64,000 bases of DNA, from positions 5,443-69,442 of the forward strand of contig FR890814.1 of the NCBI GenBank assembly GCA_000433035.1, written 5' to 3'. Source of the DNA: Staphylococcus sp. CAG:324 (GTDB lineage Bacteria > Bacillota_I > Bacilli_A > ML615J-28 > CAG-313). The translations under genes and the position numbers were made by a program. Positions 1 to 64,000 of the stretch are shown here, in pieces; position 1 is the stretch's first letter, and each line of letters begins with the position of its first letter. The notes below the pieces were generated by a model. The model had not been told where the DNA came from and searched no databases. It was given only the letters and a program-made list of their open reading frames with translations.

Positions 1-347
1 TCTTCAGTTTCTTTATATTTAATCAATCGATGGGTTTTCCAATTTCCATCTATGTATACATAATCTCCTTCTTCAAAACCTTCCATATTATATGTTAATT
101 TATATGGAAATACAGATCCTTCTATATTTAATTTCCATCCTTTTGAATTTCCAATTGGTCTTTCTTCATAATCTGTTTTCTGATAATGACTATTATATAA
201 TAATGACACCATTATTTGGTAGTTTCCTCCACCTAATGCGAATAACGGATACTCATAAATCATTCTTCCCGTTTTAATATGAACATCAACTTTTCCTACA
301 CTATTATGATAACTTATTTCTGATTTATTAATTTTGCTATCATCCAT
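1..347 (-). CDS. Hypothetical protein, N-terminal fragment whose 3' end lies beyond the window start. It is Tyr/Asp/Gly-rich and possibly YD/RHS-like.
   Basis: Minus-strand ATG at 345-347, 3 nt downstream of the preceding stop. The frame stays open to position 1 (MDDSKINKSEISYHNSVGKVDVHIKTGRMIYEYPLFALGGGNYQ...). It is absent from the ORF track because no stop falls inside the window. Confidence 0.35.
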   Translation of the reverse strand, partial: MDDSKINKSEISYHNSVGKVDVHIKTGRMIYEYPLFALGGGNYQIMVSLLYNSHYQKTDYEERPIGNSKGWKLNIEGSVFPYKLTYNMEGFEEGDYVYIDGNWKTHRLIKYKETE

Positions 348-350
348 TTT

Positions 351-1730
351 CTACCACCCTAATTCTTTTAGGACTTTTTCAACTACTTCACTATCTTTTA
401 TTAGTTTCATTGTCGTTTCACTATTACATAATACTCTTCTATTTCCTCTACCACTGATGAAAATAACATCCCCCTCTTTAGAATCAACAATTGCTTCCCT
501 TATTGCTTGCTCTCTATCTTCTATTATCTTTGAAGAAACTTTATCTTCTAAATATCCTTTTAATTCCAAACAGATATCTAGCACTTTTTCTTTGCCATTG
601 TCGCTTTCTGTTAGATATACATCATCTACCTTTTCTTTTAATAACTCCATTGCATACTTTCTTGCTTTTTTACGACTAGCTATAAAATCCGTCGTTTTAA
701 ATCTTGGCTCCCAATTTTGATATCCGTAACCCATTGAACCGATTACAACTTTAATTTGATTGATTTCTTTCTTATCTTTTAGCTTTTGTAAACTTTCTAA
801 TACTTTTGGTAAATGACTATCTATCACTATCATTCTACCTTTTCTTTGATAAACTTCTGATCTTCCTGGTATTTTAATTTTTTGAATACATGTATTATAC
901 TCATTGATATCAAACATTCCCATTGCTTCTAAAACAGTGAGTGCTCCTACAATATTTAATGCATTATAATCCATCATCATTTCCGTTTTTAATGCATATG
1001 TTTTATTTTTAACTTTAACTTTCATTTGCAAGCCTGCTTTTGTACTTTCTAGTTCATATAATAGACTCGTTATATCTTCTTTATTTACTCCCTTTACTGT
1101 CGCAATATAATTGCTACTATAAACATACTTTTTACACTCATTTGCTTCTAACAATTCTTCTAAAAATTCTTTATCATAATCTTCAAAACCATAGATACAT
1201 AAGCTTTCTTTTTCCATTCCCTCAAAGAAGGATTTCTTTATTGCTTTGTACTCTTCTTTGCTATATTGATCTTCATTATGTAATGCATTGAAATTAGTTA
1301 ATACTCTAACATCAAATGGTATATCTTTTGTTAAGCCCTTTTCAATTGCGGTTTCATTAACCTCTAACACTAAGTATTCTGCTCCATATGCTTCTACTTC
1401 TTCAATGATTTCTAATACATCATCTTCACTATTAAATGTTATTTCGCATGCTTCATCTGGTCTAATAATGGTTGCAGGAGAATCTATTTTTGCACTACTA
1501 TATAATACACTTTTCTTTCCCAATCTTTTTAAATACTCATGTATTATATTAGCGACCGTTGTTTTTCCACTGCTACCTGTTATTCCGATAATTTTTATTT
1601 CTTCTTTTCTGTTTTTTTCTTTTGTTACTCCACATTTAAATTCTGCTTTTAATCTTTTTATTTTTCTTGCTTGTTTATTTCTTAGTTCTTTATTGTTTTC
1701 TAATTTTTCTCTTAATTTTGATAGTTTCAT
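351..1730 (-). CDS. Mur ligase family protein. It has the central ATP-binding domain and the C-terminal domain but no N-terminal Mur domain (MurT/CapB/FPGS-like architecture).
   Basis: P-loop GITGSSGKTT and DIPFDVRVLTNFN (Mur ligase central domain). The start was moved to the internal ATG (MKLSKL) preceded by AAAGGAG 8 nt upstream. The track start at 1793 would overlap the upstream gene by 47 nt. Confidence 0.55.
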   Translation of the reverse strand: MKLSKLREKLENNKELRNKQARKIKRLKAEFKCGVTKEKNRKEEIKIIGITGSSGKTTVANIIHEYLKRLGKKSVLYSSAKIDSPATIIRPDEACEITFNSEDDVLEIIEEVEAYGAEYLVLEVNETAIEKGLTKDIPFDVRVLTNFNALHNEDQYSKEEYKAIKKSFFEGMEKESLCIYGFEDYDKEFLEELLEANECKKYVYSSNYIATVKGVNKEDITSLLYELESTKAGLQMKVKVKNKTYALKTEMMMDYNALNIVGALTVLEAMGMFDINEYNTCIQKIKIPGRSEVYQRKGRMIVIDSHLPKVLESLQKLKDKKEINQIKVVIGSMGYGYQNWEPRFKTTDFIASRKKARKYAMELLKEKVDDVYLTESDNGKEKVLDICLELKGYLEDKVSSKIIEDREQAIREAIVDSKEGDVIFISGRGNRRVLCNSETTMKLIKDSEVVEKVLKELGW

Positions 1731-1746
1731 TTTTCTTTCTCCTTTG

Positions 1747-2826
1747 TTAGTCATCTGGGGTAATGGATGCATAATAATATTTGACACTTCCATTTAGACT
1801 TCCCAATTTTATTTCTCTATCACTAGACAAATAAATATGAACTGTAAATGTATATTCTACATAACTTGTTCCCATCATTGCGTTTAAATCCGTTGTTTCT
1901 TTTACTTCTACTTTTACTAAACTTGAATCATTTGCCTTTATCGATACTTCTATCGCACTGGAATAATTATTTTCTACTTCTATATATAATTTTTCACCAT
2001 TGCTTGATGCAATTGTTAACTCATCGGTTTTTAAACTACCTTTTTCTTGTGTCCAACTTACCGCATATGTTTTTGGTAAAAAACTTGTTGATATTACTTC
2101 TACTACAAAATTTTTGGTTGTTGTTACACTTTCATATGTAATTGTTGCTTCTAAGGTTGAATAGGCATCGCTCTCTCCATTATGTACATTGGCTGTATTT
2201 CCTGTAATTGTAATAGATGTTCCCGTTTTAACTACCCATGTAATACTCGAACCATTTGATCCTGCTGATGGTAAAGTAAAATCCGTAGTTACTTTTGTAT
2301 CAATTCTTAAATTATTGCTATCTTCTTCTACTCTTTCGCTTGGTGTCATTTCTCTTAATAAAACTGTTACATGAAAAACTTGTATTGCCTCAGCACTACC
2401 ATAACTCACTCGAGCTTTTAACAAAGGATTTTGTTCATATAACTTTCTATTAACCTTTGCTATATTTTCTTCTATCTCTATTCCTTCTCCTTCAACACTC
2501 CATACAATACTTGATCCATTGATACCTTTTGTTGGCAAAGGAAAATCTTGTGTAATTGCTTCCACATCCACTTCTAATTCTATTTTACTTGCGTCATATT
2601 CTACTCTTTCTTCATCACTCATACTTAAAATTTCTGTTACTTTACTTCTAATTATTAAATCTAAATTTGTTGCATTTATCTGCGTACCTTCTTCATAGAC
2701 TTCCCCTTCATCCCTTTTGACTTCTACTAATAGTACTTCTATTTCACCATTTTCGTTATACTCAATTTCTTCTACTTCTAATCTTCTTCGATTCGGAAAT
2801 TCTGTATTTCTATCTTTTATTTGCAT
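1747..2826 (-). CDS. Phage tail-fibre-like protein. The N-terminus carries an FPNRRRL...EGTQINATNLD motif, followed by two bacterial Ig-like (ABIg-type) repeats.
   Basis: Repeated DFPLPTKGINGSSIVWSVEG / DFTLPSAGSNGSSITWVVKTG motifs. The N-terminal motif is typical of prophage tail-fibre/XkdV-like proteins in Firmicutes. RBS AAGGAG lies 9 nt upstream. Confidence 0.45.
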   Translation of the reverse strand: MQIKDRNTEFPNRRRLEVEEIEYNENGEIEVLLVEVKRDEGEVYEEGTQINATNLDLIIRSKVTEILSMSDEERVEYDASKIELEVDVEAITQDFPLPTKGINGSSIVWSVEGEGIEIEENIAKVNRKLYEQNPLLKARVSYGSAEAIQVFHVTVLLREMTPSERVEEDSNNLRIDTKVTTDFTLPSAGSNGSSITWVVKTGTSITITGNTANVHNGESDAYSTLEATITYESVTTTKNFVVEVISTSFLPKTYAVSWTQEKGSLKTDELTIASSNGEKLYIEVENNYSSAIEVSIKANDSSLVKVEVKETTDLNAMMGTSYVEYTFTVHIYLSSDREIKLGSLNGSVKYYYASITPDD

Positions 2827-2830
2827 TTTC

Positions 2831-3112
2831 TTATTCTCCTTTATTTAATATTTGTTTTATAATTTGATTTGTTCCTGTGGCACTTTCTCCACTAGCAATT
2901 CCTACCACTATGGCTATCCATATATTTTCTGCTTTAAATATTATCTCTGGATTTGTTAGATATATCAATATTCCTAAAATTCCACCCACAATTGCCATCA
3001 CTATTGGTATCAATTTCTTTGCCTCTTTTTTCTTTCTAAATATTACTTTGTATATTTCTCCTATTATATAGCATAGCACTACTATAATTGGTATACTTGT
3101 AAATTCCACCAT
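2831..3112 (-). CDS. Phage holin, A118/Phage_holin_5-like, with three predicted TM segments.
   Basis: TM1, then a K-rich loop, then LIPIVMAIVGGILGIL, then IVVGIASGESATGTNQ. This parallels the Listeria A118 Hol layout (...WLPTVSILIGAILGAL...AGALAGAGGTGLFEQ). RBS AAAGGAG is present. Confidence 0.5.
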   Translation of the reverse strand: MVEFTSIPIIVVLCYIIGEIYKVIFRKKKEAKKLIPIVMAIVGGILGILIYLTNPEIIFKAENIWIAIVVGIASGESATGTNQIIKQILNKGE

Positions 3113-3273
3113 TTTTCTCCTTTCTGATATCTTGTGGTTAGCTACTCCTTTTGATATCCCTGATTTGTAAACAATTAATTAATCTTTACTCCTTCTATTA
3201 TACTTTTCTCTCTTTTCTTTTTTGGTACACTTTGTCCTAAATTTTTCTTTCAATAAAGGGCTTTTTTATTTAG

Positions 3274-3297
3274 TTTTAAGACATATTTGTCTTAAAA
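3274..3297. repeat. Perfect 10-bp inverted repeat TTTTAAGACA-tatt-TGTCTTAAAA in the holin upstream region.
   Basis: Read directly from the sequence. It lies between the ImmA-like gene's 3' end and the holin start. Confidence 0.5.
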
Positions 3298-3301
3298 TAT
3301 T

Positions 3302-3427
3302 AAAAATAGTATTTTTTGTTCATTAAATATATTATTTTTTAGGATACTTTTTCCTAATTTTTTTTAAAAAAATAAAAATAGTATTTTTAAAGTGTCCAAT
3401 TTTGGTGCTTACTTCAAAAATACTATT
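3302..3427. repeat. Two identical direct copies of the 15-mer AAAAATAGTATTTTT (3302-3316 and 3374-3388), plus an inverted partial copy AAAAATACTATT (3416-3427). Each 13-mer is a near-palindrome.
   Basis: Read directly from the sequence. This could be an operator array or simply an AT-rich coincidence. Confidence 0.35.
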
Positions 3428-3434
3428 GTATTTA

Positions 3435-5282
3435 TTATGGTAATCTGATTGATACATCTAATTCTTCTAATCTATTATTCCAAGATGGAAGGCCTTCATT
3501 ATAACATTCTTCAATTAAAAACATAATTATAAAATCTTCTTGTTTTCCTCTATTTCCTATTGTATATCCTGCCTTTTCCATTAATTTATATGTGATTCTT
3601 GGATGTAATTTTAATCCTCCACATATTGCAAGTAGTTTATTTAATTCTGGTATTCTTTTTCCTTTTCGATAATTCCAAATTGTCTTTTCATCTAAAAAAA
3701 CAAGTTCACCTATTATTTTATTAGATTTATATCCCAATTCTTGAATTAAAACATTTAAACATTCTCCAAATGATCCTATCATTTTATCTAAAATTTTACT
3801 TGCTTCGCTTATTTCTTCAAATGCTATATCTGTACATCCCGTAACTCCAATTATCCTACTATTTTGAATTGATTCCATATTCAATTCTAATTTTATATTT
3901 TGTTGGTTACTAGTGTTTTTACAAATATAATAGGAAGAGTATGCCATATTATTTAAATTACTTTGAAAAGTCCCAATTATATTAAAAGCTAGGCAACATT
4001 CATCAACATGTTCTCTTGCATAATCAGTTAAAACTATTTTACCTTTTTTAGATACTTGCACATATTCTTTATGGTTAATCGCAAAAAAGCCATCTGCATA
4101 TATCAGTTTTCTTTCTTTCATTAATGCATCTAACCATTTATTATTTATTCTAAACTGAATGGCTTCCTTAAAACTAATCATATAAGTTAAAGCCTCATCT
4201 TCATTCTGATAATTGAAATAGTATGCTGGCTTATATTCCTTATCAATATAGCAATTGATACCTATTATATTTTTAAAACCTAATTGAAGCAATCTAATTT
4301 TTACAGCTTTTTTAGTGACTTTAAAAAAATTTGCTAAATTAAGAATTGCCCTTTCATATATTTGAGAATTTTTTAAAGTTCCATCTTGGTTTTTAATTTT
4401 TTCAATTGTTGATAAAAATTTTTCAACTGTAACTTTTTTAGGCATTAAAATTCTAGGTGTTAACGCACTTGCTTGCCATTCTAACCACTCTATTTTGTTG
4501 GATATGGACAATGACTTAAATTCTATATCTTCCTTTTTAAATACTATTGGTTTATTTTCTTGATTCAATAGATATTGTAGTTCAAAAAAATTTTTATGAT
4601 ATTCCCAATGGACACATTCATGAATAATTGTATTATTCTGACTTTCAATTAACTTCATAAATTCTGTTTTGTTATTGATTACTATGGTTCCACTTGATAT
4701 AACTCTTTTTTCCTCATTATCCATAGTTTCTTCTGATTCAATAAAATAGGTTTTGCCAAAAATATCTTCATTTAATGGTTCATATATTATTTTTAAATTC
4801 ATTTTATTGGCAATGTCTAAAACAGGCAGAGCCATTGGTTTTTCTAAAGCTTGAGGGCAATATTTTTCTAAAAACTTTGTTGCATGATAATCAAGGGAAG
4901 AAACCGAAAAATAGGGAATTAAATTTTTTGATAAATTCTTCTCTGCCTTATATTGCTTTTTTACATACTCTTCACATTTTAATAAATTCAAATTTTTTAA
5001 ACCATGGTTCAGTTCTGCTTCATAGAGTAATCCTAACCAATATTCAATAATATTTTTGTTTTTTACTTCTATTAATAATTTTAGTGAAACATAAAATTTG
5101 ATTTGATTACATTTTTCGCCTTTTTCAAAAGTAATTTTCATTACTTTGAATTTCTTTAAATTCCAATTATCATCATTTATACATATTTTATTCTCATTTA
5201 TGTATTGAGTTATAATTTTTGTTAATTGTAAACCATACTTTTTTTCAAAATATTCTTTAAAATCCCTATATTTAGTATTCAC
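3435..5282 (-). CDS. Large ImmA/IrrE-family (peptidase M78) metallopeptidase-domain protein of 615 aa.
   Basis: HExxHxxxH motif (IHECVHWEYH) followed by EWQASALTPRILMP, which is the ImmA/IrrE signature. The C-terminal ~300 aa is of unknown function. The gene has a GTG start preceded by GGAGG. Confidence 0.5.
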   Translation of the reverse strand: MNTKYRDFKEYFEKKYGLQLTKIITQYINENKICINDDNWNLKKFKVMKITFEKGEKCNQIKFYVSLKLLIEVKNKNIIEYWLGLLYEAELNHGLKNLNLLKCEEYVKKQYKAEKNLSKNLIPYFSVSSLDYHATKFLEKYCPQALEKPMALPVLDIANKMNLKIIYEPLNEDIFGKTYFIESEETMDNEEKRVISSGTIVINNKTEFMKLIESQNNTIIHECVHWEYHKNFFELQYLLNQENKPIVFKKEDIEFKSLSISNKIEWLEWQASALTPRILMPKKVTVEKFLSTIEKIKNQDGTLKNSQIYERAILNLANFFKVTKKAVKIRLLQLGFKNIIGINCYIDKEYKPAYYFNYQNEDEALTYMISFKEAIQFRINNKWLDALMKERKLIYADGFFAINHKEYVQVSKKGKIVLTDYAREHVDECCLAFNIIGTFQSNLNNMAYSSYYICKNTSNQQNIKLELNMESIQNSRIIGVTGCTDIAFEEISEASKILDKMIGSFGECLNVLIQELGYKSNKIIGELVFLDEKTIWNYRKGKRIPELNKLLAICGGLKLHPRITYKLMEKAGYTIGNRGKQEDFIIMFLIEECYNEGLPSWNNRLEELDVSIRLP

Positions 5283-5428
5283 AATGCCCCGCCTCCATAT
5301 AATCTTTCAACATATTATATCAAATTATGACATTATTTTCCAATTATTTTATAAATATATTTTCTAAATATAAAAAAGGATTAATCAAAAATTAAATTTG
5401 CTTGATTAATTCCTTTTATATTCAAATA

Positions 5429-7165
5429 TTATTCACTAATCTTCTCTAATAATAATACTAAATTATACCCTGAATTTTCCTTATAAGTAATATCAATTTT
5501 ATCACCTACTTGTAAAAATCTAGCATCTAAACATAAGTTAACATCTACTTCAAAATAAACATTTTGATGCTCTTCAACCATAAATTGAATCTTATTACCC
5601 AAATCTCTAATTCTACTTACAGTAACAGTTTCTTTTTCTTCGTTACCTGAGGAAATAATACCTTTGTTAGCAAGCAATAATTCGTATTCTTGTTTAGCTG
5701 CCTCTAATGTATCACCCATTGCCACTAGCGTTCCATCTTCAACATTAATTAAAACTATCTTTTGTGATAGAACATCATTTTTTAAAACTACAAAATAAGT
5801 CGGAACCTTATGATATGTAATTAATATCGGCCAAGTTGAATCTAAATTTTGTGCTTTTACCCTCTCATCATTTTGTGCAATTTCTCTAGCACGCATTTCT
5901 GTAATACCAGGATTGCTATAACGAATACTTTCTTTCGTCTTTAAATTGATGGTAATAAACCCAATTGAAGTTTGATCATTAGAATTAGGTGATGTAATAC
6001 AAGATACATAATATGTATTGCCATCTTTGATAAAATAATTGTATCCATCGCTTAACTGAAAAACTTCCTTTTTGGCAAACAAAGTATTCCAAAAGCCATT
6101 TTTATATGTCAAAGCATTATCCGCTTGTTTGGCGACAACTGCTTCATCCACTGCCCTTTGAAGCCAATCCGGTTTATGATTATCATTTAAAGCATAATGC
6201 GTCATCTTTCCACTACGAGGATCAACAACTAATACTCCATTTGGCGTTTCACCTGAAAATACACCAATTTCTTTTTTTATCGTCGGAATAACCCAATAAG
6301 GATTGCCATCATTATCAATCTCAAAATATTTGTCATTATACATTAATGTTGGATAATTGGTTCTAATATGCCGATCTAAATCTTTACCAAAGATAGCTGA
6401 TGGCATATATTTTAAACCCTCTCCATCTGGATATGCAACAAGTTTTGCTTCTTGAGTTATCACATTTACTTCAATATATCCAATTGTTCCTTTATCACCA
6501 CGCGATAAGGCAACAAAAGGTGTGGCATATTCAAGGGGAGTAACTCTTATTAACTCTGTTTTGTCATTACGATTGACACTAATCAAAGTAAAATTATCAT
6601 AATCAATAGAATATTGAGATCCATATTCATCAAGACGAGCTTCTGCTAGACGAAAAGCTAAATCTTTATCAATACGAGGTAACAATACTTCTCCTGAATC
6701 ATAATCAAAAATCGTATTTAAATCCTCACTATTGCCCTGTTTTATTTCTAATTGATTAGCATAAGCCTTTGCGTTAAAAATTTTAAGACCTGTCAAATTA
6801 AACAAGATAATTATCCCCAAAAAAATACAAACAACAAGAAAAATACCTCTCATTATTAAATGGTTTGTTTGATATTTATCAGTTATATCTTTAAATACTT
6901 TCTCAAATTTGCCTGTTCTTTTATTAAAACGATAAGTTGTATATTTCGTATTTTTATCATTTTTTTGATATCTCTTTTTGATTATAGCATAAATAATTGC
7001 TACAGGAAATGCCAACACAAGCATCAAATAAAAATAAAAACTAATATCTCTAAAATTTAAAAAGGGCAACCAAAAATACCAAAATAAAAACAAGGATAAT
7101 AAATAAACGATATAAATGACAATGTAGTGTTTAGATAACCATTCACATTTTTTCTTTTCTTCCAT
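5429..7165 (-). CDS. Membrane protein with three N-terminal TM helices and a large C-terminal extracytoplasmic domain. Function unknown.
   Basis: The ORF is 578 aa. Hydrophobic segments are at residues ~15-35, ~40-62 and ~103-125. RBS AGGAG is present. Confidence 0.5.
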   Translation of the reverse strand: MEEKKKCEWLSKHYIVIYIVYLLSLFLFWYFWLPFLNFRDISFYFYLMLVLAFPVAIIYAIIKKRYQKNDKNTKYTTYRFNKRTGKFEKVFKDITDKYQTNHLIMRGIFLVVCIFLGIIILFNLTGLKIFNAKAYANQLEIKQGNSEDLNTIFDYDSGEVLLPRIDKDLAFRLAEARLDEYGSQYSIDYDNFTLISVNRNDKTELIRVTPLEYATPFVALSRGDKGTIGYIEVNVITQEAKLVAYPDGEGLKYMPSAIFGKDLDRHIRTNYPTLMYNDKYFEIDNDGNPYWVIPTIKKEIGVFSGETPNGVLVVDPRSGKMTHYALNDNHKPDWLQRAVDEAVVAKQADNALTYKNGFWNTLFAKKEVFQLSDGYNYFIKDGNTYYVSCITSPNSNDQTSIGFITINLKTKESIRYSNPGITEMRAREIAQNDERVKAQNLDSTWPILITYHKVPTYFVVLKNDVLSQKIVLINVEDGTLVAMGDTLEAAKQEYELLLANKGIISSGNEEKETVTVSRIRDLGNKIQFMVEEHQNVYFEVDVNLCLDARFLQVGDKIDITYKENSGYNLVLLLEKISE

Positions 7166-7174
7166 TTTTTTCTC

Positions 7175-7627
7175 CTATTCATAAATCACATTTTTTAAAT
7201 CTATTCTCATCTCACCAATCACATGATTTAAATATTTTTGAAAAGCCTTAGCTTCTTCTAAAAATTTTGTAAGATATTTTATTTTAATTTCTTCACTACA
7301 TGTATTCATTTCATTATATTTAAAATATCGGTGAACAAGTTGATTTCTTTTTGACAATATGCTTTCTAAATAATCCATATCATCACTTGGCAAAACATCA
7401 TATTTTCTGACAATTCCCATTAATTGACCAAAAGTCATATTTTCCATTTCCTCTGCTAATTTTTTAGTTTCTTCATCTATTTTTTGAAAATAAAGTGGAG
7501 AAACCTTCTTATATTTTGTAAAGACATTTAAAATTTTTGCAATTTTTGTTCCTTCAATTAAATAATGTTCTATATTTTGTACACTTTCAATTATCTTCCC
7601 TACTAAATAATATGTATCATTTTCCAT
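7175..7627 (-). CDS. Hypothetical protein of 150 aa.
   Basis: Intact ORF in an operon-like arrangement with the flanking minus-strand genes. Confidence 0.4.
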   Translation of the reverse strand: MENDTYYLVGKIIESVQNIEHYLIEGTKIAKILNVFTKYKKVSPLYFQKIDEETKKLAEEMENMTFGQLMGIVRKYDVLPSDDMDYLESILSKRNQLVHRYFKYNEMNTCSEEIKIKYLTKFLEEAKAFQKYLNHVIGEMRIDLKNVIYE

Positions 7628-7637
7628 AGTTTATTCC

Positions 7638-8363
7638 TTAATATAAATTTCTAATTCTATTTCTATATTTTTTATATAATACTTCATTATGTTCATCACC
7701 ACCTATCGTATTAGCGCTTTGGTAGATAGGTGCAATTATATGATTTTCATCATACAATCGAATAACTTCTAAAACTAAACTTTGTGCAATAAAGCTGCCT
7801 ATAATACTAGATACTGAACCAATTTTTGTACCTTGATATTCAAAAACACCATCTCCATATGGTACATGATTATCAATAACGATGTCTGCTAACTCATATA
7901 ATTTTTTGCCATTCATTGTTCTAGATTTACTTTTTTTAGATAGATCAACACTTGTAATTACAATGAGTGGATGATGATTTGCTTTAACAATTTCCGCCAT
8001 TTCCACTGGAACTGCATTAATACCTGAATTAGAAACAATGATAAACGGTTCTTTTTCTTTTTTGTTAATTGCATTGAAAATGATTGTAGCAAGACCCGTC
8101 ATCCTTTCTAATTGTGTACTTCTAATTGCACCTTCATGTTGCATTAAAAAAGGTTCTAAAATAGGATTGATACCAACTAGACCACCCGAACGATAAAATA
8201 ACTCTTCACAAAACATATGTGAATGTCCTGTTGCAAAAACATGTACTAGATTATTCTTTACTAATGAATCATACATTACTTTTGCCGCAAGTTCCATCTT
8301 ATTTTTTTCCTCAATACTAACTTTTGTTAAAATTTTATTTACTTCTTGTAAAAAACTATCCAT
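7638..8363 (-). CDS. SIS-domain protein (UPF0309-type sugar isomerase domain).
   Basis: HVFATGHSHM...VSNSGINAVPVE is typical of SIS-fold sugar phosphate isomerase-like proteins. Confidence 0.55.
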   Translation of the reverse strand: MDSFLQEVNKILTKVSIEEKNKMELAAKVMYDSLVKNNLVHVFATGHSHMFCEELFYRSGGLVGINPILEPFLMQHEGAIRSTQLERMTGLATIIFNAINKKEKEPFIIVSNSGINAVPVEMAEIVKANHHPLIVITSVDLSKKSKSRTMNGKKLYELADIVIDNHVPYGDGVFEYQGTKIGSVSSIIGSFIAQSLVLEVIRLYDENHIIAPIYQSANTIGGDEHNEVLYKKYRNRIRNLY

Positions 8364-8448
8364 TATATCACCAAATATATTTTATCACAATACTATTTTT
8401 TTTTCAAATAAAGATAGCGAATTTTGATGATATAATAAAAATATTGTA

Positions 8449-8598
8449 ATTTATTTGCAAATAAAAAGTTTTTTATTATAATGCTTGACTAGTAAAAGTT
8501 TTAAGAATTCCTCAAACTATGAAGGATATTTATTTTTAAATAATTTTACTTTGTAAGAAGGAGGGTACTAAGATAAAAGCTTGACCTTCTTTTTTTAT
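8449..8598 (+). promoter_or_regulatory. pyrP promoter (TTGCAA-16-TATAAT) and a ~140-nt leader. The leader contains an intrinsic-terminator-like hairpin AAGAAGG...CCTTCTT followed by TTTTTTT (8555-8598), immediately upstream of the RBS.
   Basis: Read directly from the sequence. No plus-strand gene lies upstream, so the terminator sits in the 5' UTR and may act as an attenuator. Confidence 0.4.
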
Positions 8599-8622
8599 AA
8601 CATAATACAACGGAGGAAAAAA

Positions 8623-10011
8623 ATGTCAGAAAACAAAAATTTAATTCTTGATGCAAATGATCGTCCAGAAATTGGTAAATGGTTTGCATTAAGTTTCCAA
8701 CACGTCTTTGCAATGTTTAGTGCCACGGTATTAGTACCTTTATTAACTGGTTTACCAATATCCACTGCTCTATTTGCCTCAGGAATTGGAACACTCATTT
8801 ACATCTTATGTACGAAATCAAAAGTACCAATTTATCTCGGATCTAGTTTTGCCTATATTTCATATATTCAGACTGCTAAATTAGCATCGGGAAATAATTT
8901 TGGCTCTGCTTTAACAGGTCTAGTTATTGTAGGTCTTGTTTATGTTGTTGTCGCTTTAATTATTAAAATTGTTGGAGTTAACTGGTTAAATAAATTATTA
9001 CCTCCTGTTGTTATTGGTCCTACTATTATTGTTATTGGTTTAGGTCTTGCCGCAAATGCTGTAAAAAATGCTGGATTTTATTTTGCGCCAACAACATGTG
9101 AAATTTGTGGTAATACACCAACAGTTTTATATGATTGGCGAATGATTGTCGTATCTATCATTACAATGTTTGTTATTGCTTTTATTTCAATTAAGGCAAA
9201 AGGCTTTTTAAAAGTGATTCCTTTTCTAGTTGGCATTGTCATTGGATTTGCAGTATCTATTTTAATTGGTTTTATCCCTAATAAAGATTGTGGACCATTA
9301 GTTGATTGGCAACCTCTAAAAGAAGTCATTACTCATCCTGCAAATTGGTTTAGATTGCCAGAATTTAAATTTCTTGGCTGGAAAAATGCTGATTTAGGCG
9401 CTGGAATATCAATGGTAAAAATTGATTTTTCAGCTGCAATTTCTGTTATTCCACTTGCTTTTGTGACAATCTGTGAACATATTGGTGATCACAAAGTTTT
9501 AGGTAGTATTACACAAAAAGATTATTTAACAGATCCAGGACTTCATCGTACTCTTCTTGGTGATGGAATTGCTACTGCGGTTGCAGGATGCATTGGTGGT
9601 CCCGCTAATACTTCTTATGGTGAAAATACATCAGTTGTAGGTATGACAAAAATTGGCTCTGTTTGGGTAACGGGGGGAGCCGCTGTAATTGCTATTTTAT
9701 TATCGTTTTGCAATATAATTACAACCTTGATTGCATCTATTCCTGCTGCAGTAATGGGGGGAGTATGTTTAATCCTTTATGGGTTCATTGCTTCAAATGG
9801 ATTAAAAACTCTGATTGATGCTAAAGTAGATATGTCTGATACCAGAAACTTAATTATTGTTTCTGTCATGTTGGTTATTGGTCTTGGTGCTGGTACTTTA
9901 AAGATAACAAATGATATCCAATTTTCAGGTATGGCACTTGCTACAATCTTTGGTATTGTATTAAATCTCACTTTACCAAAAGAATTTGCAAAAAATAAAG
10001 ATAAAAAGTGA
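8623..10011 (+). CDS. pyrP: Uracil permease (NCS2 family, UraA/PyrP-like).
   Basis: SFQHVFAMFSATVLVP, GIGTLIY and KVPIYLGSSFAYIS closely match E. coli UraA motifs. The start was moved to ATG 8623 (MSENK), which is preceded by GGAGG. Confidence 0.8.
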   Translation: MSENKNLILDANDRPEIGKWFALSFQHVFAMFSATVLVPLLTGLPISTALFASGIGTLIYILCTKSKVPIYLGSSFAYISYIQTAKLASGNNFGSALTGLVIVGLVYVVVALIIKIVGVNWLNKLLPPVVIGPTIIVIGLGLAANAVKNAGFYFAPTTCEICGNTPTVLYDWRMIVVSIITMFVIAFISIKAKGFLKVIPFLVGIVIGFAVSILIGFIPNKDCGPLVDWQPLKEVITHPANWFRLPEFKFLGWKNADLGAGISMVKIDFSAAISVIPLAFVTICEHIGDHKVLGSITQKDYLTDPGLHRTLLGDGIATAVAGCIGGPANTSYGENTSVVGMTKIGSVWVTGGAAVIAILLSFCNIITTLIASIPAAVMGGVCLILYGFIASNGLKTLIDAKVDMSDTRNLIIVSVMLVIGLGAGTLKITNDIQFSGMALATIFGIVLNLTLPKEFAKNKDKK

Positions 10012-10048
10012 AATAAAATTGAATAAAACAAAAGTAATTTGCATTCTA

Positions 10049-10084
10049 TCTTAAAATAGAATGCTTTTTTGTAAACGATTACTA
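10049..10084 (+). terminator. Rho-independent terminator of pyrP (GCATTCTAT-cttaaa-ATAGAATGC followed by TTTTTT).
   Basis: Perfect 9-bp stem followed by a T-run. Confidence 0.6.
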
Positions 10085-10153
10085 AATCATTTTACTTTCT
10101 CTAAAAAAATATTTAGGTTAGAATATTATTAATTAAGATATGAGGTATAATTT

Positions 10154-11386
10154 ATGAAAGGTTCTGTACTAATTGGACAATCAGGCGGTCCAACAGCTGT
10201 TATCAATGCTAGTTTACAAGGAATTATTGAAGAAGCCTTCAAAAATCCTCTTGTAACTAACGTTTATGGAGCTCTCAATGGCATTGATGGCATTTTAAAT
10301 CATCAAATTATTGATTTTAAATATGAAACAAAAGAAAATTTATCTTTACTTAAAACTACTCCTAGTTCTATTCTTGGTTCAGTTAGATTTAAATTAGAAG
10401 ATTATCAAAAAAATGATGAAATTTATAAAACTATCGTTTCTATTTTTACTAAATTGAATATTAAATATTTCTTTTATATTGGTGGAAATGATTCAATGGA
10501 TACTTGTTATAAAATTAGTCAGTATTTTAAAGCTATTCATTTTGAATGTATGGTAATTGGAGTGCCTAAAACCATTGATAATGACTTAGTTCATACTGAT
10601 CATACACCAGGATATGGTTCTAGTATTAAATATATTGCTACAACAATTGCCGAAATATACCAAGACATTGAATGCTATAAAAAAGGTAAGGTTACAATTG
10701 TTGAAATTATGGGACGTGATGCTGGATGGCTTACAGCAGGCACAAAACTTGCTTCATTATCCAATAATGGTCCTGATTTAATCTATTTGCCTGAAGTTCC
10801 ATTTGATATTGAAACCTTTTTAAAAAAGGTTAAACATATTTATGATAAAAAAGGCCATGCTTTAATTGCCATATCTGAGGGTATTAAAGACAAAGAGGGA
10901 AAATATATCTTAACATATCGTTTATTCAACAATAATGATGATTTTGGTCATCTACAATTAGGTGGAGTTGGACAAGTAATTGCGGAAACTATCAATAGAG
11001 AATTGAAACTTCCTATTAGAAGTATTGAATTAAATATTCCCCAAAGATGTGCATCTCACATTTCCTCACTTACCGATATTGAAGAAGCTTATAATTGTGG
11101 GAAAAAGGCTCTTCAATTTGCCACCTTAAACCATACTGGAAAAATGATTGCTATAAAACGTATTTCTCATAATCCTTATCAAATAACTTATGAAATGGTT
11201 GATTTAGCAAATGTTGCTAATTTTGTAAAAAAAGTTCCACAAAATTATATAACTAATGATGGATGTAACATTACAAAAGATTTTATCGAATATGCTTTAC
11301 CTTTAATTCAGAAAGAACCTTTAATCATTTATACAAATGGAATGCCAACTTTTGCTAAATTAAAGAAAAAAATAATTGATTTTTAA
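10154..11386 (+). CDS. 6-phosphofructokinase of the PPi-dependent/long (Pfp-like) clade.
   Basis: N-terminal GQSGGPTAVINAS and the MGRDAGWL motif. Confidence 0.7.
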   Translation: MKGSVLIGQSGGPTAVINASLQGIIEEAFKNPLVTNVYGALNGIDGILNHQIIDFKYETKENLSLLKTTPSSILGSVRFKLEDYQKNDEIYKTIVSIFTKLNIKYFFYIGGNDSMDTCYKISQYFKAIHFECMVIGVPKTIDNDLVHTDHTPGYGSSIKYIATTIAEIYQDIECYKKGKVTIVEIMGRDAGWLTAGTKLASLSNNGPDLIYLPEVPFDIETFLKKVKHIYDKKGHALIAISEGIKDKEGKYILTYRLFNNNDDFGHLQLGGVGQVIAETINRELKLPIRSIELNIPQRCASHISSLTDIEEAYNCGKKALQFATLNHTGKMIAIKRISHNPYQITYEMVDLANVANFVKKVPQNYITNDGCNITKDFIEYALPLIQKEPLIIYTNGMPTFAKLKKKIIDF

Positions 11387-11411
11387 AAGGTAGTATTATA
11401 AATACTACCTT

Positions 11412-13049
11412 TTATTTTTTATCGTCTTCTTCAATATTATTATTTTTTTCTTGACTATAGATTATGGCATGGTGAATAAATTCACTAAATAAAGCATGTG
11501 CTCGATTCGGTCTTGAACTAAATTCTGGATGAAATTGACAAGCAATAAACCATGGATGATTTTTAAGTTCAACTATTTCAACCAATCCAGTTTCAGGATT
11601 TATCCCACTTACAATCATGCCGGCATTTTGAATTCTATCCAAATATTTATTATTAAATTCATATCGATGGCGATGGCGCTCTTTAATGACAGTCTGCTTA
11701 TAAGCTTCAAATGCTTTTGTATTCTCTTTTAAAAGACAATCATATGCTCCTAGCCTTAAAGTTCCACCTAAATTAATTCCTGTATATTGATCAGGCAAAT
11801 AGTCAATGATGGGGTTAGTTGTGTTTTCACATAACTCTGTTGAATCAGCATCGCTTATTCCCAAAACATTTCTAGCAAACTCAATAGTTGCTAGTTGCAT
11901 ACCAAGACAAATACCTAAAAAAGGAATATTATTTTCTCTAGCAAATTTAATCGCTTGAATTTTACCATCAATTCCTCTAGGACCAAATCCTCCAGGTACT
12001 AAGATTCCATCACAGTCTTTCAAATAATTTTCAACATTATCTTCAGTTACATCATCTGCTAAAATCCAATTGATATTTATCTTTTTGCCATACCTATATC
12101 CTGCATGTTTTAATGCTTCATTGATAGATAAATAAGCATCCTGTAATTGAACATACTTACCAACAAGAGCAATATTTACTTCACCTGACAATTTTTTTAT
12201 TGTTCTAATTAAATTATTCCATTCTATCATATTTGGTGCTTCTGTTTCAAGTCTAAAAAAATCACATATATACTGATCAGCACCTTGATTATAAAGATTA
12301 TTAGCAACTTCATATAGTATCTTCACATCTTTTGAAACAACTACTGCTTTTTTATCCACATCACAAAAAGATGAAATTTTCTCTCTTAATTCATCATTAA
12401 TATCAACCTCTGATCTCAATACTAGCATATCAGGTTGAATACCAAGTGATCTAAGTTCTTTTACGCTATGTTGAGTAGGCTTCGTTTTTAACTCCGATGC
12501 TGCTTTAACAAAAGGAATTAAAGTAGTATGAACATAAAAAGTATTATTATATCCAACATCTCTTCTCCACTGTCTAATTGCCTCTAAAAATGGTAAAGAT
12601 TCAATATCACCAACAGTTCCTCCAATTTCAGTAATGATAACATCAGCCTTAGAGGTTGTAGCTGCCGATAAAAGTCTTGCTTTAATTTCATTGGTAATAT
12701 GAGGAATTACTTGAACGGTTTTACCAAGGTAATCTCCAGATCTTTCCTTATTAATAACTGCCTGATAAATTTTACCAGAAGTAACACAAGATTCCTTTGT
12801 CAAATCCTCATCAATAAATCTTTCATAATGTCCTAAATCTAAATCAGTTTCAGCCCCGTCAACTGTAACATATACTTCTCCATGTTGATAAGGACTCATT
12901 GTTCCTGGATCAATATTAATATATGGATCAAATTTTTGCATAAAAACTTTCAATCCACGATTTTTTAACAATCTTCCTAACGATGAGGCAACAATTCCCT
13001 TGCCAAGACTAGAAACTACTCCACCTGTTACAAATATATATTTTGCCAT
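11412..13049 (-). CDS. pyrG: CTP synthase.
   Basis: [20 protein letters not shown]-terminus and the glutamine amidotransferase GICLGMQ motif. The start was moved to the second ATG, which has a GGTGA RBS. Confidence 0.9.
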
Positions 13050-13166
13050 TATCTTCACCATTCCATTCTAAATTTTAATACTAAAAAAAGAAAAAACCCG
13101 ATACAACGGGAAGTGCGCTTTTTTAAGCGCCCTTAATATTATATAAAAAAAGAAATCATTTGTCAA
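13050..13166 (-). promoter_or_regulatory. pyrG promoter (TTGACA-17-TATAAT) and a reiterative-transcription-type leader. The transcript starts GGGCGC, has a 5' hairpin GCGCUU-aaaa-AAGCGC, and carries an intrinsic terminator CCCGUUGUAUCGGG followed by a U-run whose 5' flank is CUUCCC.
   Basis: Minus strand reads TTGACAAATGATTTCTTTTTTTATATAATATTAAGGGCGC...CACTTCCCGTTGTATCGGGTTTTTTCTTTTTTT. This is analogous to the B. subtilis pyrG GGGC leader (Meng, Turnbough & Switzer). Confidence 0.55.
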
Positions 13167-13251
13167 ATAAAATTTAACACATTTTGTCGAAAACGTTTTC
13201 TGATAATTTTTCTTTACTTTTTTTTTTTAATATATTATAATATTAGAGTAA

Positions 13252-13320
13252 AAGTCATATATTTCTGATAATATGGTTCAGAAGTCTCTACATTATCACC
13301 GTAAATGATAATACTATGGT
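13252..13320 (+). ncRNA. Purine riboswitch of the guanine class (C at the discriminator position).
   Basis: UCAUAUA...UCUGA-UAAUAUGGU-UCAGA...AGUCUCUACA...UUAUCA-CCGUAAA-UGAUAA...UAC-UAUGG matches the P1/P2/P3 layout of the xpt G-box. An upstream TATAAT lies at 13236-13241. Confidence 0.6.
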
Positions 13321-13394
13321 AACAATTGAATAATTGCTTAAAAACCGCTGTTATGGCTTTTTACAACAAAAAATTTTTAAGGAGGACTTCTTTA

Positions 13395-14912
13395 ATGGAA
13401 GACAAAAAACAAAAAAATGTTGGGAAGCTCGACAGCTTTTTTGGCGTTTCTAAAGCAGGCTCAACAATTAAAGTAGAAGTGTTAGCTGGTGTTGCAACAT
13501 TTCTTGCGATGGCTTACATCTTAACTGTTAATCCTAATTCTATGTTATGGGGTGGTACAGCAGATGTACGTTGGTCGTCAGTATTTATTGCTACTGCTCT
13601 TGGTGCTGTAATTGGTACTTTATTAATGGCCCTACTTGCTAAAATGCCTCTTGCTCAAGCATCTGGTATGGGATTAAATTCAATGGTTGGTTCTATTCTT
13701 GGTGGAGCATTTGGATTTACCTTCTCATTTGGTAACGCTATGTTACTAATTTTAATTAGTGGTATTATCTTCTTACTTCTTTCTGTAATACCAGCTGGAC
13801 GTGATAAAGAAACCAAAAAATTAATTACTTTAAGAGAATTGATTTTTATTGGTATGCCAAAACCTGTTCGTACCGCAATACCTGTTGGTATTGGTTTATT
13901 TATTGCCTTCATTGGTTTACAAAATTCTCATCTTGTTCAAAATAATGATTTTACTCTTTTACAATTTGTTGATTTTACGCAAGCAGGAGCATGGGCAAAA
14001 GGTGGCGATGCTAGAGCAGCAGTAGTAGCACTTTTTAGTTTTGTTGTCATTGCTGTTCTTTCACATTTTAAAGTCAAAGGTGCCGTTGTTTTTGGTATTC
14101 TTGCCGCAACTTTACTTGCATGGCCATTAGGAGTTACTAATATTGATTATCTTCTTGGTAAAACGGATGGCGTAACTTGGAAATTCTGGGAAAATTTTGC
14201 TAATTTCTTTTCATTTGATCCAAATAATGGTGGTATCTTCGGTGCTGCTTTTACAGAAGGTTTTAACTTTCCAAAAGATTCTTTGATGACATGTGTAATG
14301 TTAATTATTACTTTTGCAATGATTGATATGTTTGATACAATGGGTACAGTTGTTGGATGCTGTGCTAATGCTAATTTATTAGACGAAAATGGTGTTCCAA
14401 AAAATTATGATAAAATCATGCTATCAGATTCAGTTGCTACATGTACTGGTGCAATCTTAGGTACTTCAACGGTTACAACTTTTGTTGAATCTGGTGCTGG
14501 TGTTGCAGCAGGTGGAAAAACAGGTTTAACTGCTTTAGTTACTGCTATCTTATTCTTATTATCAATTTTCTTATTACCAGTATTTGCTTTTATTCCAAGT
14601 GCAGCAGCAGCAGGTGCTTTATTATATGTTGGTGTATTAATGATGTCTAATGTTAAAAATATTGATTTCTCATCACCTAAATCTGCCGTTCCTGCTTTTG
14701 TTACAATTGCAATGATGCCTTTTGCCTATTCAATTACTGATGGTATTGGTCTTGGTCTTATAACTTATGTTATTATTTCAATATTTACTTTCTTTATAGA
14801 TTTGATTAAATATGCTTGTCATAAAGGTGAAAAACCTAAATGGGATATTTCAGTTGTAGCTATTATAGTAACTGCGTTATTCTTAGTATATTTCTTAGTT
14901 CCAACTGTTTAA
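13395..14912 (+). CDS. pbuG: Guanine/hypoxanthine permease (NCS2/AzgA-PbuG family).
   Basis: VSKAGSTIKVEVLAGVATFLAMAYILTVNP is the AzgA/PbuG N-terminal signature. RBS GGAGG lies 9 nt upstream of the ATG at 13395. Confidence 0.75.
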   Translation: MEDKKQKNVGKLDSFFGVSKAGSTIKVEVLAGVATFLAMAYILTVNPNSMLWGGTADVRWSSVFIATALGAVIGTLLMALLAKMPLAQASGMGLNSMVGSILGGAFGFTFSFGNAMLLILISGIIFLLLSVIPAGRDKETKKLITLRELIFIGMPKPVRTAIPVGIGLFIAFIGLQNSHLVQNNDFTLLQFVDFTQAGAWAKGGDARAAVVALFSFVVIAVLSHFKVKGAVVFGILAATLLAWPLGVTNIDYLLGKTDGVTWKFWENFANFFSFDPNNGGIFGAAFTEGFNFPKDSLMTCVMLIITFAMIDMFDTMGTVVGCCANANLLDENGVPKNYDKIMLSDSVATCTGAILGTSTVTTFVESGAGVAAGGKTGLTALVTAILFLLSIFLLPVFAFIPSAAAAGALLYVGVLMMSNVKNIDFSSPKSAVPAFVTIAMMPFAYSITDGIGLGLITYVIISIFTFFIDLIKYACHKGEKPKWDISVVAIIVTALFLVYFLVPTV

Positions 14913-14924
14913 TTATGATTAAAG

Positions 14925-14962
14925 TTACTCATTAAATTTATGAGTAACTTTTTTTTGCAAAA
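14925..14962 (+). terminator. Terminator after pbuG (AAAGTTACTCAT-taaattt-ATGAGTAACTTT followed by TTTTTT).
   Basis: 12-bp perfect stem followed by a T-run. Confidence 0.6.
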
Positions 14963-15018
14963 AATCACTATCTATCGTTAAATTATGATAAAATACATAT
15001 AATATTAAGAGGTAATTT

Positions 15019-16383
15019 ATGATTGTTGCAAATGATAAACAATATTTATTTGAAAAAATGAAAGTTCCTAAAGCGGTGATGTATTTAGTCATTCCAACAA
15101 TAATTAGTCAGTTAATAACAATTATTTATAATTGGGCTGATATCTTTTTTGTTGGACAACTAAACGATACATTTCAAATGGCTGCTATTACTATTTGTTA
15201 CCCAGCTTTTATGATGACAACTGCCCTTTCTAATTTGCTTGGTATTGGTGGTGCAAGTGCCATATCTAGAGCTCTTGGCAATAATAATTATGATAAAATT
15301 AAAAAAATATCTACGATGAGTCTTTTATTATCAATTATTTTATCCATTTTATATTCTTTAATCGTATTCGCATTAAACAAACCACTTCTATATTTGTTAG
15401 GTGCTGACAATGATACCATTCATTTTGCTGAAGAATATTTATTTTGGGTAGTTATAATCGGTTCCTTACCATCTGTTGTAAATTATAGTCTTTCTCATTT
15501 AATTAGAGCAACAGGAAAATCTCAATCTGCAAGTATTGGTATTGCTATGGGAGGAATTATAAATATAATTTTAGATCCTCTCTTTATTTTTGTTTTTAAA
15601 TTAAATGTAACTGGTGCTGCAATTGCTACCTTCATCTCTAATTTGCTTGCTTGTATATACTTCATCGTTTATTTAATAATTACTAGAAAAACTTCCATTT
15701 TAAATTTCTCACTTAAAAATTTAAAATGGAAAGATAAAGTAATTTTTGATATTATATCTTCTGGTCTTTCAAGCTTTTTTCTATCTTTGATGGCTCTTTT
15801 TAGTAATGCTTCTATTAACAAATTAATGTCTAGTTATAGTGCCTCAGCAATTTCAGGGGTTAATATTGCTAAAAAAGTTGATCTTTGTATTATTGCCTTT
15901 GCTCAAGGTTTTGCCCAAGGTATCCTTCCACTTATTGGATATAATTTTGCGGCAAAAAATGATAAACGTATGAAGAAAATTATTCGCTTTAGTATGATTG
16001 TATCTATTACGTTTGCAGGAATATGTGTTATTCTATTTAGTATTTTTCCTAAACAAATTGTTTCCATTTTTATTAAGGATGAACAAACAGTTACATATGC
16101 TAGCAATTTTTTAAGAATTTTATGTATAAGTATGCCCCTTACTTCAATGATTTTTATTTTTAATACTATTTTTCAAGCAACAAAACAAACTATTCGTGCT
16201 TTAATGACGATTCTTCTTCGTAAAGGATTGATTGATATTCCTCTTATGATTTTACTAAATCATTATATCCCTATATATGGTATTGTAATTTCTCAACCGA
16301 TTGTTGATTGTTCTGCTTCTATCATTGCCATTATTTTATACATTACTTTTATTAAAAAACAAAAGATGCAAAATAATAACTAA
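15019..16383 (+). CDS. MATE family efflux transporter.
   Basis: 12-TM profile and a MATE N-terminal motif (PTIISQLITIIYNWADIFFVGQL). Confidence 0.7.
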   Translation: MIVANDKQYLFEKMKVPKAVMYLVIPTIISQLITIIYNWADIFFVGQLNDTFQMAAITICYPAFMMTTALSNLLGIGGASAISRALGNNNYDKIKKISTMSLLLSIILSILYSLIVFALNKPLLYLLGADNDTIHFAEEYLFWVVIIGSLPSVVNYSLSHLIRATGKSQSASIGIAMGGIINIILDPLFIFVFKLNVTGAAIATFISNLLACIYFIVYLIITRKTSILNFSLKNLKWKDKVIFDIISSGLSSFFLSLMALFSNASINKLMSSYSASAISGVNIAKKVDLCIIAFAQGFAQGILPLIGYNFAAKNDKRMKKIIRFSMIVSITFAGICVILFSIFPKQIVSIFIKDEQTVTYASNFLRILCISMPLTSMIFIFNTIFQATKQTIRALMTILLRKGLIDIPLMILLNHYIPIYGIVISQPIVDCSASIIAIILYITFIKKQKMQNNN

Positions 16384-16422
16384 CTGATAAGTATCAGTTT
16401 CAGTTTACTATTTTGCATCTTT

Positions 16423-17208
16423 TTATTTTCGCTTAGATTGAATTTTATAGGCAATATATCTTATTAATCTTCTTGGAGCAAATCTAGTTGCAAAAATCAT
16501 TAATCTATTATTAAAACCATATATAGCAACTACCTTATTCTGCATCATCTTCTTATATCCATATTTCGCAACTTTTTGAGGTGAAGCTGGTTTTAAATTT
16601 TTTAATAAATTGCTATCATTGGCACTTGCAACATCAAAAAAATTAGTTTTAGTCGTTCCAGGACAAAGAGCAGTAACTGTCACCTTTGCTGTTTTCAATT
16701 CTTTGCTTAAAGCCTCACTAAATGATAACACAAATGATTTAGTAGCATAATAGGTTGCCATTAGTGGTCCTGGAATAAATGATGCAATTGAAGCAACATT
16801 CATAATTTTGCCAAAACCATACGCTTTCATATCTTTAGCATATAAATAACATAAATCAATTAAACTAATAATATTAATATGAACCATGTTATGATTCTTA
16901 ATCATAGAACTATCTAAAAATTCACCATAATCGCCAAATCCAGCATTATTTATTAAATAATCCACTCGACAACCCAATTCTTTGGTCTTTTGATAAATTT
17001 CAGTAGCCACATTATGGATAGTCAAATCAGCTACAATTACTTCAATCTTAATATTATACTCTTTTGTTAAATTATCCTTTAACTTGATTAATACATCTTT
17101 ACTTCTAGCTACTAAAATTAAGTTATGATGATTTTTAGCAAATATTTTTGTTAGTTCAAGTCCAATACCTTTACTAGCACCAGTTATTAATGTATAACCT
17201 TCTTTCAT
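16423..17208 (-). CDS. SDR family oxidoreductase.
   Basis: TGASKGIG glycine-rich NAD(P)-binding motif and a YxxxK catalytic motif. Confidence 0.75.
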   Translation of the reverse strand: MKEGYTLITGASKGIGLELTKIFAKNHHNLILVARSKDVLIKLKDNLTKEYNIKIEVIVADLTIHNVATEIYQKTKELGCRVDYLINNAGFGDYGEFLDSSMIKNHNMVHINIISLIDLCYLYAKDMKAYGFGKIMNVASIASFIPGPLMATYYATKSFVLSFSEALSKELKTAKVTVTALCPGTTKTNFFDVASANDSNLLKNLKPASPQKVAKYGYKKMMQNKVVAIYGFNNRLMIFATRFAPRRLIRYIAYKIQSKRK

Positions 17209-17209
17209 T

Positions 17210-18226
17210 TTATGCTGGATCTACCTTTTTATAATTTGCAATATATACTTTTTCTATTGTTTTTTCCTCTTTTTCCCAATAATTATACGTATCTTTTCTC
17301 TTAAATATTGCATATTGTATTTGATTTCTTTCTTCAAAACCTAAAAATTCATAACCAGCAACTCTCATTGAATCAAATTTAGATGTTGGATGCTTTAAAA
17401 TTACGCCAGGTATATGATCTAAAGCATATTTTACTCTAAAGGATTGCCAGTGGTAGACAGTTTCAGATGTTAAATAAAATAATTTAGATGTATCTACCAA
17501 AGCAGCCCATGAAGAATGAAAAAATTCATCAGCATGATTGTAAGGATTAAGACATGTGCACCCTTCATCGTTACGCCACCAAGCAAAAAAAGTAATTAAA
17601 AAATTTAAGAAATCAATAAATTTGTTATTTTTAAAACAGTATCCAATAAAAGTACTTTCAGGTTGATTTTCAATTGTACCTTTTTCTTGTGGCGTTAAAT
17701 AATATTTATGAAAGGAAAATCCCATTGCATAGCAACTATCTTGATTATCTGCATACCAATCAGCATATGCATAAAAATCTTTTTTGTTAAAGATTTTATG
17801 ATTTTCTAAATCTTCTTTGCCATCATGATGTAAAATAAATTCATAAAACTCTCCATAAAAAGCTTCAAATAATTCTTTTTTACTATTCCAAAAATCAACA
17901 CCAATTTTATGACTATCAATTTCATATTTAAAAGGTTCTATTTCATAATCTACAGCTATACTTGATGTTGTATTTGCATGCATATGGGTCTTTACAACTT
18001 CACAGTGATAAGAATCATTTTGATAGTTTTCTAAATCTTCTTTATTATTAAAATACGTTTCTAAAATTATATCATATGATCTTGTTGAAGATAAAAAATC
18101 TACTCCTACCTTCAAATCTAATAACATAGGTACTCTTCCTTGCATGGAAAGCAAAATATCCTTTGTTTTCTTACGTAATTCTATGCTATCATTTTTTAAT
18201 TTAAAGCAAACAACATGTTTTATCAT
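17210..18226 (-). CDS. Dabb (stress-responsive A/B-barrel) domain fused to a ~230-aa domain of unknown function.
   Basis: N-terminal MIKHVVCFKLKND...LENYQNDSYHCEV is Dabb-like. The C-terminal region is unassigned. Confidence 0.4.
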   Translation of the reverse strand: MIKHVVCFKLKNDSIELRKKTKDILLSMQGRVPMLLDLKVGVDFLSSTRSYDIILETYFNNKEDLENYQNDSYHCEVVKTHMHANTTSSIAVDYEIEPFKYEIDSHKIGVDFWNSKKELFEAFYGEFYEFILHHDGKEDLENHKIFNKKDFYAYADWYADNQDSCYAMGFSFHKYYLTPQEKGTIENQPESTFIGYCFKNNKFIDFLNFLITFFAWWRNDEGCTCLNPYNHADEFFHSSWAALVDTSKLFYLTSETVYHWQSFRVKYALDHIPGVILKHPTSKFDSMRVAGYEFLGFEERNQIQYAIFKRKDTYNYWEKEEKTIEKVYIANYKKVDPA

Positions 18227-18261
18227 TTTTAAAATTCTCCTCCATTTTATTCATTTATTAT

Positions 18262-19041
18262 TTATCCTAAGGTTATGTCCAATACCATCATAAGGACAAA
18301 CCCAACTGCTACTCCTATTGTGGCAAGATTAGAATGTTGCCCATCTTGCGATTCTGGTATCAACTCTTCTACAATTACATAAATCATTGCTCCTGCAGCA
18401 AAAGCTAATAAATATGGTATAGTAGGACTTATAATTTGAGTTAAAAATATTGTAATTAAAGCTCCCATAATTTCAGCAAGTCCTGATAAAACACCATAAA
18501 AAAATGATTTCGTTTTGGATAAACCTTCTGTTTTTAAAGGCATCGAAATAATTGCTCCTTCTGGAAAATTTTGAATTGCAATTCCGATTGCAAGAACAAA
18601 AGCACTAGACATTGAAATTTCAACATTTCCCATATATGCACTAGCTAGAACAATTCCCACAGCCATACCTTCGGGAATATTATGTAGCGTTACCGCAAAC
18701 ATTAACATTGTTGTTTTTTTGAATTTAGATTTTACACCTTCTGGTTTATCACTTTTTAAATGTAAATGAGGAATAATACTATCTAACAATAATAGAAAAC
18801 CCATTCCTAGTAAAAAACCAAGAGCAGCAGGAAACCATGATAAATTGCTAAGTTGAGAGGATTGTTCAATTGCGGGAATCAATAATGACCAAATAGAAGC
18901 AGCCATCATCACACCTGAGGCAAATCCTAATAAAATCTTTTCTAATTTATTATTAATTTTATTCTTCATGAAGAAAACCATTGCTGCTCCAAGACATGTA
19001 CCAATAAATGGTATGAAAATACCAATTGATATTTCAAACAT
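18262..19041 (-). CDS. zupT: ZIP family zinc/metal transporter.
   Basis: HNIPEGMAVG and GLAEIMGAL ZIP signatures with an 8-TM profile. Confidence 0.8.
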   Translation of the reverse strand: MFEISIGIFIPFIGTCLGAAMVFFMKNKINNKLEKILLGFASGVMMAASIWSLLIPAIEQSSQLSNLSWFPAALGFLLGMGFLLLLDSIIPHLHLKSDKPEGVKSKFKKTTMLMFAVTLHNIPEGMAVGIVLASAYMGNVEISMSSAFVLAIGIAIQNFPEGAIISMPLKTEGLSKTKSFFYGVLSGLAEIMGALITIFLTQIISPTIPYLLAFAAGAMIYVIVEELIPESQDGQHSNLATIGVAVGFVLMMVLDITLG

Positions 19042-19165
19042 ACACTATTCTCCTCATATAATATAAATTGTATTTTTATTTTAAATATATTATACACTAT
19101 TATTTTTTGCTTTAAACTTTTTTTGCTCAAAGAAAAACTCTAGATGAAAGAATTTTATCTTTCTT

Positions 19166-19426
19166 CTAGAGTTTTTTTAGAATATTTTTTAATTTGTCAA
19201 CAACCTTATCAATTGTATTATCAAAAAGGTCAGCAACTTTATTAATTGTATTTTTTTGTGGTACTAATTCTTTAGCCTCATAATCATTATTAGGAGTCGT
19301 AATCTCTTGTTCAAACTGATTTTTTTCTTCTTCAAATATCTTATTTTGATTAAAACTATTATCACCTAATTTTAATCCTATTACAAAAAAGAAAAAGATT
19401 GCAATTATAATAATCAATTTCTTCAT
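19166..19426 (-). CDS. Small secreted protein of 86 aa.
   Basis: N-terminal signal/TM segment MKKLIIIIAIFFFFVIGL. A terminator hairpin lies downstream (AACTCTAGA...TCTAGAGTT). Confidence 0.35.
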   Translation of the reverse strand: MKKLIIIIAIFFFFVIGLKLGDNSFNQNKIFEEEKNQFEQEITTPNNDYEAKELVPQKNTINKVADLFDNTIDKVVDKLKNILKKL

Positions 19427-19435
19427 AAAAAACTC

Positions 19436-19705
19436 CTAATAATAATTCATAATTTTAATAACTGATGAAGGATCAGAAATATCATAAAAAAATAAATAAA
19501 AAATAGTATATTTATATATAACTTTTAAATGACTAACAATTGGTTTCTCTAATGATATTTGCGGATTAACATTGACAAAAAAACATTCTACTTCAGTTTC
19601 TTCATTAATACTCCTCAAATTTTCAAATCCTAATAAAATATTATTGATGAAAGAAAAAATAATCAACCCTGTAACAATAAGAACCTTATAATTAATATAA
19701 ATCAC
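19436..19705 (-). CDS. Small membrane protein of 89 aa.
   Basis: One predicted TM segment. The call is weak. Confidence 0.25.
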   Translation of the reverse strand: MIYINYKVLIVTGLIIFSFINNILLGFENLRSINEETEVECFFVNVNPQISLEKPIVSHLKVIYKYTIFYLFFYDISDPSSVIKIMNYY

Positions 19706-19715
19706 CCGTTATATT

Positions 19716-20774
19716 TTATTCTGATTGTCCATTATATAGACCACTATGAACTGCTAAATTAATTCCATTGGCAATGATTTTTGATAAATCTTCTACTTCA
19801 ACATCAATTTCTTTTGGTGTAACCATAAGATTATATCCTTGAGGAGTCAATACTTCTTCAATTAAGGTTCGCTGTTGTTCTTCTGTTAGTTTTCCAAAAG
19901 GTCCTAAAAATGCTTCTTTATGTGTATCACTCATATCCTCAACACTATTTAAATTTTCATAAACAAGCGTTGGTGATAATTTATTAGCATACGATGTTTT
20001 ATTTTCTGACTCTAAATAAAGATATTTTAAAGTCATTTGAATGGCATCAACAGTTATCGTTGTTGCATCCACAACCGTTGGAACACCAATTGCAATTACA
20101 GGAATTCCTAAAGTTTGAAGCGATAATTCTTTTCTTTTATTACCCACTCCCGAACCTGGCTTAATTCCCGTATCGGTTAATTGAATTGTTTTATTTATTC
20201 TTTTTATTGAGTTAGTTGCTAGTGCATCCACAACAATAACAAAATCAACATCAATTTTTTTGATCATTGATTCAATTATATCATATGTTTCAATTCCTGT
20301 TGTTCCCATAACACCCGGTGACATCGCAGAAACACAAGAAAAACCTTCTGATAAAGCATCAATTAAATATAGATGTCTTGTAACAATTGTATTATCTATA
20401 ACATATGGACCTATTGCATCTGGTGTTACATTGCTATTTCCAAGACCTACAACAAAAGCTTTTTTTCCAACTAAATGTAATTCTTCTAACATATCTTTCA
20501 ATACAGTTGCTAATGTATGTTCAATATCCTCTAATGTTTTAGTATCATGAATATTACAATTACTTAAATCAATTGTGTAATAATTTCCGGGTTGTTTTTG
20601 AAGTATAGTTGCTGCTTGATTGCCAACAATATTTTTGGTAACAGAAATATTTTTTATTTCAAACTCTTCATTTCCAAAATCCGGTAATTGTTTACCTTGA
20701 TACTTTTCATACTCATCTTTAGCAAGATCGGTTCTTCCGATAATAATTTTTTCATTTGTTTTTATTCCATTCAT
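19716..20774 (-). CDS. gpr: Germination protease (spore protease, peptidase A25).
   Basis: RTDLA, FVVGLGNSNVTPDAIGP and GIPVIAIGVPTVVDA motifs. Confidence 0.75.
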   Translation of the reverse strand: MNGIKTNEKIIIGRTDLAKDEYEKYQGKQLPDFGNEEFEIKNISVTKNIVGNQAATILQKQPGNYYTIDLSNCNIHDTKTLEDIEHTLATVLKDMLEELHLVGKKAFVVGLGNSNVTPDAIGPYVIDNTIVTRHLYLIDALSEGFSCVSAMSPGVMGTTGIETYDIIESMIKKIDVDFVIVVDALATNSIKRINKTIQLTDTGIKPGSGVGNKRKELSLQTLGIPVIAIGVPTVVDATTITVDAIQMTLKYLYLESENKTSYANKLSPTLVYENLNSVEDMSDTHKEAFLGPFGKLTEEQQRTLIEEVLTPQGYNLMVTPKEIDVEVEDLSKIIANGINLAVHSGLYNGQSE

Positions 20775-20902
20775 ATTTTCACCTCAAAATATTATTGGTA
20801 AATTTTTTAAAAAATATGCTTGTTGTCGAAAAGATTTTTGCCTTTTTACTTTATAATTTTGGAAAATTTTGTTATAATAACTATACTATAGGAGGAATTT
20901 TT

Positions 20903-21877
20903 ATGAAAGATGATGATTTAATATATCTATTTACTGGTACCTCTGAAATTTTTATTAAAAATCGAATGAATCGTATTATTCAAAGTTTTAAAAAAATGGA
21001 AACCACAATTATAAAATACGATATGGATATAACCCCCTTATCCCAAATAATTGAAGATGCAATCACAGTTCCTCTTTTAGAAGATTTAAAAATTATTATA
21101 ATTAAAAATCCCAAATTTTTAACTAAAGGACTAGATTCACCTAAAAGTGATGTAAAAAATTTTATTAAATATTTAAAAAAACCTATTGATTCCACAATTC
21201 TTATCATCGATGCTACAAATTGTGTTATTCATCAAACAAATGAAATTTATAAAACTTTAAGAAATGTAGCTAGAATTATTGATTATCCCGAACCAGAAGA
21301 AATCGAAATTAAAGGTTGGATTGTTAGAAGTTTTGATAGTAATAATATTGATATAAAAGATGATGCATTAAATCTTTTAATGGAATATATTGGTGATGAT
21401 CAATCAAGGCTATCTCAAGAAATTAATAAATTAACATCCTATATTGGTCGAGGTGGTACAATCTATAAAAAAGACATTAAATTGTTGGTTCCTAAAAATG
21501 TTAATAATGAAATCTATCATTTAATTAAAGCAATTATTAATCATGATTTAAATGAAACCTACCAAATATATAACAATCTATCCAATAATACCAAAGATCC
21601 TTTAATGATTATTTCTTTAATTTCAAATAAATTTAAAGAACTACTCTCTACATATCGATTATTAAAGTTTGGATATAGCCAAAGTGATATTGCTAAATTT
21701 TATAATATTTCTAATGGAAAAGCGTATTATCTTGTTCAAGAAGCAAAATCTTTTAATTTATCTGATTTAGAATATTACATTGATAAACTCTCAGAATTAG
21801 ATTATCAAATTAAAAGTGGAAAATTGGATAAAACAATTGGTCTTGAACTTTTGCTTTTAAAACTCCCAACTCAATAA
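20903..21877 (+). CDS. holA: DNA polymerase III delta subunit.
   Basis: Size and the N-terminal LIYLFTG...NRMNRI pattern. It sits in the conserved comEC-rpsT-holA-gpr neighbourhood. The start was moved to ATG 20903 after GGAGG. Confidence 0.65.
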   Translation: MKDDDLIYLFTGTSEIFIKNRMNRIIQSFKKMETTIIKYDMDITPLSQIIEDAITVPLLEDLKIIIIKNPKFLTKGLDSPKSDVKNFIKYLKKPIDSTILIIDATNCVIHQTNEIYKTLRNVARIIDYPEPEEIEIKGWIVRSFDSNNIDIKDDALNLLMEYIGDDQSRLSQEINKLTSYIGRGGTIYKKDIKLLVPKNVNNEIYHLIKAIINHDLNETYQIYNNLSNNTKDPLMIISLISNKFKELLSTYRLLKFGYSQSDIAKFYNISNGKAYYLVQEAKSFNLSDLEYYIDKLSELDYQIKSGKLDKTIGLELLLLKLPTQ

Positions 21878-21884
21878 AAGAAAA

Positions 21885-21927
21885 AAGAAACTAACTTATG
21901 TTTTTTAAAACATATTTTAGTTTCTTT
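21885..21927. terminator. Bidirectional terminator between the convergent holA and rpsT genes (AAAGAAACTAA...TTAGTTTCTTT).
   Basis: 11-bp perfect inverted repeat with T-runs on both sides. Confidence 0.55.
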
Positions 21928-21940
21928 ATTTTTTGTCGTT

Positions 21941-22204
21941 TTAGGCCATTTGATTCAAGGCTTTAGCTAAACGAGATTTTTGGTGTGCAGCATAATTTTT
22001 ATGATGAATGCCTTTTGAAACAGCTTTATCAATTTTTTTGCAAGCAAAATTAAACGCTTCTTGCGCTTTAACTTTGTCACCTGTTGCTACTGCAACATCA
22101 AATGATTTGATTGCAGTTTTAAGTGAAGAAGAAAATGAATTATTTAGTAGTCTTCTCTTATTATTAGTAATATCTCGTTTCTTTTGTTGCTTAATGTTTG
22201 CCAT
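21941..22204 (-). CDS. rpsT: 30S ribosomal protein S20.
   Basis: MANIKQQKKRDITNNKRRLLN. The start was moved to the ATG after GGAGGTG. Confidence 0.85.
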   Translation of the reverse strand: MANIKQQKKRDITNNKRRLLNNSFSSSLKTAIKSFDVAVATGDKVKAQEAFNFACKKIDKAVSKGIHHKNYAAHQKSRLAKALNQMA

Positions 22205-22284
22205 TAGTTTCACCTCCGAGGATAATTCATTGCTAATTATAACATAAAATTAAAAAAAGGTAAAGTAAAATATTCTTTTTCTTT

Positions 22285-24489
22285 TTACCAACTATTTATG
22301 ATATTATATTTTGATAATAATTTATTTTTTCTGATACAAATCGTTTTGCTATAACTTGTTATATATAATTTCGTCTGAATATTGTAAACTGTATTGGAAT
22401 GAGGAAAAGAAAATTGATTCAAATACCCATTCATACAAATAGCAATTTTATTTGGATTAGATATATCAAAGCCAATTTTATTTAAAAAAGAAAGAGAACT
22501 CGATGTATTAGAACCATGATGAGCAATTTTTAAAATGTCTACATCATCTTTGGTTAATTCTATTTTTTCTTCAACAACTTTTGTTATATCCCCTGTAAAA
22601 AGATATTTTTTACCAAATAAATTTGCTAATATGACTAAACTATTATTATTAGAATTTTGATAATCTTTTGTTGGCGATAACACTTTTAATTCTATATCTC
22701 TTAAAGTAATTTTATCATTTGCTTTTAACCCTGCATTTGAAATAGATGCAGGTATTTTATTTTTTGTTTGAGTATCATATCTATTATAATAGACACTTTT
22801 TACATTAAAATGATCTATAATGGAAGAAAGCATACCATTATGATCACTATCACTATGAGTAATGATAATTAAATCTAATCTTTTAATTCCCTGTTTTTTT
22901 AAAAATAATATAATATCATCATAACCAAATTCTCCTGTATCAATTAAAATATTGGCTTGATTGTGACTACTTCTAATTAAGGTTGCCTCACCCTTAGGTA
23001 AATCAATAAAATAAACCTCATTATTATAATTAAAAAAACTAATATTATTCCAATATAATAATATTAATAATAAAGCTATACCTCTTCTATAAATTTTTCT
23101 TTTTAATTCTAAATTTTTTAGTATAAAATAAATTATGAAATAATAAACAAAAATAACTATTATATTTACTGAGGGAAAAGTAATTGTAAATATTTTTATA
23201 TTAGCAAAAAAGTGAGTGAAAGTTTCAAAAAATAAATATACATAATTAAAAATACATTCTAGTAAAGGAAAAATTGCTACTAAAAAAGCCATTGGTAAAA
23301 TGATATAAGTAATAAAAGGTATATATAAGATATTATAAAAAATTGAAAGAAAATTAATATCAGGATTAATATTAGTAATGATGGGAAGTGTCACAAGCAA
23401 TGAAAGAATACTTATTTTTAATGATGTTATAAAAAATTGATATTTACTAGATGTTGTTAAAAGATGACTTGATATAATAATAATAAATGATGTTATATAT
23501 GATAAAATAAAACTATATTGATAAATATAAAAAGGATTAATGAATAAAACCATAATCATATTGATACAAATCATATCAATACTTGATAATTGATAATTCA
23601 ATACTTTATTGATTAACCTTAAAATATAACTAATAATAACTCTTAATACTGAAATTAATAATCCAGTCACAAAAAAGTATATAAATAAAATTATTATTGT
23701 AAAGATATAAATCTTATATTCTTTTAAATGAACTTTTTTAAGAATAAATTTTATACACATTGCAAGAATATTAATATGTAAACCTGAAATTACAAAAAGA
23801 TGGCTAATACCAATATTACTAATATCTTGTTGTAATGATTCATCTAAATCATTTTTATTTCCAATTGTTAATGCTTTTATCATTGCGGCTGATTTTGTTT
23901 TTAAAACCTTATCAAAATAGTGATTCATTGCTTCATTCATCTGATAGATAGAAAAACCTTTTTTAATATATTCCATTTTTTCAATATTTAAGATGCCAAT
24001 AATGTTTTGATATGTTAGATAATGATGATAGTTGAATCCACCTTGATAATGGGCAGTACTTCCTTTTGATAATTCACCTTTTAGATGATATATCCCACCA
24101 CATTGCAAATACGTATCGCTATAGGTAATGACTTTTTCTAATCCAACTTTAAATATTACTTGATAAGATGTATTCGTTTTCTTTATTTTAATTACTTTTC
24201 CAATTTTATCAAAATCTTGTTGAAAATTTTTCTTTTGTAGATATAATCTTGTAAAAAAATTTATAAATATAAAAGCAAGAATAATAACAAGAATGATCGA
24301 TAATTTTAAAGATTTTTTACACAAATATCCAAAATAAAGAATTAAAAATAATATTAAAAAAATATTTATTTTATGGTATAAGACAAAAAGAATAACAATT
24401 AAAAAAACGATTATACAATAATTATTTTTTAAAAGATTAAATAGTGATGTATACTTTAATTTCCTCAAATAATGCATTGCCAATTCCAC
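22285..24489 (-). CDS. comEC: DNA internalization competence protein ComEC/Rec2.
   Basis: Polytopic N-terminus plus a C-terminal metallo-beta-lactamase motif IITHSDSDHNG. It overlaps comEA by ~50 nt, so the true start may be internal. Confidence 0.8.
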   Translation of the reverse strand: MELAMHYLRKLKYTSLFNLLKNNYCIIVFLIVILFVLYHKINIFLILFLILYFGYLCKKSLKLSIILVIILAFIFINFFTRLYLQKKNFQQDFDKIGKVIKIKKTNTSYQVIFKVGLEKVITYSDTYLQCGGIYHLKGELSKGSTAHYQGGFNYHHYLTYQNIIGILNIEKMEYIKKGFSIYQMNEAMNHYFDKVLKTKSAAMIKALTIGNKNDLDESLQQDISNIGISHLFVISGLHINILAMCIKFILKKVHLKEYKIYIFTIIILFIYFFVTGLLISVLRVIISYILRLINKVLNYQLSSIDMICINMIMVLFINPFYIYQYSFILSYITSFIIIISSHLLTTSSKYQFFITSLKISILSLLVTLPIITNINPDINFLSIFYNILYIPFITYIILPMAFLVAIFPLLECIFNYVYLFFETFTHFFANIKIFTITFPSVNIIVIFVYYFIIYFILKNLELKRKIYRRGIALLLILLYWNNISFFNYNNEVYFIDLPKGEATLIRSSHNQANILIDTGEFGYDDIILFLKKQGIKRLDLIIITHSDSDHNGMLSSIIDHFNVKSVYYNRYDTQTKNKIPASISNAGLKANDKITLRDIELKVLSPTKDYQNSNNNSLVILANLFGKKYLFTGDITKVVEEKIELTKDDVDILKIAHHGSNTSSSLSFLNKIGFDISNPNKIAICMNGYLNQFSFPHSNTVYNIQTKLYITSYSKTICIRKNKLLSKYNIINSW

Positions 24490-24976
24490 TTACCTTTTTT
24501 AACTCATCAATATTTAAAAAGAATCCATTATTATTGCGATATTCAATAATTGCAGTAGCTTTTGTAATTCCAATTTTAGGAATCATCATTAATTGATCTA
24601 TAGTACAAGTATTGATGTTGATTGGTTCTTGTTCTAAATTATCAATTGTATTAGAAGGAATAACAATTTTAATATTTTCATTGATAATACTAACCAAATT
24701 AATATTATCTAAATTGGCATTTATTGTAACTCCCCCAGCTAATTCAATTACATCATTGACTAAAGAACCAACTTCTATTTTATATATACCAGGATATATC
24801 ACCTCGCCTCTAATATCTACCATACAATATTCTTGCTGATTGGTATTGAAAGAGGCACTAGAATCAGAACTTAACTCGGGGGAGTTATTACAAGCGTTCA
24901 AAAACAATATAATAGAAATTATACCAATAAATAAAAGTTTTCTAATCTTATATAGCATATGTAATGCCTCCTTCAC
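24437..24976 (-). CDS. comEA: Competence protein ComEA (helix-hairpin-helix DNA receptor).
   Basis: C-terminal tandem HhH (IDQLMMIPKIGITKATAIIEYR...ELKKVSGIGNALFEEI). Confidence 0.8.
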   Translation of the reverse strand: MKEALHMLYKIRKLLFIGIISIILFLNACNNSPELSSDSSASFNTNQQEYCMVDIRGEVIYPGIYKIEVGSLVNDVIELAGGVTINANLDNINLVSIINENIKIVIPSNTIDNLEQEPININTCTIDQLMMIPKIGITKATAIIEYRNNNGFFLNIDELKKVSGIGNALFEEIKVYITI

Positions 24977-25016
24977 TTATATAAATACGAACGTAATATT
25001 CAAAATTACGTTAAAA

Positions 25017-25061
25017 AACCTATATTTTAATAAATAAAATAATTTTATTAAAATATAGGTT
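25017..25061 (-). terminator. Terminator of the cadA-like ATPase gene. An 18-bp perfect inverted repeat AACCTATATTTTAATAAA / TTTATTAAAATATAGGTT is followed on the minus strand by a T-run.
   Basis: Read directly from the sequence. Confidence 0.5.
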
Positions 25062-25070
25062 TTACTCATA

Positions 25071-27008
25071 TTATGTATTTGCATTTACAACTTTTATATT
25101 TTTATATAACTTATACTTTGTATTCACTCTCATTGCATTTAAAATTGCAAGAATAGATACACCTACATCACCAAATACAGCAAACCACATATTTGTAATG
25201 CCTAAAGCAGATAAGACTAAAATCAGCACTTTTATAATGATGGAAAAGATAATATTTTGAAAAACAATAATCATTGTTTTTTTAGCAATCGTTTTTGCTA
25301 CCGAAATACCACGCAAATCATCTTTCATCAAAACAATATCTGAAGCCTCAATAGCTGCATCACTACCTACTGCTCCCATCGCAATACCAATATCTGATCT
25401 CATCAAAACAGGTGCATCATTAATACCATCACCAACAAAGCATAATACTTCCTTATCTTTTTTACTATTCAATAATTCTTCTACTTCTTCTACTTTATTT
25501 TGAGGAAGAAGGGATGCTTTGTAACCTGTTAAACCTACCTCTGTGGCAACTTTTTGAGCAATTTCATCATTATCACCTGTAAGCATAATGGTTTTACAAT
25601 TCATTTTATTTAATTCACTAATGACATCCTTTGTTTCTTCTTTTATTTCATCTTCTATCAAAATTGAACCAATAAATTCATCGTTTTTAGCAACATAAAT
25701 AATTGTTCCTAAAGCTTTTTCTTTTGTAAAATCAATGCCCTTTTCTATCATTAACTTTTCATTACCACAAAAAATAACTTGATTCCCTTTTTTTGCCATA
25801 ATTCCTTGACCTGCAATATTTGTCAAAATGTAGTCATTTTCCAAATCTTGATGATAAGCATTCATAATTGATTTTGCAATTGGGTGATTAGAATTTTGTT
25901 CTGCAATTGCTGCTAAAGATAAAATTTCTTCTTTTCTTTCTATTGGAGTTATTTTTGTAACTACAAAATTTCCTTTAGTTAAAGTACCTGTTTTATCAAA
26001 AACAAAAATATTTGCTTGATTTAATTTTTCTAGATAATTAGAACCCTTTATTAAAATGCCATATCGGGAAGAAGCGCCGATACCCGCAAAAAATGAAAGA
26101 GGAATGGAAATTACTAAAGCACAAGGACAAGAAACAACTAAAAAGCTTAATGCACGATACACCCAAACCGACCATTCTTTAGTAATAACACTAGGAAGAA
26201 TCGCAAGGGCTAAAGCAATACATACCACTATGGGTGTATAATATTTTGCGAATTTAGTAATAAAATTCTCAGCTTTAGATTTTTGACTACTAGCATTTTC
26301 AACAAGATCTAATATTTTAGAAACGGTTGAATCATAAAATTCTTTACGAACCTCCACTTCAATCTGTGATGTTAAATTCACACATCCGCTAATTACATCA
26401 TCATTGACATGAACATCTCTTGGCAATGATTCACCTGTTAATGCTTTCGTATCTAAAGTAGAAGATCCCTTCAAAATAACACCATCTAAAGGAATTTTTT
26501 CACCTGGATTGATTACAATAATATCTTTAACCTTTACACAAGTAGGATCAACTTTCTCTATAATTTGATCTTTTTTTAAATTAGCATAATCTGGGCGAAT
26601 ATCCATTAGAGCAGAAATAGACTTTCTTGATTTTCTAGTTGCATAATTTTGGAAAAATTCACCTACTTGATAAAATAACAAAACTGCACAAGCCTCATCA
26701 AAACCCTCAATCGCTTTTCCAGTACTTCCTAGATAAATGGCTAGCGAAAAAGCACCAAGCGTTGCAATACACATTAAAAAATTTTCATCAAAAATTTGAC
26801 CATGTAAAATATTACGAAATGCTCTTAGTAAGACATCATAGCCTATTATTATATACACTACTAAATACAAAACAAATGGCAAAAGCCAACCAAATTGACC
26901 TGAAACAAGCGTTCCTAAATTTATAGTTTTATCAATGATTAAAATAATACTAAACATTGATAAAGCAATAAGGATACGAATGAAGTTTTTCTTTTCCTTT
27001 TTACTCAT
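25071..27008 (-). CDS. cadA: Heavy-metal (Cd2+/Zn2+-type, P1B) translocating P-type ATPase without an N-terminal HMA domain.
   Basis: CPC motif (VVSCPCALVISIPL), DKTGTLT and GDGINDAP. Confidence 0.85.
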   Translation of the reverse strand: MSKKEKKNFIRILIALSMFSIILIIDKTINLGTLVSGQFGWLLPFVLYLVVYIIIGYDVLLRAFRNILHGQIFDENFLMCIATLGAFSLAIYLGSTGKAIEGFDEACAVLLFYQVGEFFQNYATRKSRKSISALMDIRPDYANLKKDQIIEKVDPTCVKVKDIIVINPGEKIPLDGVILKGSSTLDTKALTGESLPRDVHVNDDVISGCVNLTSQIEVEVRKEFYDSTVSKILDLVENASSQKSKAENFITKFAKYYTPIVVCIALALAILPSVITKEWSVWVYRALSFLVVSCPCALVISIPLSFFAGIGASSRYGILIKGSNYLEKLNQANIFVFDKTGTLTKGNFVVTKITPIERKEEILSLAAIAEQNSNHPIAKSIMNAYHQDLENDYILTNIAGQGIMAKKGNQVIFCGNEKLMIEKGIDFTKEKALGTIIYVAKNDEFIGSILIEDEIKEETKDVISELNKMNCKTIMLTGDNDEIAQKVATEVGLTGYKASLLPQNKVEEVEELLNSKKDKEVLCFVGDGINDAPVLMRSDIGIAMGAVGSDAAIEASDIVLMKDDLRGISVAKTIAKKTMIIVFQNIIFSIIIKVLILVLSALGITNMWFAVFGDVGVSILAILNAMRVNTKYKLYKNIKVVNANT

Positions 27009-27033
27009 AAGTTATACTTCCCAATTATATGTT

Positions 27034-27252
27034 TTATAAAATGATTGTACAATCAGGCTCAACTCTTTTACAAGTTTTAATAACTTCCCTCATAATTTCA
27101 TCTGCCTTAGTCTCATCTAATTCAATTGTCATCTTTTGTGTTATGAAACTAATATGAATTGAAGAAACTCCTTCAATTTTCGCAACAGCTCTTTCCATTT
27201 TGGCCGCACAATTAGCACAATCCAAATCTTCTAATTTATACACTTTTTTCAT
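27034..27252 (-). CDS. Stand-alone heavy-metal-associated (HMA) domain protein with a DCANCA metal-binding motif.
   Basis: The LEDLDCANCAAKMERAV ferredoxin-like HMA fold has CANC replacing GMxCxxC. The start was moved to MKKVYKL, which follows GAGAGGA. Confidence 0.7.
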   Translation of the reverse strand: MKKVYKLEDLDCANCAAKMERAVAKIEGVSSIHISFITQKMTIELDETKADEIMREVIKTCKRVEPDCTIIL

Positions 27253-27263
27253 TTCAATTCCTC

Positions 27264-27629
27264 TCATTCTGTGACGTGTTCAATCGCCATTTTATAAATT
27301 TTTAACACATGATCATCATCAAGTGAATAAAAAACTTCTTTACCAACTTTTCTAGATTTAATTAATCTCGCTAGTCTTAAAACCTTTAATTGATGAGATA
27401 TAGCTGATTTCGTCATCTCTAATAGTTTAGCAATATCACAAACACAAAGTTCATCTTCAACTAAAACGGATAATATCTTTGTTCTTGTTTCATCCCCTAA
27501 AACTTTAAAAAGTTCTGTAACGAAAAATAGATTTTCCTCACTAGGCATTAAATTTTTAGCGTGTTCAATTTTATCATCATGCGTATAATTATTTTTACAA
27601 TCTAATAATTGTTCACTCATCATATGCAC
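27264..27629 (-). CDS. cadC: ArsR/SmtB family metal-sensing repressor (CadC-like).
   Basis: ELCVCD alpha3 metal site, N-terminal Cys, and the SHQLKVLRLARLI recognition helix. Confidence 0.8.
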   Translation of the reverse strand: MHMMSEQLLDCKNNYTHDDKIEHAKNLMPSEENLFFVTELFKVLGDETRTKILSVLVEDELCVCDIAKLLEMTKSAISHQLKVLRLARLIKSRKVGKEVFYSLDDDHVLKIYKMAIEHVTE

Positions 27630-27642
27630 TTCCTTTTCTGTT

Positions 27643-27668
27643 AACAGTTGAATAGTTATTCAACCGTT
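27643..27668. promoter_or_regulatory. 12-2-12 inverted repeat AACAGTTGAATA-gt-TATTCAACCGTT immediately upstream of cadC. This is a candidate CadC/ArsR operator.
   Basis: Read directly from the sequence. The architecture matches SmtB/CadC-family operators. Confidence 0.4.
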
Positions 27669-27734
27669 AGTATTATAATATATTATATGCAAAATGTCAA
27701 TTAAAATGATACAAATAATATGAATAAAAAATAA

Positions 27735-27772
27735 AAATCAAATAGAAGGATTTTTTACCTTCTATTTGATTT
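27735..27772 (-). terminator. rplS terminator (AAATCAAATAGAAGG-loop-CCTTCTATTTGATTT).
   Basis: 15-bp perfect stem followed by a U-run on the minus strand. Confidence 0.6.
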
Positions 27773-27784
27773 TTTATACTTAAA

Positions 27785-28135
27785 CTATCTACGCTCTTTA
27801 ATACGAGCAGCTTTTGCAGATAACGAACGAATGTAACTAAGTTTAGCACGACGAACTTTACCAAGACGTACAACTTCAATTTTAGCAATCATTGGTGAAT
27901 GAAGTGGAAAAATCTTTTCAACTCCAACACCAGAAGACATCTTGCGTACAGTAAATGTAGCGCTAATTCCTTCTTTACCATGACGATAAATAACAAGACC
28001 CTCAAAAACTTGGATTCTTTCTTTTTCGCCTTCTTTGATTCTTACGTGTACTTTAACAGTGTCACCAGCGCGGAACTCAGGAATATCAGTTTTCATATAA
28101 CTTTTTGTAACCGCATTCAGTAATTGTTGACTCAT
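27785..28135 (-). CDS. rplS: 50S ribosomal protein L19.
   Basis: [46 protein letters not shown]. Confidence 0.9.
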
Positions 28136-28292
28136 AATTCACTCTCCTTATCATCCAAAATTCATTCGTATACAACTTATTACTATTTATAGTATACCAG
28201 CGGAATATTGTGCTTTGATATAATCGTAAGTACTATACCATTTCGTATTATACCATATTTTTACTTATTTATCAAGTAATAAGATTTCTATT

Positions 28293-29051
28293 CTATAGTT
28301 CCTTTTTTGTATAAATAACTTGATGATGTGTAATATCTTTCATATGATGATCAAACATTTTAGCAATCGCATCTTTTTTATACTCTAACGTATACGAATT
28401 CAGATAAATCACATCATAGTCTTTTTCCAAAGCCCAATTAATCTCAGACCATGGCGTTGAAAAATAATCTTCATTGATTTCATTATCCCAATTATCTAAA
28501 TAAGTATACATAAGTAAAAAGCGATACAAGGTTTTTTTATTATCAATTCTTCCCCATTTTTCCTCAAATTCATTAAATTGCCATTCTGGAACCATTTTCT
28601 TAATGCGATCTCTTGTTGGCGCATCAATAGGTTCGGCTCCTTTAATTGGTGCTTTCATATCACGAATCACAATGGTTGTAAATTTTTTCATTTCATTAAA
28701 AATAGTTTCATAATATTCTTGACTAATTTCATGCCATACACTACTAAAAATAATTAAACTTTTTTTAGGCGTATGCTTTAATAAAGTTAAAACCTCATCC
28801 CATTTAGAAGTAAAAGTAATTTCTGGAGAAATATTTTTTGCTATCATAATGATTTCTTCATTAATATCAAAACCAACAAGTTTGGTAATATTTTTATCCG
28901 TTACTGACTCAATTCTTCTAAGTAGTCTACCATTTGCACAACCAAATTCAACTACTAAAGAATACTCATTCATATCAATATGTCTTAAAAAGAATAATTT
29001 ATCTTCCATTCCTTTTTCTAATTTTTTAATATAACCATTTAAATTTTTCAT
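28293..29051 (-). CDS. Class I SAM-dependent methyltransferase.
   Basis: Motif I VVEFGCANG. Confidence 0.45.
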   Translation of the reverse strand: MKNLNGYIKKLEKGMEDKLFFLRHIDMNEYSLVVEFGCANGRLLRRIESVTDKNITKLVGFDINEEIIMIAKNISPEITFTSKWDEVLTLLKHTPKKSLIIFSSVWHEISQEYYETIFNEMKKFTTIVIRDMKAPIKGAEPIDAPTRDRIKKMVPEWQFNEFEEKWGRIDNKKTLYRFLLMYTYLDNWDNEINEDYFSTPWSEINWALEKDYDVIYLNSYTLEYKKDAIAKMFDHHMKDITHHQVIYTKKEL

Positions 29052-29204
29052 ATATTCTATCTCCTTTCAATACTATTATACCATATTTAGAAAAACTTGT
29101 AAATATGAAAAGTTTTCATAAAAACATTTTCATTTATATTTATTCTTTTTATACACTTTTTATTAAAATTATGATATAATAAATGAATATAAGGAGAATA
29201 GAAT

Positions 29205-30062
29205 ATGCTAGACATTGGTGAAATTGGAAAATTTATTGTAAAAAGAGAAACGGATATTAGTTACACTTTGAGTCCTGATGATATTGATTTAACAAATTAT
29301 GTTTTTTTGCATTTCAATCAGGCAACAAGAAAACTAAACATTGGTGAGAAAATTGAAGCCTTTTTATATTATGATCAAAAGAAAAGGCTATGTGCAACAA
29401 TGGAGAAACCACTAATTACAACTAAGCAATCAGGGTTTGTTGAAGTGGTAAATATTTGTGATGGAGGAGTTTTTGTCAATATTGGAATTGCTAAAGATAT
29501 TTTACTTTCAAATGATTATTTACCTAATAATAAACTAGCATGGCCACAACTTTCTGAAAAATTACCTTGTATTCTTAAAGCAAAAAAAGACCAATTGGTT
29601 GCAAAAATTATAAACAAAGAGGATTTAAAAAATTTAAAAATAGAACCTCTTTCTATTGGGACTAAAGTAGTCGCAACTGTTTGTAGACTTTTAAGTGATG
29701 GCATTGGTCTTTATACAAATGATTTTCAGTATATATATGTACATAAAAGTATGATGCGAAAAAAATATCATTTAGGAGAAATCGTTGAAGTGACTATTAT
29801 TAATATCAATAAAGAGGGAAATGCCAATGGCAGTTTTATTCAACAAAAAGAATTCGCTAGATTGGATGATTCTAAGCTCATTTTAAATTATTTAAAAACG
29901 ATGGGAGGAATTGTTCATCTTGGCAATGCTTCTTCTCCAGAAGAAATTAAAAAATTTTTTCCAATGAGCAAAAGTGCCTTTAAAAGAGCAGTTGGAGCTC
30001 TTTATAAAGATAAAATAATAGTAGTTGATGATGATTCAATAAAATTAATAAATAATAAATAA
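29205..30062 (+). CDS. cvfB: CvfB/YitL family S1-like RNA-binding protein.
   Basis: Tandem S1-like repeats plus a C-terminal winged-helix region. The size (285 aa) fits. Confidence 0.6.
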   Translation: MLDIGEIGKFIVKRETDISYTLSPDDIDLTNYVFLHFNQATRKLNIGEKIEAFLYYDQKKRLCATMEKPLITTKQSGFVEVVNICDGGVFVNIGIAKDILLSNDYLPNNKLAWPQLSEKLPCILKAKKDQLVAKIINKEDLKNLKIEPLSIGTKVVATVCRLLSDGIGLYTNDFQYIYVHKSMMRKKYHLGEIVEVTIININKEGNANGSFIQQKEFARLDDSKLILNYLKTMGGIVHLGNASSPEEIKKFFPMSKSAFKRAVGALYKDKIIVVDDDSIKLINNK

Positions 30063-30131
30063 AATTATAAAAGCAGATAGATGATTTACAAATTCAATCT
30101 ATCCGTTTTTATTTATTTTATACACTCTATT

Positions 30132-30584
30132 TTAGCATCCACAATCATCTTTTCCCGTAACAACTTCAAAATCGTTTTGATTTTCCTTTTCTAATCTTTG
30201 ATATCCTCCAAGATAAATGATAACCTTTTTATATTTTGCTTTTTTTAAAGCTTGTTGTAATTGTTGCACCCAACTGCCATCCTCATCTATAATAAAAATT
30301 GTTTTATCTTTTGAGTACATACTCTCTATTCTATAGATAAATTCATCCATATTGCCTTTTTCTATATCATAATTTATAAATCCACGAAAATGGCCTTTCG
30401 CAAAAGCATTATCTAAATCTCTTACATCAACCAAACAATAATTCTTTTTATTAGAATCAATATATTTATATATCTCATCTATAAAAGAGCGCTCTTCTCC
30501 TATTTGATAGACAGTTGTTTTTTGACAACTAGAAATCACTAAAAGCATCATTACAATTACAAAAATTAGATTAATTTTTTTCAT
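30132..30584 (-). CDS. Rhodanese-like domain lipoprotein, probably inactive (the catalytic Cys is replaced).
   Basis: Lipobox-like signal (LLVISSCQ). The rhodanese N-terminal motif is CLVDVRDLDNAFAKGHFRGFIN. Confidence 0.45.
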   Translation of the reverse strand: MKKINLIFVIVMMLLVISSCQKTTVYQIGEERSFIDEIYKYIDSNKKNYCLVDVRDLDNAFAKGHFRGFINYDIEKGNMDEFIYRIESMYSKDKTIFIIDEDGSWVQQLQQALKKAKYKKVIIYLGGYQRLEKENQNDFEVVTGKDDCGC

Positions 30585-31302
30585 TTTTAATCTCCTCTAA
30601 CATTTTTATATCTTGTTGGGACAAAGTATATTTTTCAAGTAGATCTGGTCTTTGTTTATAAGTTTTTTTCAATGCTTGATATCTTTTCCACTTTTCAATA
30701 TTAGCATGGTGACCGGATAAAAGAATTTCCGGTACTTTTTTATTATCATAAATTGCAGGCCTTGTATATTGAGGATATTCTAATAATCCCATAGTAAATG
30801 ATTCACCACTTGTAGACTCATCACTAATTACACCAGGAATTAAACGTGAAATAGCATCAACAAGTGCACATGCAGGAATTTCACCACCAGTTAAGACATA
30901 ATCACCAATTGATATTTCTTCATCAACATATTCTAAAATTCTTGCGTCAATTCCTTCATAATGACCACAAATAATAATAAAGTGATTATATTTACGAAGA
31001 GTTTCCACTTTTTTTTGATTCAGTAACACTCCACTAGGTGAGGTTAAAATTTTATACGCATTTTCAAAATCAGCGATATCTTTCATTGCTAAATGAATGG
31101 GTTCAACACTGATAAGCATTCCTGCTCCTCCACCATAAGCATAGTCGTCTACAGTTAAATGTTTATGAGTTGAATAATTACGAAAATTTATAATATTGAT
31201 CTCAATTATTTGTTTTTCAATTGCTCTTTTAAGAATTGAACTAGAAACAATTCCTTCAATCATTTCAGGAAAAAGAGTTAAAATATCAAATTTTACTGAC
31301 AT
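30571..31302 (-). CDS. trmD: tRNA (guanine37-N1)-methyltransferase.
   Basis: FDILTLFPEM...GGGAGM...ICGHYEGIDARI. Confidence 0.9.
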   Translation of the reverse strand: MSVKFDILTLFPEMIEGIVSSSILKRAIEKQIIEINIINFRNYSTHKHLTVDDYAYGGGAGMLISVEPIHLAMKDIADFENAYKILTSPSGVLLNQKKVETLRKYNHFIIICGHYEGIDARILEYVDEEISIGDYVLTGGEIPACALVDAISRLIPGVISDESTSGESFTMGLLEYPQYTRPAIYDNKKVPEILLSGHHANIEKWKRYQALKKTYKQRPDLLEKYTLSQQDIKMLEEIKNEKN

Positions 31303-31799
31303 AAATCGATTACCTTCACAATAATTTTATCTTCTAAAATGTGTATAATATATTCATCTACAAAAGGAATTAACATTTTATCTGCTTTCGTTTTTATTTC
31401 TAAAATATATCCTTGTGGCACTTCAATCAAATCCCAAACTTCACCTAAATTATTGTCATTTTCATCAACCACTTTTAATCCAATCAAATCATCTAAATAA
31501 TACTCATCCGAATTTAATGTTGGAAAATCCTCATATTTAGCATAAATATCACAACCAATATAATGAGAAACTAAATTAATATCGTTTAAGTTATCAATTT
31601 GAATTAAAATCGTTTTTTTATGAATTCTCATTGAAGTAACGACTGCCTCTTTTGCTATTTTTTTACTTTTCAGATAAATATGGGCTCCTATTCTAAAACG
31701 ATAATCTATAAAATCACTTTCAGAATAAATTTTTAATTCCCCTTTTATTCCAAAAACACCAATGATTTTTCCAATATTGATTAATTTATCGCTTTGCAT
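31293..31799 (-). CDS. rimM: 16S rRNA processing protein RimM.
   Basis: Size, the IGKIIGVFGIKGELKI motif, and its position upstream of trmD. Confidence 0.8.
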   Translation of the reverse strand: MQSDKLINIGKIIGVFGIKGELKIYSESDFIDYRFRIGAHIYLKSKKIAKEAVVTSMRIHKKTILIQIDNLNDINLVSHYIGCDIYAKYEDFPTLNSDEYYLDDLIGLKVVDENDNNLGEVWDLIEVPQGYILEIKTKADKMLIPFVDEYIIHILEDKIIVKVIDLCQ

Positions 31800-34215
31800 T
31801 TGTTTGTTCCTCTTTCAAATCTTTTTTATTGTGATATAATCTCATAATTAATAGTGAATTTAAAATTGCTAAAAGAGAAATTCCAACATCAGAAAAAATA
31901 GCAATGCCTAGTGGTAGTTCCATCTTTTCACCATCTTTCGTAACAAAAAATCCTAATAGAATAGCAAGAATCATCACAATAAATTTAACTGTTAAACTTA
32001 AAATGATATTTTGAATTACTTTTCTTCTTGTATATTTTGCAATTTTAAATGCCTCATTAATCTTTAACAAATTATCCCCCATTATTACCATATCAGCAAT
32101 CGCAATGGTAGCATCACTTCCTGTATTCCCCATTGCAATTCCAATATCTGCACTAGCAATAACAGGGGCATCATTGATACCATCGCCTATAAAAATAGTT
32201 TTCCCCACTGATTGTTTTTTAATTTCTTCTAAAATTTCTACTTTTTGATGAGGTAATAATTCTGCATGATATCCATCAACGTCAATTTGCTTGGCCACAC
32301 TGCTAGCAATTGCTACTGAATCCCCCGTTAACATAAAACACTTCTTTCCATATTTGTGCAAATATTTAATCGTTGTAAGGGCTTCTTCTTTAATAACATC
32401 CCCAATTTCAACATATCCTTGATAAATTTTATTCTTTACAATATGAACAACTAAATTACAACTTTCAATTTGAGGTAATTCAATTTTATTCGCATTCATT
32501 AATTTATCATTTCCTATTAAAATTTTGTTGCCATTGATAGTAGCCTTCGCTCCTCCTGTAATATCTTGAAAATCTGTAATAATCTCTGGAAAAATCTTAT
32601 CCCGACCAAAATTATCAACAATTGAAATTCCGATTGGGTGATTAGAATAATATTCCGCATGAATCAATATATTCAATAATCTTTCTTCTGTCACTTCTTC
32701 CACCATTGGAACAACCTTGACAACATTAAAAACGCCTTTTGTAATCGTTCCCGTTTTATCAAAAACAACATTTTCTACCTTATTTAAAGTTTCAATATAA
32801 TTGCTACCTTTAACAAGAATTCCCCTTCTACTACAAGTTCCAATTGAAGAAAAGTAACAAAGAGGAATAGATATAACAAGAGCACAAGGGCATGATATTA
32901 CTAAAAATTCCATTGCAGTATAGATCCAATGTCTAAAATTACTAGTATCAAAGATACTACCTAGAACAGATATCATCAATGCTAAAAATACCACAATAGG
33001 CGTATAATATTTCGCAAAACGTGTAATCATCGTTTCAGCTTTCCCTTTACTGCTCGTAGCATTTTCCACCAAATCCATAATTTTAGAAATCATTGAATCA
33101 CCATATGGTTTAGTAACTTGAATTTCAATAATTTTTCCCATATTAACACTACCACTTAAAATTTCACTACCTATATCAACACTTCTTAACATACTTTCAC
33201 CTGTTAAATTTTTAGTATCAATATTCGTTTTACCATTAAACACTTTTCCATCAGTTGGAATAATTTCACCCTTATTTACAATAACAATATCACCAGGCAT
33301 CAAGGTTTCTACATCTACTTCAGTTATTTCAGTATCTAATTTTAATTTTGCCGTTTTCACATCAAAGTCTAATAAATCTTTGATAGAACGTCTAGAATGA
33401 TTGATGGCTTTATTTTGTAGAAATTCACCAATCTGATATAAAGCAACAACCATTACAGCTTCACTTGCGTGGGATGTACAAAAAGCTCCGATACTTGCAA
33501 CACTCATTAAAAAAGTTTCATCTAATAAATGACCTTTAAATAAATTTTTAAAAAATCTTGTTAAAACGGGATATCCAATTAAAAGATAAGGAACAATGTA
33601 GCAATAAAAAGGAATAACAAAAAAAGCACTAATGATACACATAATAACAAAAATTGTTATACCTGTTGAAAAAGTAATGACGGTTTTCTTAGAAAGTTTT
33701 TTTTCATCTTCAAAGCGCTGAAGTTTATTCATCTTACTATCAACAACAATAATTCGATCATCTACATGATGGGCAATTCGATTTACATTTACAAATAAAT
33801 TATCAATAACATTTTTGCTATACGTTTCAATTATAAATCTACCTGTTGAAAAATCAACAATAATTTGTTCATAATCTAACGATTTTTTCGCAATGGTTTC
33901 AATCCTTGCGGCACAATGAGCACAATCCAAATTCTTTAAATATAGAACTTTCCGATATTTTTCTTTATTATCAATTCTAATCATCATTGCCTTTTTTTCA
34001 TATTCATGAATAGCTTTTAAAATTAGTTCTTCAATTTTAAATAATTCTTGCTCAGTTAATTCTAAAGTTGAATCATATTCAATATGTATTACATTTTTAC
34101 TATTTTCAATAGAAACTGATTTAATCGGTTCAATCTTTTTGATTTCATTGCATATTCTTTTAAAATTTTTATTACTGGTAACTTTTAAAAGTTGATAATT
34201 CTTAACTTGAATCAT
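31786..34215 (-). CDS. Heavy-metal P1B-type ATPase with an N-terminal HMA domain (LDCAHCAARIE) and a CPC motif.
   Basis: VISCPCALVISIPL, DKTGTITKG and GDGINDAP. Its 3' end overlaps the rimM start by 14 nt. Confidence 0.85.
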   Translation of the reverse strand: MIQVKNYQLLKVTSNKNFKRICNEIKKIEPIKSVSIENSKNVIHIEYDSTLELTEQELFKIEELILKAIHEYEKKAMMIRIDNKEKYRKVLYLKNLDCAHCAARIETIAKKSLDYEQIIVDFSTGRFIIETYSKNVIDNLFVNVNRIAHHVDDRIIVVDSKMNKLQRFEDEKKLSKKTVITFSTGITIFVIMCIISAFFVIPFYCYIVPYLLIGYPVLTRFFKNLFKGHLLDETFLMSVASIGAFCTSHASEAVMVVALYQIGEFLQNKAINHSRRSIKDLLDFDVKTAKLKLDTEITEVDVETLMPGDIVIVNKGEIIPTDGKVFNGKTNIDTKNLTGESMLRSVDIGSEILSGSVNMGKIIEIQVTKPYGDSMISKIMDLVENATSSKGKAETMITRFAKYYTPIVVFLALMISVLGSIFDTSNFRHWIYTAMEFLVISCPCALVISIPLCYFSSIGTCSRRGILVKGSNYIETLNKVENVVFDKTGTITKGVFNVVKVVPMVEEVTEERLLNILIHAEYYSNHPIGISIVDNFGRDKIFPEIITDFQDITGGAKATINGNKILIGNDKLMNANKIELPQIESCNLVVHIVKNKIYQGYVEIGDVIKEEALTTIKYLHKYGKKCFMLTGDSVAIASSVAKQIDVDGYHAELLPHQKVEILEEIKKQSVGKTIFIGDGINDAPVIASADIGIAMGNTGSDATIAIADMVIMGDNLLKINEAFKIAKYTRRKVIQNIILSLTVKFIVMILAILLGFFVTKDGEKMELPLGIAIFSDVGISLLAILNSLLIMRLYHNKKDLKEEQTNAKR

Positions 34216-34505
34216 TTGATCACCCCACTATTGAGCGTTTGTTCTAAAAAAGATTTAATTTTATCATCCTTTAAGCGATAAAATATTTGTTTACCATATC
34301 TACTAGCCTCCACTATCCTAGCATCTTTTAATAACCTTAAATGATGTGAAGCAAGAGGTTGACTTATGTTTAAATGACTAGCTAATTGATTGACACTACT
34401 TTCTTGTGTTAATAAATATATAACGATTTCTAATCGAACGATATCTCCTAATAAATTAAGAGTTGTAGCTAAATTTTTTATTGAATTTATATTTATAGAT
34501 TCCAT
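34212..34505 (-). CDS. ArsR/SmtB family HTH regulator containing no cysteine.
   Basis: LASHHLRLLKDARIV recognition helix. There is no ELCVCD-type or alpha5 His-rich site. It overlaps the ATPase start (ATGA). Confidence 0.65.
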   Translation of the reverse strand: MESININSIKNLATTLNLLGDIVRLEIVIYLLTQESSVNQLASHLNISQPLASHHLRLLKDARIVEASRYGKQIFYRLKDDKIKSFLEQTLNSGVIK

Positions 34506-34646
34506 ATTTTTTAACCTCTATATATAAATATATGTTTATACGTTTATATATTATACCAATATATTTTTTTATTACAATTATTAGGCTTAAGAAAAAGACA
34601 TTTTATAAGAATCAAATCATTATAAAATGCCTTTTTTATATCTATC

Positions 34647-34910
34647 TTAATCCTCTTTTGCATCAAACTCTATTTCCAGACTTTGCTTTTGGCGAATAGC
34701 TGCCGCATGAGCTATCGTTCTAATTGCGCTTGCAACCCGACCCTTTTTCCCTATAACTCTTCCCAAATCATCTTGATGAACTAAAGCTTTCACTAAAACT
34801 TTTTCTCCTTCTACAAAACTAGTTGTACACACTTCATCAGGATGAGTTACAAGGGGCTTGATTAATTGGGCAACTAAGCTTTCATAATTCAATTCAGCCA
34901 TTCTTATCAC
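34647..34910 (-). CDS. KH-domain RNA-binding protein (YlqC-like).
   Basis: GRVIGKKGRVASAIRTI is a KH GxxG loop. It sits in the conserved position downstream of rpsP. Confidence 0.75.
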   Translation of the reverse strand: MIRMAELNYESLVAQLIKPLVTHPDEVCTTSFVEGEKVLVKALVHQDDLGRVIGKKGRVASAIRTIAHAAAIRQKQSLEIEFDAKED

Positions 34911-35183
34911 CTATTCAGCTTTGGCTTTTTCTTCTAAGAATTTAACAATTAATCCTTCTTTTGTAAGTAGTGATTTAACAGTATCCGTTGGTTTTGCACC
35001 TGCCTTTAACCATTTCATTACTTTTTCAGTATCGAATTTGATAGTAGCAGGATTAGTTAGTGGATTGTATGTTCCTACAACCTCAATATAACGCCCATCA
35101 CGAGGATTGCGAGAATCGGTTGCTACAATACGATAAAAAGGATTCTTTTTTGATCCATATCTTTGAGATCTTAATCTTACCAT
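34911..35183 (-). CDS. rpsP: 30S ribosomal protein S16.
   Basis: [34 protein letters not shown]. The start was moved to the ATG after AGGAGG. Confidence 0.9.
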
Positions 35184-35214
35184 AAATTTGTACCTCCTAT
35201 ATTTAATACAAAAG

Positions 35215-35264
35215 TAGTATAACATATTTTAAAGCAAGTGTCAAGTATTTTAACTTGACACTTG
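35215..35264 (-). promoter_or_regulatory. rpsP promoter TTGACA-18-TATACT. The -35 element lies inside one arm of a 12-bp perfect inverted repeat (CAAGTGTCAAGT / ACTTGACACTTG), which also serves as the terminator of the upstream gene.
   Basis: Read directly from the sequence. Confidence 0.45.
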
Positions 35265-35501
35265 TTAACTATTGAAATATTTAATCATACCATTAATAAA
35301 ATCAATTTGTTTTTTTAAATTTGCAATTTTATCACTTGATGTCATCTTTAAATTGGTTTTCACTTCTTTTTCAAAATCATTTATCGTTAAAGGGTCTTGA
35401 TTCAAATAAATATACCATTTAGGATTATATCTCAAATAATTGGTATAAATTTCACTTGAATAAATTTTATCCAAAACACTTTTTACCATTAATCCCACCA
35501 A
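35265..35501 (-). CDS. Hypothetical protein of 78 aa.
   Basis: Intact ORF. Its start overlaps the upstream gene's end by 13 nt. Confidence 0.35.
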   Translation of the reverse strand: MVGLMVKSVLDKIYSSEIYTNYLRYNPKWYIYLNQDPLTINDFEKEVKTNLKMTSSDKIANLKKQIDFINGMIKYFNS

Positions 35502-35857
35502 CTATTGTAATTATTATTATAAATTCCTGTTGGTTTACCTCCAAAACTTTGCGTAATCTGTAGTACTTTTTGAATCGTATTTAATGTTTTACTGATTGAA
35601 TCTGGATCAATCTTTTTTACATAATTAATTACGTTTTTAATGCTTGTTTGGGATAATAAATCTTCAATCGTATTGGCATTCGTTTTTGTTGTTTTATTTG
35701 CAACTGTTTGGTACTTCTGCCACATTGGATCCCCTTCGCCTAAAATTACCCAATTTTCATATACTTTTTGCCACGTATATGTACCATTTAAAACATCATC
35801 TTTGACGCCCGGATATCTTGCAACAAAATCTCTGAATTCATCCATTCTGCTTGCCAT
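35489..35857 (-). CDS. Hypothetical protein of 122 aa.
   Basis: Intact ORF. Confidence 0.35.
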   Translation of the reverse strand: MASRMDEFRDFVARYPGVKDDVLNGTYTWQKVYENWVILGEGDPMWQKYQTVANKTTKTNANTIEDLLSQTSIKNVINYVKKIDPDSISKTLNTIQKVLQITQSFGGKPTGIYNNNYNSWWD

Positions 35858-35949
35858 TTTAAATTCCTCCCTACTTTAATTTATTAATATGATAAATTTT
35901 TTGTGACAAAAGTTTGAAAAAAACATAGAATACAAGTGAAAGGAGAAAT

Positions 35950-36207
35950 ATGATGTTTCAATTTTTAAAAAAGAGCGGACAAAGAAATAATAACTATACT
36001 CCATCTTATCCTAGTCCCTACCAAAGTCAGCCATATCAACAGCCTAACTATATGCAACCAAATACCAATCAATATGATTTAAATATGATTCATACAGAAA
36101 TCAATGAACTCAAAAGAGAAATTAATGATTTATATCAACGCATAAATCGACTTGAAAGCTTTTTAGGAGTACGAGATAATAATCAACCTAATTCAAATTT
36201 TTCATAA
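35950..36207 (+). CDS. Q/N/P/Y-rich small protein with a C-terminal coiled coil. It could be a spore-coat-like low-complexity protein.
   Basis: YPSPYQSQPYQQPNYMQPNTNQ followed by INELKREINDLYQRINRLESF. Confidence 0.35.
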   Translation: MMFQFLKKSGQRNNNYTPSYPSPYQSQPYQQPNYMQPNTNQYDLNMIHTEINELKREINDLYQRINRLESFLGVRDNNQPNSNFS

Positions 36208-36499
36208 GATGATAAATTGATATTCCCGTTTTATCATAAAAATTTTTATTGTATCGTTTTTCTAATGCTATACTATTCACTGTCATTCGATATTCTATGT
36301 AGGACGTTTTTAGTGTCTCAAAACTAATTTTATGCTTTACATACTTTTCTACATTATTATAAAAATTAATAATTTTAATCATTTCTTCTGTTGTAAACAT
36401 ATCATAGTCGATATTATAACTATCATTATTTTCTTTTACATTATCCACAATGTTATTAGCGTTTACTTTTATATGTTTTCTACTTTTCATATTCTTCAC
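36188..36499 (-). CDS. Hypothetical protein of 103 aa.
   Basis: Intact ORF. It converges on the preceding gene. Confidence 0.3.
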   Translation of the reverse strand: MKNMKSRKHIKVNANNIVDNVKENNDSYNIDYDMFTTEEMIKIINFYNNVEKYVKHKISFETLKTSYIEYRMTVNSIALEKRYNKNFYDKTGISIYHLMKNLN

Positions 36500-36610
36500 C
36501 CCATTTATTATAACACAAAAATTGCCATTTAGGCAAAAGAATTAACACTACAAAAATTTATGCATACTATAAAGTAGAAACGAGACTGTTTCAAAAAAAG
36601 GAGGGAAACT

Positions 36611-36753
36611 ATGTATCAACCTAACTATGGTTATAATTGTTGCGCACAAACTAATCCTTGTTGTGGCACAGGCAACACATTTGGTGGTTATGGCTACGCT
36701 TTAATCCTTGTGTTATTCATTTTATTAGTAATTATTGGTACTGCACGTTGGTA
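36611..36753 (+). CDS. YjcZ-family small sporulation protein of 47 aa.
   Basis: MYQPNYGYNCCAQTNPCCGTGNTFGGYGYALILVLFILLVIIGTARW. The GYALILVLFILLVIIG hydrophobic tail is typical of YjcZ. The gene has a strong RBS AAGGAGG. It is missing from the ORF track because it is under 60 aa. Confidence 0.6.
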
Positions 36754-36801
36754 ATTTAAACCAAACTCTCAAAAAGGTTCTAGGAGGAACCTTTTTTGAT
36801 T
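36720..36801. repeat. Left copy of an 82-bp direct repeat, comprising the last 34 nt of the yjcZ-like CDS plus its bidirectional terminator (AAAAAGGTTC-taggag-GAACCTTTTT).
   Basis: It matches 45378-45459 at 81 of 82 positions. Confidence 0.8.
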
Positions 36802-38537
36802 TATATTTTATCACTAATCTTTTTTAACATATTGTTAAAAGTAGAATTTTTTCGTTCTCTTAATTGTTTTATAGTTCCATACTCAATAATTTTACCATCA
36901 TTCATTACAATTACTTTGTCACAATTTAAAATATTATAAATACGATGAGAAGTAATCAACATTATTTTATCATTCATTTTATATAATTTACTTAATATAT
37001 CTTTTTCATTTGTTACATCTAGTGCTGAGGTGATTTCATCTAATAAAAATAATTTAGCATTTTTGTATATTGCATTTGCAATATTAATACGTTGAATTTC
37101 ACCACCTGATAAATTATCCTCATAATTTGAAATTTTTGTTTTATCTTTTTCTGGCAAACTTTCAATTAAATTATTTAATTTAGCCTCTTCTATACTTTTT
37201 TGATAATTTTTTTCATCAAATTCAAGTGGATAAATAATATTATCCCTTATACTAACATTAAATAATTTTAAATCTTGTTGTACATATGCAATATTATTTC
37301 TCAAAGAAAATAAACTAATTTTATTTAAATCTATATTATTAATAAGAATTTGTCCTTCATTAGGAATTATGATTCTAGTTATTAAATCAAAAAGTGTTGT
37401 TTTCCCTCCTCCAGACATTCCTACTATACCTAATTTTTCTCCTTTTTCAACTTTAAAATTTAATTTTTTTACTTCGAACAATCCATCACCATATTTAAAA
37501 CTTACATCAATAAATTCAATACTATAGATATCGTCTATATTAATACCATCATATATATTTGTTTCTGGTTCTATGCTATAAATTTCATCCAGCTTTTCCA
37601 TAGAATTTTTTATAATTTTTGAAGAAATATTTACATTTAATAGCACTCTAAAAGAGCTATAAATTTTAGGTATTATTGTTAAAAAAGATATTAATATACC
37701 AGTTGTTATAGTACTAAAATCTTTTATAATATACCATATTCCAATAAAAATTATTACAATATACATTATATTTATTATTAAATCTCCCATTATAAATCTA
37801 TTTAAGCTATGAGTAATTGAAGTCTTTTTTTTATGCTTATAAAGGCTATCAAGCCATAAATTAAATTTTTCATTTTCCTTTTGGTGGCCATTTGTTATTT
37901 TAATTTTTTTTATTCTTTTGCATGAAGTCAAAATTAATTCTTGACCACTTTCTAAAATCTCAATATATTCTTTATCATTTTTTTTACTAATCTTGGAAAT
38001 AAATTTAGCTAAAAAATAAAATAGAGGAAATAAAGCAAAAATAATTATTGCAAATTTTTTATCAATTTTAATCATTGTTATAACAACAATTAATAAAAAT
38101 ATACTTTCAGAAAAAAAGCCAACAATATCATTTACAAAATAAACTTCTCCAATCTTCCCTGTTTCTCTAGTTATTCTTGACATAACCTGAGAATCACTAT
38201 ATTTATTTATTTTTAAATATTTTGCATTTAATACACACTCAAAAGCAGTCCTTCTCAATGATGAAGTAATATAATTACCAAGCTTAGTTGATAAAAATGT
38301 TTTAAAAATATCTAATAATAATAACGATAATGATATACTAATCATTTTAATTATTATTATTATTAACAAATTTACATCTTTATTAGGAACTACTTTATCT
38401 ATGATATCTACTATTATTAATGAATTCTTTAATTTTAAATAGGAAATTGCTATCATTAAAATTATTAATATTATTATTATAAATATTTGTTTTTTTGTAC
38501 AATTTACAAGTATTTTATGTGTATTAATTGTTTTCAT
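36801..38537 (-). CDS. ABC transporter with fused permease and ATPase domains (lasso peptide D-type exporter; RiPP export and immunity).
   Basis: N-terminal 6-TM domain. Walker A GMSGGGKTT, signature LSGGE and Walker B LLDEITSALD. Its stop codon abuts the direct repeat. Confidence 0.75.
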   Translation of the reverse strand: MKTINTHKILVNCTKKQIFIIIILIILMIAISYLKLKNSLIIVDIIDKVVPNKDVNLLIIIIIKMISISLSLLLLDIFKTFLSTKLGNYITSSLRRTAFECVLNAKYLKINKYSDSQVMSRITRETGKIGEVYFVNDIVGFFSESIFLLIVVITMIKIDKKFAIIIFALFPLFYFLAKFISKISKKNDKEYIEILESGQELILTSCKRIKKIKITNGHQKENEKFNLWLDSLYKHKKKTSITHSLNRFIMGDLIINIMYIVIIFIGIWYIIKDFSTITTGILISFLTIIPKIYSSFRVLLNVNISSKIIKNSMEKLDEIYSIEPETNIYDGINIDDIYSIEFIDVSFKYGDGLFEVKKLNFKVEKGEKLGIVGMSGGGKTTLFDLITRIIIPNEGQILINNIDLNKISLFSLRNNIAYVQQDLKLFNVSIRDNIIYPLEFDEKNYQKSIEEAKLNNLIESLPEKDKTKISNYEDNLSGGEIQRINIANAIYKNAKLFLLDEITSALDVTNEKDILSKLYKMNDKIMLITSHRIYNILNCDKVIVMNDGKIIEYGTIKQLRERKNSTFNNMLKKISDKI

Positions 38538-39852
38538 TTGTATACCTCTTGTTAAAAATAGTATATTTTAGATTATAATCTATATCATTTTTTTTATAAT
38601 TTATATTTAAATTACTATTATTTAATTTCTCTATCATATAAAACTTTAATATTTTAAAAACAAGTTGGCACCAATTATAATTAAAATCATTAGTATTATC
38701 ATATATTGCTTTACAACCACCTCCACAATGATAAAATGCAAAACATTTATTACAATTTTTTAATTTATCATTATTATTTTTTACTATATTATTAACATTA
38801 TTATTATCTATTTCTATAGTTTTATTTATCTCCCCTATTTTATATAAATTATTTTTTGAATTTTTATCAAATTGAATGCAAGATGTTAAAAATCCATTTG
38901 GATGACAATATATTGTATTTAACGAAGTTCCTTTACAATATCCATTTAATCTCAATTCTTCACCTATAAAAGATTTAGCTCTTTCTTTTAGTACTTTTCT
39001 AGCATCTTTATATATATTTAAATATTCATCATTACTAATAGTATTTATAAAATTATTTCCATCAATAGTAGGAACATATCTTGTAAACTGAACTGATGAT
39101 AATTTTGGAACATTATTTAAAAAAAATTTAGCAATTTTTTCACCAAATCCAATTGATTTATTGGTTAATACTGTATTAAAACTAACTTTGCAATTATTTT
39201 CAGAAATGTATCTAGCATTTTTAATTACTATCATTGTAATGTCCTTACCAGATATACTCTGCCTAGTAAAACCATTTATTTCTGAAGGTCCATCAATTGA
39301 AAAACATACTTCATTAAAATTTTCACTTAACCATTTAGCTTGATTTATACTAAAAAAACCATTTGTTATTATTCTTTTCAAACAAAGAGTATTATTTTCT
39401 TTGCATTTTTTTATTGCATATTGAATAAATCTTTTTAATAATGAAAAATTATATGTTGGCTCACCACCGCCATGAAAAGTTAAGTCAATCCATGGAGTTT
39501 TTTTATTAATAATTTTAGCATTATTTATTAATATATTTACTATTTTTTTATATTTATTAAAACTTAGAAAACTATTATTACAATTAGTGCCAGAAGATGA
39601 ATAACAATATTTACACTTTAACATACATTTGTTACTTATAATTATTGTAGCAGAATTCCCATAATATTTATTCCCTATTATCAATCTAGTTTTGCTATTA
39701 AATTTATTAATTGTTCTACAACCTAAATACTTAAAAACTATATTATTTATATCTTCTATATCCAAATCATTTGCTTCTATTACTAAATCATATTTTGGAA
39801 CATAATAAAATTTTTCCAATTTAAATACATTTAACACATTTTTTTCCTCCAT
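38524..39852 (-). CDS. Radical SAM enzyme with a C-terminal SPASM domain (RiPP maturase).
   Basis: CMLKCKYC is a Cx3Cx2C motif. The C-terminal Cys cluster is CKGTSLNTIYCHPNGFLTSC...CNKCFAFYHCGGGCKAIY. The ~70-aa N-terminal extension may be an RRE. Confidence 0.75.
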   Translation of the reverse strand: MEEKNVLNVFKLEKFYYVPKYDLVIEANDLDIEDINNIVFKYLGCRTINKFNSKTRLIIGNKYYGNSATIIISNKCMLKCKYCYSSSGTNCNNSFLSFNKYKKIVNILINNAKIINKKTPWIDLTFHGGGEPTYNFSLLKRFIQYAIKKCKENNTLCLKRIITNGFFSINQAKWLSENFNEVCFSIDGPSEINGFTRQSISGKDITMIVIKNARYISENNCKVSFNTVLTNKSIGFGEKIAKFFLNNVPKLSSVQFTRYVPTIDGNNFINTISNDEYLNIYKDARKVLKERAKSFIGEELRLNGYCKGTSLNTIYCHPNGFLTSCIQFDKNSKNNLYKIGEINKTIEIDNNNVNNIVKNNNDKLKNCNKCFAFYHCGGGCKAIYDNTNDFNYNWCQLVFKILKFYMIEKLNNSNLNINYKKNDIDYNLKYTIFNKRYTNENN

Positions 39853-39865
39853 TTAAAACTATAAG

Positions 39866-39884
39866 GGAGGATTAATACCTCCCA
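39866..39884 (-). promoter_or_regulatory. GC-rich intercistronic stem-loop GGGAGG-uauuaau-CCUCCC between the precursor and rSAM genes.
   Basis: 6-bp G/C stem in otherwise ~20 % GC DNA. Only a weak U-tract follows, suggesting a partial terminator or processing/stability element of the kind common after RiPP precursor genes. Confidence 0.4.
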
Positions 39885-39902
39885 CTTTGATAAACGTATT
39901 AA

Positions 39903-40016
39903 TTAAGCACATTTATCATAACCATAACCATCATCATTATCTTTTCCAGTTGAACCAGTTAATTCAAACATATCACCTAAAATAATATATGATGGCTTTT
40001 CATAATTATTATTCAT
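39903..40016 (-). CDS. Lasso peptide precursor of 37 aa: MNNNYEKPSYIILGDMFELTG | STGKDNDDGYGYDKCA.
   Basis: RBS AAAGGAGGTG lies 7 nt upstream. The leader matches YxxPxLx3Gx5Tx (Y5, P8, G14, T20; only L is replaced by Y), with the penultimate leader residue Thr. The core begins with Ser, has Asp at positions 7 and 8 for isopeptide formation, and has bulky Tyr in the tail. This is the only sizeable intergenic gap in the operon. Confidence 0.6.
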   Translation of the reverse strand: MNNNYEKPSYIILGDMFELTGSTGKDNDDGYGYDKCA

Positions 40017-40031
40017 TATTGACACCTCCTT

Positions 40032-41468
40032 TCAGACTTTTAATACGGGAAACCTTGATATTTCAATAAATTGCTTTTTTATTATATTAGAATCAGTAAT
40101 AACTATTTCATCTATTTCTACCCATGAATGAAATTCGAATAAATTAGTAATATGATACGAAGATTTACCAATTACGACTTGAGATGGAATTCCAATAGTA
40201 ATTAGTGCTGTACACAAAGATATTGATCTTTCTAAGCATAGCATACCTTCATTATTTTCTTTACCAATCTTACGTAAAATCGGAATAATTTTACTAACAT
40301 AATTACAAAAATCAATACTAGAATAGTTTAAAGTGTTTTGTTCAATTAAATATTTATTTTTATGAAACAAAGTATTTATTAGTTTTATAGCATAAGAAAC
40401 CCCTTTTTTATGAATTAATGAAATAGATTTTATATAATTTCTAGTCATATGTTCAAAATCCGTAGAATTTATTTCAAAAGAATTTTTGACCAATTCTTCG
40501 TTATACAAAAGAGTCATTAATTTATCATAACAAAATGTTTCATTTATATCCATATATAATTGGTTAACATTACATACATTTGGATAATTAACTATATATT
40601 TATCAACATTATTAGCTAAATTAATTAACAAATTTATTTTCTTGTTTAAAAATGGACTCAATATATTTGTTTGATAATTTAAAATATTTTTTATAAAATT
40701 ATAATTATTCAATAATTCTATTTGATATATATTATTTTTTTTAGTTCCTAAAATTATAACTTTACTTAATTTTATAGTATTTTGATATTGTATATTTTGG
40801 AAATAATATTTTTTACTTTTTGTTAATAAAACACTATCAAAATCTATTGGTTGCTTATCTAAACTTTTTTTTATTCCAATACCAACATTAATTCCTTGAC
40901 AATTCAATTGTTTATCTATTATACAAAAAACATCATCACTCAAAATTTCATAATTATATTTATTATTTAATTCTATAGATATTGATGTCTTACCATACCC
41001 AGACTTTCCCAACAACGCTACTCCTTCATTTGTTGTTTTATTAACCAATAATGCTCCATGAAAAATTATTTTGTTATTTTCTAAAAACGCAATGGATAAT
41101 GGATCTAAAAAATACTGAAAAAACATATTTCTTTTATTATATATTTTTTTTATATAGAAAATAAACTTTTTTTTCAAAAATAACCATTTTGCATAACTTC
41201 CATCTTTATAAAAAATATTATATTCTTGATTGTTTTTATCATAAATAAAACTACCAATTAATAATTCATATTTAATTCCTTTCTTATGAATTTTGGGTAT
41301 ATAATTATTATCAAAATTATATTCAAATATGTAACTTTCCTTATTTGCTATATGATTATTTTTACAATTTGAACCTAAAATATTGAATATAAAATTTGTA
41401 TTTTCTAAATCATTCGTTTTTATTTCAAAATTTTCACCAAATACATTAAATTTTAGTATATCATTCAT
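40032..41468 (-). CDS. Fusion protein with an N-terminal HPr-kinase-like (HprK C-terminal domain) kinase and a C-terminal lasso B2 transglutaminase-like leader peptidase.
   Basis: The kinase part reads FHGALLV...GVALLGKSGYGKTSISIEL...ILSDDVFCI, which follows the HprK P-loop pattern HG.lv..G.G.L..G.SG.GKSE.aLEL....L..DD. The peptidase part reads EGMLCLERSISLCTALITIGIPSQVVIGKSS...FEFHSWVEIDEIVITD, giving a Cys-His-Asp triad as in McjB-type B2. Confidence 0.6.
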   Translation of the reverse strand: MNDILKFNVFGENFEIKTNDLENTNFIFNILGSNCKNNHIANKESYIFEYNFDNNYIPKIHKKGIKYELLIGSFIYDKNNQEYNIFYKDGSYAKWLFLKKKFIFYIKKIYNKRNMFFQYFLDPLSIAFLENNKIIFHGALLVNKTTNEGVALLGKSGYGKTSISIELNNKYNYEILSDDVFCIIDKQLNCQGINVGIGIKKSLDKQPIDFDSVLLTKSKKYYFQNIQYQNTIKLSKVIILGTKKNNIYQIELLNNYNFIKNILNYQTNILSPFLNKKINLLINLANNVDKYIVNYPNVCNVNQLYMDINETFCYDKLMTLLYNEELVKNSFEINSTDFEHMTRNYIKSISLIHKKGVSYAIKLINTLFHKNKYLIEQNTLNYSSIDFCNYVSKIIPILRKIGKENNEGMLCLERSISLCTALITIGIPSQVVIGKSSYHITNLFEFHSWVEIDEIVITDSNIIKKQFIEISRFPVLKV

Positions 41469-41721
41469 TTATCAATATTCCAATACTTATCATACTATTA
41501 ACAAATTCGTTGTAATCTTTTTCAATTATACTTGTATCTATATTATATTTTTCTTTCATAAATTGAATAATTTCAAACGAAGTTTTTCCCTTTTTTATTA
41601 AATCTAAAATACAATAACTTGTATAATTTATAGAAATAAATTGTCCATTATTTAAATTAGTAATAATTGCTTCTTCATCTATTAAAGTAATATCAACATT
41701 TTTAGATATATTTAATTTCAT
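41461..41721 (-). CDS. Lasso B1 protein (PqqD-like RiPP recognition element).
   Basis: At 86 aa it fits a PqqD-family fold (TSFEIIQFMKEKYNIDTSIIEKDYNEFVNSMISIGIL). It overlaps both neighbouring genes. Confidence 0.65.
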   Translation of the reverse strand: MKLNISKNVDITLIDEEAIITNLNNGQFISINYTSYCILDLIKKGKTSFEIIQFMKEKYNIDTSIIEKDYNEFVNSMISIGILINE

Positions 41722-43258
41722 AATTTTCCTCCATCTTTTTTAACCAATTAAAAACCAATATTGTATCTATTATTAAAAATTTATATTTTATTATTTCATT
41801 TTTATTATTTAATATTTTATCTATAACTTTAAAATCAAAGAAACAAGAAAAATTACTTTTCTTAATTTGATTTATTTTATAAATTATTTTATCAATTGAA
41901 TTAAATAATAATTTTTCACTTAAAACTCCATAACAACTTTTTGAATTTCTTGAAATTATAGAAAAAGGTATATTTTCTTTAAAAGCAAATTTTAAAATAG
42001 GTTTAGCAATGATTTTTCCACCATAAGGTAATGCTTTATAAATTTTAGGAATACTATTTGAGAAAGATATTAAATCTTTATCTATATATGGATTTATATC
42101 TATTACATTATATTTATTAGCTAAATATAATCTCATTGCTTCTCTTTGTAATAAAACCGCATATAGTCTTTGATTATTTGACTTAACATTTTCACATTTA
42201 ATAAATGTTTTTTTTCCTTCTATTTGTTCATTTATAACATATGGAACATCTATAAATTCTACAATTCCATTTAAATGATTTAAATACGATTTTTTAAAAA
42301 AACTACTAACATTTATAAATATTTTATCGTCATTAAATCTTTGTAAATATCCTCCAAAAATTCCATCACCATTTAATCCACTTAAAATATACTTTATATT
42401 TTTTTCTTTCATAAATTGGTAGGTTTTATCCCACCAATAAATACTTGTATGAATAAATGGATATATAATATTTTCATTTAATAATAAATATTCATCTATA
42501 TTATTAATTTTATCAGACATATCAATAAATATTAATTGAATATTATATCTTTTACAAAACTCTACTGCAAAATTACTTTCATCCACTTGATAATATTTAT
42601 TTGATGTCCAATGTATACAAATAAAGTCTTTCTTTAATAAATATAAACAATAAGCAATTACAATAGAATCTATTCCACCACTCATTGAAACACAAATTTT
42701 ACTATTTATTCCTTTTGTTCTTTTTTCTACTGACTTAATAACCAATTTTTTTGCTTCTTTTACGTAATCATTAAAAGTATATAAATTATATTTTATATCC
42801 TTTTCAATACAATTTTGATAAAGTATCTTTAATTTATTATTATCTATTGATACTAAAGTTCCATAATCTATTAATTTTATATTATTAAAAGGAAAAAAAT
42901 AATTTCTTTGTATAATTCCTAATATAGCTTGTTTATCAATTTCAATTATTTCTTTTTTTAAATATAAATTATAGTAATCATCTGTTACTAACAGCATATT
43001 ATTTATATTTTTATAATATAATATGACATTTGATGTATTGGATATATATATATAATCTAAACCTCTATAATTAAAAATTAAAATACAGTCTCCATCAATT
43101 TCTTGAAATTTAATACCATTATCTATAAATAAAAGAATTTTTTCAATAATATTTTTAATATCATCAAATATTCTTCCTAATACAATTATTTTGATTAAAT
43201 TATTATGAACTTTAATCTGATATTCTTCCTTATATGTTTTAGTAATTATAATTTTCAT
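41702..43258 (-). CDS. Lasso cyclase C (asparagine synthetase B-like, ATP-dependent macrolactam synthetase).
   Basis: PP-loop SMSGGIDS. Size and neighbourhood fit. Confidence 0.65.
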   Translation of the reverse strand: MKIIITKTYKEEYQIKVHNNLIKIIVLGRIFDDIKNIIEKILLFIDNGIKFQEIDGDCILIFNYRGLDYIYISNTSNVILYYKNINNMLLVTDDYYNLYLKKEIIEIDKQAILGIIQRNYFFPFNNIKLIDYGTLVSIDNNKLKILYQNCIEKDIKYNLYTFNDYVKEAKKLVIKSVEKRTKGINSKICVSMSGGIDSIVIAYCLYLLKKDFICIHWTSNKYYQVDESNFAVEFCKRYNIQLIFIDMSDKINNIDEYLLLNENIIYPFIHTSIYWWDKTYQFMKEKNIKYILSGLNGDGIFGGYLQRFNDDKIFINVSSFFKKSYLNHLNGIVEFIDVPYVINEQIEGKKTFIKCENVKSNNQRLYAVLLQREAMRLYLANKYNVIDINPYIDKDLISFSNSIPKIYKALPYGGKIIAKPILKFAFKENIPFSIISRNSKSCYGVLSEKLLFNSIDKIIYKINQIKKSNFSCFFDFKVIDKILNNKNEIIKYKFLIIDTILVFNWLKKMEENYEIKYI

Positions 43259-43274
43259 AATTAATACCTACATT

Positions 43275-44759
43275 TTATTTTATCAATAATGGTTTTCTAT
43301 AATATGGCTGTATACAAAAACATTTAAAAATAGAATTATTTTTTAATTTATACAAATACATATTAAATCCAATATTTCTATTTATATCTAAATAATGAGG
43401 AAATTTATTTAAATCAATTATTAAAGTTGTTTCTACTAATCCATTCTTAATTTTAACTATTTCATCAATATACCCATAATAAAATTCCTTTTCTTTTTCA
43501 TAATCATATAAAGAATTAAATGTTGGTGCATAAAATAAACTTTTTATTATATTATTATTTATCATACGTAAAGTTATAGGTATATATGGATCTATAAATT
43601 CACCAGTTTTTCTATATCCAAATATATTTAAATGAATTACCATATTTTCTTCCATTCTAGGTTTTATTTGTATATATAAAAGATTATCTTTTTTTATGTA
43701 TTTAAAATCAGTTATTATATTGTTGTAAAATACTAAATGATGAGGTAATACCTTATTTCTTTTTGTAAAATTAAAATAACCTAAATAATATTTTTCAAAA
43801 TATTTAATTAATTCTAAATTATTAAAAAATCTATCAAATATAGCCAAATTATCTAATAAATCATCATTATCTTTAATTTTATTTTTTAATAACTTTTTAC
43901 ATTTCAATAAAATAGTTTTATCATTAAAAATATAACTTAACTCTAAAAATATTTTGGATACCATTTTTAATGAAACATTATTATAACGTAAAATAAAAAT
44001 TATTTCATGATAGTCAAAATAAATAAAATATTTTTTTATGTACAAATATAAATCAATTGCATATTGTAAATTTATTTTTTTTTGATTTCTTAAAAACTCT
44101 ATATTTCTTGTAAACTCTAAATAATATATAATTAAACAACAAAATGTTTCATTTAAATTAAATGTTTTTACATTATTAGATAATATTTCTATTTGATTAA
44201 TTGTTTTTATTAGAGGTTTATACAAATGAAATTTTGTTTTTAATTCAATAGTAATAACTTGTTTTTTATATATTACTAATATCTTTTTTTCTCCACAAAT
44301 TTCAATTGTTTTATTCCTTATATCTTTAAATTTTTTAAATTTATTTCTAACTAAATCTACAAACTTTTCCTCTTCATCATTACTAATAATAATATCTATA
44401 TCATCAAACTGTCTTATATTATGTAAATCATATATTAATTTTTCTAAAATTATTCCTTTATAAAGGATATAATTTATATGGTTTTCTTCAAGTAGCTTTA
44501 TTAATTCAATAAATACTTCATTATATATATTTTTTTTTACTAATAAATATTTTTTTATACTATGAATTTTATTTGCAATATTTAAAAATTTTTTAATATT
44601 TAATAATTTAGAATAAAACCTTAAAAATATTTTTTGATTATATAATAATCTTAGCACTTCCTGACAATCAATGTCTGCAAAATAATCATTTTCTAGATTT
44701 TCATTCCTTATTAAACTTACTATAAATTTTTCTTCTTTTTTTATAATTTTTTCCTCCAT
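43275..44759 (-). CDS. Putative nucleotidyltransferase (NTP_transf_5-like) of the kind found in Firmicute kinase-associated lasso clusters.
   Basis: YKGIILEKLIYDLHNIRQFDDIDIIIS is a GS/hG...D.D-type nucleotidyltransferase motif. Confidence 0.45.
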   Translation of the reverse strand: MEEKIIKKEEKFIVSLIRNENLENDYFADIDCQEVLRLLYNQKIFLRFYSKLLNIKKFLNIANKIHSIKKYLLVKKNIYNEVFIELIKLLEENHINYILYKGIILEKLIYDLHNIRQFDDIDIIISNDEEEKFVDLVRNKFKKFKDIRNKTIEICGEKKILVIYKKQVITIELKTKFHLYKPLIKTINQIEILSNNVKTFNLNETFCCLIIYYLEFTRNIEFLRNQKKINLQYAIDLYLYIKKYFIYFDYHEIIFILRYNNVSLKMVSKIFLELSYIFNDKTILLKCKKLLKNKIKDNDDLLDNLAIFDRFFNNLELIKYFEKYYLGYFNFTKRNKVLPHHLVFYNNIITDFKYIKKDNLLYIQIKPRMEENMVIHLNIFGYRKTGEFIDPYIPITLRMINNNIIKSLFYAPTFNSLYDYEKEKEFYYGYIDEIVKIKNGLVETTLIIDLNKFPHYLDINRNIGFNMYLYKLKNNSIFKCFCIQPYYRKPLLIK

Positions 44760-44782
44760 TAAAATATTTTAAATATAAAATT

Positions 44783-45259
44783 TTATAATAAAAATTCACA
44801 TAATGTTTGATTATTATAATCCCCATAATAATAATCTATCAATTCTAAAGATTTTCCATTTATTTTAAATAACTCTAAATTAATATTTTTTTGTGAAATA
44901 TTTTTAAAAAATTCTATATCTTTTTTTACTATTTTTTGAATTTCTAATTGTTTTATATATGAATTTATAGTAAACTCACTTAAACTTTTAGACAAATTTA
45001 AACTTTCAATTTCATAACAATATTCCATTGAATCATAATTTATTGGCATACTATTGGTAACAAATATATTATTATTATCATTTCTAATTATTATTGGGTA
45101 ATTGCAATTATAATTATCTATAAAATTAATAAATAAAATATAATTAATAAAAGTGATTTGGTTATCAAAAAAGCAATTGATTATTAATTTTTCATTTTTT
45201 AAAATAATTTGTATTTTAATATCTCTTACTTTAGTATTAATAATTTTTTTAGATTCCAT
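44783..45259 (-). CDS. Hypothetical protein of 158 aa, the first gene of the island operon.
   Basis: Intact ORF with a GGAGG RBS. Confidence 0.35.
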   Translation of the reverse strand: MESKKIINTKVRDIKIQIILKNEKLIINCFFDNQITFINYILFINFIDNYNCNYPIIIRNDNNNIFVTNSMPINYDSMEYCYEIESLNLSKSLSEFTINSYIKQLEIQKIVKKDIEFFKNISQKNINLELFKINGKSLELIDYYYGDYNNQTLCEFLL

Positions 45260-45302
45260 AAATACTTAACCTCCATTATATATTTAAATAATTTTCGATT
45301 TT

Positions 45303-45345
45303 ATTATACATTTTTTTGTGTGTATATTTTGTCAATATTTGTAAA
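45303..45345 (-). promoter_or_regulatory. Island operon promoter with an extended -10 TGTATAAT and an upstream TTGACA at non-canonical spacing.
   Basis: Minus strand reads TTGACAAAATATACACACAAAAAAATGTATAATAAAATCG. Confidence 0.4.
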
Positions 45346-45377
45346 AAAAATTAAATAAATAATATTTATATATTATT

Positions 45378-45459
45378 TTTTATTAGTAATTATTGGTACT
45401 GCACGTTGGTAATTTAAACCAAACTCTCAAAAAGGTTCTAGAAGGAACCTTTTTTGATT
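45378..45459. repeat. Right copy of the 82-bp direct repeat. It is an orphan duplicate of the yjcZ 3' end plus terminator and carries one G-to-A difference in the terminator loop.
   Basis: It aligns to 36720-36801. Confidence 0.8.
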
Positions 45460-46127
45460 GAATAATCATTAATAAACTTGTTTTCATTCATTACTAAAAA
45501 AAATATTGATTATTTATAACTTATCAACCATAAAAGTACATCATAGAATACATGTAAATGATAAAAATTTCAAAACATATCAACATTACCAAATAGCCAA
45601 AAGATTGTTCAAGGCAGAAACTATTGAAATATTGAAAGAAGCAAATAAAGAACCATATAAAAATTATTCTCCCTCTTCAACCAGTCTAATTCTAATGCCT
45701 ATTGTTGGCAAAACTGCTCACTATTCTTTCTACCTCAAACAAATACATACATAAAAACTACAATCGGTCAAACTATTACTCAAATATTGACTAAAATGAA
45801 CAATAATGAATTGCTCTTCATCATCTAGTATCATTACAAGTATGGAATAAAAATAGACCTCTTCACAATTGATAAATTACATATGATTTTCTAATGGTTC
45901 TTTAGTAAAATTTAAAATAAATATTATTCTATTCTTCACAATACATGAAGCATTTCAATGTCATTATTTATAATAATACTAGTGCAACTACTATAGATGA
46001 TAAGATAGAATTAGAATACGATATGAAACATAAATTTGGTTAATCAAAAATTTTTTAAAAACTAAGTCTAATTTATTTCTTTTATTCTCTTTTTTTAGTA
46101 TAATAAATTCAAAGAGGTAACAAAATT

Positions 46128-46706
46128 ATGATTTTAATGAAAGATATTATTAAAGAAGGAAATCCTATCCTTCGTCAAAAATGCCTTGATGTAGAACTTC
46201 CTTTAAAAGAGGCCGATGAAAAAATAATTCAAACTATGATTGAGTATTTGATAAACTCTCAAGATGATGAACTTGCTAAAAAATACAATTTAAGACCTGG
46301 CGTAGGTCTTGCGGCACCCCAAATTGGAATAAATAAAAACATGTTGGTTATTTTAGCCTATGATGAAGATGGTAACTTTCATTTTTACCCAATGATTAAT
46401 CCAAAACTTTTAAGTTACTCTGAAGAAAAAACTTATTTAGAAGGTGGTGAAGGATGTCTTTCGGTTGATCGCGAGGTCAATGGATATGTGCATAGAGCTA
46501 AACGAGTCACTGTCGAAACAAATTTATATAATCACGGAAACCTTGTTCACACAAGGTTACGACTTAAAAACTATATCTCAGTTGTTTTTCAACATGAATA
46601 CGATCATTTAAACGGCATCTTATTTGTAGATCGTATTAATCACCAAAATCCTTTTGAAATTTTGCCTAATTCAACTGCAGTCAAATTTAAAAATGATGAT
46701 GAATAG
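46128..46706 (+). CDS. def: Peptide deformylase.
   Basis: GVGLAAPQIG, EGCLSV and QHEYDHLNG motifs. Confidence 0.85.
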   Translation: MILMKDIIKEGNPILRQKCLDVELPLKEADEKIIQTMIEYLINSQDDELAKKYNLRPGVGLAAPQIGINKNMLVILAYDEDGNFHFYPMINPKLLSYSEEKTYLEGGEGCLSVDREVNGYVHRAKRVTVETNLYNHGNLVHTRLRLKNYISVVFQHEYDHLNGILFVDRINHQNPFEILPNSTAVKFKNDDE

Positions 46707-46787
46707 TTTTTTATCCATCAATTGAAACTATCTTTTTACGAATAAAATACTACTAATTGGTTCGTCAATTAGTAGTATTTTTTATCA

Positions 46788-47141
46788 TTATTTAAATATC
46801 TCTTTTATCAAATCAAAATTTTGAAAAAAATTAAGGATAAGACCGATTAAAAAACTTGTTAGATTTAAAATAAATGATATTTTTATAGCTTTTTTAAAAC
46901 TTTTAAAATATATCAGATAAAAGCAACCTTCAATCAAAACAATTAAACTTTCTAAAACAATACATATTGTTGCATAAAACAAATATGTCTGAAAAGGATA
47001 ATTGAGCAAAAAATAATTAAGGGCAAGATTGGTTACCGTATTTATTATAATAGAGAATACATATATTCGATAATTTTTATATCCTAAAATGAATAACATC
47101 CCATTTTCAATTATTAAAGTCAAAATTAATGCTTTTATCAT
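46788..47141 (-). CDS. Small polytopic membrane protein of 117 aa.
   Basis: Three to four hydrophobic helices. It overlaps the upstream MFS gene (ATGA). Confidence 0.4.
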   Translation of the reverse strand: MIKALILTLIIENGMLFILGYKNYRIYVFSIIINTVTNLALNYFLLNYPFQTYLFYATICIVLESLIVLIEGCFYLIYFKSFKKAIKISFILNLTSFLIGLILNFFQNFDLIKEIFK

Positions 47142-48178
47142 ACACTTTTTTCAACTTTCCGATTTACATATAAAATGATAAAAAGGGTTAAAACAATTGA
47201 AACACACAAAAGCAAAAGATAAGGAAGATTAAGATATACATACAACTCCCCAATTAAATAACCTATAAATAAAACTGAAGCTAAAAGTCCAAAACTAAAT
47301 CCCTCATAATATTGAAACATTTTATTCGACAAAAATAAAGTAAGTGGCATTGTTGTGTTGAATAAAAGTGTGGAAAAAAGATAAATATATAAATTACTTC
47401 TAAAGAAAAAATATCCTATCAAAGATAGAGGAAGTGTAAGCATCACAGTCCATCTAATACCAATGAAATCAGCTAGGATTCCCCCGAAAGCTTTACCTAA
47501 ACTAGCAAAAAGAGCAATTACGATTAGCACATCAGGTGTTGACTCAAACAATGGGGTTGTTGTCTTTCCCATTATCGCTCTAATTGTTACCGCAAGTATT
47601 AATAGCATAATACATTTCATCTTTTTTTTGTCTGATATTTTAAAAGATGGTTTTGGTTCAACTATTATTATTTCATCTTTTAGAAAGTGGCAAATACTAC
47701 CTAAAATAAGAGTTAAAACAACAAATATTTTCAATACAATACTTTTATATAAATAGGTTCCTAGTGCAAGCCCACAAGCACCAAGTGAGACAAAAAGACC
47801 TAAATAAGCAAGTTTATCACAAGAAAGATAGATACTATATTTGCCACCTACAATGTGAAACATAGCGTTGCCAATTCCAATCAAAAATAAACTCAAATAT
47901 CTAGATAAAGGAAAGGCAGAACCAACAACCAACATAATTAAAGAAATAGTTAAAACAATGTTTTCGTTTCCTATTTTATCCATTATATAACCAAATAGTG
48001 GTTGCGATAAAAAAGCCAAAGTATTATAACCAATAAAAACAATAATAATAATCGTATTAGATTCAGTAATATAGAGTCTATTAAAGATAGTATATGCACA
48101 TATTCCATCAACTAATAAATGAAGAAAAGAAAGTAACCAAACTTTTACTTTTAATGATGTGTTTATTTTCATTTTCAA
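47138..48178 (-). CDS. MFS transporter.
   Basis: The profile has roughly 10 to 12 TM segments. Confidence 0.6.
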   Translation of the reverse strand: MKMKINTSLKVKVWLLSFLHLLVDGICAYTIFNRLYITESNTIIIIVFIGYNTLAFLSQPLFGYIMDKIGNENIVLTISLIMLVVGSAFPLSRYLSLFLIGIGNAMFHIVGGKYSIYLSCDKLAYLGLFVSLGACGLALGTYLYKSIVLKIFVVLTLILGSICHFLKDEIIIVEPKPSFKISDKKKMKCIMLLILAVTIRAIMGKTTTPLFESTPDVLIVIALFASLGKAFGGILADFIGIRWTVMLTLPLSLIGYFFFRSNLYIYLFSTLLFNTTMPLTLFLSNKMFQYYEGFSFGLLASVLFIGYLIGELYVYLNLPYLLLLCVSIVLTLFIILYVNRKVEKSV

Positions 48179-48852
48179 ATACTTTGATAGTAAGCATAAA
48201 GAATCATACTTCTACTTTTTTCAATTTTACTTTTTATATCCAGTTTTATATCCTCATTTAGACCATCTTTTTGATAATCCTCATATTGAACCCTTTCTTT
48301 AGAATAACCAATAAATTGATATCCAGTAAGTTCTTTCGGAGCATTTATTGAATTTTCATAAGTTTCAAAAAGCGTTGTTACATATTCTTCCCTTTCACCA
48401 ATATTACCATCTTGAATTGTAATCACCTCAATTTTAACTCTAGCAAGTTCTGATGTTTGTAAAAAGGTATCCAATTTCTCATTTTCAATAAAAAGTGGAT
48501 AATATTTGATTGAAGTATAAGACGTACCTTCAATTTTTTCATTGAGGGTTAAAAAAGTTTTGTCTATTTCTAATGCCAAAATGTCATCAATGGTTTCAAA
48601 TGAATGATTAGTTGCAATCCATCCTAAAAAAGTATACCCCTCTAAAAACATTTCATCATATTGTGAATAATAATAATTAGAATATCTAGATAATTCTTCT
48701 TCTTCTTTTAAACGAAATGCAAGACCATCATACTGATAGATTTGAATATTATTATAAATTGGCCTACAACTCATCACATCTAGATAAGTAAAAGCCATTA
48801 AAAACATCATAAAAAAACCCTTAACTAATGTTTTCATTTTATCTCCTTTCAT
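48175..48852 (-). CDS. Secreted protein with Listeria-Bacteroides (Flg_new) type repeats.
   Basis: Signal peptide and repeated GYTFLGW / GYQFIGY motifs. Confidence 0.45.
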   Translation of the reverse strand: MKGDKMKTLVKGFFMMFLMAFTYLDVMSCRPIYNNIQIYQYDGLAFRLKEEEELSRYSNYYYSQYDEMFLEGYTFLGWIATNHSFETIDDILALEIDKTFLTLNEKIEGTSYTSIKYYPLFIENEKLDTFLQTSELARVKIEVITIQDGNIGEREEYVTTLFETYENSINAPKELTGYQFIGYSKERVQYEDYQKDGLNEDIKLDIKSKIEKSRSMILYAYYQSI

Positions 48853-48908
48853 ATCTTTTCATTTATACTTCAATTATAACAAACTTAAATTTATTTTACA
48901 ATAAAAAG

Positions 48909-49661
48909 TTATAAATTTATTTCTAAAACAACAGGAGCATGATCACTACCTAAAATATGCGTCATAATATCAGACTCTTTGATATGCTCTTGCAATTGAT
49001 TAGAAACAATAAAATAATCTATACGCCAACCTATATTTTTTTCTCTTGCCAAAAAACGATAACTCCACCATGAATATATTACCTTTTGAGGATATAGATA
49101 CCTAAAAGTATCTGTAAAGCCACTTGACAAAAGTAAACTAAACTTATCTCGTTCTTCCCTAGAAAAACCAGGATGAAACTGATTTTGTTGAGGATTGGCA
49201 AGATCGATATCCTCATGAGCAACATTTAAATCGCCACAAAGAATAACTTCTTTTTTTTGTTTCAGTTTTACCAAATATTCTCTTAAATCATCTTCAAATT
49301 CCATCCGATATGAAAGCCTTTGTAATCCTTCTTTACTATTTGGCGAATAAACTGTAACAAAATAAAAATGATCATACTCTAGGGTAATTACTCTTCCTTC
49401 ATCATTATGTTTATCTAACCCTAAACCATATGTAACATTGAGAGGTTTTTCCTTAGTATAAATTAAGGTTCCACTATAACCTTTTCTAATTGCACTATTT
49501 AAATAATAATAATAACCATTTTTTTGTAAATCTGCTTGACCATCTTGCATTTTGGTTTCTTGAATAGCAAAAATATCAGCATCCATTTGATCAAAAAATG
49601 TATGAAAACCTTTGTTCATACAAGCTCTAAGACCATTCACATTCCAACTAACAAATTTCAT
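48909..49661 (-). CDS. xth: Exodeoxyribonuclease III.
   Basis: MKFVSWNVNGLRA...LQETK...GDLNVAHEDIDL...SDHAPV. Confidence 0.85.
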   Translation of the reverse strand: MKFVSWNVNGLRACMNKGFHTFFDQMDADIFAIQETKMQDGQADLQKNGYYYYLNSAIRKGYSGTLIYTKEKPLNVTYGLGLDKHNDEGRVITLEYDHFYFVTVYSPNSKEGLQRLSYRMEFEDDLREYLVKLKQKKEVILCGDLNVAHEDIDLANPQQNQFHPGFSREERDKFSLLLSSGFTDTFRYLYPQKVIYSWWSYRFLAREKNIGWRIDYFIVSNQLQEHIKESDIMTHILGSDHAPVVLEINL

Positions 49662-49672
49662 TTTTTCCCCTT

Positions 49673-50461
49673 CTATAATAAATTTAACTTCTTTACTGCC
49701 TTGTATAAACCATCATTAGATATATCATCAGTAACCATTGTTGCACTCCTTTTAGCAAGCCTACTACCATTGCCCATCGCAACACTAGTTCCTACCGCTT
49801 GAAACATCAAGGCATCATTATCCCCATCGCCAAAAGCATACATATTTTTCTTTTGATATCCCATCATATTAGCAATTCTATGAATTCCACTAGCTTTGGA
49901 TAAACCACTTGGTAAAACATCAGCCCCATAATTACCCCAATCAATGAAATCTAAAGTTGTAAATTTTTTACGATATGCATCAATGATATCATTACTTGCA
50001 AAAATCCAAATTTGTAAAACTTCTTTTGATGTATCAAATGGTTGATGATTCAAGTTTCTAACTCGAGCTTGGATATAATTTGTAAAATTATGATAACTTT
50101 CCTCATTAAAAAAGTTAATCACAATCTCATCTTTTAGAATAAGCCCTAGTGAAATATTCTGTTCACTTGCACGTTGTAAAAAAACTTTGATGATTTCTTT
50201 ATCTATTCCCTCACCATAGTATATATCATTATGCATATATATTTCTTGACCATTCGTTAAATTCATCCCTTTAAAATATTTTTCATATGGTTTAAGCGTA
50301 CCAAGAGTAACATAAGATCTTCCTGATGATAAATATAAATCATAATTTTGTCTTTTTCTTAATTCTTCTAACATATATTTTGTTGATGGCAAAATTGATT
50401 TCGTTTTACTGTCAAATAAAGTTCCATCAATATCAAAAAATAGGGCAATTTGTTGATTCAT
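49673..50461 (-). CDS. Cof-type HAD-IIB phosphatase.
   Basis: FFDIDGTL...FGDGDNDALM. Confidence 0.75.
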   Translation of the reverse strand: MNQQIALFFDIDGTLFDSKTKSILPSTKYMLEELRKRQNYDLYLSSGRSYVTLGTLKPYEKYFKGMNLTNGQEIYMHNDIYYGEGIDKEIIKVFLQRASEQNISLGLILKDEIVINFFNEESYHNFTNYIQARVRNLNHQPFDTSKEVLQIWIFASNDIIDAYRKKFTTLDFIDWGNYGADVLPSGLSKASGIHRIANMMGYQKKNMYAFGDGDNDALMFQAVGTSVAMGNGSRLAKRSATMVTDDISNDGLYKAVKKLNLL

Positions 50462-50592
50462 ATATAAACCTCAATATTTTCTTTGTTTTAAATTATAGCA
50501 TAAAAGATCCTGAATTTCAACAAGTTGACTTTTAGTTAAAAATGGTGTATAATAATTTGATATTATAAAAATTTTATGAAAGGATTAAATTT

Positions 50593-52293
50593 GTGAAAAA
50601 TAATACAACTTTACAAAAAGGTAAAAAACCCAACAATGATATTAAACTTTACTCTCTTGGTGGCCTTGGCGTAGTTGGAATGAATATGTATATTGTCGAG
50701 TGTAATGATGAAATTATCATTATGGACGCTGGAATTTTGTTTGCAGACGACGACGTCCATGGCGTTAGTTATATCATTCCTGACTTTACATATTTAAAAC
50801 AAAATCAGAAAAAGATTGTCGGCCTTTTTATTACCCATGGTCATGAAGATCATATAGGTGCCATTCCCTTTTTATTGAAACAAGTAGAAATTCCAACTAT
50901 CTATGCAAGTGGCATCGCAATTGGTATTATAAAGAATAAAATGTTAGAATTCAGTAATATTAATTATAATTTAAAAGAGTATACTGAAAACTCAATTTAT
51001 AAATATAAAAATTTTGAAGTTTCTTTTTTTCGCACCAACCACAGCATTCCTGATTCTTTTGGAATTGCCATTAAAACACGTCTTGGCTATATTGTAAATA
51101 CTGGCGATTTTAAATTTGACTTTATGCCAATAGGTGAAAAATCAAATTATTATAAAATAACTTCTCTTGGCAAGGAGGGTGTACTTTGTTTAATGGCTGA
51201 TAGTACCAATGCAGATATCTCTCAATTTTCTTCAAGTGAAAAAAAAGTTGGTATTACTCTAATGAATCTCTTTTCCCAAATTGAAGGAAGAATTATTGTT
51301 GCAGCTTTTGCCTCAAATGTTTACCGAGTTCAACAAATCATAGAAGCCTCTATTGCTTCAGGTAGAAAAGTCGTTGTTTTCGGTCATAGTATGGAAAAAA
51401 CGATTGAAATCGCTAGTAAACTAAAATATATTACCTATCCTAAAGGTTGGGTTTTAAATTCAAGAGAATTAAAAAAGCAAAATACCGATTTTGTTACAAT
51501 CCTTTGTACAGGTTCTCAAGGAGAGCCGATGGCCGCCTTGTCACGAATTGCGAATGGAACCCATAAACAAATTAAATTATTACCAAATGACACTGTCATT
51601 TATTCTAGTAAAGCGATTCCTGGTAATGAATTATTCATCAATCGAAATATAAATAAACTAGTCCATGCTGGCGCCCATGTTATTCAAAATAGTCCTCTAA
51701 CCGATACGCACACAACAGGCCATGCTTCACAAAATGAAATTAGAATGATGCTTTCCTTTATGCAACCAAAATATTTTATGCCTGTTCATGGTGAATATTT
51801 AATGTTAAAAGAACATGCTAAAATTGCTAGTGAAACTGGTGTGAAAAAAGAAAACTGTTTTGTTCTCGATACTGGTGATGTTCTTGCTTTCAATGATAAA
51901 GGAGCAAAAGTTTTTAAGAAAAAAATTCCTGCATCAGAAGTATACATTGATGCTTCCTTAAGCGATGTAGATAGCAATATCTTGAAAGAAAGAAAACATA
52001 TGGCAGATGAAGGACTTTTGGCAATCACTTTTACTATTACCAAACATAAACGTTTAATCGGTAGTGTAGTCGTTAAATCTAGTGGCTTTGCGGACTTCGA
52101 GTCATCTAAATCACTAGAAAATAGTATTCGTCAAAAAACACTTGATCTTTTTACTAATGGACTAAAAGAACACAAAAATATAAATATAAAAGCTCTTGAA
52201 AAACAAATTATAGTAGGACTGAATCAATTTATTTATCAAAAAATTGAACGAAGACCTTTGATTGTACCTATTATTAATGTTATTAATAATTAA
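50593..52293 (+). CDS. rnj: Ribonuclease J.
   Basis: Beta-lactamase/beta-CASP HGHEDHIG motif. The size (566 aa) fits. Confidence 0.85.
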   Translation: MKNNTTLQKGKKPNNDIKLYSLGGLGVVGMNMYIVECNDEIIIMDAGILFADDDVHGVSYIIPDFTYLKQNQKKIVGLFITHGHEDHIGAIPFLLKQVEIPTIYASGIAIGIIKNKMLEFSNINYNLKEYTENSIYKYKNFEVSFFRTNHSIPDSFGIAIKTRLGYIVNTGDFKFDFMPIGEKSNYYKITSLGKEGVLCLMADSTNADISQFSSSEKKVGITLMNLFSQIEGRIIVAAFASNVYRVQQIIEASIASGRKVVVFGHSMEKTIEIASKLKYITYPKGWVLNSRELKKQNTDFVTILCTGSQGEPMAALSRIANGTHKQIKLLPNDTVIYSSKAIPGNELFINRNINKLVHAGAHVIQNSPLTDTHTTGHASQNEIRMMLSFMQPKYFMPVHGEYLMLKEHAKIASETGVKKENCFVLDTGDVLAFNDKGAKVFKKKIPASEVYIDASLSDVDSNILKERKHMADEGLLAITFTITKHKRLIGSVVVKSSGFADFESSKSLENSIRQKTLDLFTNGLKEHKNINIKALEKQIIVGLNQFIYQKIERRPLIVPIINVINN

Positions 52294-52367
52294 GAATTAA
52301 AAAATAAAATGATTACAATAAAACCAATTTACTTAAGAATGAAAGTTGGCTTAATTGTAATCATTTT

Positions 52368-53234
52368 TTATTCAATATTATTATTTAATTCCTCTTGAAA
52401 AAGATGAAAAACATCTGATGTAACAATAGAATCATTTAAAGCATTGTGATCTTGTTCAGTTTTAGCTTTTGTATTAAATAATTGATAAGCATTAAACAAT
52501 CCTATATCCGTTTTGATTCCATAATAATTTTTAATAATTTGCATCAAATTGACAAATTTTTTCCTATCTGCAAGCGGTTTTAAATGATGAAGTTGATAAA
52601 AGGCATCAAGCATTATAATATCATTGCGACCCCATACATAAATTGTTGGTTGATATAATGATAAAATATTTTTTAATTTATTATAAAATTGATAACATGA
52701 AGGAGCATTTCTAATCGACTCCTCGGTTGTTTTTAAAAATTCAGCTGTTCTTGAATTGATACCAATTTGATGTTTAGGTTTTATCATTCCCCAATCTGTT
52801 GAAATGGCATTACCCTCGCTATCTTCTAGATAAAATCCATATTGAATAATTTCCGAAACAAAACCACCACCATGATTATATCCATGGGGAGGCATTGTAA
52901 ACTCTAAATCTAAAAACATTCGATATCCATCTCGATTAAGAATTTTCTTTACACCTTGCTTAATTGTTGAAAGATCATAATAAATAATCGTCTTTCTTGG
53001 AAGATGCCTCATCATTTTAACAAAACTAATCACTTCATAAACTTTATATCCACTTTGTTCAATTCTTTCATCTTTGCAAGTGAAGTGAACGACTAGTCCT
53101 TCACTTATATATGGTTTAAATTTTTTATATTGACTTCTTGATAAATAAAACATTTGTACTTTATGATTTAAAAGAATCTCAAAAATTCTTGTATCGTCGC
53201 TAAAGCCTCTAATAGTGCCATATACCAGTCGCAT
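52368..53234 (-). CDS. DEDDh 3'-5' exonuclease (DnaQ/KapD-like) with an N-terminal extra domain.
   Basis: FLDLEFT (Exo I) and HNALNDS (Exo III H-x4-D). Confidence 0.55.
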   Translation of the reverse strand: MRLVYGTIRGFSDDTRIFEILLNHKVQMFYLSRSQYKKFKPYISEGLVVHFTCKDERIEQSGYKVYEVISFVKMMRHLPRKTIIYYDLSTIKQGVKKILNRDGYRMFLDLEFTMPPHGYNHGGGFVSEIIQYGFYLEDSEGNAISTDWGMIKPKHQIGINSRTAEFLKTTEESIRNAPSCYQFYNKLKNILSLYQPTIYVWGRNDIIMLDAFYQLHHLKPLADRKKFVNLMQIIKNYYGIKTDIGLFNAYQLFNTKAKTEQDHNALNDSIVTSDVFHLFQEELNNNIE

Positions 53235-53256
53235 ACTTTCACTCCTTTCGACAAAA

Positions 53257-53466
53257 TCATAATGTTATTTCATGCATTTTTATTAGTTCTAATATTGCTT
53301 GGCTTCTTCCCTTAACCCCTAATTTTTGAATTACATTTGATATATGATTACGAACAGTCTTACTACTAATATTCAATTTTGTGGCAATCTCTTCAGTATC
53401 ATTGTTTTGTATTAATAGTTCAAAAATTTGTCTTTCTCTGATTGTTAAAAACCTCTTTATCGGCAT
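53257..53466 (-). CDS. LuxR/GerE-family small transcriptional regulator (GerE-like).
   Basis: 69 aa that is entirely a HTH_LuxR domain (LTIRERQIFELL...SSKTVRNHISNVIQKLGV). Confidence 0.6.
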   Translation of the reverse strand: MPIKRFLTIRERQIFELLIQNNDTEEIATKLNISSKTVRNHISNVIQKLGVKGRSQAILELIKMHEITL

Positions 53467-53508
53467 TTTCTTCCCACACTTTCATTGGTATATTATGCTT
53501 AAAATTAA

Positions 53509-55323
53509 TTAGAGGTTACTTGATTGATTTAATTTTTCTAAAAGGTTTTTTGCAACATCATTGGGAAGTCCCAGTGACTTTAATTTATCAATTGAAGCAT
53601 TCTTTATATCCGCAATTGTTTCAAAATAAGTTAATAAAATTGCTTTGCGTTTTTTACCAATTCCCTCCACTTCATCTAATACTGAATTGAAAGTTGCTTT
53701 ATTGTGTGTTTTTTGAAAAAAGGTTATGGCAAAACGATGTACTTCATCTTGCATAGATTCTAGTAATAAAAATAAATCACTTTTCTTATCAATAGCAAGT
53801 TCTTCATATTTTGTCGTCATTATCGCTCTTGTTCTATGTCTGTCATCTTTTAAAAGACCAATCAAATTGATTTCATCTTCAATATGCAGTTTTTTCAAAA
53901 TAGTATAAGCTGCCTTAATTTGTGTTCTACCACCATCTACAATAATCAAGGATGGTAATTTTTCTTTTTCTAAAAGAAGTCTACGATATCTTCTTTCAAT
54001 CACTTCCATCATTGTATGATAGTCATCTGGCCCTTTTACCGTTTTCACCTTATATTTACGATACTCTTTAGGTACAGGTTTACCATCAACATATTTAACC
54101 ATTGCACTTACGGCACTAGCCCCTTGAATATTAGAATTATCAAATAATTCTATTGTTTTGGGATATGCAATATTTAATCTTTTGGCAAGTTCTTGTAAGG
54201 GAATCATAGTTTTAGATATTTCAATTAGACGTAATTTTTTTAAATTATCAATGTTGTTTTTGGCATTTTCCATCACATTTTCTAATAACTGCTTTTTAAT
54301 TCCTTTAACAGGTGTTGTCATTTTAATGTTTAATAATTCTTCAATGATTTCCATTCCCTCAAGATATGGTACAATAATTTCTTTGGGATGAATATTTGAA
54401 CCACTATCATAAAACTGATAAATATAGGATAAAACTGCATCATCAACATTTTCTATTAAATCAAAAATTTCACCATTACGCTCAATAATTTTTCCAAGAC
54501 GCATATGGAGAACTTGAATGGATATCATCCCATCTTTTTGAAAATAACCAAAAATATCTCTAGGAATATTATCATTTAATTCCATTGTTTGTTTTTGTAC
54601 CACAGTATCAATTGATGTTAATAAATCCCGATATTCAATTGCTTCTTCATAGCGCATTTGCGTCGATGCCTCAATCATCAATTGATTTATTCTTTGGACA
54701 AGTTCTGTATTATTACCATTTAAAAAACGTACAATACTTTTGATATTTTCATCATAGTCACTTCTTTGAATATCATTTTCACAGGGAGCAAGACATTGAC
54801 CTAAATGAGCATATAAACATTTCTTTTTCGGAATATGATTACATTTTCTAAACGGATAAACTTTATTTAAAATCTCAACAATGTCCTTACAAGCCTTTGC
54901 ATTTGGATAGGGACCAAAAACATATTGATTTTTTCTTCTGAATTCTTTTTTTATATCTCTTGTATATAAAATACGAGGATTTTCTTCTTTAGTTAAAACA
55001 ATATAAGGATAAGTTTTATCATCCATTAATAAAATATTATATTTAGGACGATTTTTTTTAATGAAGTTAGATTCTAATAAAAATGCTTCTAATTCAGAAT
55101 GAGTAATAATATATTCAAAATCAACCACATCTTGAAGCATTCTTGTTGTTTTGGCATCATGACTTCCAGTAAAATAACTTTTTAAGCGATTTTGTAATAT
55201 TTTAGCCTTACCAACATATATAATTTCTCCCTCTTGATTATACATTTGATAACAACCAGGTTTTTTGGGTACAAGTGATAATTTTGTTTTAATTCTTCCT
55301 AAAATTTCTTCGTTTTGCGACAT
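53509..55323 (-). CDS. uvrC: Excinuclease ABC subunit C.
   Basis: GIY-YIG (GCYQMYNQEGEIIYVGKAK) and a C-terminal HhH. Confidence 0.9.
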   Translation of the reverse strand: MSQNEEILGRIKTKLSLVPKKPGCYQMYNQEGEIIYVGKAKILQNRLKSYFTGSHDAKTTRMLQDVVDFEYIITHSELEAFLLESNFIKKNRPKYNILLMDDKTYPYIVLTKEENPRILYTRDIKKEFRRKNQYVFGPYPNAKACKDIVEILNKVYPFRKCNHIPKKKCLYAHLGQCLAPCENDIQRSDYDENIKSIVRFLNGNNTELVQRINQLMIEASTQMRYEEAIEYRDLLTSIDTVVQKQTMELNDNIPRDIFGYFQKDGMISIQVLHMRLGKIIERNGEIFDLIENVDDAVLSYIYQFYDSGSNIHPKEIIVPYLEGMEIIEELLNIKMTTPVKGIKKQLLENVMENAKNNIDNLKKLRLIEISKTMIPLQELAKRLNIAYPKTIELFDNSNIQGASAVSAMVKYVDGKPVPKEYRKYKVKTVKGPDDYHTMMEVIERRYRRLLLEKEKLPSLIIVDGGRTQIKAAYTILKKLHIEDEINLIGLLKDDRHRTRAIMTTKYEELAIDKKSDLFLLLESMQDEVHRFAITFFQKTHNKATFNSVLDEVEGIGKKRKAILLTYFETIADIKNASIDKLKSLGLPNDVAKNLLEKLNQSSNL

Positions 55324-55366
55324 ATATCACCTATATTAAGTACTTCCCCTTGTAAAGGGGAAGTAT

Positions 55367-55705
55367 TTATTTTTTTAAATTTTCTAAAATTTCATTAATA
55401 TGGTTCCCATAAGCTAAAGATTCATCATATTTAAACCGCAGTTCAGGTGTTTTTCTTAAATCAATTCGTTTAGCAAGTATGCTTCTTAGATATCCTTTAG
55501 ATTTCTCTAAATCTTCTTTTGTTGACTCAATTTCTCCTAAATTTCCTAAAACGGTGTAATAAACCGTTGCGATGGATAAATCATTAGTTAATGAAACCTT
55601 GGTAATTGAAACATATTTCAATTTATTATTATTCGTACTATCAAAAAGAATATTTGCAAGTTCTCTTTCAATAATCTTTTCTACTCTTTCAATTCGGTAT
55701 GCCAT
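55367..55705 (-). CDS. rbfA: Ribosome-binding factor A.
   Basis: Sequence and its position after infB. Confidence 0.85.
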   Translation of the reverse strand: MAYRIERVEKIIERELANILFDSTNNNKLKYVSITKVSLTNDLSIATVYYTVLGNLGEIESTKEDLEKSKGYLRSILAKRIDLRKTPELRFKYDESLAYGNHINEILENLKK

Positions 55706-55708
55706 TCA

Positions 55709-58165
55709 TTACTCTCTTTCTGCTTCTTCCATAACGAAGCACTCAATAATATCTCCCACTTTAATATCGTTATAATTTTCAATTGTAATACCGCATTCAT
55801 ACCCTGCTTTCACTTCTTTAACATCATCTTTAAAGCGACGAAGGCCAGCCATTTTGCCAGTATAAATTACAATACTATCACGAATCAAACGAACACCACC
55901 ATTCCTAAAGATAGTTCCGCTCGTTACATAACTGCCGGCAATTGTTCCAATTCTGCTAACCTTAAATAGTTCTCTAACTTCTGCTTGACCAGTAATCTTT
56001 TCTTCAAATACAGGATCAAGAAGTCCTTTAACCGCTCTTTCAATATCCTCTTGAAGTTTATAAATAATATTATATAATCGAATCTCAACTCCTTGCTCTT
56101 TGGCAAAATCACTAATTTGTGAAGTTGGACGAACATTAAATCCCACAATAATAGCCTTAGAAGCAACCGCTAAAATAATGTCATTATTTGTAATACCACC
56201 AACCCGAGCTCCAATTATATTGATATTCGTTCCCTCAATATTTATTTTTTCAAGTAATCCTTTAATAGCTTCAATAGAACCTTGAACATCACATTTAATG
56301 ATTAAATTAAGGGTTTTATCAGCATTTTCATTCTTAAATAAATCTGTTAAAGATGCTGCCTTACCGACACCTTTTTCTTCATTGAATTTATTTTGAGCTC
56401 GAACTTCTGCTATTTCCCTTGCTTTTCTTTCATCATTTAAAACCATGAACTTTTCTCCTGCAAAAGGCACTTCTACAAGACCTGTTACTGATACTGGTTT
56501 AGATGGCCCTGCACTTAAAACCGATCTTCCAAGTTCATCTTCCATTGAGCGAACTTTACCATAAGTTGTACCCACAACAATGATATCACCAACTTTAATC
56601 GTTCCATTTTGAACAAGAAGTGTAGCAATTGGACCTCTTCCCTTATCAAGTCGTGCTTCAATTACAGTTCCGATACCAAGACGATTAGGATTAGCCTTAT
56701 ATTCCTTTAAATCACTTACAAGAATAATCATTTCTAATAATTCATCCACACCTTTACCAGTTAAAGCAGAAATATTAACAAAAATGGTATCACCACCCCA
56801 ATCTTCACTAACAAGGTTATATTCCGTCAATTCGGTTTTAACTCGGTCAGGATTAGCTCCCGGTTTATCCATTTTATTTATTGCAACAATAATTGGTACG
56901 CCTGCTGCTTGAGCATGTTCAATTGCTTCTTTTGTTTGTGGCATCACGCCATCATCTGATGCAACTACAAGAACAACAATATCGGTAATTTGCGCTCCTC
57001 TTGCCCTCATTTCAGTAAATGCGGCATGTCCTGGTGTATCAATAAAAGTTATTGTTTTATTATTTTTAACAACTTGATACGCTCCAATATGTTGCGTAAT
57101 ACCTCCTGCTTCTCCTGTTACAACATGACTAGAACGAATAGTATCTAAAAGCGTTGTTTTTCCATGATCAACATGTCCCATAATTGTAACGATTGCTGGA
57201 CGACTAGATAAATCTTCTGCTTTATCTTCTACTTCTAATTCATCAAAGCGTGTCATATCTGTAATTTTTTTATCTTTCAATTCAAAATCATACTCAATAG
57301 CAATCAGTTCTATTGTATCACGATCTAACGCTTGGGTAGCACTAGCCATAATTCCCATTGATACAAACAATTTTTTAACAAGCTCCGTAACACTAACACC
57401 CAGTCCATTAGCAACTTCCATAACACTCATACCACTTTCAAAATATAAAACATGATCTTCTAACTTATCATTACTAGGCATATTGCTTGTACGTTTTTCT
57501 TTTTTGGCATTATTATTTTTATTTTTATTGCTATTTTTTTTGCGCTGCTTGATATCTGTAATATTTTCTGATGAGCCTGCTTTTTTGACTCTAGCACTTC
57601 TGGTTTCTCGTGTTAAATTATACTCATCTTCTTCTAAATAGTCACCATATTTTTCTAATATTTTTTCATCAACCCGAGGAACAATAATCTCTTCAACATA
57701 TTTTGGTCTTGGTTGGGATTTTATATTTGTTTTAGGTTGTTGTTTACTATTGCCACTATTATTGTTATTACTATTACTATTGTTATTATTATGTGAATTA
57801 TTATTTGTTTGTATTACAGAATTTTTTTGATTTTCCCTCTTTTCAGATGATTTTAAAGAATTGGAAACAGGTTTAGAGTTATTTGGTATAGAACTCTTTG
57901 ATGGTTTTTGATTAGAAAAAGATTTTGATTTTAATTCATCTTCTTGTTTATTTGAACCAATTCTAACAGCTGGTCTATTTAATGATTTGGGTTTATTTGA
58001 TTTAAAAGGATAAGAAACTCCATACATTTTTGCAAGTTTTTTCTCCAAATCTTTAGAAACCTCATATTCTTCAGTTATTTTTTCAGTAAAAATAACATTA
58101 GATAATTTGTTAATGAGTTCAACCGTGGTTGTCTTTAAATTTTCTGCAAGTTCTTTAACTTTCAT
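55709..58165 (-). CDS. infB: Translation initiation factor IF-2.
   Basis: [13 protein letters not shown]-domain. The N-terminus has a low-complexity N/S/K-rich linker. Confidence 0.95.
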
Positions 58166-58473
58166 TAAAAGTCACCTCTTTCTATTTCCTTTTTTAAAGC
58201 CTTAGCAAATCCTAAATCAGAAATTCCAATTATCTTAATAACTTCTATGCCAAGAGCTTTTGAAAGTTCCTCTGTAGAATATTTATTTATGATAGGTACT
58301 TGATAAAAATAAGCTTTTTTATCAATTTTATCATATGTAGCATCAGATGCATCAGTTGCTACAAAAATTAATTTTATTTGTTTGGTTGGTAAAACCTTAA
58401 TAACTGAATCAGTCCCAAGAATCACTTTACCAGCCCTTCTTGCTAATCCAAGTAAATTTAATACTTTATTCAA
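58165..58473 (-). CDS. ylxQ: L7Ae-family RNA-binding protein (YlxQ).
   Basis: Conserved nusA-infB operon position. The size is 102 aa. Confidence 0.75.
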
Positions 58474-58475
58474 AT

Positions 58476-58760
58476 TTATTTTCCCTCATTTAATAACTCT
58501 AATAATTCATCAAAAATATAATCTGGTATTTCTATTTCTAAATGATGATGAAGAATTTGTTTTCTTTTAGCAAGCATAATGGCACTTTTTTTCTTACTAA
58601 GATATGCACCATGTCCTCTTACTTTACCCGTTAAATCAATAACAACTTCATTCTCAGGTGTTCTAACAATCCTAAACATTTCCATTTTAGGATGTTGTTC
58701 ATTCGTTGCCACACATTTGCGAAGTGGCACTTTTCTTACTTTTAAACTACCACTCATCAT
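58476..58760 (-). CDS. ylxR: YlxR (DUF448) RNA-binding protein.
   Basis: RKCVATNE...GRGAYL-type motif and operon position. Confidence 0.75.
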   Translation of the reverse strand: MMSGSLKVRKVPLRKCVATNEQHPKMEMFRIVRTPENEVVIDLTGKVRGHGAYLSKKKSAIMLAKRKQILHHHLEIEIPDYIFDELLELLNEGK

Positions 58761-58766
58761 TCACCT

Positions 58767-59849
58767 CTAATATCCATAAACGTTAGGTGTAAAACTAATA
58801 CCATCACGATATGCCGTTGTTTCATCTTTGATATCAATTTTCCAACCAGTTGTTAAAGAAGCAAGTCGAACATTTTGACCACCTTTACCAATAGCAAGCG
58901 AAAATTGCTCATCTGGTACAATTACAGTCGATTTTCTTGTTGTTTCATCAGTTAAAACCGAAATAACTTTTGCGGGAGTCAAAGCCTCAGCAATCAAAAT
59001 TATAGGATTGTCACTCCAATTAAAGATATCAATTCTTTCACCTGATAAAGCTTCATTAATCTGTTTTACTCTTGAGCCTTGAAGACCGACACAAGAACCT
59101 TTTGCATCAACATTAGGATTATTACTTTTAACCGCAATTTTAGTACGACTACCTGGTTCTCTTGCAATTGCCATTACTTCAATTACTCCGCTTGCAACCT
59201 CTGGTATATACATTTCAAATAAACGTTTGATTAAATCACGATTAGATCTCGAAACAAAAACCTTAGGACCTTTTCCAGTTTCTTCTACTTTTGTAATACA
59301 TACTTTCATTACAGTACCTACTTCACATCTTTCACCTGGTAAAATTTCATCTAAAGGCATAAATGTTACAACATCTAATCCAATATTTAATCCAATTACA
59401 CTATCTGTTTTTTTAATGACAGTACCACTAACAACTTCTCCTTCACGATCTTTAAAATATTCATAAGCCCGTTTACCACCTAATTCTTTTAATCCTTGAA
59501 TAAAAATTTGTTTAAATCGCGTTGCACCTTTTCTACCAATTTGAGAAAATTTGACTTCACGTCTAAATTCACTGCCAACTCTTACTCTAGCTCGAATTTC
59601 TTTAGCATCATCAAGCGTTATTTGACCTTCGGGACCTTCGGGATTGATTTCATCTACAACATGAAAAGTTTCAAAAATACGAATATTTTTTTGTTCATCA
59701 TTAAATTCAACTTCAATTTCACCTTTACATCCTTCTAACTGACATGCCTTAATTAAAGCAGTTCTTACTGCTACTAATACATCAGAAATTTCTATATGTC
59801 TTTCGGCTGCGATTGTTTCTAATTGTTCATAAAAGCCTTTACTAATCAT
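58767..59849 (-). CDS. nusA: Transcription termination/antitermination factor NusA.
   Basis: S1 and tandem KH domains, and position. Confidence 0.9.
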   Translation of the reverse strand: MISKGFYEQLETIAAERHIEISDVLVAVRTALIKACQLEGCKGEIEVEFNDEQKNIRIFETFHVVDEINPEGPEGQITLDDAKEIRARVRVGSEFRREVKFSQIGRKGATRFKQIFIQGLKELGGKRAYEYFKDREGEVVSGTVIKKTDSVIGLNIGLDVVTFMPLDEILPGERCEVGTVMKVCITKVEETGKGPKVFVSRSNRDLIKRLFEMYIPEVASGVIEVMAIAREPGSRTKIAVKSNNPNVDAKGSCVGLQGSRVKQINEALSGERIDIFNWSDNPIILIAEALTPAKVISVLTDETTRKSTVIVPDEQFSLAIGKGGQNVRLASLTTGWKIDIKDETTAYRDGISFTPNVYGY

Positions 59850-59852
59850 TTT

Positions 59853-60341
59853 TTATTCATTCCTCCTAAAATCTACGGCTAGTCTTATTTTAGCAACAGC
59901 TGCTCTTGGGATAACGACAAGTCTTTGTCTTTGATTCAAAAAAATTTCCAATTTAAATTCTTCCGCATTTGCTTCTCTTAAATAACCACTTATCTCTTTT
60001 AAATTATATGCATTTTCCATTTTTTGATAAGTTTTCAGATAAACAAATTGATTTATTGCTTTTTGAATATCTTTTTCTGTCAATAATTCTCTTTCAATCC
60101 CTAATGATGTAACTTCTAAATAGTATCCATCAGGAATCAAATCATTAACTTCATCTAGAATTTCAGCATTAATTGAAGCGACTTCATCAATATCTAAACT
60201 AAACGTTTCGAGATCATCAATCACAATACTAATAATATTGGTTCCAAATTCTTTACGCACTTTCACATCAATTAATTCTTTTTGGTGTTTATCTACAATA
60301 TTTGACGCTGATTCTTTTATTTTTAATAAATATTCACTCAT
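59853..60341 (-). CDS. rimP: Ribosome maturation factor RimP.
   Basis: Operon position and size. Confidence 0.8.
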   Translation of the reverse strand: MSEYLLKIKESASNIVDKHQKELIDVKVRKEFGTNIISIVIDDLETFSLDIDEVASINAEILDEVNDLIPDGYYLEVTSLGIERELLTEKDIQKAINQFVYLKTYQKMENAYNLKEISGYLREANAEEFKLEIFLNQRQRLVVIPRAAVAKIRLAVDFRRNE

Positions 60342-60451
60342 TATAATCCCTCCATTAAAAATGGTGAGCTCTCATTTAGCTCACCTTGTTGAACAATATT
60401 TGCTTAAATATATTGTATCACAGATTTTTATTTAAGTCAAGATATTCAATT

Positions 60452-63061
60452 CTAATTATTATGCTTTTTATATCCAAATGCTTTAGCAATTTCCATTACT
60501 ATTACAATCATAAACGATAATCCTAAACATATTAGTAAATCTTTTAACTGAAGAGCAACTAAGCCAAAGACATTCGTATTTAAACCTGGAGTATAAATAA
60601 CAACCAATTGTAAAATAAAACCAATTACAAAAGCAAAATTCAACGATTTATTATTAAAAATGTTTTGTTTAAAAATAGATTTTTCACTTTTAATATTATA
60701 CGAATGAAATAATTGTAAACTAGATAAAGTGAAAAAAGCCATCGTTTGACCAACGATATGATCTTGTTTAGAACCAATTAAATAAGCAACTAAAGTTAAT
60801 ACACCAATTAAAATACCTTCTAAGGCAATCTCATATCCCAATTTATTAGCAAAAAATCCTTCGGTTTTTGGTCTTGGCATTTTATCCATCTCATCATTGG
60901 AAGCTTTTTCCATTCCAAGACCAAAAGCTGGTAAAGAATCGGTTATTAAATTAATCCATAAAAGATGAATAGGAGAAAGTGGTACTCCTAAATTAAGACC
61001 AAAAAGAGCAATGAAAGAAGCAAGGAAAATTGTTAGGACTTCTCCAATGTTACTCGATAAAAGATATTTTACACATTTTTTAACATTATTGTAAATACCT
61101 CTTCCCTCTTTAACTGCTTCTACAATAGTAGTAAAATTATCATCGGCTAAAATCATATCTGCAGCTTCTTTAGAAACATCCGTACCTGTAATTCCCATTG
61201 CACAACCAATATCGGCCTTTTTTAGAGCTGGCGAATCATTGACACCATCTCCGGTCATTGAAACTACTTTCCCTTTTTTTTGCCACATTTCAACAATTCT
61301 TACTTTATCCTCAGGGGATACTCTCGCATAAACAGCATAATCTTCAATCTGATTACCTAATTCTTCATCAGACATTTTTTGCAATTCCTCTGATGAAATG
61401 GCTCTATATCCATCTTTTAGAATATTTAGTTCCTTTGCGATTGCCGAAGCAGTTGTAATATGGTCGCCTGTAATCATGATGGTTCTAATTCCTGCCTTAC
61501 TAGCAACCTCTATTGCCTCTTTAACTTCTGGTCTAGCCGGATCAATCATACCCACTAAACCAAGAAAAGTTAAATTCTCTTCTAAGTTTTCATTACATTC
61601 GGGTTTATTTGCATGAGCCTTGATTCCTAAGCCTAAAACCCTTAATGCCCGCGATGCCATATTCGTATTTGCATTTAAAATTTCTTGTTTTTCCTTATCA
61701 CTTAATAATGCATGATGTAATATAATATCCGGTGCTCCTTTAGTAATACTAAGATAATGATTATTCACCTTTACTACAACTGTCATCATTTTTCTAATTG
61801 AATCAAAGGGTAAATCTGCTACTCTTTCTATTTTATCAATTGGTCTGCCATATAAATTATTGAATTCAATTAAAGCTGTCTCAGTAGGATCACCTATGCG
61901 TTTTTCTACACCATCTACATTAGTGATTTGAGCATCACAACAAAGAGCAAAGTAAGTGATTAATTCTTTATCATCTTCAGTTAAATTTTTAAGTTTTTTA
62001 TTTGTATGATGATATAATTCTTGAACGGTCATTTTATTTTGCGTTAACGTTCCTGTCTTATCACAACATATAATAGATGTGGATCCAAGAGTTTCTACCG
62101 CAGGTAATTTCTTAACAATTGCATTCTTTTTAGCCATATTGCCAACACCAATGGCAAGAATAATTGTCACAACCGTTGCAAGTCCCTCAGGAATAGCGGC
62201 AACTGCTAAAGCAATGGCTGTTTTAAAAGCATCTAGTAAATATGTATCTGATGTTCCTTTCGTTGTTAACATTTCTAAAAAGAAAACGACAACACATATA
62301 ATAATAGACATGATCCCAATCACTTTACCAACTTGTGATAATTTTCGTTGCAAAGGGGTAGTCTGATTGTCATCTCCAATTAGCATTCCTGCAATTTTAC
62401 CGATTTCTGTTTTCATTCCAACTTCTGTTACAACTGCTTTGGCTTTTCCGTTTGTTACAAAGGTTGAGGAAAATAACATATTTTTACGATTACCTAAAGC
62501 AATTTCTTTATCCTCTATTCCATCAATGACATCAGAAATTTTTTCTACCGTTACTGATTCACCAGTTAATGCTGATTCATCCACTCTTAAATGAGAACAT
62601 TCAATAATTCTTGCATCAGCAGGAATAAAATCCCCTGCTTCAACCATAATAATATCTCCCACAACTAAGTGAATCGTTTCAATTGGAATCACTTTTCCAT
62701 CTCTTAAAACTTTACACATTGGAGATGACATTTTTTTTAATGCCTCTAAACTTTTTTCAGCTTTGTTTTCTTGAATGATTCCAAGAATTGCATTAATAAT
62801 TATAACAATAAAAATTATTAAACTTTCAACCCATTCACGAGGATCAATAATAAGTGATACGACTGCTGCTACCATTAAAATAATAATCAAAACATCTTTA
62901 AATTCTAAAAAGAATTTAATTAACATACTTTGTTTTTTCTTTTCAGTTAATTCATTTTTGCCATTCTTATCTAATCTATTCTGTGCCTCATTACTAGTAA
63001 GTCCCTTATCAAGATTAGTATTTAATTTTTTTTCTACCTCATTAATTTTAAATTTATACAT
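60452..63061 (-). CDS. P2-type cation-transporting ATPase (Ca2+/Mn2+ efflux type).
   Basis: ICCDKTGTLT, PEGL (AIPEGLATVV), TGDGVNDSPALKKADIG and a 10-TM profile. Confidence 0.85.
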   Translation of the reverse strand: MYKFKINEVEKKLNTNLDKGLTSNEAQNRLDKNGKNELTEKKKQSMLIKFFLEFKDVLIIILMVAAVVSLIIDPREWVESLIIFIVIIINAILGIIQENKAEKSLEALKKMSSPMCKVLRDGKVIPIETIHLVVGDIIMVEAGDFIPADARIIECSHLRVDESALTGESVTVEKISDVIDGIEDKEIALGNRKNMLFSSTFVTNGKAKAVVTEVGMKTEIGKIAGMLIGDDNQTTPLQRKLSQVGKVIGIMSIIICVVVFFLEMLTTKGTSDTYLLDAFKTAIALAVAAIPEGLATVVTIILAIGVGNMAKKNAIVKKLPAVETLGSTSIICCDKTGTLTQNKMTVQELYHHTNKKLKNLTEDDKELITYFALCCDAQITNVDGVEKRIGDPTETALIEFNNLYGRPIDKIERVADLPFDSIRKMMTVVVKVNNHYLSITKGAPDIILHHALLSDKEKQEILNANTNMASRALRVLGLGIKAHANKPECNENLEENLTFLGLVGMIDPARPEVKEAIEVASKAGIRTIMITGDHITTASAIAKELNILKDGYRAISSEELQKMSDEELGNQIEDYAVYARVSPEDKVRIVEMWQKKGKVVSMTGDGVNDSPALKKADIGCAMGITGTDVSKEAADMILADDNFTTIVEAVKEGRGIYNNVKKCVKYLLSSNIGEVLTIFLASFIALFGLNLGVPLSPIHLLWINLITDSLPAFGLGMEKASNDEMDKMPRPKTEGFFANKLGYEIALEGILIGVLTLVAYLIGSKQDHIVGQTMAFFTLSSLQLFHSYNIKSEKSIFKQNIFNNKSLNFAFVIGFILQLVVIYTPGLNTNVFGLVALQLKDLLICLGLSFMIVIVMEIAKAFGYKKHNN

Positions 63062-63075
63062 TTTTCCTCCTTGCT

Positions 63076-63245
63076 ATAAAAAAAGACCCCTAACCGTTTT
63101 CGGCTAAAGGTCTTGCAATCATAAAATGATTAATGATAATTATATCCGAATAGCATATTTTACTATTGGTTTGACGAATATAATCTATAACACTATTAGT
63201 GTTATATTGCTACTCCCCTTTAAGGAATTTCTTTTATACAGACCA
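63076..63245 (-). ncRNA. yybP-ykoY (Mn2+) riboswitch leader of the P-type ATPase, with an intrinsic terminator.
   Basis: The minus strand carries the hallmark AAAGGGGAGUAGC. The 5' end GGUCU duplicates the terminator's 3' arm (AGACC...GGGUCU followed by U7), so P1.1 formation would sequester AGACC (antitermination). The terminator ends 10 nt before the RBS. Confidence 0.6.
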
Positions 63246-63273
63246 TTATAATTCAAACGATTTAGTTTGTCAA
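63245..63273 (-). promoter_or_regulatory. Consensus sigma-A promoter TTGACA-17-TATAAT driving the riboswitch and ATPase.
   Basis: Minus strand reads TTGACAAACTAAATCGTTTGAATTATAATGGTC. Confidence 0.6.
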
Positions 63274-63378
63274 GAAAATGATTTTATATATTTACAAAAA
63301 TAGTATATGCAAAATAGTTTTTTTATATTCTATTTATTATATATAATATTTTAATAAACAAATTTTTCCGATTTTTTG

Positions 63379-64000
63379 TCAATTTAAATCCTTATTAGAT
63401 GGATTATCAATTAATTTTCCCTTTTTAGTAAATCTTGATCCATGACAAGGACAATCCCAAGTTTGTTCTTCATCGTTCCAAACCAAAGCACAACCAAGAT
63501 GAGGACATCTTTTGGTTCTAAAATTTAATAAATTTTTTAAATAACTACCCAGATTAATAAATAATTGTTTTTTAAAAATATTACGATTGGGACGATATAA
63601 TTTTTGATATACATTCCTTCTATTCATTACTAAATCTCTTAATATCAAAGCACTAATCATAGACTGAGTCATCCCCCATAAATTGAAACCTGTTGCCACA
63701 TATAAGATTTCTGAGAAATTGCTATATTTACCGATATAGGGTATATCATCAAGCGTTATACAATCTTGGTTAGCCCACATATATTCAATTTTCGCATTTG
63801 GATAATAATTATTCACAAAAGAAATCAAATTCTCATAGTGATATCCACCATTTGCTGTCTTATGATCATTACCACCAATGAGTAAATATTCTTTATACTT
63901 TCTAAAATAGAACCCCGTTGTTTCTAAATTCGTATAAGTACCACCTATATCTTCATCATTTTTAATAGCAATAACATAGGAACGATTTTGAAACATTTTT
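63379..64000 (-). CDS. FAD-dependent oxidoreductase with a C-terminal Rieske [2Fe-2S] domain. This is a C-terminal fragment; the N-terminus lies beyond the window.
   Basis: CPHLGCALVWNDEEQTWDCPCHGSRF is a CxH...CxxH Rieske motif. Confidence 0.6.
   Translation of the reverse strand, partial: KMFQNRSYVIAIKNDEDIGGTYTNLETTGFYFRKYKEYLLIGGNDHKTANGGYHYENLISFVNNYYPNAKIEYMWANQDCITLDDIPYIGKYSNFSEILYVATGFNLWGMTQSMISALILRDLVMNRRNVYQKLYRPNRNIFKKQLFINLGSYLKNLLNFRTKRCPHLGCALVWNDEEQTWDCPCHGSRFTKKGKLIDNPSNKDLN

What the first reader, a model, noticed from the sequence alone, without database searches (positions are those of the whole stretch)
36720..45459. Island bounded by 82-bp direct repeats that duplicate the 3' end and terminator of a yjcZ-like sporulation gene, with no integrase aboard
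The 82-bp segment at 36720-36801 reappears at 45378-45459 with one mismatch. The segment is the last 34 nt of the 47-aa YjcZ-family CDS plus its bidirectional hairpin terminator.

Everything between the repeats is the RiPP operon. That stretch looks noticeably more AT-rich than the flanking chromosome, and the ABC gene stop codon ends at the last base of the repeat.

This is the att-site-like signature of site-specific insertion into a small gene's 3' end. No recombinase, transposase or relaxase is present, however. Either the element was mobilised in trans or the recombinase was lost. The ORF-free 670 bp just outside the right repeat (45460-46127) may hold its remnants.
Basis: seen in the sequence. 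Interest (0 to 1): 0.7.

Follow-up and report, generated by a model that had tools for sequence, protein, structure and literature searches.

The report
Recombinase-free lasso-peptide island at yjcZ
An 8.7-kb, very AT-rich gene cluster for a lasso peptide is present in some strains of an uncultured human-gut bacterium and absent from others; it sits cleanly behind a small sporulation gene, bracketed by an 82-bp duplication of that gene's end, carries no recombination enzyme, and most likely spreads and is lost by ordinary homologous recombination.

Summary
An 82-nt direct repeat (36720-36801 / 45378-45459, one mismatch) brackets 8,576 bp at 18.7% GC, against 28.5% for the rest of the window. 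The bracketed DNA is one minus-strand lasso-peptide operon.

Conspecific metagenome contigs show precise empty sites: yjcZ, a single repeat copy, then def.

The duplicated segment includes the species-specific yjcZ terminator, so it is host sequence. No recombinase is encoded in the island or within 10 kb on either side.

The 668-bp ORF-free stretch to the right is the native yjcZ-def spacer, also present in empty strains. It is not a recombinase remnant.

Nine island copies differ at only 6 SNPs, while their flanks are about 8-fold more diverse and share polymorphisms with empty strains. This fits one recent acquisition spread by homologous recombination.

Two other species (L032/L103, L033) carry different recombinase-less cargo between a yjcZ gene and a second, dead yjcZ copy, with recombination breakpoints inside yjcZ.

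Best reading: a non-autonomous islet in a yjcZ-bracketed hotspot serviced by host recombination. How the founding duplication arose is unresolved, and an integrase acting in trans is not excluded.

The parts
36611..36754 (+). yjcZ-like gene (47 aa, YjcZ_2 family), the target gene. It is intact in both occupied and empty strains.
   Evidence: Pfam PF09680, E=2.6e-9. An identical protein is found on thousands of contigs.
36720..36801 (+). Left copy of the 82-nt direct repeat: the last 35 nt of the yjcZ CDS plus its terminator region.
   Evidence: It is identical to the single copy found in empty-site strains.
36771..36796 (.). Intrinsic-terminator hairpin with an A-tract and a T-tract, so it could act in both directions. 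It lies downstream of both yjcZ (+) and the island's ABC gene (-).
   Evidence: Terminator scan. Fold energy is -12.5 kcal/mol on the + strand and -12.9 on the - strand.
36801..38537 (-). ABC exporter (578 aa), the last gene of the island operon. Its stop codon overlaps the last base of the repeat.
   Evidence: ABC_membrane + ABC_tran. Bacteriocin-type exporters are among its NCBIfam hits.
38524..39852 (-). Radical SAM/SPASM peptide maturase (442 aa).
   Evidence: Radical_SAM and Fer4_12. PapB- and SCIFF-like thioether maturase hits, all below the curated cut-offs.
39903..40016 (-). Candidate lasso precursor (37 aa): MNNNYEKPSYIILGDMFELTG / STGKDNDDGYGYDKCA.
   Evidence: ORF. Gene callers on other contigs call a 37-aa product here. 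Thr at -2 and Asp at core positions 7/8 are read directly from the sequence. No family hit.
40032..41468 (-). Fusion protein (478 aa): an HPr-kinase-like N-terminal part and a transglutaminase-like lasso B2 protease.
   Evidence: Transglut_core3 E=2.3e-7; Hpr_kinase_C weak, E=1.2e-3. lasso_biosyn_B2. A source names it from 'Staphylococcus sp. CAG:324'.
41461..41721 (-). PqqD-like leader-recognition protein (lasso B1).
   Evidence: PF05402, E=2.4e-10. Lasso PqqD families.
41702..43258 (-). Asparagine-synthase-like lasso cyclase (518 aa).
   Evidence: Asn_synthase E=1.3e-16. Only 5 of 1.84 billion representative proteins reach E<=1e-30.
43275..44759 (-). NTP_transf_5 nucleotidyltransferase-like protein (494 aa).
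   Evidence: PF14907, E=1.4e-11.
44783..45259 (-). First gene of the operon, 158 aa, function unknown.
   Evidence: No Pfam, NCBIfam or PHROG hit. Low-confidence, mainly beta-strand model (pLDDT 56) with no significant PDB match.
45260..45377 (-). 118-nt island-borne leader/promoter region. This is the only non-coding island DNA next to a repeat.
   Evidence: Sequence. A weak promoter-like match at 45326-45298, not above chance.
45378..45459 (+). Right copy of the 82-nt repeat: a displaced yjcZ 3' fragment plus terminator. It has A at 45442 in this strain.
   Evidence: Five of nine occupied sequences have both copies identical.
45498..45506 (.). 'Patch': 9 nt (AAAAAAATA) where empty strains have 34 nt. 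It is perfectly linked to the presence of the island.
   Evidence: No template for it elsewhere in the window.
45460..46127 (.). Native yjcZ-def intergenic spacer. It is not part of the island.
   Evidence: Present and collinear in all empty-site strains. No mscL, Pfam, PHROG or Rfam signal.
46128..46706 (+). Peptide deformylase (def), the right-hand core gene.
   Evidence: PF01327, E=2.2e-38. The UPF0223-yjcZ-def order is conserved in many related MAGs.

Best explanation
The 8,658-bp unit (8,576 bp of foreign DNA plus one 82-bp repeat copy) is a non-autonomous accessory islet. It is a lasso-peptide biosynthetic operon acquired once, recently, by this uncultured low-GC gut Bacilli species.

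It sits immediately after the yjcZ terminator. The two 82-bp repeats are a duplication of the host's own yjcZ 3' end and terminator, made at or fixed since the founding insertion.

The islet has no recombinase. It is passed between strains by host (RecA-type) homologous recombination of imported DNA, with crossovers in the flanks or in the repeats. It can be lost again by recombination between the two repeats or by replacement with an empty allele.

Shown: the insertion/empty-site polymorphism, the host origin of the repeat, the absence of any recombinase, the very low diversity of the island inside diverse recombining flanks, and the same bracket with other cargo and intragenic recombination breakpoints in other species.

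Inferred: that DNA uptake plus homologous recombination is the vehicle, and that the founding duplication arose without a site-specific recombinase. Candidates are a Campbell-type or 'ends-in' integration, or a break or template-switch repair event at the terminator.
For: - Empty sites are exact: left flank, one repeat copy, right flank.
- The right copy carries the species-specific terminator. The sister species L015/L021 differs at 3 loop bases and has an unalignable downstream spacer. So the duplicated DNA is host DNA, not a foreign attP.
- No recombinase is found in any island ORF, nor among the Pfam-annotated genes 10 kb to either side. There is no spare DNA for a lost one: 0 nt lie between the ABC stop codon and the left repeat, and 118 nt at the right end.
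- Nine island copies show 6 SNPs in 8,576 bp (pi 0.0003). In the same strains the 11.2-kb right flank has 61 polymorphic SNP columns, and 22 of these are also polymorphic among empty strains. Only the patch at +39 to +71 is fixed between the two states.
- comEC and comEA lie in the window.
- In L032/L103 and L033, a yjcZ gene and a second yjcZ copy with a dead start codon bracket three different cargos: a protein-kinase and DNA-methylase set, RhuM + HTH, and a single ORF. None has a recombinase.
- L103 is a mosaic with switches inside yjcZ: upstream 98/100 L032-like; copy-1 5' half 62/66 L033-like; cargo edge 51/60 L033-like. The 3' halves of the two copies are 78/78 identical within a genome, which indicates gene conversion.
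- yjcZ is the best-conserved DNA in the neighbourhood: 99.3% identity to the sister species, against 86-97% for neighbouring genes. Its last 35 nt match at 28-34 of 35 positions across the family.
- This fits the described class of HGT hotspots that lack mobile-element genes and are serviced by recombination at flanking core genes (PMC5635113).
Against: - Homologous recombination explains spread and loss, but not how an 82-bp duplication first formed around foreign DNA that shares no homology with the host.
- Direct repeats that restore the 3' end of a target gene, plus a dyad-symmetric hairpin, are the classic signature of integrase-mediated insertion.
- Three species with insertions at the same gene could equally reflect site specificity.
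- The census for integrase-bearing occupants is limited: only the 24 longest-contig blocks are read per look-up.
- No clean example of repeat-by-repeat deletion was found. The one candidate contig (L106) is a ~1x-coverage mosaic and may be an assembly chimera.
- Competence is inferred from two genes only.
Confidence: 0.5

Rival explanations
1. CIME-like element. The islet was inserted by a tyrosine or serine site-specific recombinase that recognises the yjcZ 3' end and terminator. That recombinase is either supplied in trans by another element or was once aboard and is now lost. The 82-bp repeats are then attL and attR and could still be used for excision or accretion.
For: The architecture matches: direct repeats, a reconstituted target gene, a hairpin in the repeat, and exact empty sites. 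The same gene is the insertion point in three species. CIMEs are defined as elements that kept attL/attR but lost their integration and transfer genes (PMC5704250).
Against: No integrase was found in the island, within 10 kb, or in either of the other two bracketed islands. There is no pseudogene space at either end. No integrase-bearing occupant was seen at this site in roughly 100 contigs read from 17 or more species. The repeat is absent from 2.9 million viral contigs and from the phage and plasmid records. Repeat lengths differ greatly between species (82 nt versus about 130-165 nt) and always match the host's own non-conserved terminator. Linkage of the patch to the island gives no sign of repeated excision and reintegration.
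Confidence: 0.25
2. Relic of a tandem yjcZ paralogue. An older tandem duplication of yjcZ left a second copy, truncated here to 35 nt plus the terminator. The operon landed between the copies by an unrelated illegitimate event. Empty strains would then have collapsed the two copies by recombination.
For: In L032, L033 and L103 the second copy is a near-full-length gene with a mutated or frameshifted start codon, that is, a pseudogenised paralogue. Gene conversion can keep old copies identical.
Against: No species among those examined has two yjcZ copies without cargo between them. The sister species and at least 10 other relatives have one copy. In this species the second copy occurs only together with the island, and the island is young (pi 0.0003). 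A foreign 8.6-kb insertion exactly at the junction of a pre-existing duplication needs two coincident rare events.
Confidence: 0.13
3. Assembly artefact: a repeat-induced misjoin that places an unrelated contig behind yjcZ.
For: The sequence comes from an uncultured organism known from metagenome assemblies, and the repeat is longer than common k-mer sizes.
Against: The same junctions, to the base, occur in at least 8 independent assemblies from different studies and assemblers, with island SNPs that form a consistent tree.
Confidence: 0.02

Closest known systems
[quoted passage not shown] 2017, PMC5635113)
   Same: It lies between conserved core genes (UPF0223/yjcZ and def). Accessory content varies between strains and species. 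There is no integrase or transposase. Flanking polymorphisms are shuffled between occupied and empty alleles. DNA-uptake genes are present.
   Different: The hotspot model does not predict a duplication of the flanking gene's 3' end around the cargo. Here, and in two other species, the cargo is bracketed by yjcZ-derived direct repeats, and those repeats themselves carry the recombination breakpoints.
CIMEs (cis-mobilizable elements: attL/attR retained, integration and transfer genes lost; PMC5704250)
   Same: A recombinase-less DNA segment bounded by direct repeats, one of which completes the 3' end of the target gene.
   Different: No related autonomous ICE or IME was found that uses this site, and there are no decayed mobility genes. 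The repeats are 82-165 nt of host-specific sequence rather than a short conserved core. Three unrelated cargos all lack recombinases.
Campbell-type insertion-duplication, and transformation-triggered duplications by alternative pairing (Johnston et al. 2013, PMC3784515)
   Same: The end product is cargo flanked by a direct duplication of one chromosomal segment. It needs only host recombination and donor DNA that carries that segment.
   Different: Those cases involve laboratory constructs or 100-900-kb tandem duplications between IS-derived repeats. No natural donor circle carrying 82 bp of yjcZ has been seen here.
Paeninodin-type lasso-peptide clusters of Firmicutes (C, B1, B2, ABC exporter, HPr-kinase-like enzyme, nucleotidyltransferase). 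The comparison rests on my own knowledge of that family.
   Same: The gene set matches: Asn-synthase-like cyclase, PqqD, transglutaminase-like protease, ABC exporter, a kinase-like domain and NTP_transf_5.
   Different: The kinase-like part is fused to B2. A SPASM radical-SAM thioether-type maturase is added. The precursor ends in Cys-Ala, not Ser. The cyclase has no relative above 41% identity among 1.84 billion representative proteins.

Membership tests
Integrase-encoding integrative element (genomic island sensu stricto, IME, ICE, prophage) | Encodes a tyrosine, serine or DDE recombinase | tested here: not met
   All 8 island ORFs were scanned against Pfam and NCBIfam, and 3 against PHROGs, with no recombinase family hit. 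The only unannotated ORF (158 aa) gives a low-confidence beta-rich model with no PDB match.
Integrase-encoding integrative element (genomic island sensu stricto, IME, ICE, prophage) | Bounded by direct repeats, one of which restores the target gene; an exact empty site exists in relatives | tested here: met
   82-nt repeats. Empty sites have a single copy and matching flanks.
Integrase-encoding integrative element (genomic island sensu stricto, IME, ICE, prophage) | Excises to a circle and leaves a restored attB | tested here: inconclusive
   One contig (L106) has yjcZ, a single repeat with the attR-type A, and the occupied-type patch. But it is a ~1x-coverage contig with private errors and a divergent tail, so a chimera is possible. 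No circular junction could be searched for at read level.
CIME (cis-mobilizable element) | [quoted passage not shown] | tested here: met
   Met structurally: repeats are present and no mobility genes are found.
CIME (cis-mobilizable element) | Derives from, or shares its att site with, an autonomous ICE or IME of the same specificity | tested here: not met
   No integrase-bearing occupant of the yjcZ site was found in the contigs read for this species, in 15 related species, or in two further species. Nothing was found in viral, phage or plasmid collections. Sampling is limited.
Transposon or IS-bounded composite element | Transposase, terminal inverted repeats, and a short (2-15 bp) target-site duplication | tested here: not met
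   There is no transposase. The duplication is 82 bp. The only inverted similarity is an imperfect 29/39 AT-rich match, not at the termini (3 of 300 shuffles do as well).
MGE-free HGT hotspot serviced by homologous recombination | A fixed position between core genes, with accessory content that differs among strains and species | tested here: met
   UPF0223-yjcZ-def synteny holds across MAGs. States seen: empty or lasso operon in this species; three other cargos in L032, L033 and L103.
MGE-free HGT hotspot serviced by homologous recombination | Signs of homologous recombination in the flanking DNA | tested here: met
   22 SNP columns in the 11.2-kb right flank are polymorphic in both occupied and empty strains. 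Island diversity is about 8-fold lower than flank diversity. L103 is a mosaic with breakpoints inside yjcZ.
Lasso-peptide biosynthetic gene cluster | Asn-synthase-like cyclase (C), PqqD-like RRE (B1) and transglutaminase-like leader protease (B2) | tested here: met
   Pfam hits are above the gathering thresholds. The NCBIfam lasso-specific models hit, but below their curated cut-offs.
Lasso-peptide biosynthetic gene cluster | Precursor with Thr at -2 of the leader, and a core that starts with Gly/Ala/Ser/Cys and has Asp/Glu at position 7-9 | tested here: met
   The 37-aa ORF reads ...FELTG/STGKDNDDGYGYDKCA: Thr at -2, Ser1, Asp7/Asp8. This is read from the sequence; the product has not been shown.

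The most novel reading that the evidence does not exclude
The yjcZ 3' end and terminator may be the target of a recombinase-independent way of loading cargo in gut Bacilli. One version: a break or template switch at the terminator hairpin captures foreign DNA and re-primes upstream. This would create a target duplication whose right edge is fixed at the terminator T-run and whose left edge varies (35 nt before the stop codon here; the start codon in L032/L033/L103). It might also leave a repair scar, which could be the linked 34-to-9-nt patch. The unusually conserved yjcZ copies would then act as portable homology arms, allowing whole cargos to be exchanged between strains and even species by two crossovers inside one small gene.
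Probability: 0.15. Interest if true: 0.7.

Novelty: new variant of a known kind. Interest (0 to 1): 0.45.

Why it matters
Many accessory-gene hotspots in bacterial genomes lack any mobile-element gene, and how DNA first enters them is an open question. This locus offers a compact, well-sampled case: exact empty and occupied alleles in one abundant gut species, a host-derived 82-bp bracket, and the same bracket around other cargo in related species. A repeat-bracketed design would make a biosynthetic operon both easy to import (homology to one tiny, highly conserved gene is enough) and easy to lose precisely.

Separately, the cargo is a lasso-peptide cluster with an added radical-SAM maturase. 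It has essentially no relatives in public data and is carried by some but not all strains of a common human-gut bacterium. That makes it a candidate strain-level competition factor.

Tried and rejected
- **Recombinase remnants in 45460-46127:** rejected. The stretch is collinear with the spacer of empty strains. Its 82-aa ORF has no Pfam or PHROG hit and there is no Rfam match at E<=1.
- **Decayed mscL in that spacer** (mscL lies between yjcZ and def in L032/L033/L035): no tblastn signal.
- **Phage, ICE or plasmid source:** the 32-nt core and a degenerate yjcZ 3' pattern gave no hit in viral contigs. The whole island gave no megablast hit in plasmids or phages. A 62-nt exact pattern gave no hit in one-genome-per-species contigs.
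- **Donor lineage:** the cyclase and B2 proteins have no useful relatives, so no donor context could be examined.
- **Transposon reading:** no convincing terminal inverted repeats.
- **A second repeat-bracketed islet in the window or in the sister lineage:** none. The only other long direct repeat in the window is a pair of paralogous ATPase genes. The rSAM islet of L015/L018 has no flanking repeats.
- **More occupied yjcZ sites in other species:** two further look-ups (P0008, P0046) showed only empty sites.
- **L106 as proof of excision:** downgraded after its flank proved to be a low-coverage mosaic.
- **The GC-rich motif at the cargo edge of L033/L103 as a possible recombination site:** it is the Rfam DUF3800-XI RNA motif.
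- **Xer/dif-type (IMEX) insertion:** considered from memory only. The repeat does not resemble Firmicute dif sites by eye. Not formally tested.
- **Literature on yjcZ as an integration site:** nothing relevant.

Full report
**Observation**

The 82-nt segment at 36720-36801 is repeated at 45378-45459 with a single difference: G36784 versus A45442. A search allowing 3 mismatches finds exactly these two copies, and no match appeared in any of 100 dinucleotide-preserving shuffles.

The left copy is the last 35 nt (stop codon included) of a 47-aa ORF that matches Pfam YjcZ_2, followed by a hairpin with an A-tract and a T-tract. A terminator scan detects this hairpin at 36771-36796. Both copies fold to -12.5 kcal/mol, and the G/A difference lies in the loop.

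The 578-aa ABC-transporter ORF on the minus strand ends at 36801, so its stop codon overlaps the last base of the repeat.

The unique DNA between the copies (36802-45377, 8,576 bp) has 18.7% GC. The rest of the window has 28.5%, and no equal-sized window elsewhere falls below 25.4%. Third-codon-position GC is 9.9% in island genes against 17.3% in flanking genes.

**What lies between the repeats**

All genes are on the minus strand and tightly packed:
- a 158-aa protein with no family hit;
- an NTP_transf_5 protein;
- an asparagine-synthase-like cyclase;
- a PqqD-like protein;
- a fusion of a weak HPr-kinase-like region with a transglutaminase-like lasso B2 protease;
- a 37-aa precursor candidate (MNNNYEKPSYIILGDMFELTG/STGKDNDDGYGYDKCA);
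- a radical-SAM/SPASM maturase that resembles thioether-forming enzymes;
- an ABC exporter.

This is a lasso-peptide cluster, not a generic RiPP operon. It is an isolated one. A full HMMER pass over 1.84 billion representative proteins finds only five proteins at E<=1e-30 for the cyclase, the best non-self at 41% identity. Word-index searches for the cyclase and for B2 return essentially only themselves. One source names the B2 protein as from 'Staphylococcus sp. CAG:324'. The closest species representative found through def is labelled 'uncultured Mollicutes bacterium UMGS116'.

No island ORF hits a recombinase, transposase or relaxase family in Pfam or NCBIfam, nor do the three ORFs scanned against PHROGs. 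The 158-aa ORF gives a low-confidence, mostly beta-strand model with no significant PDB match, so it remains unassigned.

**Empty sites exist and are exact**

I looked up contigs that encode the identical def and YjcZ proteins. This returned long human-gut metagenome contigs in two states.
- Eight distinct contigs have yjcZ followed directly by def.
- Eight others, plus the window, carry the operon.

Empty contigs hold one copy of the 82 nt. Their left flank equals the window's sequence to the left of 36720, and their right flank equals the sequence to the right of 45459. Four further empty sites and two attL junctions came from a metagenome scan.

Among the contigs read, the occupied state accounted for roughly half to three-quarters.

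The sister species (L015/L018/L021, def 92% identical) and at least ten more distant relatives have one yjcZ copy and no island. The single-copy state is therefore ancestral and the island is an insertion.

**The ORF-free 668 bp is not a remnant**

The stretch 45460-46127 aligns end to end with the yjcZ-def spacer of the empty strains. It has no Pfam or PHROG hit for its one 82-aa ORF and no Rfam match even at E<=1. It also shows no trace of the mscL gene that occupies this position in some relatives.

The only consistent difference between states is a small replacement 38 nt beyond the repeat. Occupied alleles have AAAAAAATA (about 45498-45506) where empty alleles have 34 nt. The two forms are perfectly linked to island presence in 9 occupied and 12 empty sequences. 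I could not find a template for it. It stays unexplained: it may be a scar of the founding event or a polymorphism that hitch-hiked with it.

**The duplicated DNA is host DNA**

The coding part of the repeat is conserved across the family, but the terminator part is not. The sister species differs at three loop bases and its downstream spacer is unalignable. More distant species have quite different hairpins. The island-distal copy nevertheless carries this species' own terminator. In five of nine occupied sequences it is identical to the left copy. A foreign element at 18.7% GC would not be expected to bring a perfect copy of 82 nt of host-specific sequence, unless it had already cycled through this species.

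**Age and spread**

The nine island copies differ at six SNPs and one homopolymer length, and these form a consistent tree. The four sequences with A at the attR loop fall into two related subgroups.

In the same strains the 11.2 kb to the right of the island has 61 polymorphic SNP columns. Of these, 22 are also polymorphic among empty strains. The only fixed differences between the states lie in the patch. The 10 kb to the left shows the same mixing, with no fixed difference within 5.5 kb.

So the island is much younger than the variation around it, and it now sits on different backgrounds. The simplest reading is one acquisition followed by transfer of the occupied allele through homologous recombination. 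comEC and comEA lie 12-14 kb upstream in the window, so at least part of a DNA-uptake machinery is encoded.

**The same bracket in other species**

Among relatives retrieved through def, two have a second yjcZ-derived copy.
- **L032:** a 164-nt direct repeat (98% identity) runs from just after the yjcZ start codon to the end of the terminator. It brackets 8.3 kb that encode a protein kinase, two DNA methyltransferases, a DUF6996/6997/7226 protein and a DUF4209 protein.
- **L033:** a shorter copy with an internal deletion brackets a RhuM-family gene and an HTH gene.
- **L103:** a metagenome contig of the L032-like species has two copies 1.3 kb apart around a single ORF.

In all three the distal copy has a dead start codon (ACG, or a frameshift), and none of the cargos encodes a recombinase.

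L103 is a mosaic:
- its upstream DNA is 98/100 L032-like;
- the 5' half of its first yjcZ copy (62/66) and the adjacent cargo edge (51/60) are L033-like;
- the distal copy and the downstream DNA are L032-like;
- the 3' halves of the two copies are 78/78 identical within L103, and likewise within L032.

That pattern is what cargo replacement by crossovers inside yjcZ, followed by gene conversion between the copies, would leave.

yjcZ is also the best-conserved DNA in the neighbourhood. It is 99.3% identical to the sister species, against 86-97% for neighbouring genes, and the last 35 nt match at 28-34 of 35 positions across the family.

Two further species examined showed only empty sites. The small radical-SAM islet that the sister lineage carries on the other side of def has no flanking repeats. 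The bracket is therefore a property of the yjcZ site, not of every islet.

**Tests of the integrase reading**

No integrase-bearing element occupies this site in any contig read. The repeat and a degenerate yjcZ 3' pattern are absent from 2.9 million viral contigs. The island has no megablast match in plasmid or phage records.

There is no room for a decayed integrase. The ABC stop codon abuts the left repeat, and only 118 nt separate the first gene from the right repeat.

The island ends show only a weak, AT-rich, non-terminal inverted similarity (29/39; 3 of 300 shuffles do as well), so a transposon is unlikely.

One contig, L106, has yjcZ, a single repeat with the attR-type A, and the occupied-type patch. 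That is the sequence expected after precise loss. However, it is a ~1x-coverage contig with private differences and a divergent tail. A chimera through the 64 nt shared upstream of the G/A site cannot be excluded. I count it as weak evidence only.

**Mechanism**

*Shown:*
- a clean insertion with an 82-bp duplication of host sequence;
- no recombinase;
- a young island in recombining flanks;
- recurrent yjcZ brackets with swapped cargo and intragenic breakpoints elsewhere.

*Inferred:*
- The islet is non-autonomous.
- It moves between strains as part of imported chromosomal DNA by host homologous recombination.
- It is lost by replacement with an empty allele or by recombination between the repeats.

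A bracketed cargo can in principle be installed in a single-copy recipient by two crossovers within the one gene, the left one upstream of the right one. So homology to yjcZ alone would be enough.

*Not explained:* the founding duplication. The candidates are:
- a Campbell-type or 'ends-in' integration of DNA that carried one copy of the segment;
- a break or template-switch repair event at the terminator. This would fit a duplication whose right edge sits at the terminator T-run in every case (+4 nt here, +0 in L033/L103, about +12 in L032) while the left edge varies;
- a site-specific recombinase acting in trans.

I put about 0.5 on the recombinase-free, homologous-recombination-serviced reading. 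I put 0.25 on a CIME-like origin, 0.13 on a relic yjcZ paralogue plus an unrelated insertion, and 0.02 on an artefact.

**Comparison with what is known**

The locus behaves like the hotspots described by Oliveira et al. Those lack mobility genes and show recombination at flanking core genes (PMC5635113). It differs in being bracketed by a duplication of the flanking gene.

It resembles a CIME, an element with attL/attR retained and integration genes lost (PMC5704250). It fails the test of having a related autonomous element at the same site.

Its end product is what insertion-duplication or alternative pairing during transformation produces (PMC3784515), but no natural donor has been seen.

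I therefore rate it a new variant of a known kind. It is of moderate interest for the unresolved bracket mechanism, with additional value from the unusual, strain-variable lasso-peptide cluster it carries.

Noticed in passing
window 22285-24976 (-): comEC (734 aa; Competence + Lactamase_B domains) and comEA (179 aa; SLBB + HHH_3) sit side by side. DNA-uptake genes are thus present in this uncultured gut Bacilli genome.
   Followed up: partly
window 13235-13336 (+): Purine riboswitch aptamer (RF00167, 76.8 bits). It is the only Rfam gathering-level hit in the window.
   Followed up: no
window 38524-41468 (-): The lasso cluster is atypical. It has a SPASM radical-SAM maturase of the thioether-forming type next to a precursor that ends in ...DKCA. 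It also has an HPr-kinase-like region fused to the B2 protease. The cyclase and B2 have almost no relatives in public protein collections.
   Followed up: partly
L015 11527-14650; also in L018 and L021: The sister lineage carries a different small islet on the other side of def: a 171-aa radical-SAM protein, a 40-aa ORF, a 272-aa protein and others. L018 has extra ABC-like fragments. It has no flanking direct repeats.
   Followed up: partly
L033 7464-7511 (-); L103 2216-2263 (+): A DUF3800-XI RNA motif (RF02975; 58 and 50 bits) lies at the yjcZ-proximal edge of the cargo in two different species, just after the terminator of the first yjcZ copy.
   Followed up: partly
L032 2283-8661: The cargo in the yjcZ bracket of a water-deer gut MAG looks like a defence island. 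It encodes a Ser/Thr protein kinase, N6_N4 and Dam-type DNA methyltransferases, a DUF6996/6997/7226 protein and a DUF4209 protein.
   Followed up: no
window 45498-45506, compared with L001 about 9345-9378: A 34-to-9-nt replacement lies 38 nt beyond the right repeat. It is perfectly linked to island presence, even though recombination breakpoints occur within 180 nt of it. Its origin is unknown.
   Followed up: partly
window 25071-27008 and 31786-34215 (-): Two paralogous P-type (E1-E2) ATPase genes lie 6.7 kb apart. They account for the only other long direct repeat in the window.
   Followed up: no
window 36611-36754 and homologues in L015-L036: yjcZ is far more conserved at the nucleotide level than its neighbours. 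It is 99.3% identical to the sister species, against 86.5-97% for the five neighbouring genes compared. Synonymous sites seem constrained, or else homogenised by exchange between lineages.
   Followed up: partly

What the first reader, a model, noticed from the sequence alone, without database searches (positions are those of the whole stretch)
36802..45377. Complete lasso-peptide gene cluster carrying an extra radical-SAM/SPASM maturase, a kinase-peptidase fusion and a nucleotidyltransferase: candidate new hybrid RiPP class
Eight co-directional, overlapping genes encode a canonical lasso set:
- precursor A (39903-40016)
- PqqD-like B1
- TGase-like B2
- AsnB-like cyclase C with SGGIDS
- ABC exporter D

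Three things are atypical for lasso clusters as far as I know. (1) A radical-SAM enzyme with a full SPASM domain sits immediately after the precursor. rSAM-SPASM enzymes are the thioether- and C-C-crosslinking maturases of sacti/ranthipeptides, QhpD and darobactin. (2) The B2 peptidase is fused to an HPr-kinase-like domain; in paeninodin-type clusters the kinase is a separate protein. (3) An NTP_transf_5 protein is present.

The core STGKDNDDGYGYDKCA is short and Asp-rich, with a single Cys two residues after an Asp and no C-terminal Ser (the known target of lasso kinases). This suggests a lasso macrolactam (Ser1 to Asp7 or Asp8) plus an rSAM-installed crosslink, for example a Cys-S to Asp-C-beta thioether as made by PapB/QhpD, possibly with a new phosphorylation site (Ser1 or Thr2 side chain).
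Basis: partly seen in the sequence, partly recalled or inferred. Interest (0 to 1): 0.92.

Follow-up and report, generated by a model that had tools for sequence, protein, structure and literature searches.

The report
Lasso peptide cluster with radical-SAM crosslinker
An 8.6-kb, strain-variable island in a human-gut bacterium encodes a complete lasso-peptide pathway plus a radical-SAM enzyme that most likely adds a sulfur crosslink to the peptide tail, a combination I could not find described for lasso peptides.

Summary
Eight intact minus-strand genes (45259-36801) encode orfX, an NTP_transf_5 protein, the lasso cyclase C, PqqD-type B1, an HPr-kinase-like/B2-protease fusion, a 37-aa precursor, a radical-SAM/SPASM enzyme and an ABC exporter.

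- **A family, not a one-off.** Nine distinct Cys-containing precursor variants from gut and other metagenomes all have the rSAM gene directly 3' of the precursor. All 19 distinct Cys-containing cores keep S1, an acidic residue at position 8 and D13-x-C15.
- **Link between the rSAM and the motif.** The one complete sister cluster type whose precursor lacks D13 and C15 keeps kinase, B1, B2, C, D and N but has no rSAM.
- **Enzyme type.** The rSAM is closest in sequence and predicted fold to the thioether-forming CteB and PapB, but scores far below their family cut-offs.
- **Most likely product.** A Ser1-Asp8 lasso with a Cys15 thioether, to Asp13 or Asp5, possibly also phosphorylated.
- **What is and is not unusual.** Kinase and nucleotidyltransferase genes are already known in Firmicutes lasso clusters. 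The kinase-B2 fusion appears unique.
- **Mobility.** The cluster is bracketed by 82-nt direct repeats and is absent ("empty site") in five human-gut contigs.

Verdict: a new variant of a known kind. The chemistry is untested.

The parts
45378..45459 (.). Left copy of the 82-nt direct repeat that bounds the island
   Evidence: near-identical to 36720-36801 (1 mismatch). Empty-site contigs join window 36801 to 45373.
44783..45259 (-). orfX, 158 aa, first gene of the operon, function unknown
   Evidence: No Pfam or NCBIfam hit. Present in L090, but no homologue in related loci.
43275..44759 (-). NTP_transf_5 nucleotidyltransferase-like protein (N), 494 aa, with an uncharacterised C-terminal half
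   Evidence: PF14907, 44.9 bits, residues 29-255. An NTP_transf_5 gene is present in 6 of the 7 related cluster types; in L099 and L100 the contig ends before any was seen.
41702..43258 (-). Lasso cyclase C (Asn-synthase-like, PP-loop SGGIDS)
   Evidence: PF00733 at 61.6 bits; weak hit to NF033535 lasso lactam cyclase. 24-31% identical to the C genes of related loci.
41461..41721 (-). B1, PqqD-type RiPP recognition element, 86 aa
   Evidence: PF05402 at 41 bits; weak hits to lasso PqqD models NF033530 and NF033536.
40032..41468 (-). Fusion of an HPr-kinase-like domain (about residues 1-310) with the B2 leader peptidase (about residues 320-478)
   Evidence: PF07475 and PF13471; invariant H137, GxSGxGK[ST] at 154-161, and D178-D179. 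B2 triad C411/H447/D459; homologues of the two halves are always separate proteins.
39903..40016 (-). Precursor A, 37 aa: leader MNNNYEKPSYIILGDMFELTG, core STGKDNDDGYGYDKCA
   Evidence: The leader has [YF]xxP at -17 to -14, Gly at -8 and Thr at -2. 21 homologous peptides were found.
39855..39883 (-). GC-rich stem-loop with a T-rich tail between the precursor and the rSAM gene (attenuator- or terminator-like)
   Evidence: GGGAGGTATTAATCCTCCC followed by TTATAGTTTT.
38524..39852 (-). Radical-SAM/SPASM peptide maturase (likely start GTG 39837, 437 aa)
   Evidence: CxxxCxxC at 76/80/83 plus seven invariant SPASM Cys; the closest solved structure is CteB. It lies directly 3' of the precursor in nine Cys-containing variants.
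36801..38537 (-). ABC exporter D (transmembrane domain plus nucleotide-binding domain, 578 aa)
   Evidence: PF00664 and PF00005. 30-41% identical to the D genes of related loci.
36720..36801 (.). Right copy of the 82-nt direct repeat. It comprises the 3' end and terminator of a YjcZ_2 small gene.

Best explanation
This is a functional, horizontally acquired gene cassette for a tailored class-II-type lasso peptide. 'Shown' below means shown by sequence.

**Shown**
- The set is complete: a precursor with a lasso leader, B1, B2, C and D.
- An HPr-kinase-like domain keeps the catalytic residues of its family.
- There is an NTP_transf_5 protein.
- There is a radical-SAM enzyme with a full seven-Cys SPASM domain.

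**Inferred pathway**
1. B1 binds the [YF]xxP...G...TG leader.
2. While the leader is still attached, the rSAM abstracts a hydrogen from an acceptor residue and joins it to the thiol of Cys15. This gives a thioether (-2 Da). The preferred partner is the beta-carbon of Asp13, which would make a small D-x-C ring acting as a covalent stopper below the lasso ring. The alternative partner is Asp5, in the ring, which would make a ring-to-tail lock.
3. B2 cleaves after Thr-Gly.
4. C joins the Ser1 amine to the Asp8 side chain, giving an 8-residue ring with an 8-residue tail.
5. The kinase domain phosphorylates a hydroxyl. Ser1 is the only universally conserved one. The nucleotidyltransferase may then decorate that phosphate, as in pseudomycoidin.
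6. D exports the product.

The fusion of kinase and B2 arose by loss of the stop codon between two genes that are adjacent in all relatives.
For: **Lasso machinery and leader motif.**

**Family conservation.** The order K-B2-A-rSAM recurs in seven related cluster types (loci L002/3, L006, L008, L096/7, L098, L099, L100), with C and B1 upstream or downstream. L090 is identical to the window.

**Precursor family.**
- 19 distinct Cys-containing cores have invariant S1, G3, D5, N6, G9, D13 and C15.
- Position 8 is always D or E, whereas position 7 is G in P0155. This points to a Ser1-Asp8 ring.

**Natural experiment.** Precursor P0160 (core SNGKNNDDGYGWSVLA) lacks D5, D13 and C15. It sits in complete A-B1-K-B2-C-D-N clusters without any rSAM (L091, L092; no tblastn hit).

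**rSAM affinities.**
- Best NCBIfam hits are thioether formers: PapB, the SCIFF maturase, the nif11 rSAM, CefB and QhpD.
- The best solved-structure match by sequence is CteB, E 6e-53.
- The AF2 model (pTM 0.81) matches CteB best by fold.
- PapB makes Cys-Asp thioethers and tolerates altered spacing (PMC12715619).

**Kinase domain.** The His, P-loop and Asp-Asp residues are invariant across 19 homologues.

**Evidence that the genes are under selection.**
- All genes are intact.
- The K-B2 protein is found unchanged on 788 contigs.
- A natural D8E precursor variant keeps the acidic residue (P0156).
Against: - No chemical data exist.
- The rSAM scores far below the curated cut-offs of every named family (PapB 81 against 340; SCIFF 79 against 425). 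Its chemistry cannot be transferred by homology.
- In PapB, QhpD and CteB the Cys lies N-terminal to the acceptor. Here every Asp is N-terminal to the Cys, and Asp13 is only two residues away.
- The rSAM-less contrast rests on one related clade: three precursors and one complete cluster type. It may count as a single evolutionary event, and D5, D13 and C15 change together, so the acceptor is not resolved.
- The rSAM N-terminus models as only three strands and one helix. That is shorter than a canonical recognition element, so the timing and leader dependence are uncertain.
- The kinase has no C-terminal Ser to act on. Its target, and that of the nucleotidyltransferase, are guesses.
Confidence: 0.62

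Rival explanations
1. The rSAM acts on the lasso precursor but does different chemistry. Candidates:
- Oxidation of Cys15 to formylglycine, as the anaerobic sulfatase maturase does.
- A sactionine (S to C-alpha) link to a non-Asp residue.
- An aromatic C-C or C-O crosslink at position 10 or 12.
- Epimerisation.
For: - anSME is the second-best sequence and fold match.
- Many cores end in C-[AGS]-R, faintly reminiscent of the sulfatase C-x-P/A-x-R motif.
- Cyclophane-forming SPASM families also appear among the weak NCBIfam hits.
- The enzyme passes no family cut-off, so function is open.
- An aromatic residue at position 10 is nearly always present.
Against: - The aromatic at position 10 and the variable residue at position 12 are retained in the rSAM-less clade, so they do not track the enzyme.
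- Position 12 varies (Y/W/T/C/V), and position 10 is Leu in P0148.
- The window peptide ends in C-A with no Arg.
- The top-scoring families and the top structure are thioether formers.
- D13 is lost together with C15, which fits a two-residue crosslink motif better than a single-residue oxidation.
Confidence: 0.22
2. The rSAM is not part of the lasso pathway. It is a housekeeping or unrelated SPASM enzyme that happens to lie in the operon.
For: It is generically similar to anSME and to many SPASM enzymes. No close homologue was found among the GTDB representative genomes.
Against: - It lies inside the island, which is absent from other strains of the same species.
- It overlaps the ABC gene by 14 nt.
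- Its only close relatives (23-46% identity) are all directly 3' of homologous lasso precursors in nine Cys-containing variants.
- It is absent exactly where the Cys is absent.
- No sulfatase gene is adjacent.
Confidence: 0.03
3. The cassette is decaying or silent. The kinase-B2 fusion is a degenerative stop-codon loss, and no mature peptide is made in this host.
For: - The fusion is unique to this lineage.
- The island's GC content is 18-20%, against 28% in the host, so it is foreign DNA.
- The island is dispensable.
- No regulator is visible inside it.
Against: - All eight ORFs are intact.
- Catalytic residues of both fused domains are preserved.
- An identical fusion protein occurs on 788 contigs.
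- Fusions of B2 to other lasso enzymes (nucleotidyltransferase, ABC transporter) are known to occur in presumably functional clusters (PMC8498205, PMC7533575).
Confidence: 0.08

Closest known systems
Paeninodin- and pseudomycoidin-type Firmicutes lasso clusters (PadeK kinase, PsmN nucleotidyltransferase)
   Same: Split B1/B2, cyclase C and ABC exporter D, plus an HPr-kinase-like gene and an NTP_transf_5 gene. The leader has YxxP and Thr at -2 (PMC8498205, PMC7533575).
   Different: - There is an extra rSAM/SPASM gene.
- The precursor has no C-terminal Ser, which is the known kinase target.
- The kinase is fused to B2.
- The core is short (16 aa), Asp-rich and has one Cys.
Thioether-forming rSAM/SPASM maturases: CteB (SCIFF), PapB (ranthipeptides), QhpD
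   Same: CxxxCxxC plus a seven-Cys SPASM domain. These are the best HMM, sequence-to-PDB and fold matches. The substrate carries an invariant Cys next to acidic residues. PapB links Cys to Asp (PMC12715619).
   Different: - Scores are 4-5 fold below the equivalog cut-offs.
- The N-terminal recognition domain is truncated.
- The enzyme is embedded in a lasso cluster.
- Acceptor candidates lie N-terminal to the Cys, with i/i+2 or i/i+10 spacing, instead of Cx3D.
Disulfide-bridged lasso peptides (classes I, III, IV) and P450 biaryl-linked lasso peptides (PMC10664482)
   Same: A second covalent link on top of the isopeptide ring that would rigidify or lock the threaded fold.
   Different: Most cores have a single Cys, so a disulfide is impossible. 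The extra link would be made by a radical-SAM enzyme. No such enzyme is reported for lasso peptides in the reviews checked (PMC9266682, PMC13352647).
Chaxapeptin- and sungsanpin-type short lasso peptides (own knowledge)
   Same: 15-16 residues, an 8-residue ring closed on Asp8 and a 7-8-residue tail. This shows that such a short lasso is feasible.
   Different: Those start with Gly, are hydrophobic, come from Actinobacteria and carry no tailoring.
SynChlorMet cassette (ScmC HPr-kinase-like, PqqD-like, two rSAM/SPASM proteins; own knowledge plus the PF27840 label)
   Same: An HPr-kinase-like protein, a PqqD-type protein and a SPASM rSAM occur together around a small peptide. The stand-alone kinase homologues in relatives hit PF27840 (ScmC) weakly.
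   Different: That cassette has no lasso cyclase or B2 protease. Here the kinase-like gene persists in the rSAM-less sister clusters, so it is not an rSAM partner.

Membership tests
Lasso peptide biosynthetic gene cluster | Asn-synthetase-like macrolactam synthetase (C) with a PP-loop ATP site | tested here: met
   PF00733 at 61.6 bits, with SGGIDS at residues 192-197. The NCBIfam lasso cyclase model NF033535 hits only weakly (40 bits against a cut-off of 525).
Lasso peptide biosynthetic gene cluster | Transglutaminase-like Cys protease (B2) with a Cys-His-Asp triad | tested here: met
   PF13471 at 31.2 bits, above its cut-off of 26. C411, H447 and D459 align with invariant columns in 13 B2 homologues. 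NF033537 scores 27.2 bits, just below its cut-off of 33.
Lasso peptide biosynthetic gene cluster | PqqD-like recognition element (B1) and a leader with YxxP and a penultimate Thr | tested here: met
   PF05402 at 41 bits. The leader has YEKP at -17 to -14, Gly at -8 and Thr at -2, conserved in all 24 family members.
Lasso peptide biosynthetic gene cluster | Core with a small first residue and Asp or Glu at position 7-9 | tested here: met
   Ser1 is invariant. Position 8 is Asp in 21 and Glu in 1 of the 22 distinct cores.
Lasso peptide biosynthetic gene cluster | Threaded lariat topology of the product | not testable with these tools
   This needs an isolated peptide, analysed by NMR, ion mobility, or carboxypeptidase and heat assays.
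PapB-family ranthipeptide maturase / SCIFF maturase (CteB) | Radical-SAM CxxxCxxC motif plus a SPASM domain with seven Cys | tested here: met
   C76/C80/C83 and C306, C325, C367, C370, C376, C380 and C395 are invariant in 9-10 homologues. TIGR04085 scores 30.4 bits, above its cut-off of 27.
PapB-family ranthipeptide maturase / SCIFF maturase (CteB) | Score above the curated equivalog cut-off | tested here: not met
   NF047865 PapB: 81.3 bits against 340. TIGR03974 SCIFF: 78.6 bits against 425. The enzyme is therefore a separate clade. It 'works like' these families at most.
PapB-family ranthipeptide maturase / SCIFF maturase (CteB) | Full N-terminal RiPP recognition element | tested here: inconclusive
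   The AF2 model shows only three strands and one helix in residues 10-42. The family profile A1 (positions 53-413) aligns to CteB residues 85-446.
PapB-family ranthipeptide maturase / SCIFF maturase (CteB) | Formation of a Cys thioether on the substrate peptide | not testable with these tools
   Only indirect evidence: D13-x-C15 co-occurs with the rSAM gene.
Paeninodin-type lasso peptide kinase | HPr-kinase-like fold with the P-loop and catalytic His and Asp-Asp | tested here: met
   PF07475 is weak (E 1.2e-3). However, H137, G154-x-S156-G157-x-G159-K160-[ST]161 and D178-D179 are invariant or nearly so in 19 homologues.
Paeninodin-type lasso peptide kinase | Substrate precursor ends in Ser, the phosphorylation site | tested here: not met
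   The cores end in CA, C[AGS]R, VLA or PMP. No core in the family has a C-terminal Ser.
Pseudomycoidin PsmN-type nucleotidyltransferase | NTP_transf_5 domain encoded inside a lasso cluster | tested here: met
   PF14907 at 44.9 bits, above its cut-off of 31.2. It is conserved in relatives, including the rSAM-less ones. Homology to PsmN itself was not tested.
Anaerobic sulfatase-maturating enzyme | Equivalog score and a sulfatase substrate or conserved chromosomal synteny | tested here: not met
   TIGR03942 scores 46.5 bits against a cut-off of 349. The gene lies in a strain-variable island, next to a lasso precursor in all relatives.

The most novel reading that the evidence does not exclude
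This would be the first family of lasso peptides whose threaded fold is fixed by a radical-SAM-installed thioether from the single tail Cys to an Asp beta-carbon. The link would form either a tiny D-x-C 'stopper' ring or a ring-to-tail staple. The peptide would also be phosphorylated at a site other than the C-terminal Ser (Ser1). If so, it is a new structural subclass of lasso peptide, made by human-gut Bacillota from a mobile cassette.
Probability: 0.4. Interest if true: 0.82.

Novelty: new variant of a known kind. Interest (0 to 1): 0.7.

Why it matters
Known lasso-peptide tailoring reactions include phosphorylation, glycosylation, methylation, acetylation, citrullination, hydroxylation, epimerisation, aspartimide formation and P450 biaryl coupling. 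Neither a review of lasso tailoring from 2022 nor a broad review of interlocked peptides from 2026 mentions a radical-SAM step.

A radical-SAM thioether on a lasso scaffold would matter in four ways:
- It would add a new way of covalently locking a mechanically interlocked peptide.
- It would give a compact (16-residue), protease- and heat-proof scaffold for engineering.
- It would extend the substrate logic of thioether-forming SPASM enzymes: the acceptor lies N-terminal to the Cys, and leader recognition may be shared with the lasso B1 protein.
- The cassette is a presence/absence polymorphism in a common human-gut bacterium. Its product may therefore contribute to strain-level competition or signalling in the gut.

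Tried and rejected
- **Genome scan.** A scan of 185,579 species-representative genomes with the rSAM profile returned only distant SPASM enzymes (30% identity or less). Neither the host genome nor close relatives appeared.
- **Word-indexed search with the K-B2 fusion.** It found only itself, because the sequence is AT-rich and low in complexity. The exhaustive search was needed.
- **Solved structures.** Searches with the fusion protein and with the NTP_transf_5 protein gave nothing.
- **orfX.** No family hit and no homologue in related loci. Its role is left open.
- **Extra Cys316 in the rSAM.** I considered whether it argues for an anSME-like, fully ligated auxiliary cluster. It is not conserved in the L098 and L099 homologues, so it is not informative.
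- **Asp7 as ring acceptor.** I considered it. It is disfavoured because P0155 has Gly7 and Asp8, and P0156 has Asp7 and Glu8.
- **Promoter scan.** Uninformative in this AT-rich DNA: 133 found against 122 expected.
- **Literature.** Ten full-text searches found no description of an rSAM-tailored lasso peptide. Tietz et al. 2017 (the RODEO paper) could not be opened, so an earlier bioinformatic mention of such co-occurrence cannot be excluded.
- **Host taxonomy.** It was not resolved beyond the NCBI MAG label 'Staphylococcus sp. CAG:324'.

Full report
**1. What is in the sequence**

Between 45259 and 36801 the minus strand carries eight intact, tightly packed ORFs. Pfam and NCBIfam assign them as follows:

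| Gene | Size | Assignment |
|---|---|---|
| orfX | 158 aa | no family |
| N | 494 aa | NTP_transf_5, PF14907, 44.9 bits |
| C | 518 aa | Asn-synthase-like cyclase, PF00733, SGGIDS motif |
| B1 | 86 aa | PqqD protein |
| K-B2 | 478 aa | residues 134-265 weakly match the HPr-kinase C-terminal domain; residues 410-467 match Transglut_core3 |
| A | 37 aa | precursor |
| rSAM | 442 aa | Radical_SAM plus the SPASM model TIGR04085 above its cut-off |
| D | 578 aa | ABC exporter |

- The precursor most likely starts at the ATG at 40016, 8 nt after an AGGAGG.
- A GGGAGG/CCTCCC stem-loop with a T-rich tail separates the precursor from the rSAM gene. This suggests a high precursor-to-enzyme transcript ratio.
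The only corrections are the strand, the unassigned first gene, and the likely GTG start of the rSAM (437 aa, identical to P0001).

**2. The enzymes look active**

- **rSAM.** It has CxxxCxxC (C76/C80/C83) and the seven canonical SPASM cysteines (C306, C325, C367, C370, C376, C380, C395). All are invariant in its homologues.
- **Kinase-like half of the fusion.** Its family keeps an invariant His137, a GxSGxGK[ST] P-loop (154-161) and Asp178-Asp179 in 19 sequences. From my own knowledge, these correspond to the catalytic set of HPr kinase/phosphorylase.
- **B2 half.** It keeps Cys411, His447 and Asp459.

**3. It is a family**

The rSAM has very few relatives in 5.8 billion proteins: six at 33-100% identity, all from metagenomes.

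- **Gene neighbourhoods** show the same arrangement in seven further cluster types. The order is a stand-alone kinase-like gene (about 310 aa), B2 (about 160 aa), A, then the rSAM, followed in all but L008 by an ABC exporter gene; in L008 a Methyltransf_21 gene follows instead. C and B1 lie upstream or downstream. An NTP_transf_5 gene is present in all except L099 and L100, where the contigs end before one was seen.
- **Precursor profile search.** A profile of the precursors retrieved 21 more peptides.
- **Conserved core.** The 19 distinct Cys-containing cores read S-x-G-x-D-N-D-[DE]-G-[WYFL]-[GA]-x-D-x-C-[AGS]-(R). All leaders carry [YF]xxP at -17 to -14, Gly at -8 and ELTG at -4 to -1. This is the known lasso leader signature.
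- **Ring acceptor.** Position 8 is always acidic, whereas position 7 is Gly in P0155. The ring is therefore most likely Ser1-Asp8: 8 residues, leaving an 8-residue tail.

**4. The link between the rSAM and the Cys**

- Three family members (P0160-P0162) end in ...GYGWSVLA or ...GYGYSPMP. They lack Asp13 and Cys15, and have Asn instead of Asp5.
- P0160 lies in two complete clusters (L091, L092) with the order A-B1-K-B2-C-D-N and no rSAM gene. tblastn with the window rSAM finds nothing there.
- Conversely, all nine Cys-containing variants whose context could be read have the rSAM immediately after the precursor.
- The aromatic residue at position 10 and the kinase and nucleotidyltransferase genes are kept in both groups, so they do not track the rSAM.
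- This is the main argument that the rSAM works on the D-x-C end of the peptide.
- It is a limited argument, because the rSAM-less group is one related clade.

**5. What chemistry**

- The best NCBIfam hits are PapB, the SCIFF maturase, the nif11 rSAM, CefB and QhpD, all acting on Cys-rich peptides. Their scores are four- to five-fold below the curated cut-offs.
- A profile of the family hits CteB (5wgg) at E 6e-53 among solved structures, then anSME.
- An AlphaFold2 model (pTM 0.81) is closest in fold to CteB, then anSME, ChlB and TigE.
- PapB joins Cys sulfur to Asp in Cxxx(D/E) motifs and tolerates other spacings (PMC12715619).
- I therefore favour a Cys15 thioether to Asp13, or to Asp5. 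The first would create a small ring acting as a permanent stopper in the tail. The second would staple the tail to the ring.
- The N-terminus of the enzyme models as only three strands and one helix. It may rely on the cluster's B1 protein for leader binding, or act late.
- Rival chemistries cannot be excluded: formylglycine formation, sactionine, an aromatic crosslink.

**6. Kinase, nucleotidyltransferase and the fusion**

- HPr-kinase-like and NTP_transf_5 genes are established accessories of Firmicutes lasso clusters. Paeninodin is phosphorylated on its C-terminal Ser. Pseudomycoidin is phosphorylated and then glycosylated by PsmN (PMC8498205, PMC7533575). They are not novel here.
- What differs is that no member of this family ends in Ser. 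Ser1 is the only universally conserved hydroxyl, so the site is unknown.
- The fusion is unusual. An exhaustive search of 1.84 billion representative proteins found homologues of the N-terminal half only as proteins of about 300-330 aa. Homologues of the C-terminal half were mostly about 160-aa B2 proteins. None covered both halves.
- In relatives the two genes are adjacent and a few bases apart, in L098 in the same frame. Loss of a stop codon explains the fusion.
- The fused protein is found unchanged on 788 contigs and is named in NCBI as from 'Staphylococcus sp. CAG:324', a human-gut MAG.

**7. A mobile cassette**

- The cluster has 18-20% GC, against about 28% in the flanks.
- It is bracketed by an 82-nt direct repeat (36720-36801 and 45378-45459, one mismatch). 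The repeat consists of the 3' end and terminator of a YjcZ_2 small gene.
- I built a pattern for the predicted empty site. It is absent from the window but matches five human-gut metagenome contigs.
- Those contigs are 96-99.8% identical to the window's flanks and join position 36801 directly to 45373.
- The cluster is therefore an 8.6-kb presence/absence polymorphism. That also rules out a housekeeping role for the rSAM.
- A metagenome contig of 8,636 bp (L090) consists of exactly the island.

**8. Novelty**

- Ten full-text searches found no rSAM-tailored lasso peptide.
- A 2022 review of unusual lasso modifications mentions radical SAM enzymes only for non-lasso epimerases (PMC9266682).
- A 2026 review of interlocked peptides, with 112 mentions of lasso peptides, does not contain the word 'radical' (PMC13352647).
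- The RODEO paper could not be read, so an earlier passing note of co-occurrence is possible.
- I rate this a new variant of a known kind: a lasso peptide family with a dedicated SPASM maturase. It is not a new RiPP class.

**9. Verdict**

It overstated the unusualness of the kinase and nucleotidyltransferase genes and the 'new class' label. Interest is 0.7. My confidence that the rSAM crosslinks the Cys-bearing tail of a genuine lasso peptide is about 0.6. The exact bond and the phosphorylation site need experiment.

Noticed in passing
window 36720-36801 and 45378-45459; loci L101-L105: 82-nt direct repeats bracket the cluster. They consist of the 3' end plus terminator of a YjcZ_2 small gene. 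Five human-gut metagenome contigs carry the empty site, joining 36801 to 45373. No integrase or recombinase gene was identified among the island's eight ORFs (orfX has no family hit), so the insertion mechanism is unexplained.
   Followed up: yes
window 36000-46000: The island's GC content is 18-20%, against about 28% in the surrounding chromosome. This is consistent with foreign origin.
   Followed up: partly
window 13235-13336 (+): Purine riboswitch aptamer (RF00167, 76.8 bits), immediately 5' of and slightly overlapping the listed start of a 528-aa ORF (13326-14912).
   Followed up: no
L096 1952-4167; L098 2579-3987 and 11414-12898; L008 5865-7001: Related rSAM-lasso clusters carry further genes next to the NTP_transf_5 gene. 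These are carrier-protein (PP-binding) genes, an AMP-binding adenylating enzyme, or a Methyltransf_21 gene in place of the ABC exporter. They hint at additional, perhaps acyl, decorations in the family.
   Followed up: no
L001 10001-11083: The closest rSAM homologue (46% identity) is N-terminally truncated. It sits beside integrase and ART-PolyVal genes with no lasso genes upstream, so it is apparently a remnant cut by a mobile element.
   Followed up: partly
L093 2352-2465: An orphan copy of the Cys-less precursor P0160 lies away from any lasso enzymes. Nearby are PadR, ABC and Peptidase_C39_2 genes.
   Followed up: no
window 43275-44000 (C-terminal half of the NTP_transf_5 protein) and 44783-45259 (orfX): About 240 residues after the NTP_transf_5 domain, and the whole of orfX, have no detectable family. 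orfX is unique to this island and could be an immunity or regulatory protein.
   Followed up: partly
window 34647-36499 and 46128-46706: The flanks are Bacilli-type core genes: ribosomal protein S16 and a KH-domain protein by inspection of the translations only, and YlbE, YlbD, UPF0223 and peptide deformylase by Pfam. At 28% GC, the NCBI label 'Staphylococcus sp.' for this MAG is probably only approximate.
   Followed up: partly

What the first reader, a model, noticed from the sequence alone, without database searches (positions are those of the whole stretch)
39903..40016. Precursor peptide with a textbook lasso leader motif and an unusual Ser1/Asp-rich/single-Cys core
The leader MNNNYEKPSYIILGDMFELTG fits the RRE-binding consensus YxxPxLx3Gx5Tx at every fixed position except L to Y, with Thr at -2.

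In the core, Ser1 is an accepted but uncommon ring-forming N-terminus. Asp7 and Asp8 could each close a 7- or 8-membered ring. Tyr10 and Tyr12 are candidate steric plugs. The C-terminal KCA offers exactly one Cys for the rSAM enzyme.

No second precursor is visible.
Basis: seen in the sequence. Interest (0 to 1): 0.8.

Follow-up and report, generated by a model that had tools for sequence, protein, structure and literature searches.

The report
Lasso peptide precursor with radical-SAM partner
This 37-codon gene is the real precursor of a knotted "lasso" peptide made by an uncultured, widespread gut bacterium, and its single cysteine is inherited together with a radical-SAM enzyme of a type not reported for lasso peptides in the papers I could search.

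Summary
The ORF is real. It lies on the minus strand (39903-40016) and encodes MNNNYEKPSYIILGDMFELTG|STGKDNDDGYGYDKCA. It has a strong ribosome-binding site and sits inside an intact lasso operon: NTP_transf_5, cyclase C, RRE B1, HPr-kinase-like/B2 fusion, precursor, rSAM/SPASM, ABC exporter.

Twenty-two homologous precursors from metagenomes share the leader motif and a nearly invariant core, S-x-G-x-D-N-D-D-G-[WYFL]-G-x-D-x-C-[AGS]. The enzymes are only 25-40% identical, and every invariant residue shows synonymous codon changes.

All nine Cys-containing cluster types have the rSAM directly downstream. The one clade without an rSAM also changed Cys15, Asp13 and Asp5, and it is nested among rSAM-containing clusters. 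The rSAM most resembles the Cys-Asp/Thr thioether synthases PapB and CteB, but scores far below their family cut-offs.

Best reading: a Ser1-Asp8 (or Asp7) lasso whose Cys15 is cross-linked by the rSAM, probably as a thioether to Asp13 or Asp5. No chemistry was tested. The kinase-like enzyme is intact, yet the C-terminal Ser it normally needs is absent. No rSAM-tailored lasso appears in the searched literature. Host: "Staphylococcus sp. CAG:324", with the exact precursor on at least 1000 contigs. Verdict: new variant of a known kind.

The parts
39903..40016 (-). Precursor gene (A): 37 codons plus TAA. Leader residues 1-21 = 39954-40016; core residues 22-37 = 39906-39953.
   Evidence: Translation. 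Homologs at the same position in at least 9 clusters. Synonymous variation at all 13 invariant residues. The exact sequence is NCBI CDC70356.1, annotated 'unknown', and is seen on at least 1000 contigs.
39951..39953 (-). Ser1 codon (TCA). Predicted new N-terminus after cleavage at Thr-Gly|Ser and the amine partner of the macrolactam.
   Evidence: Invariant in 22 of 22 precursors. It is the only hydroxyl residue invariant across all cores.
39930..39935 (-). Asp7 and Asp8 codons, the candidate isopeptide acceptors (7- or 8-residue ring).
   Evidence: Both are kept in rSAM-containing and rSAM-less clades. The only exceptions are single-contig variants: D7G in P0046 and D8E in P0043.
39939..39941 (-). 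Asp5 codon. Invariant only where an rSAM is present.
   Evidence: Asp in all Cys-containing cores and Asn in the rSAM-less clade.
39915..39917 (-). Asp13 codon. Invariant only where an rSAM is present.
   Evidence: Asp in all Cys-containing cores and Ser in the rSAM-less clade.
39909..39911 (-). Cys15 codon (TGT), the predicted rSAM substrate residue.
   Evidence: Present in every precursor that has an adjacent rSAM. Replaced by Leu in clusters without one.
40023..40029 (-). Shine-Dalgarno sequence GGAGGTG, 6 nt upstream of the ATG.
   Evidence: Read directly from the sequence.
39865..39883 (-). Terminator-like hairpin GGGAGG-TATTAAT-CCTCCC followed by a T-rich tail, between the precursor and the rSAM gene. 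Possibly an attenuator that raises the precursor:enzyme transcript ratio.
   Evidence: One of 3 terminator-like sites in 10 kb, against 0.7 expected. The fold energy alone is not significant, z = -1.2.
38524..39852 (-). Radical SAM/SPASM enzyme (442 aa). CxxxCxxC at C76/C80/C83; SPASM cysteines C306, C325, C367, C370, C376, C380, C395.
   Evidence: Pfam Radical_SAM, and NCBIfam SPASM domain above its cut-off. PapB is the top NCBIfam family for the window rSAM and matches all 8 family members with the lowest E-value, 1.8e-33. Closest solved sequence and fold is CteB 5WGG/5WHY. Model pLDDT 83.
40032..41468 (-). Fusion protein (478 aa). The N-terminal ~320 aa are HPr-kinase-like (His137, Walker A G154-K160, D178-D179). 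The C-terminal ~150 aa are the B2 leader peptidase (Cys411, His447).
   Evidence: Transglut_core3 at 31.2 bits, above its cut-off; Hpr_kinase_C weak. Motifs invariant in 7 clusters. Weak profile hits to HPr kinase structures. These are separate genes in the relatives.
41461..41721 (-). B1: PqqD-like RiPP recognition element (86 aa).
   Evidence: PF05402 at 41 bits, above its 23.4 cut-off. NCBIfam lasso PqqD models hit below their cut-offs.
41702..43258 (-). C: asparagine-synthetase-like lasso cyclase (518 aa) with the PP-loop SGGIDS.
   Evidence: PF00733 at 61.6 bits, above its 21 cut-off. The NCBIfam lasso cyclase model hits below its cut-off. The PP-loop is read from the translation.
43275..44759 (-). 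NTP_transf_5 nucleotidyltransferase-fold protein (494 aa). Same Pfam family as the 'uncharacterised NTP transferase' genes of Firmicutes lasso clusters.
   Evidence: PF14907 at 44.9 bits, above its 31.2 cut-off. Present in rSAM-containing and rSAM-less relatives.
36801..38537 (-). ABC exporter (D; 578 aa, fused permease and ATPase). Its start overlaps the rSAM stop by 14 nt.
   Evidence: ABC_membrane plus ABC_tran. Conserved in relatives.
36771..36796 (.). Palindromic hairpin with T/A runs directly after the ABC gene. Probable operon terminator.
44783..45259 (-). First ORF of the co-directional block (158 aa), function unknown. Membership of the cluster is uncertain.
   Evidence: No family hit in Pfam, NCBIfam or PADLOC. 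Found only in the same-species contig L010.

Best explanation
This is the precursor (A) gene of a split-B lasso-peptide operon.

Inferred pathway:
1. The B1 RRE binds the leader through the [YF]xxPx[YILV]x3Gx3ELTG motif.
2. The B2 cysteine protease, here fused to an HPr-kinase-like module, cuts after Thr(-2)-Gly(-1).
3. The Asn-synthetase-like cyclase joins the Ser1 amine to Asp8 (or Asp7). This gives an 8- (or 7-) residue ring with the 8-9-residue tail threaded through it, and the bulky residue 10 acts as a plug.
4. The co-inherited PapB/CteB-like radical SAM/SPASM enzyme acts on the single Cys15. It most probably makes an intramolecular thioether to an Asp carbon (Asp13 in the tail or Asp5 in the ring), adding a second covalent lock.
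5. The kinase-like and NTP_transf_5 enzymes add a further decoration at an unknown site.
6. The ABC transporter exports the product.

Shown here: the ORF, its conservation, the gene set, the enzyme motifs, and the co-variation of rSAM with Cys15, Asp13 and Asp5. Inferred only: the cleavage site, ring size, threading, thioether chemistry, acceptor residue and order of steps.
For: Reality of the ORF:
- Translation and Shine-Dalgarno sequence.
- 22 homologs with invariant P-14, G-8, E-4, L-3, T-2, G-1, S1, G3, N6, G9, and near-invariant D5, D7, D8, G11, D13, C15.
- All 13 invariant columns carry synonymous codon differences.
- The core is conserved while the enzymes share only 25-40% identity.

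Lasso machinery:
- PqqD, Transglut_core3 and Asn_synthase all score above Pfam cut-offs.
- The B2 Cys and His are invariant, and the cyclase has a PP-loop.

rSAM-Cys link:
- The rSAM is directly downstream of the precursor in the window/L010, L002/3, L006, L007/8, L009/L099/L101, L096/97, L098, L104/105, L106 and L107.
- The complete clusters L091 and L092 lack an rSAM, and their core reads SNGKNNDDGYGWSVLA, with D5N, D13S and C15L.
- In a tree of concatenated C, kinase-like and ABC proteins, L091 is sister to the rSAM-containing L098 (bootstrap 0.97). The group {L091, L098, window} splits from the rest at 1.0. The rSAM was therefore most likely lost together with those three residues.

Chemistry:
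- PapB is the top NCBIfam family for the window rSAM and matches all 8 family rSAMs with the lowest E-value (1.8e-33). SCIFF and QhpD also match all 8.
- The closest solved sequence and fold is the thioether synthase CteB.
- PapB natively links Cys to Asp, needs little beyond a Cys-Xn-Asp/Glu motif, and can work at C-termini without a leader (PMC12715619).
Against: - No product, transcript or enzyme activity was observed.
- The rSAM scores far below every curated family cut-off (81 vs 340 bits for PapB, 78.6 vs 425 for SCIFF). Chemistry within SPASM enzymes is not predictable from such distances. The second-best fold match is anSME, which oxidises Cys to formylglycine.
- In PapB and SCIFF substrates the Cys is N-terminal to the acceptor. 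Here every Asp is N-terminal to the Cys.
- The Cys/Asp5/Asp13-rSAM co-variation rests on one evolutionary contrast (one rSAM-less clade, two precursor sequences).
- Asp7 versus Asp8 is unresolved. The D7G and D8E variants are each single-contig observations and may be errors.
- The related pseudomycoidin pathway yields an unthreaded branched cycle when its tailoring genes are missing (PMC6993621). Threading cannot be assumed.
Confidence: 0.6

Rival explanations
1. The peptide is a lasso precursor and Cys15 is the rSAM substrate, but the chemistry is not a Cys-Asp thioether. Alternatives are oxidation of Cys to formylglycine (anSME-like), a sactionine link to a backbone alpha-carbon, or a link to the aromatic residue 10.
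For: anSME is the second-best structural match (E = 5e-15) and also appears in the NCBIfam lists. Sactipeptide and cyclophane synthases appear among weaker hits. All matches are far below family cut-offs. Many relatives end in C-[AGS]-R, which faintly recalls the sulfatase C-x-[PA]-x-R motif.
Against: The three characterised Cys-thioether enzyme families (PapB, SCIFF/CteB, QhpD) are among the top five hits for the window rSAM and all match all 8 members. Asp5 and Asp13 are lost together with Cys15 when the rSAM is lost, which none of these alternatives predicts. Residue 10 can be Leu and residue 12 can be Thr, Val or Cys, so an aromatic partner is not conserved. The terminal Arg is absent in the window's clade.
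Confidence: 0.2
2. The mature product is a branched-cyclic (unthreaded) macrolactam. The rSAM cross-link and the other decorations provide the rigidity that threading gives in canonical lasso peptides.
For: Pseudomycoidin, made by the closest characterised cluster type (kinase plus NTP transferase), is unthreaded when made without its tailoring genes (PMC6993621). The tail here is short (8-9 residues), and residue 12 is small in some relatives.
Against: Residue 10 is always bulky (W/Y/F/L) and is flanked by invariant Gly9 and near-invariant Gly11. From my own knowledge, 15-16-residue lasso peptides with 8-residue rings, such as chaxapeptin GFGSKPLDSFGLNFF, are threaded; only that sequence was confirmed, in PMC12427821. 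Topology cannot be read from sequence.
Confidence: 0.15
3. The ORF is a chance small ORF, or a decoy, and B1, B2 and C act on a peptide encoded elsewhere.
For: None beyond its small size. It carries no functional annotation (NCBI 'unknown').
Against: It has a strong Shine-Dalgarno sequence. It is the only motif match in 64 kb. It holds a conserved position between B2 and the rSAM in at least 9 clusters, with protein-level purifying selection.
Confidence: 0.02

Closest known systems
Pseudomycoidin (psm) and paeninodin (pade) clusters of Bacillus/Paenibacillus: phosphorylated or phosphoglycosylated class II lasso peptides
   Same: Firmicutes lasso operon with split B1/B2, an Asn-synthetase-like C and an ABC exporter. 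It also has an HPr-kinase homolog with a catalytic Asp-Asp pair (PsmK D158/D159, matching D178/D179 here) and an 'uncharacterised NTP transferase' gene.
   Different: Those precursors end in Ser, the phosphorylation site. None of the 22 cores here does. Neither the psm gene list nor the descriptions of the pade cluster that I read include an rSAM gene. Here the kinase-like module is fused to B2. I did not align PsmK or PsmN with the window proteins.
PapB/freyrasin and CteB/SCIFF ranthipeptide systems (rSAM/SPASM Cys-to-Asp or Cys-to-Thr thioether synthases); QhpD
   Same: rSAM/SPASM architecture with CxxxCxxC and a 7-Cys SPASM motif. These give the strongest sequence and fold matches. The substrate is rich in Asp and has a Cys near the C-terminus, where PapB can act without a leader (PMC12715619).
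   Different: Scores are 4-5 times below the family cut-offs. The precursor has one Cys, not six. The acceptor candidates lie N-terminal to the Cys. The N-terminal domain is short (three strands and one helix) and not a full RRE. The enzyme sits inside a complete lasso operon.
Lasso peptides with a covalent ring-to-tail or tail lock: classes I, III and IV (disulfides) and lariocidin B ('class V', second isopeptide)
   Same: If Cys15 is linked to Asp5 or Asp13, the product would carry a second covalent constraint besides the macrolactam. This is the same logic as those classes (PMC9266682, PMC12427821).
   Different: The link would be an enzyme-installed thioether and not a disulfide or isopeptide. 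With one Cys, no intramolecular disulfide is possible in the window's peptide.
Short 8-ring class II lasso peptides (chaxapeptin GFGSKPLDSFGLNFF, sungsanpin GFGSKPIDSFGLSWL)
   Same: The core is 15-16 residues. Gly3, Asp8, aromatic 10, Gly11 and hydrophobic 12 line up with S-T-G-K-D-N-D-D-G-Y-G-Y. The sequences were confirmed in PMC12427821; the ring assignment G1-D8 is from my own knowledge.
   Different: Those are actinobacterial, start with Gly, have no Cys, no acidic ring and no tailoring enzymes. The resemblance is a lead for ring size, not evidence of homology.

Membership tests
Lasso peptide (RiPP class) precursor and cluster | Leader with the RRE-binding motif YxxPxLx3Gx5Tx and Thr at -2 | tested here: met
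   Y5-x-x-P8-x-Y10-x3-G14-x5-T20-G21. P, G and T are invariant across 22 homologs, with Y/F and L/I/V/Y at the other two positions.
Lasso peptide (RiPP class) precursor and cluster | Core starting with a small residue and carrying Asp/Glu at position 7, 8 or 9 | tested here: met
   Ser1 is invariant. Asp7 and Asp8 are near-invariant.
Lasso peptide (RiPP class) precursor and cluster | PqqD-like RRE (B1) | tested here: met
   PF05402 at 41 bits vs a 23.4 cut-off. NCBIfam lasso PqqD models score 25-27 bits, below their 70-80 cut-offs.
Lasso peptide (RiPP class) precursor and cluster | Transglutaminase-like Cys protease (B2) with a catalytic Cys and His | tested here: met
   PF13471 at 31.2 bits vs a 26 cut-off. 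Cys411 and His447 are invariant in 7 clusters, and the third position is mostly acidic. The NCBIfam B2 model scores 27.2, below its 33 cut-off.
Lasso peptide (RiPP class) precursor and cluster | Asn-synthetase-like ATP-dependent cyclase (C) | tested here: met
   PF00733 at 61.6 bits vs a 21 cut-off, with the PP-loop SGGIDS. The NCBIfam lasso cyclase model scores 40 bits, below its 525 cut-off.
Lasso peptide (RiPP class) precursor and cluster | N-terminus-to-Asp/Glu isopeptide and a threaded tail in the product | not testable with these tools
   Needs MS/MS, NMR or ion mobility.
Phosphorylated lasso peptides (paeninodin/pseudomycoidin type) | HPr-kinase homolog with a P-loop and a catalytic Asp-Asp pair | tested here: inconclusive
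   His137, GxSGxGK and DD are invariant in 7 clusters. Hpr_kinase_C matches are weak: E = 1.2e-3 here, and 5 of 7 members match at E <= 0.01. Profile hits to HPr kinase structures have E = 7e-4 to 9e-3. The structure model failed at pLDDT 33.
Phosphorylated lasso peptides (paeninodin/pseudomycoidin type) | C-terminal Ser in the core as the phosphorylation site | tested here: not met
   The cores end in A, AR, GR or SR. None ends in Ser. The requirement is described in PMC8498205 section 8.
Phosphorylated lasso peptides (paeninodin/pseudomycoidin type) | PsmN-like NTP transferase | tested here: inconclusive
   PF14907 NTP_transf_5 at 44.9 bits vs a 31.2 cut-off. No direct comparison with PsmN was possible.
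Ranthipeptides (PapB / SCIFF-CteB type) | rSAM/SPASM maturase with CxxxCxxC and a 7-Cys SPASM motif | tested here: met
   C76, C80 and C83, and C306, C325, C367, C370, C376, C380 and C395, are invariant in 28 sequences. The SPASM domain model is above its cut-off.
Ranthipeptides (PapB / SCIFF-CteB type) | Maturase scoring as a family member (NCBIfam equivalog cut-offs) | tested here: not met
   PapB 81.3 bits vs 340; SCIFF 78.6 bits vs 425.
Ranthipeptides (PapB / SCIFF-CteB type) | Cys-Xn-Asp/Glu/Thr motif(s) with Cys N-terminal to the acceptor, usually several per peptide | tested here: not met
   There is one Cys, and all Asp residues are N-terminal to it.
Ranthipeptides (PapB / SCIFF-CteB type) | Thioether to a non-alpha carbon in the product | not testable with these tools
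   Needs MS/MS and NMR.
Disulfide-bearing lasso classes I, III and IV | Two or four Cys forming disulfide(s) | tested here: not met
   The window core has a single Cys. Only the L007/P0040 subgroup has two.

The most novel reading that the evidence does not exclude
The product founds a new topological type of lasso peptide. The macrolactam lasso would be covalently locked by an rSAM-installed Cys15-to-Asp thioether (ranthionine), either ring-to-tail through Asp5 or a tight tail loop through Asp13.

The conserved kinase and NTP transferase would decorate the free side chain of the ring-forming Ser1, not a C-terminal Ser. The near-invariant acidic ring (D5-N6-D7-D8) would serve a conserved target or metal-binding role in the gut, in a prevalent uncultured Bacilli lineage.
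Probability: 0.3. Interest if true: 0.85.

Novelty: new variant of a known kind. Interest (0 to 1): 0.7.

Why it matters
Known lasso tailoring comprises disulfides, phosphorylation, glycosylation, methylation, acetylation, hydroxylation, epimerisation, citrullination, succinimide formation and a second isopeptide (PMC9266682, PMC12427821). I found no report of a radical-SAM modification.

A lasso scaffold carrying an rSAM-made cross-link would join two RiPP logics, lasso and ranthipeptide. It would offer a redox-stable alternative to disulfide locks for peptide engineering. It would also supply a small, single-site substrate for studying thioether-forming SPASM enzymes.

The comparative data already name the residues to mutate: Cys15, Asp13, Asp5, and Asp7/Asp8. 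The producer is an uncultured, reduced-genome gut bacterium whose exact precursor is seen on at least 1000 contigs. The extreme conservation of the core hints at a specific ecological function. The intact kinase without its usual C-terminal Ser target poses a second, directly testable question.

Tried and rejected
- Plus-strand reading of the coordinates: full of stops.
- GTG start at 40025: rejected because it overlaps the Shine-Dalgarno sequence.
- Scan of species-representative genomes with the rSAM alignment: no close relative. The best hit was 30% identical (L011) and has no lasso genes.
- Viral contig scan with the precursor profile: nothing.
- L108 from the metagenome scan: a high-GC false positive.
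- Homolog search with the kinase/B2 fusion: returned only itself, because AT-rich words saturated the candidate list.
- phmmer of the fusion against PDB: no hit.
- orf158 versus the NTase C-terminal extension: unrelated.
- PADLOC: no defence-system match for four cluster proteins.
- Micro-variants inside the precursor's 90% cluster (P0053-P0065): each on 1-2 contigs against at least 1000 for the main form. I treated them as likely errors or rare alleles and did not use them as evidence.
- EF-hand or DxDxDG calcium-loop register for DNDDG: considered by eye and rejected as a match, because the spacing is one residue short and position 4 is variable.
- Literature searches for lasso plus rSAM/SPASM/thioether/ranthipeptide, and for the core motif: no relevant report. 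The RODEO paper could not be read.

Full report
**Observation**

The finding's coordinates are correct, but the gene is on the minus strand. The plus-strand frame is full of stops. The reverse complement of 39903-40016 reads MNNNYEKPSYIILGDMFELTGSTGKDNDDGYGYDKCA*.

A GGAGGTG Shine-Dalgarno sequence lies 6 nt upstream of the ATG at 40016, directly after the stop codon of the upstream gene. A terminator-like hairpin (39883-39865) follows the ORF. It is one of three such sites in 10 kb where 0.7 are expected, although its folding energy alone is not significant.

The leader pattern and the core motif each occur once in all six frames of the window, and tblastn finds no second copy.

**Surroundings**

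The ORF sits in a tightly packed, co-directional block on the minus strand:
- a 158-aa ORF without any family match
- an NTP_transf_5 protein (494 aa)
- an Asn-synthetase-like cyclase with a PP-loop (518 aa)
- a PqqD-type RRE (86 aa)
- a 478-aa protein whose C-terminal third is the transglutaminase-like B2 peptidase and whose N-terminal two thirds are HPr-kinase-like
- the precursor
- a radical SAM/SPASM enzyme (442 aa)
- an ABC exporter (578 aa)

GC content drops to 18-22% across this block, against 27-32% around it. Exact-sequence look-ups place the window in 'Staphylococcus sp. CAG:324'. This is an uncultured Bacilli lineage, also labelled Acholeplasmatales or Bacilli bacterium in MAG records. 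The precursor is NCBI CDC70356.1, annotated 'unknown', and is recorded on at least 1000 contigs.

**Related sequences**

The rSAM is rare. A word-indexed search of 5.8 billion proteins gave six relatives above 200 bits. An exhaustive profile search of 1.84 billion representatives gave about 6-11 clusters at 200-640 bits. Below that lies a continuum of 19,221 SPASM relatives.

The contigs carrying these relatives, plus loci found with the precursor profile, hold syntenic lasso clusters. Each has a 37-43-codon ORF immediately upstream of the rSAM.

Twenty-two precursors align without core gaps. Invariant residues are P-14, G-8, E-4, L-3, T-2, G-1, S1, G3, N6 and G9. Near-invariant residues are D5, D7, D8, G11, D13 and C15. 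Residue 10 is W, Y, F or L, and residue 12 is Y, W, C, T or V.

The enzymes of these clusters are only 25-40% identical to the window's. Across the 11 loci compared by codon, all 13 invariant amino-acid columns show synonymous codon differences. Selection therefore acts on the peptide. This settles that the ORF is a real gene and is the substrate of the flanking enzymes.

**The rSAM-cysteine link**

Nine distinct Cys-containing cluster types all carry the rSAM. Two complete clusters, L091 and L092, keep B1, the kinase-like protein, B2, C, ABC and NTP_transf_5 but have no rSAM. Their precursor core is SNGKNNDDGYGWSVLA. Cys15 has become Leu, Asp13 has become Ser and Asp5 has become Asn, while S1, G3, N6, D7, D8, G9, Y10 and G11 are unchanged.

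I built a neighbour-joining tree of concatenated cyclase, kinase-like and ABC sequences. L091 is sister to the rSAM-containing L098 (bootstrap 0.97), and {L091, L098, window} separate from the other clusters (1.0). The simplest history is loss of the rSAM in that lineage, accompanied by release of constraint on exactly three core residues.

This is one evolutionary contrast, not a statistic. It does point to Cys15 as the rSAM's residue and to Asp13 or Asp5 as its partner or recognition determinant.

**Likely chemistry**

PapB, a Cys-Asp thioether synthase, is the top NCBIfam family for the window rSAM. It matches all eight family rSAMs and has the lowest E-value among them. The SCIFF maturase and QhpD (Cys-Asp/Glu) also match all eight.

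The closest solved protein by sequence and by fold is CteB, followed by anSME (model pLDDT 83). All scores are far below curated family cut-offs, so this is a new SPASM subfamily and its reaction is inferred, not shown.

PapB needs little more than a Cys-Xn-Asp/Glu motif and works on C-terminal motifs without a leader (PMC12715619). That makes a late-acting, Cys15-directed thioether plausible. The model's N-terminal domain is only three strands and one helix, shorter than a full RRE.

**Ring and plug**

Asp7 and Asp8 are both retained in all common sequences. The only exceptions are single-contig variants, D7G in P0046 and D8E in P0043. They would weakly favour Asp8 if genuine. The pattern G3...D8-x-aromatic10-G11-hydrophobic12 resembles 8-ring peptides such as chaxapeptin (sequence confirmed; ring assignment from my own knowledge). 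Tyr10 is the better-supported plug, because position 12 tolerates small residues in relatives.

**Kinase puzzle**

The kinase-like module keeps its His, Walker A and Asp-Asp motifs in all seven clusters compared, with or without an rSAM. The Asp-Asp pair corresponds to the catalytic D158/D159 of PsmK. Characterised lasso kinases phosphorylate a C-terminal Ser that all their precursors share.

No core in this family ends in Ser. The only invariant hydroxyl is Ser1. Its target is therefore unknown. Ser1 side-chain phosphorylation is an untested idea. Homology to HPr kinase itself is only weakly supported, and a structural test failed.

**Comparison with the known, and novelty**

The cluster meets every sequence-testable criterion of a lasso system. 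It resembles the pseudomycoidin and paeninodin type in having a kinase and an NTP transferase, but fails that type's defining C-terminal Ser. It resembles ranthipeptide systems in its rSAM, but fails their family thresholds and motif orientation.

Reviews of lasso modifications up to 2022 and 2025 list no rSAM or thioether modification. The newest proposed class is lariocidin B, with a second isopeptide. Seven full-text searches, including one for the core motif, found no report of this family. Subscription-only papers were not searchable, and the RODEO paper could not be read, so prior mention cannot be excluded.

I rate it a new variant of a known kind, with interest 0.7. My confidence is high that this is a genuine lasso precursor (about 0.93). 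It is good that Cys15 is the rSAM's target (about 0.75) and moderate that the product is a Cys-Asp thioether (about 0.45).

Noticed in passing
window 40032-41468 (-); L002 8304-9744; L099 7220-9469: The HPr-kinase-like module is fused to B2 in the window. It is a separate gene in most relatives and is fused to the cyclase instead (749 aa) in L099-L101. The shifting fusions suggest it works within the lasso synthetase complex.
   Followed up: partly
all 22 precursor cores (alignment A7); window 39906-39953: An intact kinase-like enzyme and an NTP_transf_5 are conserved, but no core ends in Ser, the site used by characterised lasso kinases. Ser1 is the only invariant hydroxyl.
   Followed up: partly
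L096 1952-4167; L098 2579-3987 and 11414-12898: In two related clusters the NTP_transf_5 gene lies next to PP-binding carrier proteins, and in L098 next to an AMP-binding enzyme as well. This hints at an acylation branch absent from the window.
   Followed up: no
L001 10001-11397: An N-terminally truncated rSAM homolog (46% identity, starting at the CxxxCxxC motif) with an ABC fragment and no lasso genes. It sits beside a phage integrase and an ART-PolyVal protein, and looks like a cluster remnant on a mobile element.
   Followed up: partly
L093 2352-2465: An exact copy of the Cys-less precursor (P0050) with no lasso enzymes within 7 kb. Its neighbours are PadR, an ABC ATPase and a C39 peptidase.
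   Followed up: no
L007 4277-4408 and 5865-7001; P0040: A subgroup has a second Cys (Tyr12 to Cys; core SGGSDNDDGWGCDSCAR) and a Methyltransf_21 gene after the rSAM.
   Followed up: no
window 36000-46000: GC content is 18-22% across the cluster against 27-32% in the flanks. Relatives sit near recombinases, transposases and Rad52 (L095, L096, L099). This is consistent with horizontal mobility.
   Followed up: partly
window 44783-45259 (-): A 158-aa ORF at the head of the block has no match in Pfam, NCBIfam or PADLOC and no counterpart in related clusters. Whether it belongs to the cluster, for example as an immunity protein, is unknown.
   Followed up: partly
window 13235-13336 (+): A purine riboswitch aptamer (RF00167, 76.8 bits) lies just before a 528-aa ORF whose listed start (13326) overlaps the aptamer's last bases.
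   Followed up: no
window 35950-36207 (+): An 85-aa ORF rich in Q, N, P and Y with a C-terminal coiled-coil-like segment, lying between the ribosomal protein S16 region and the UPF0223 gene. Not examined.
   Followed up: no
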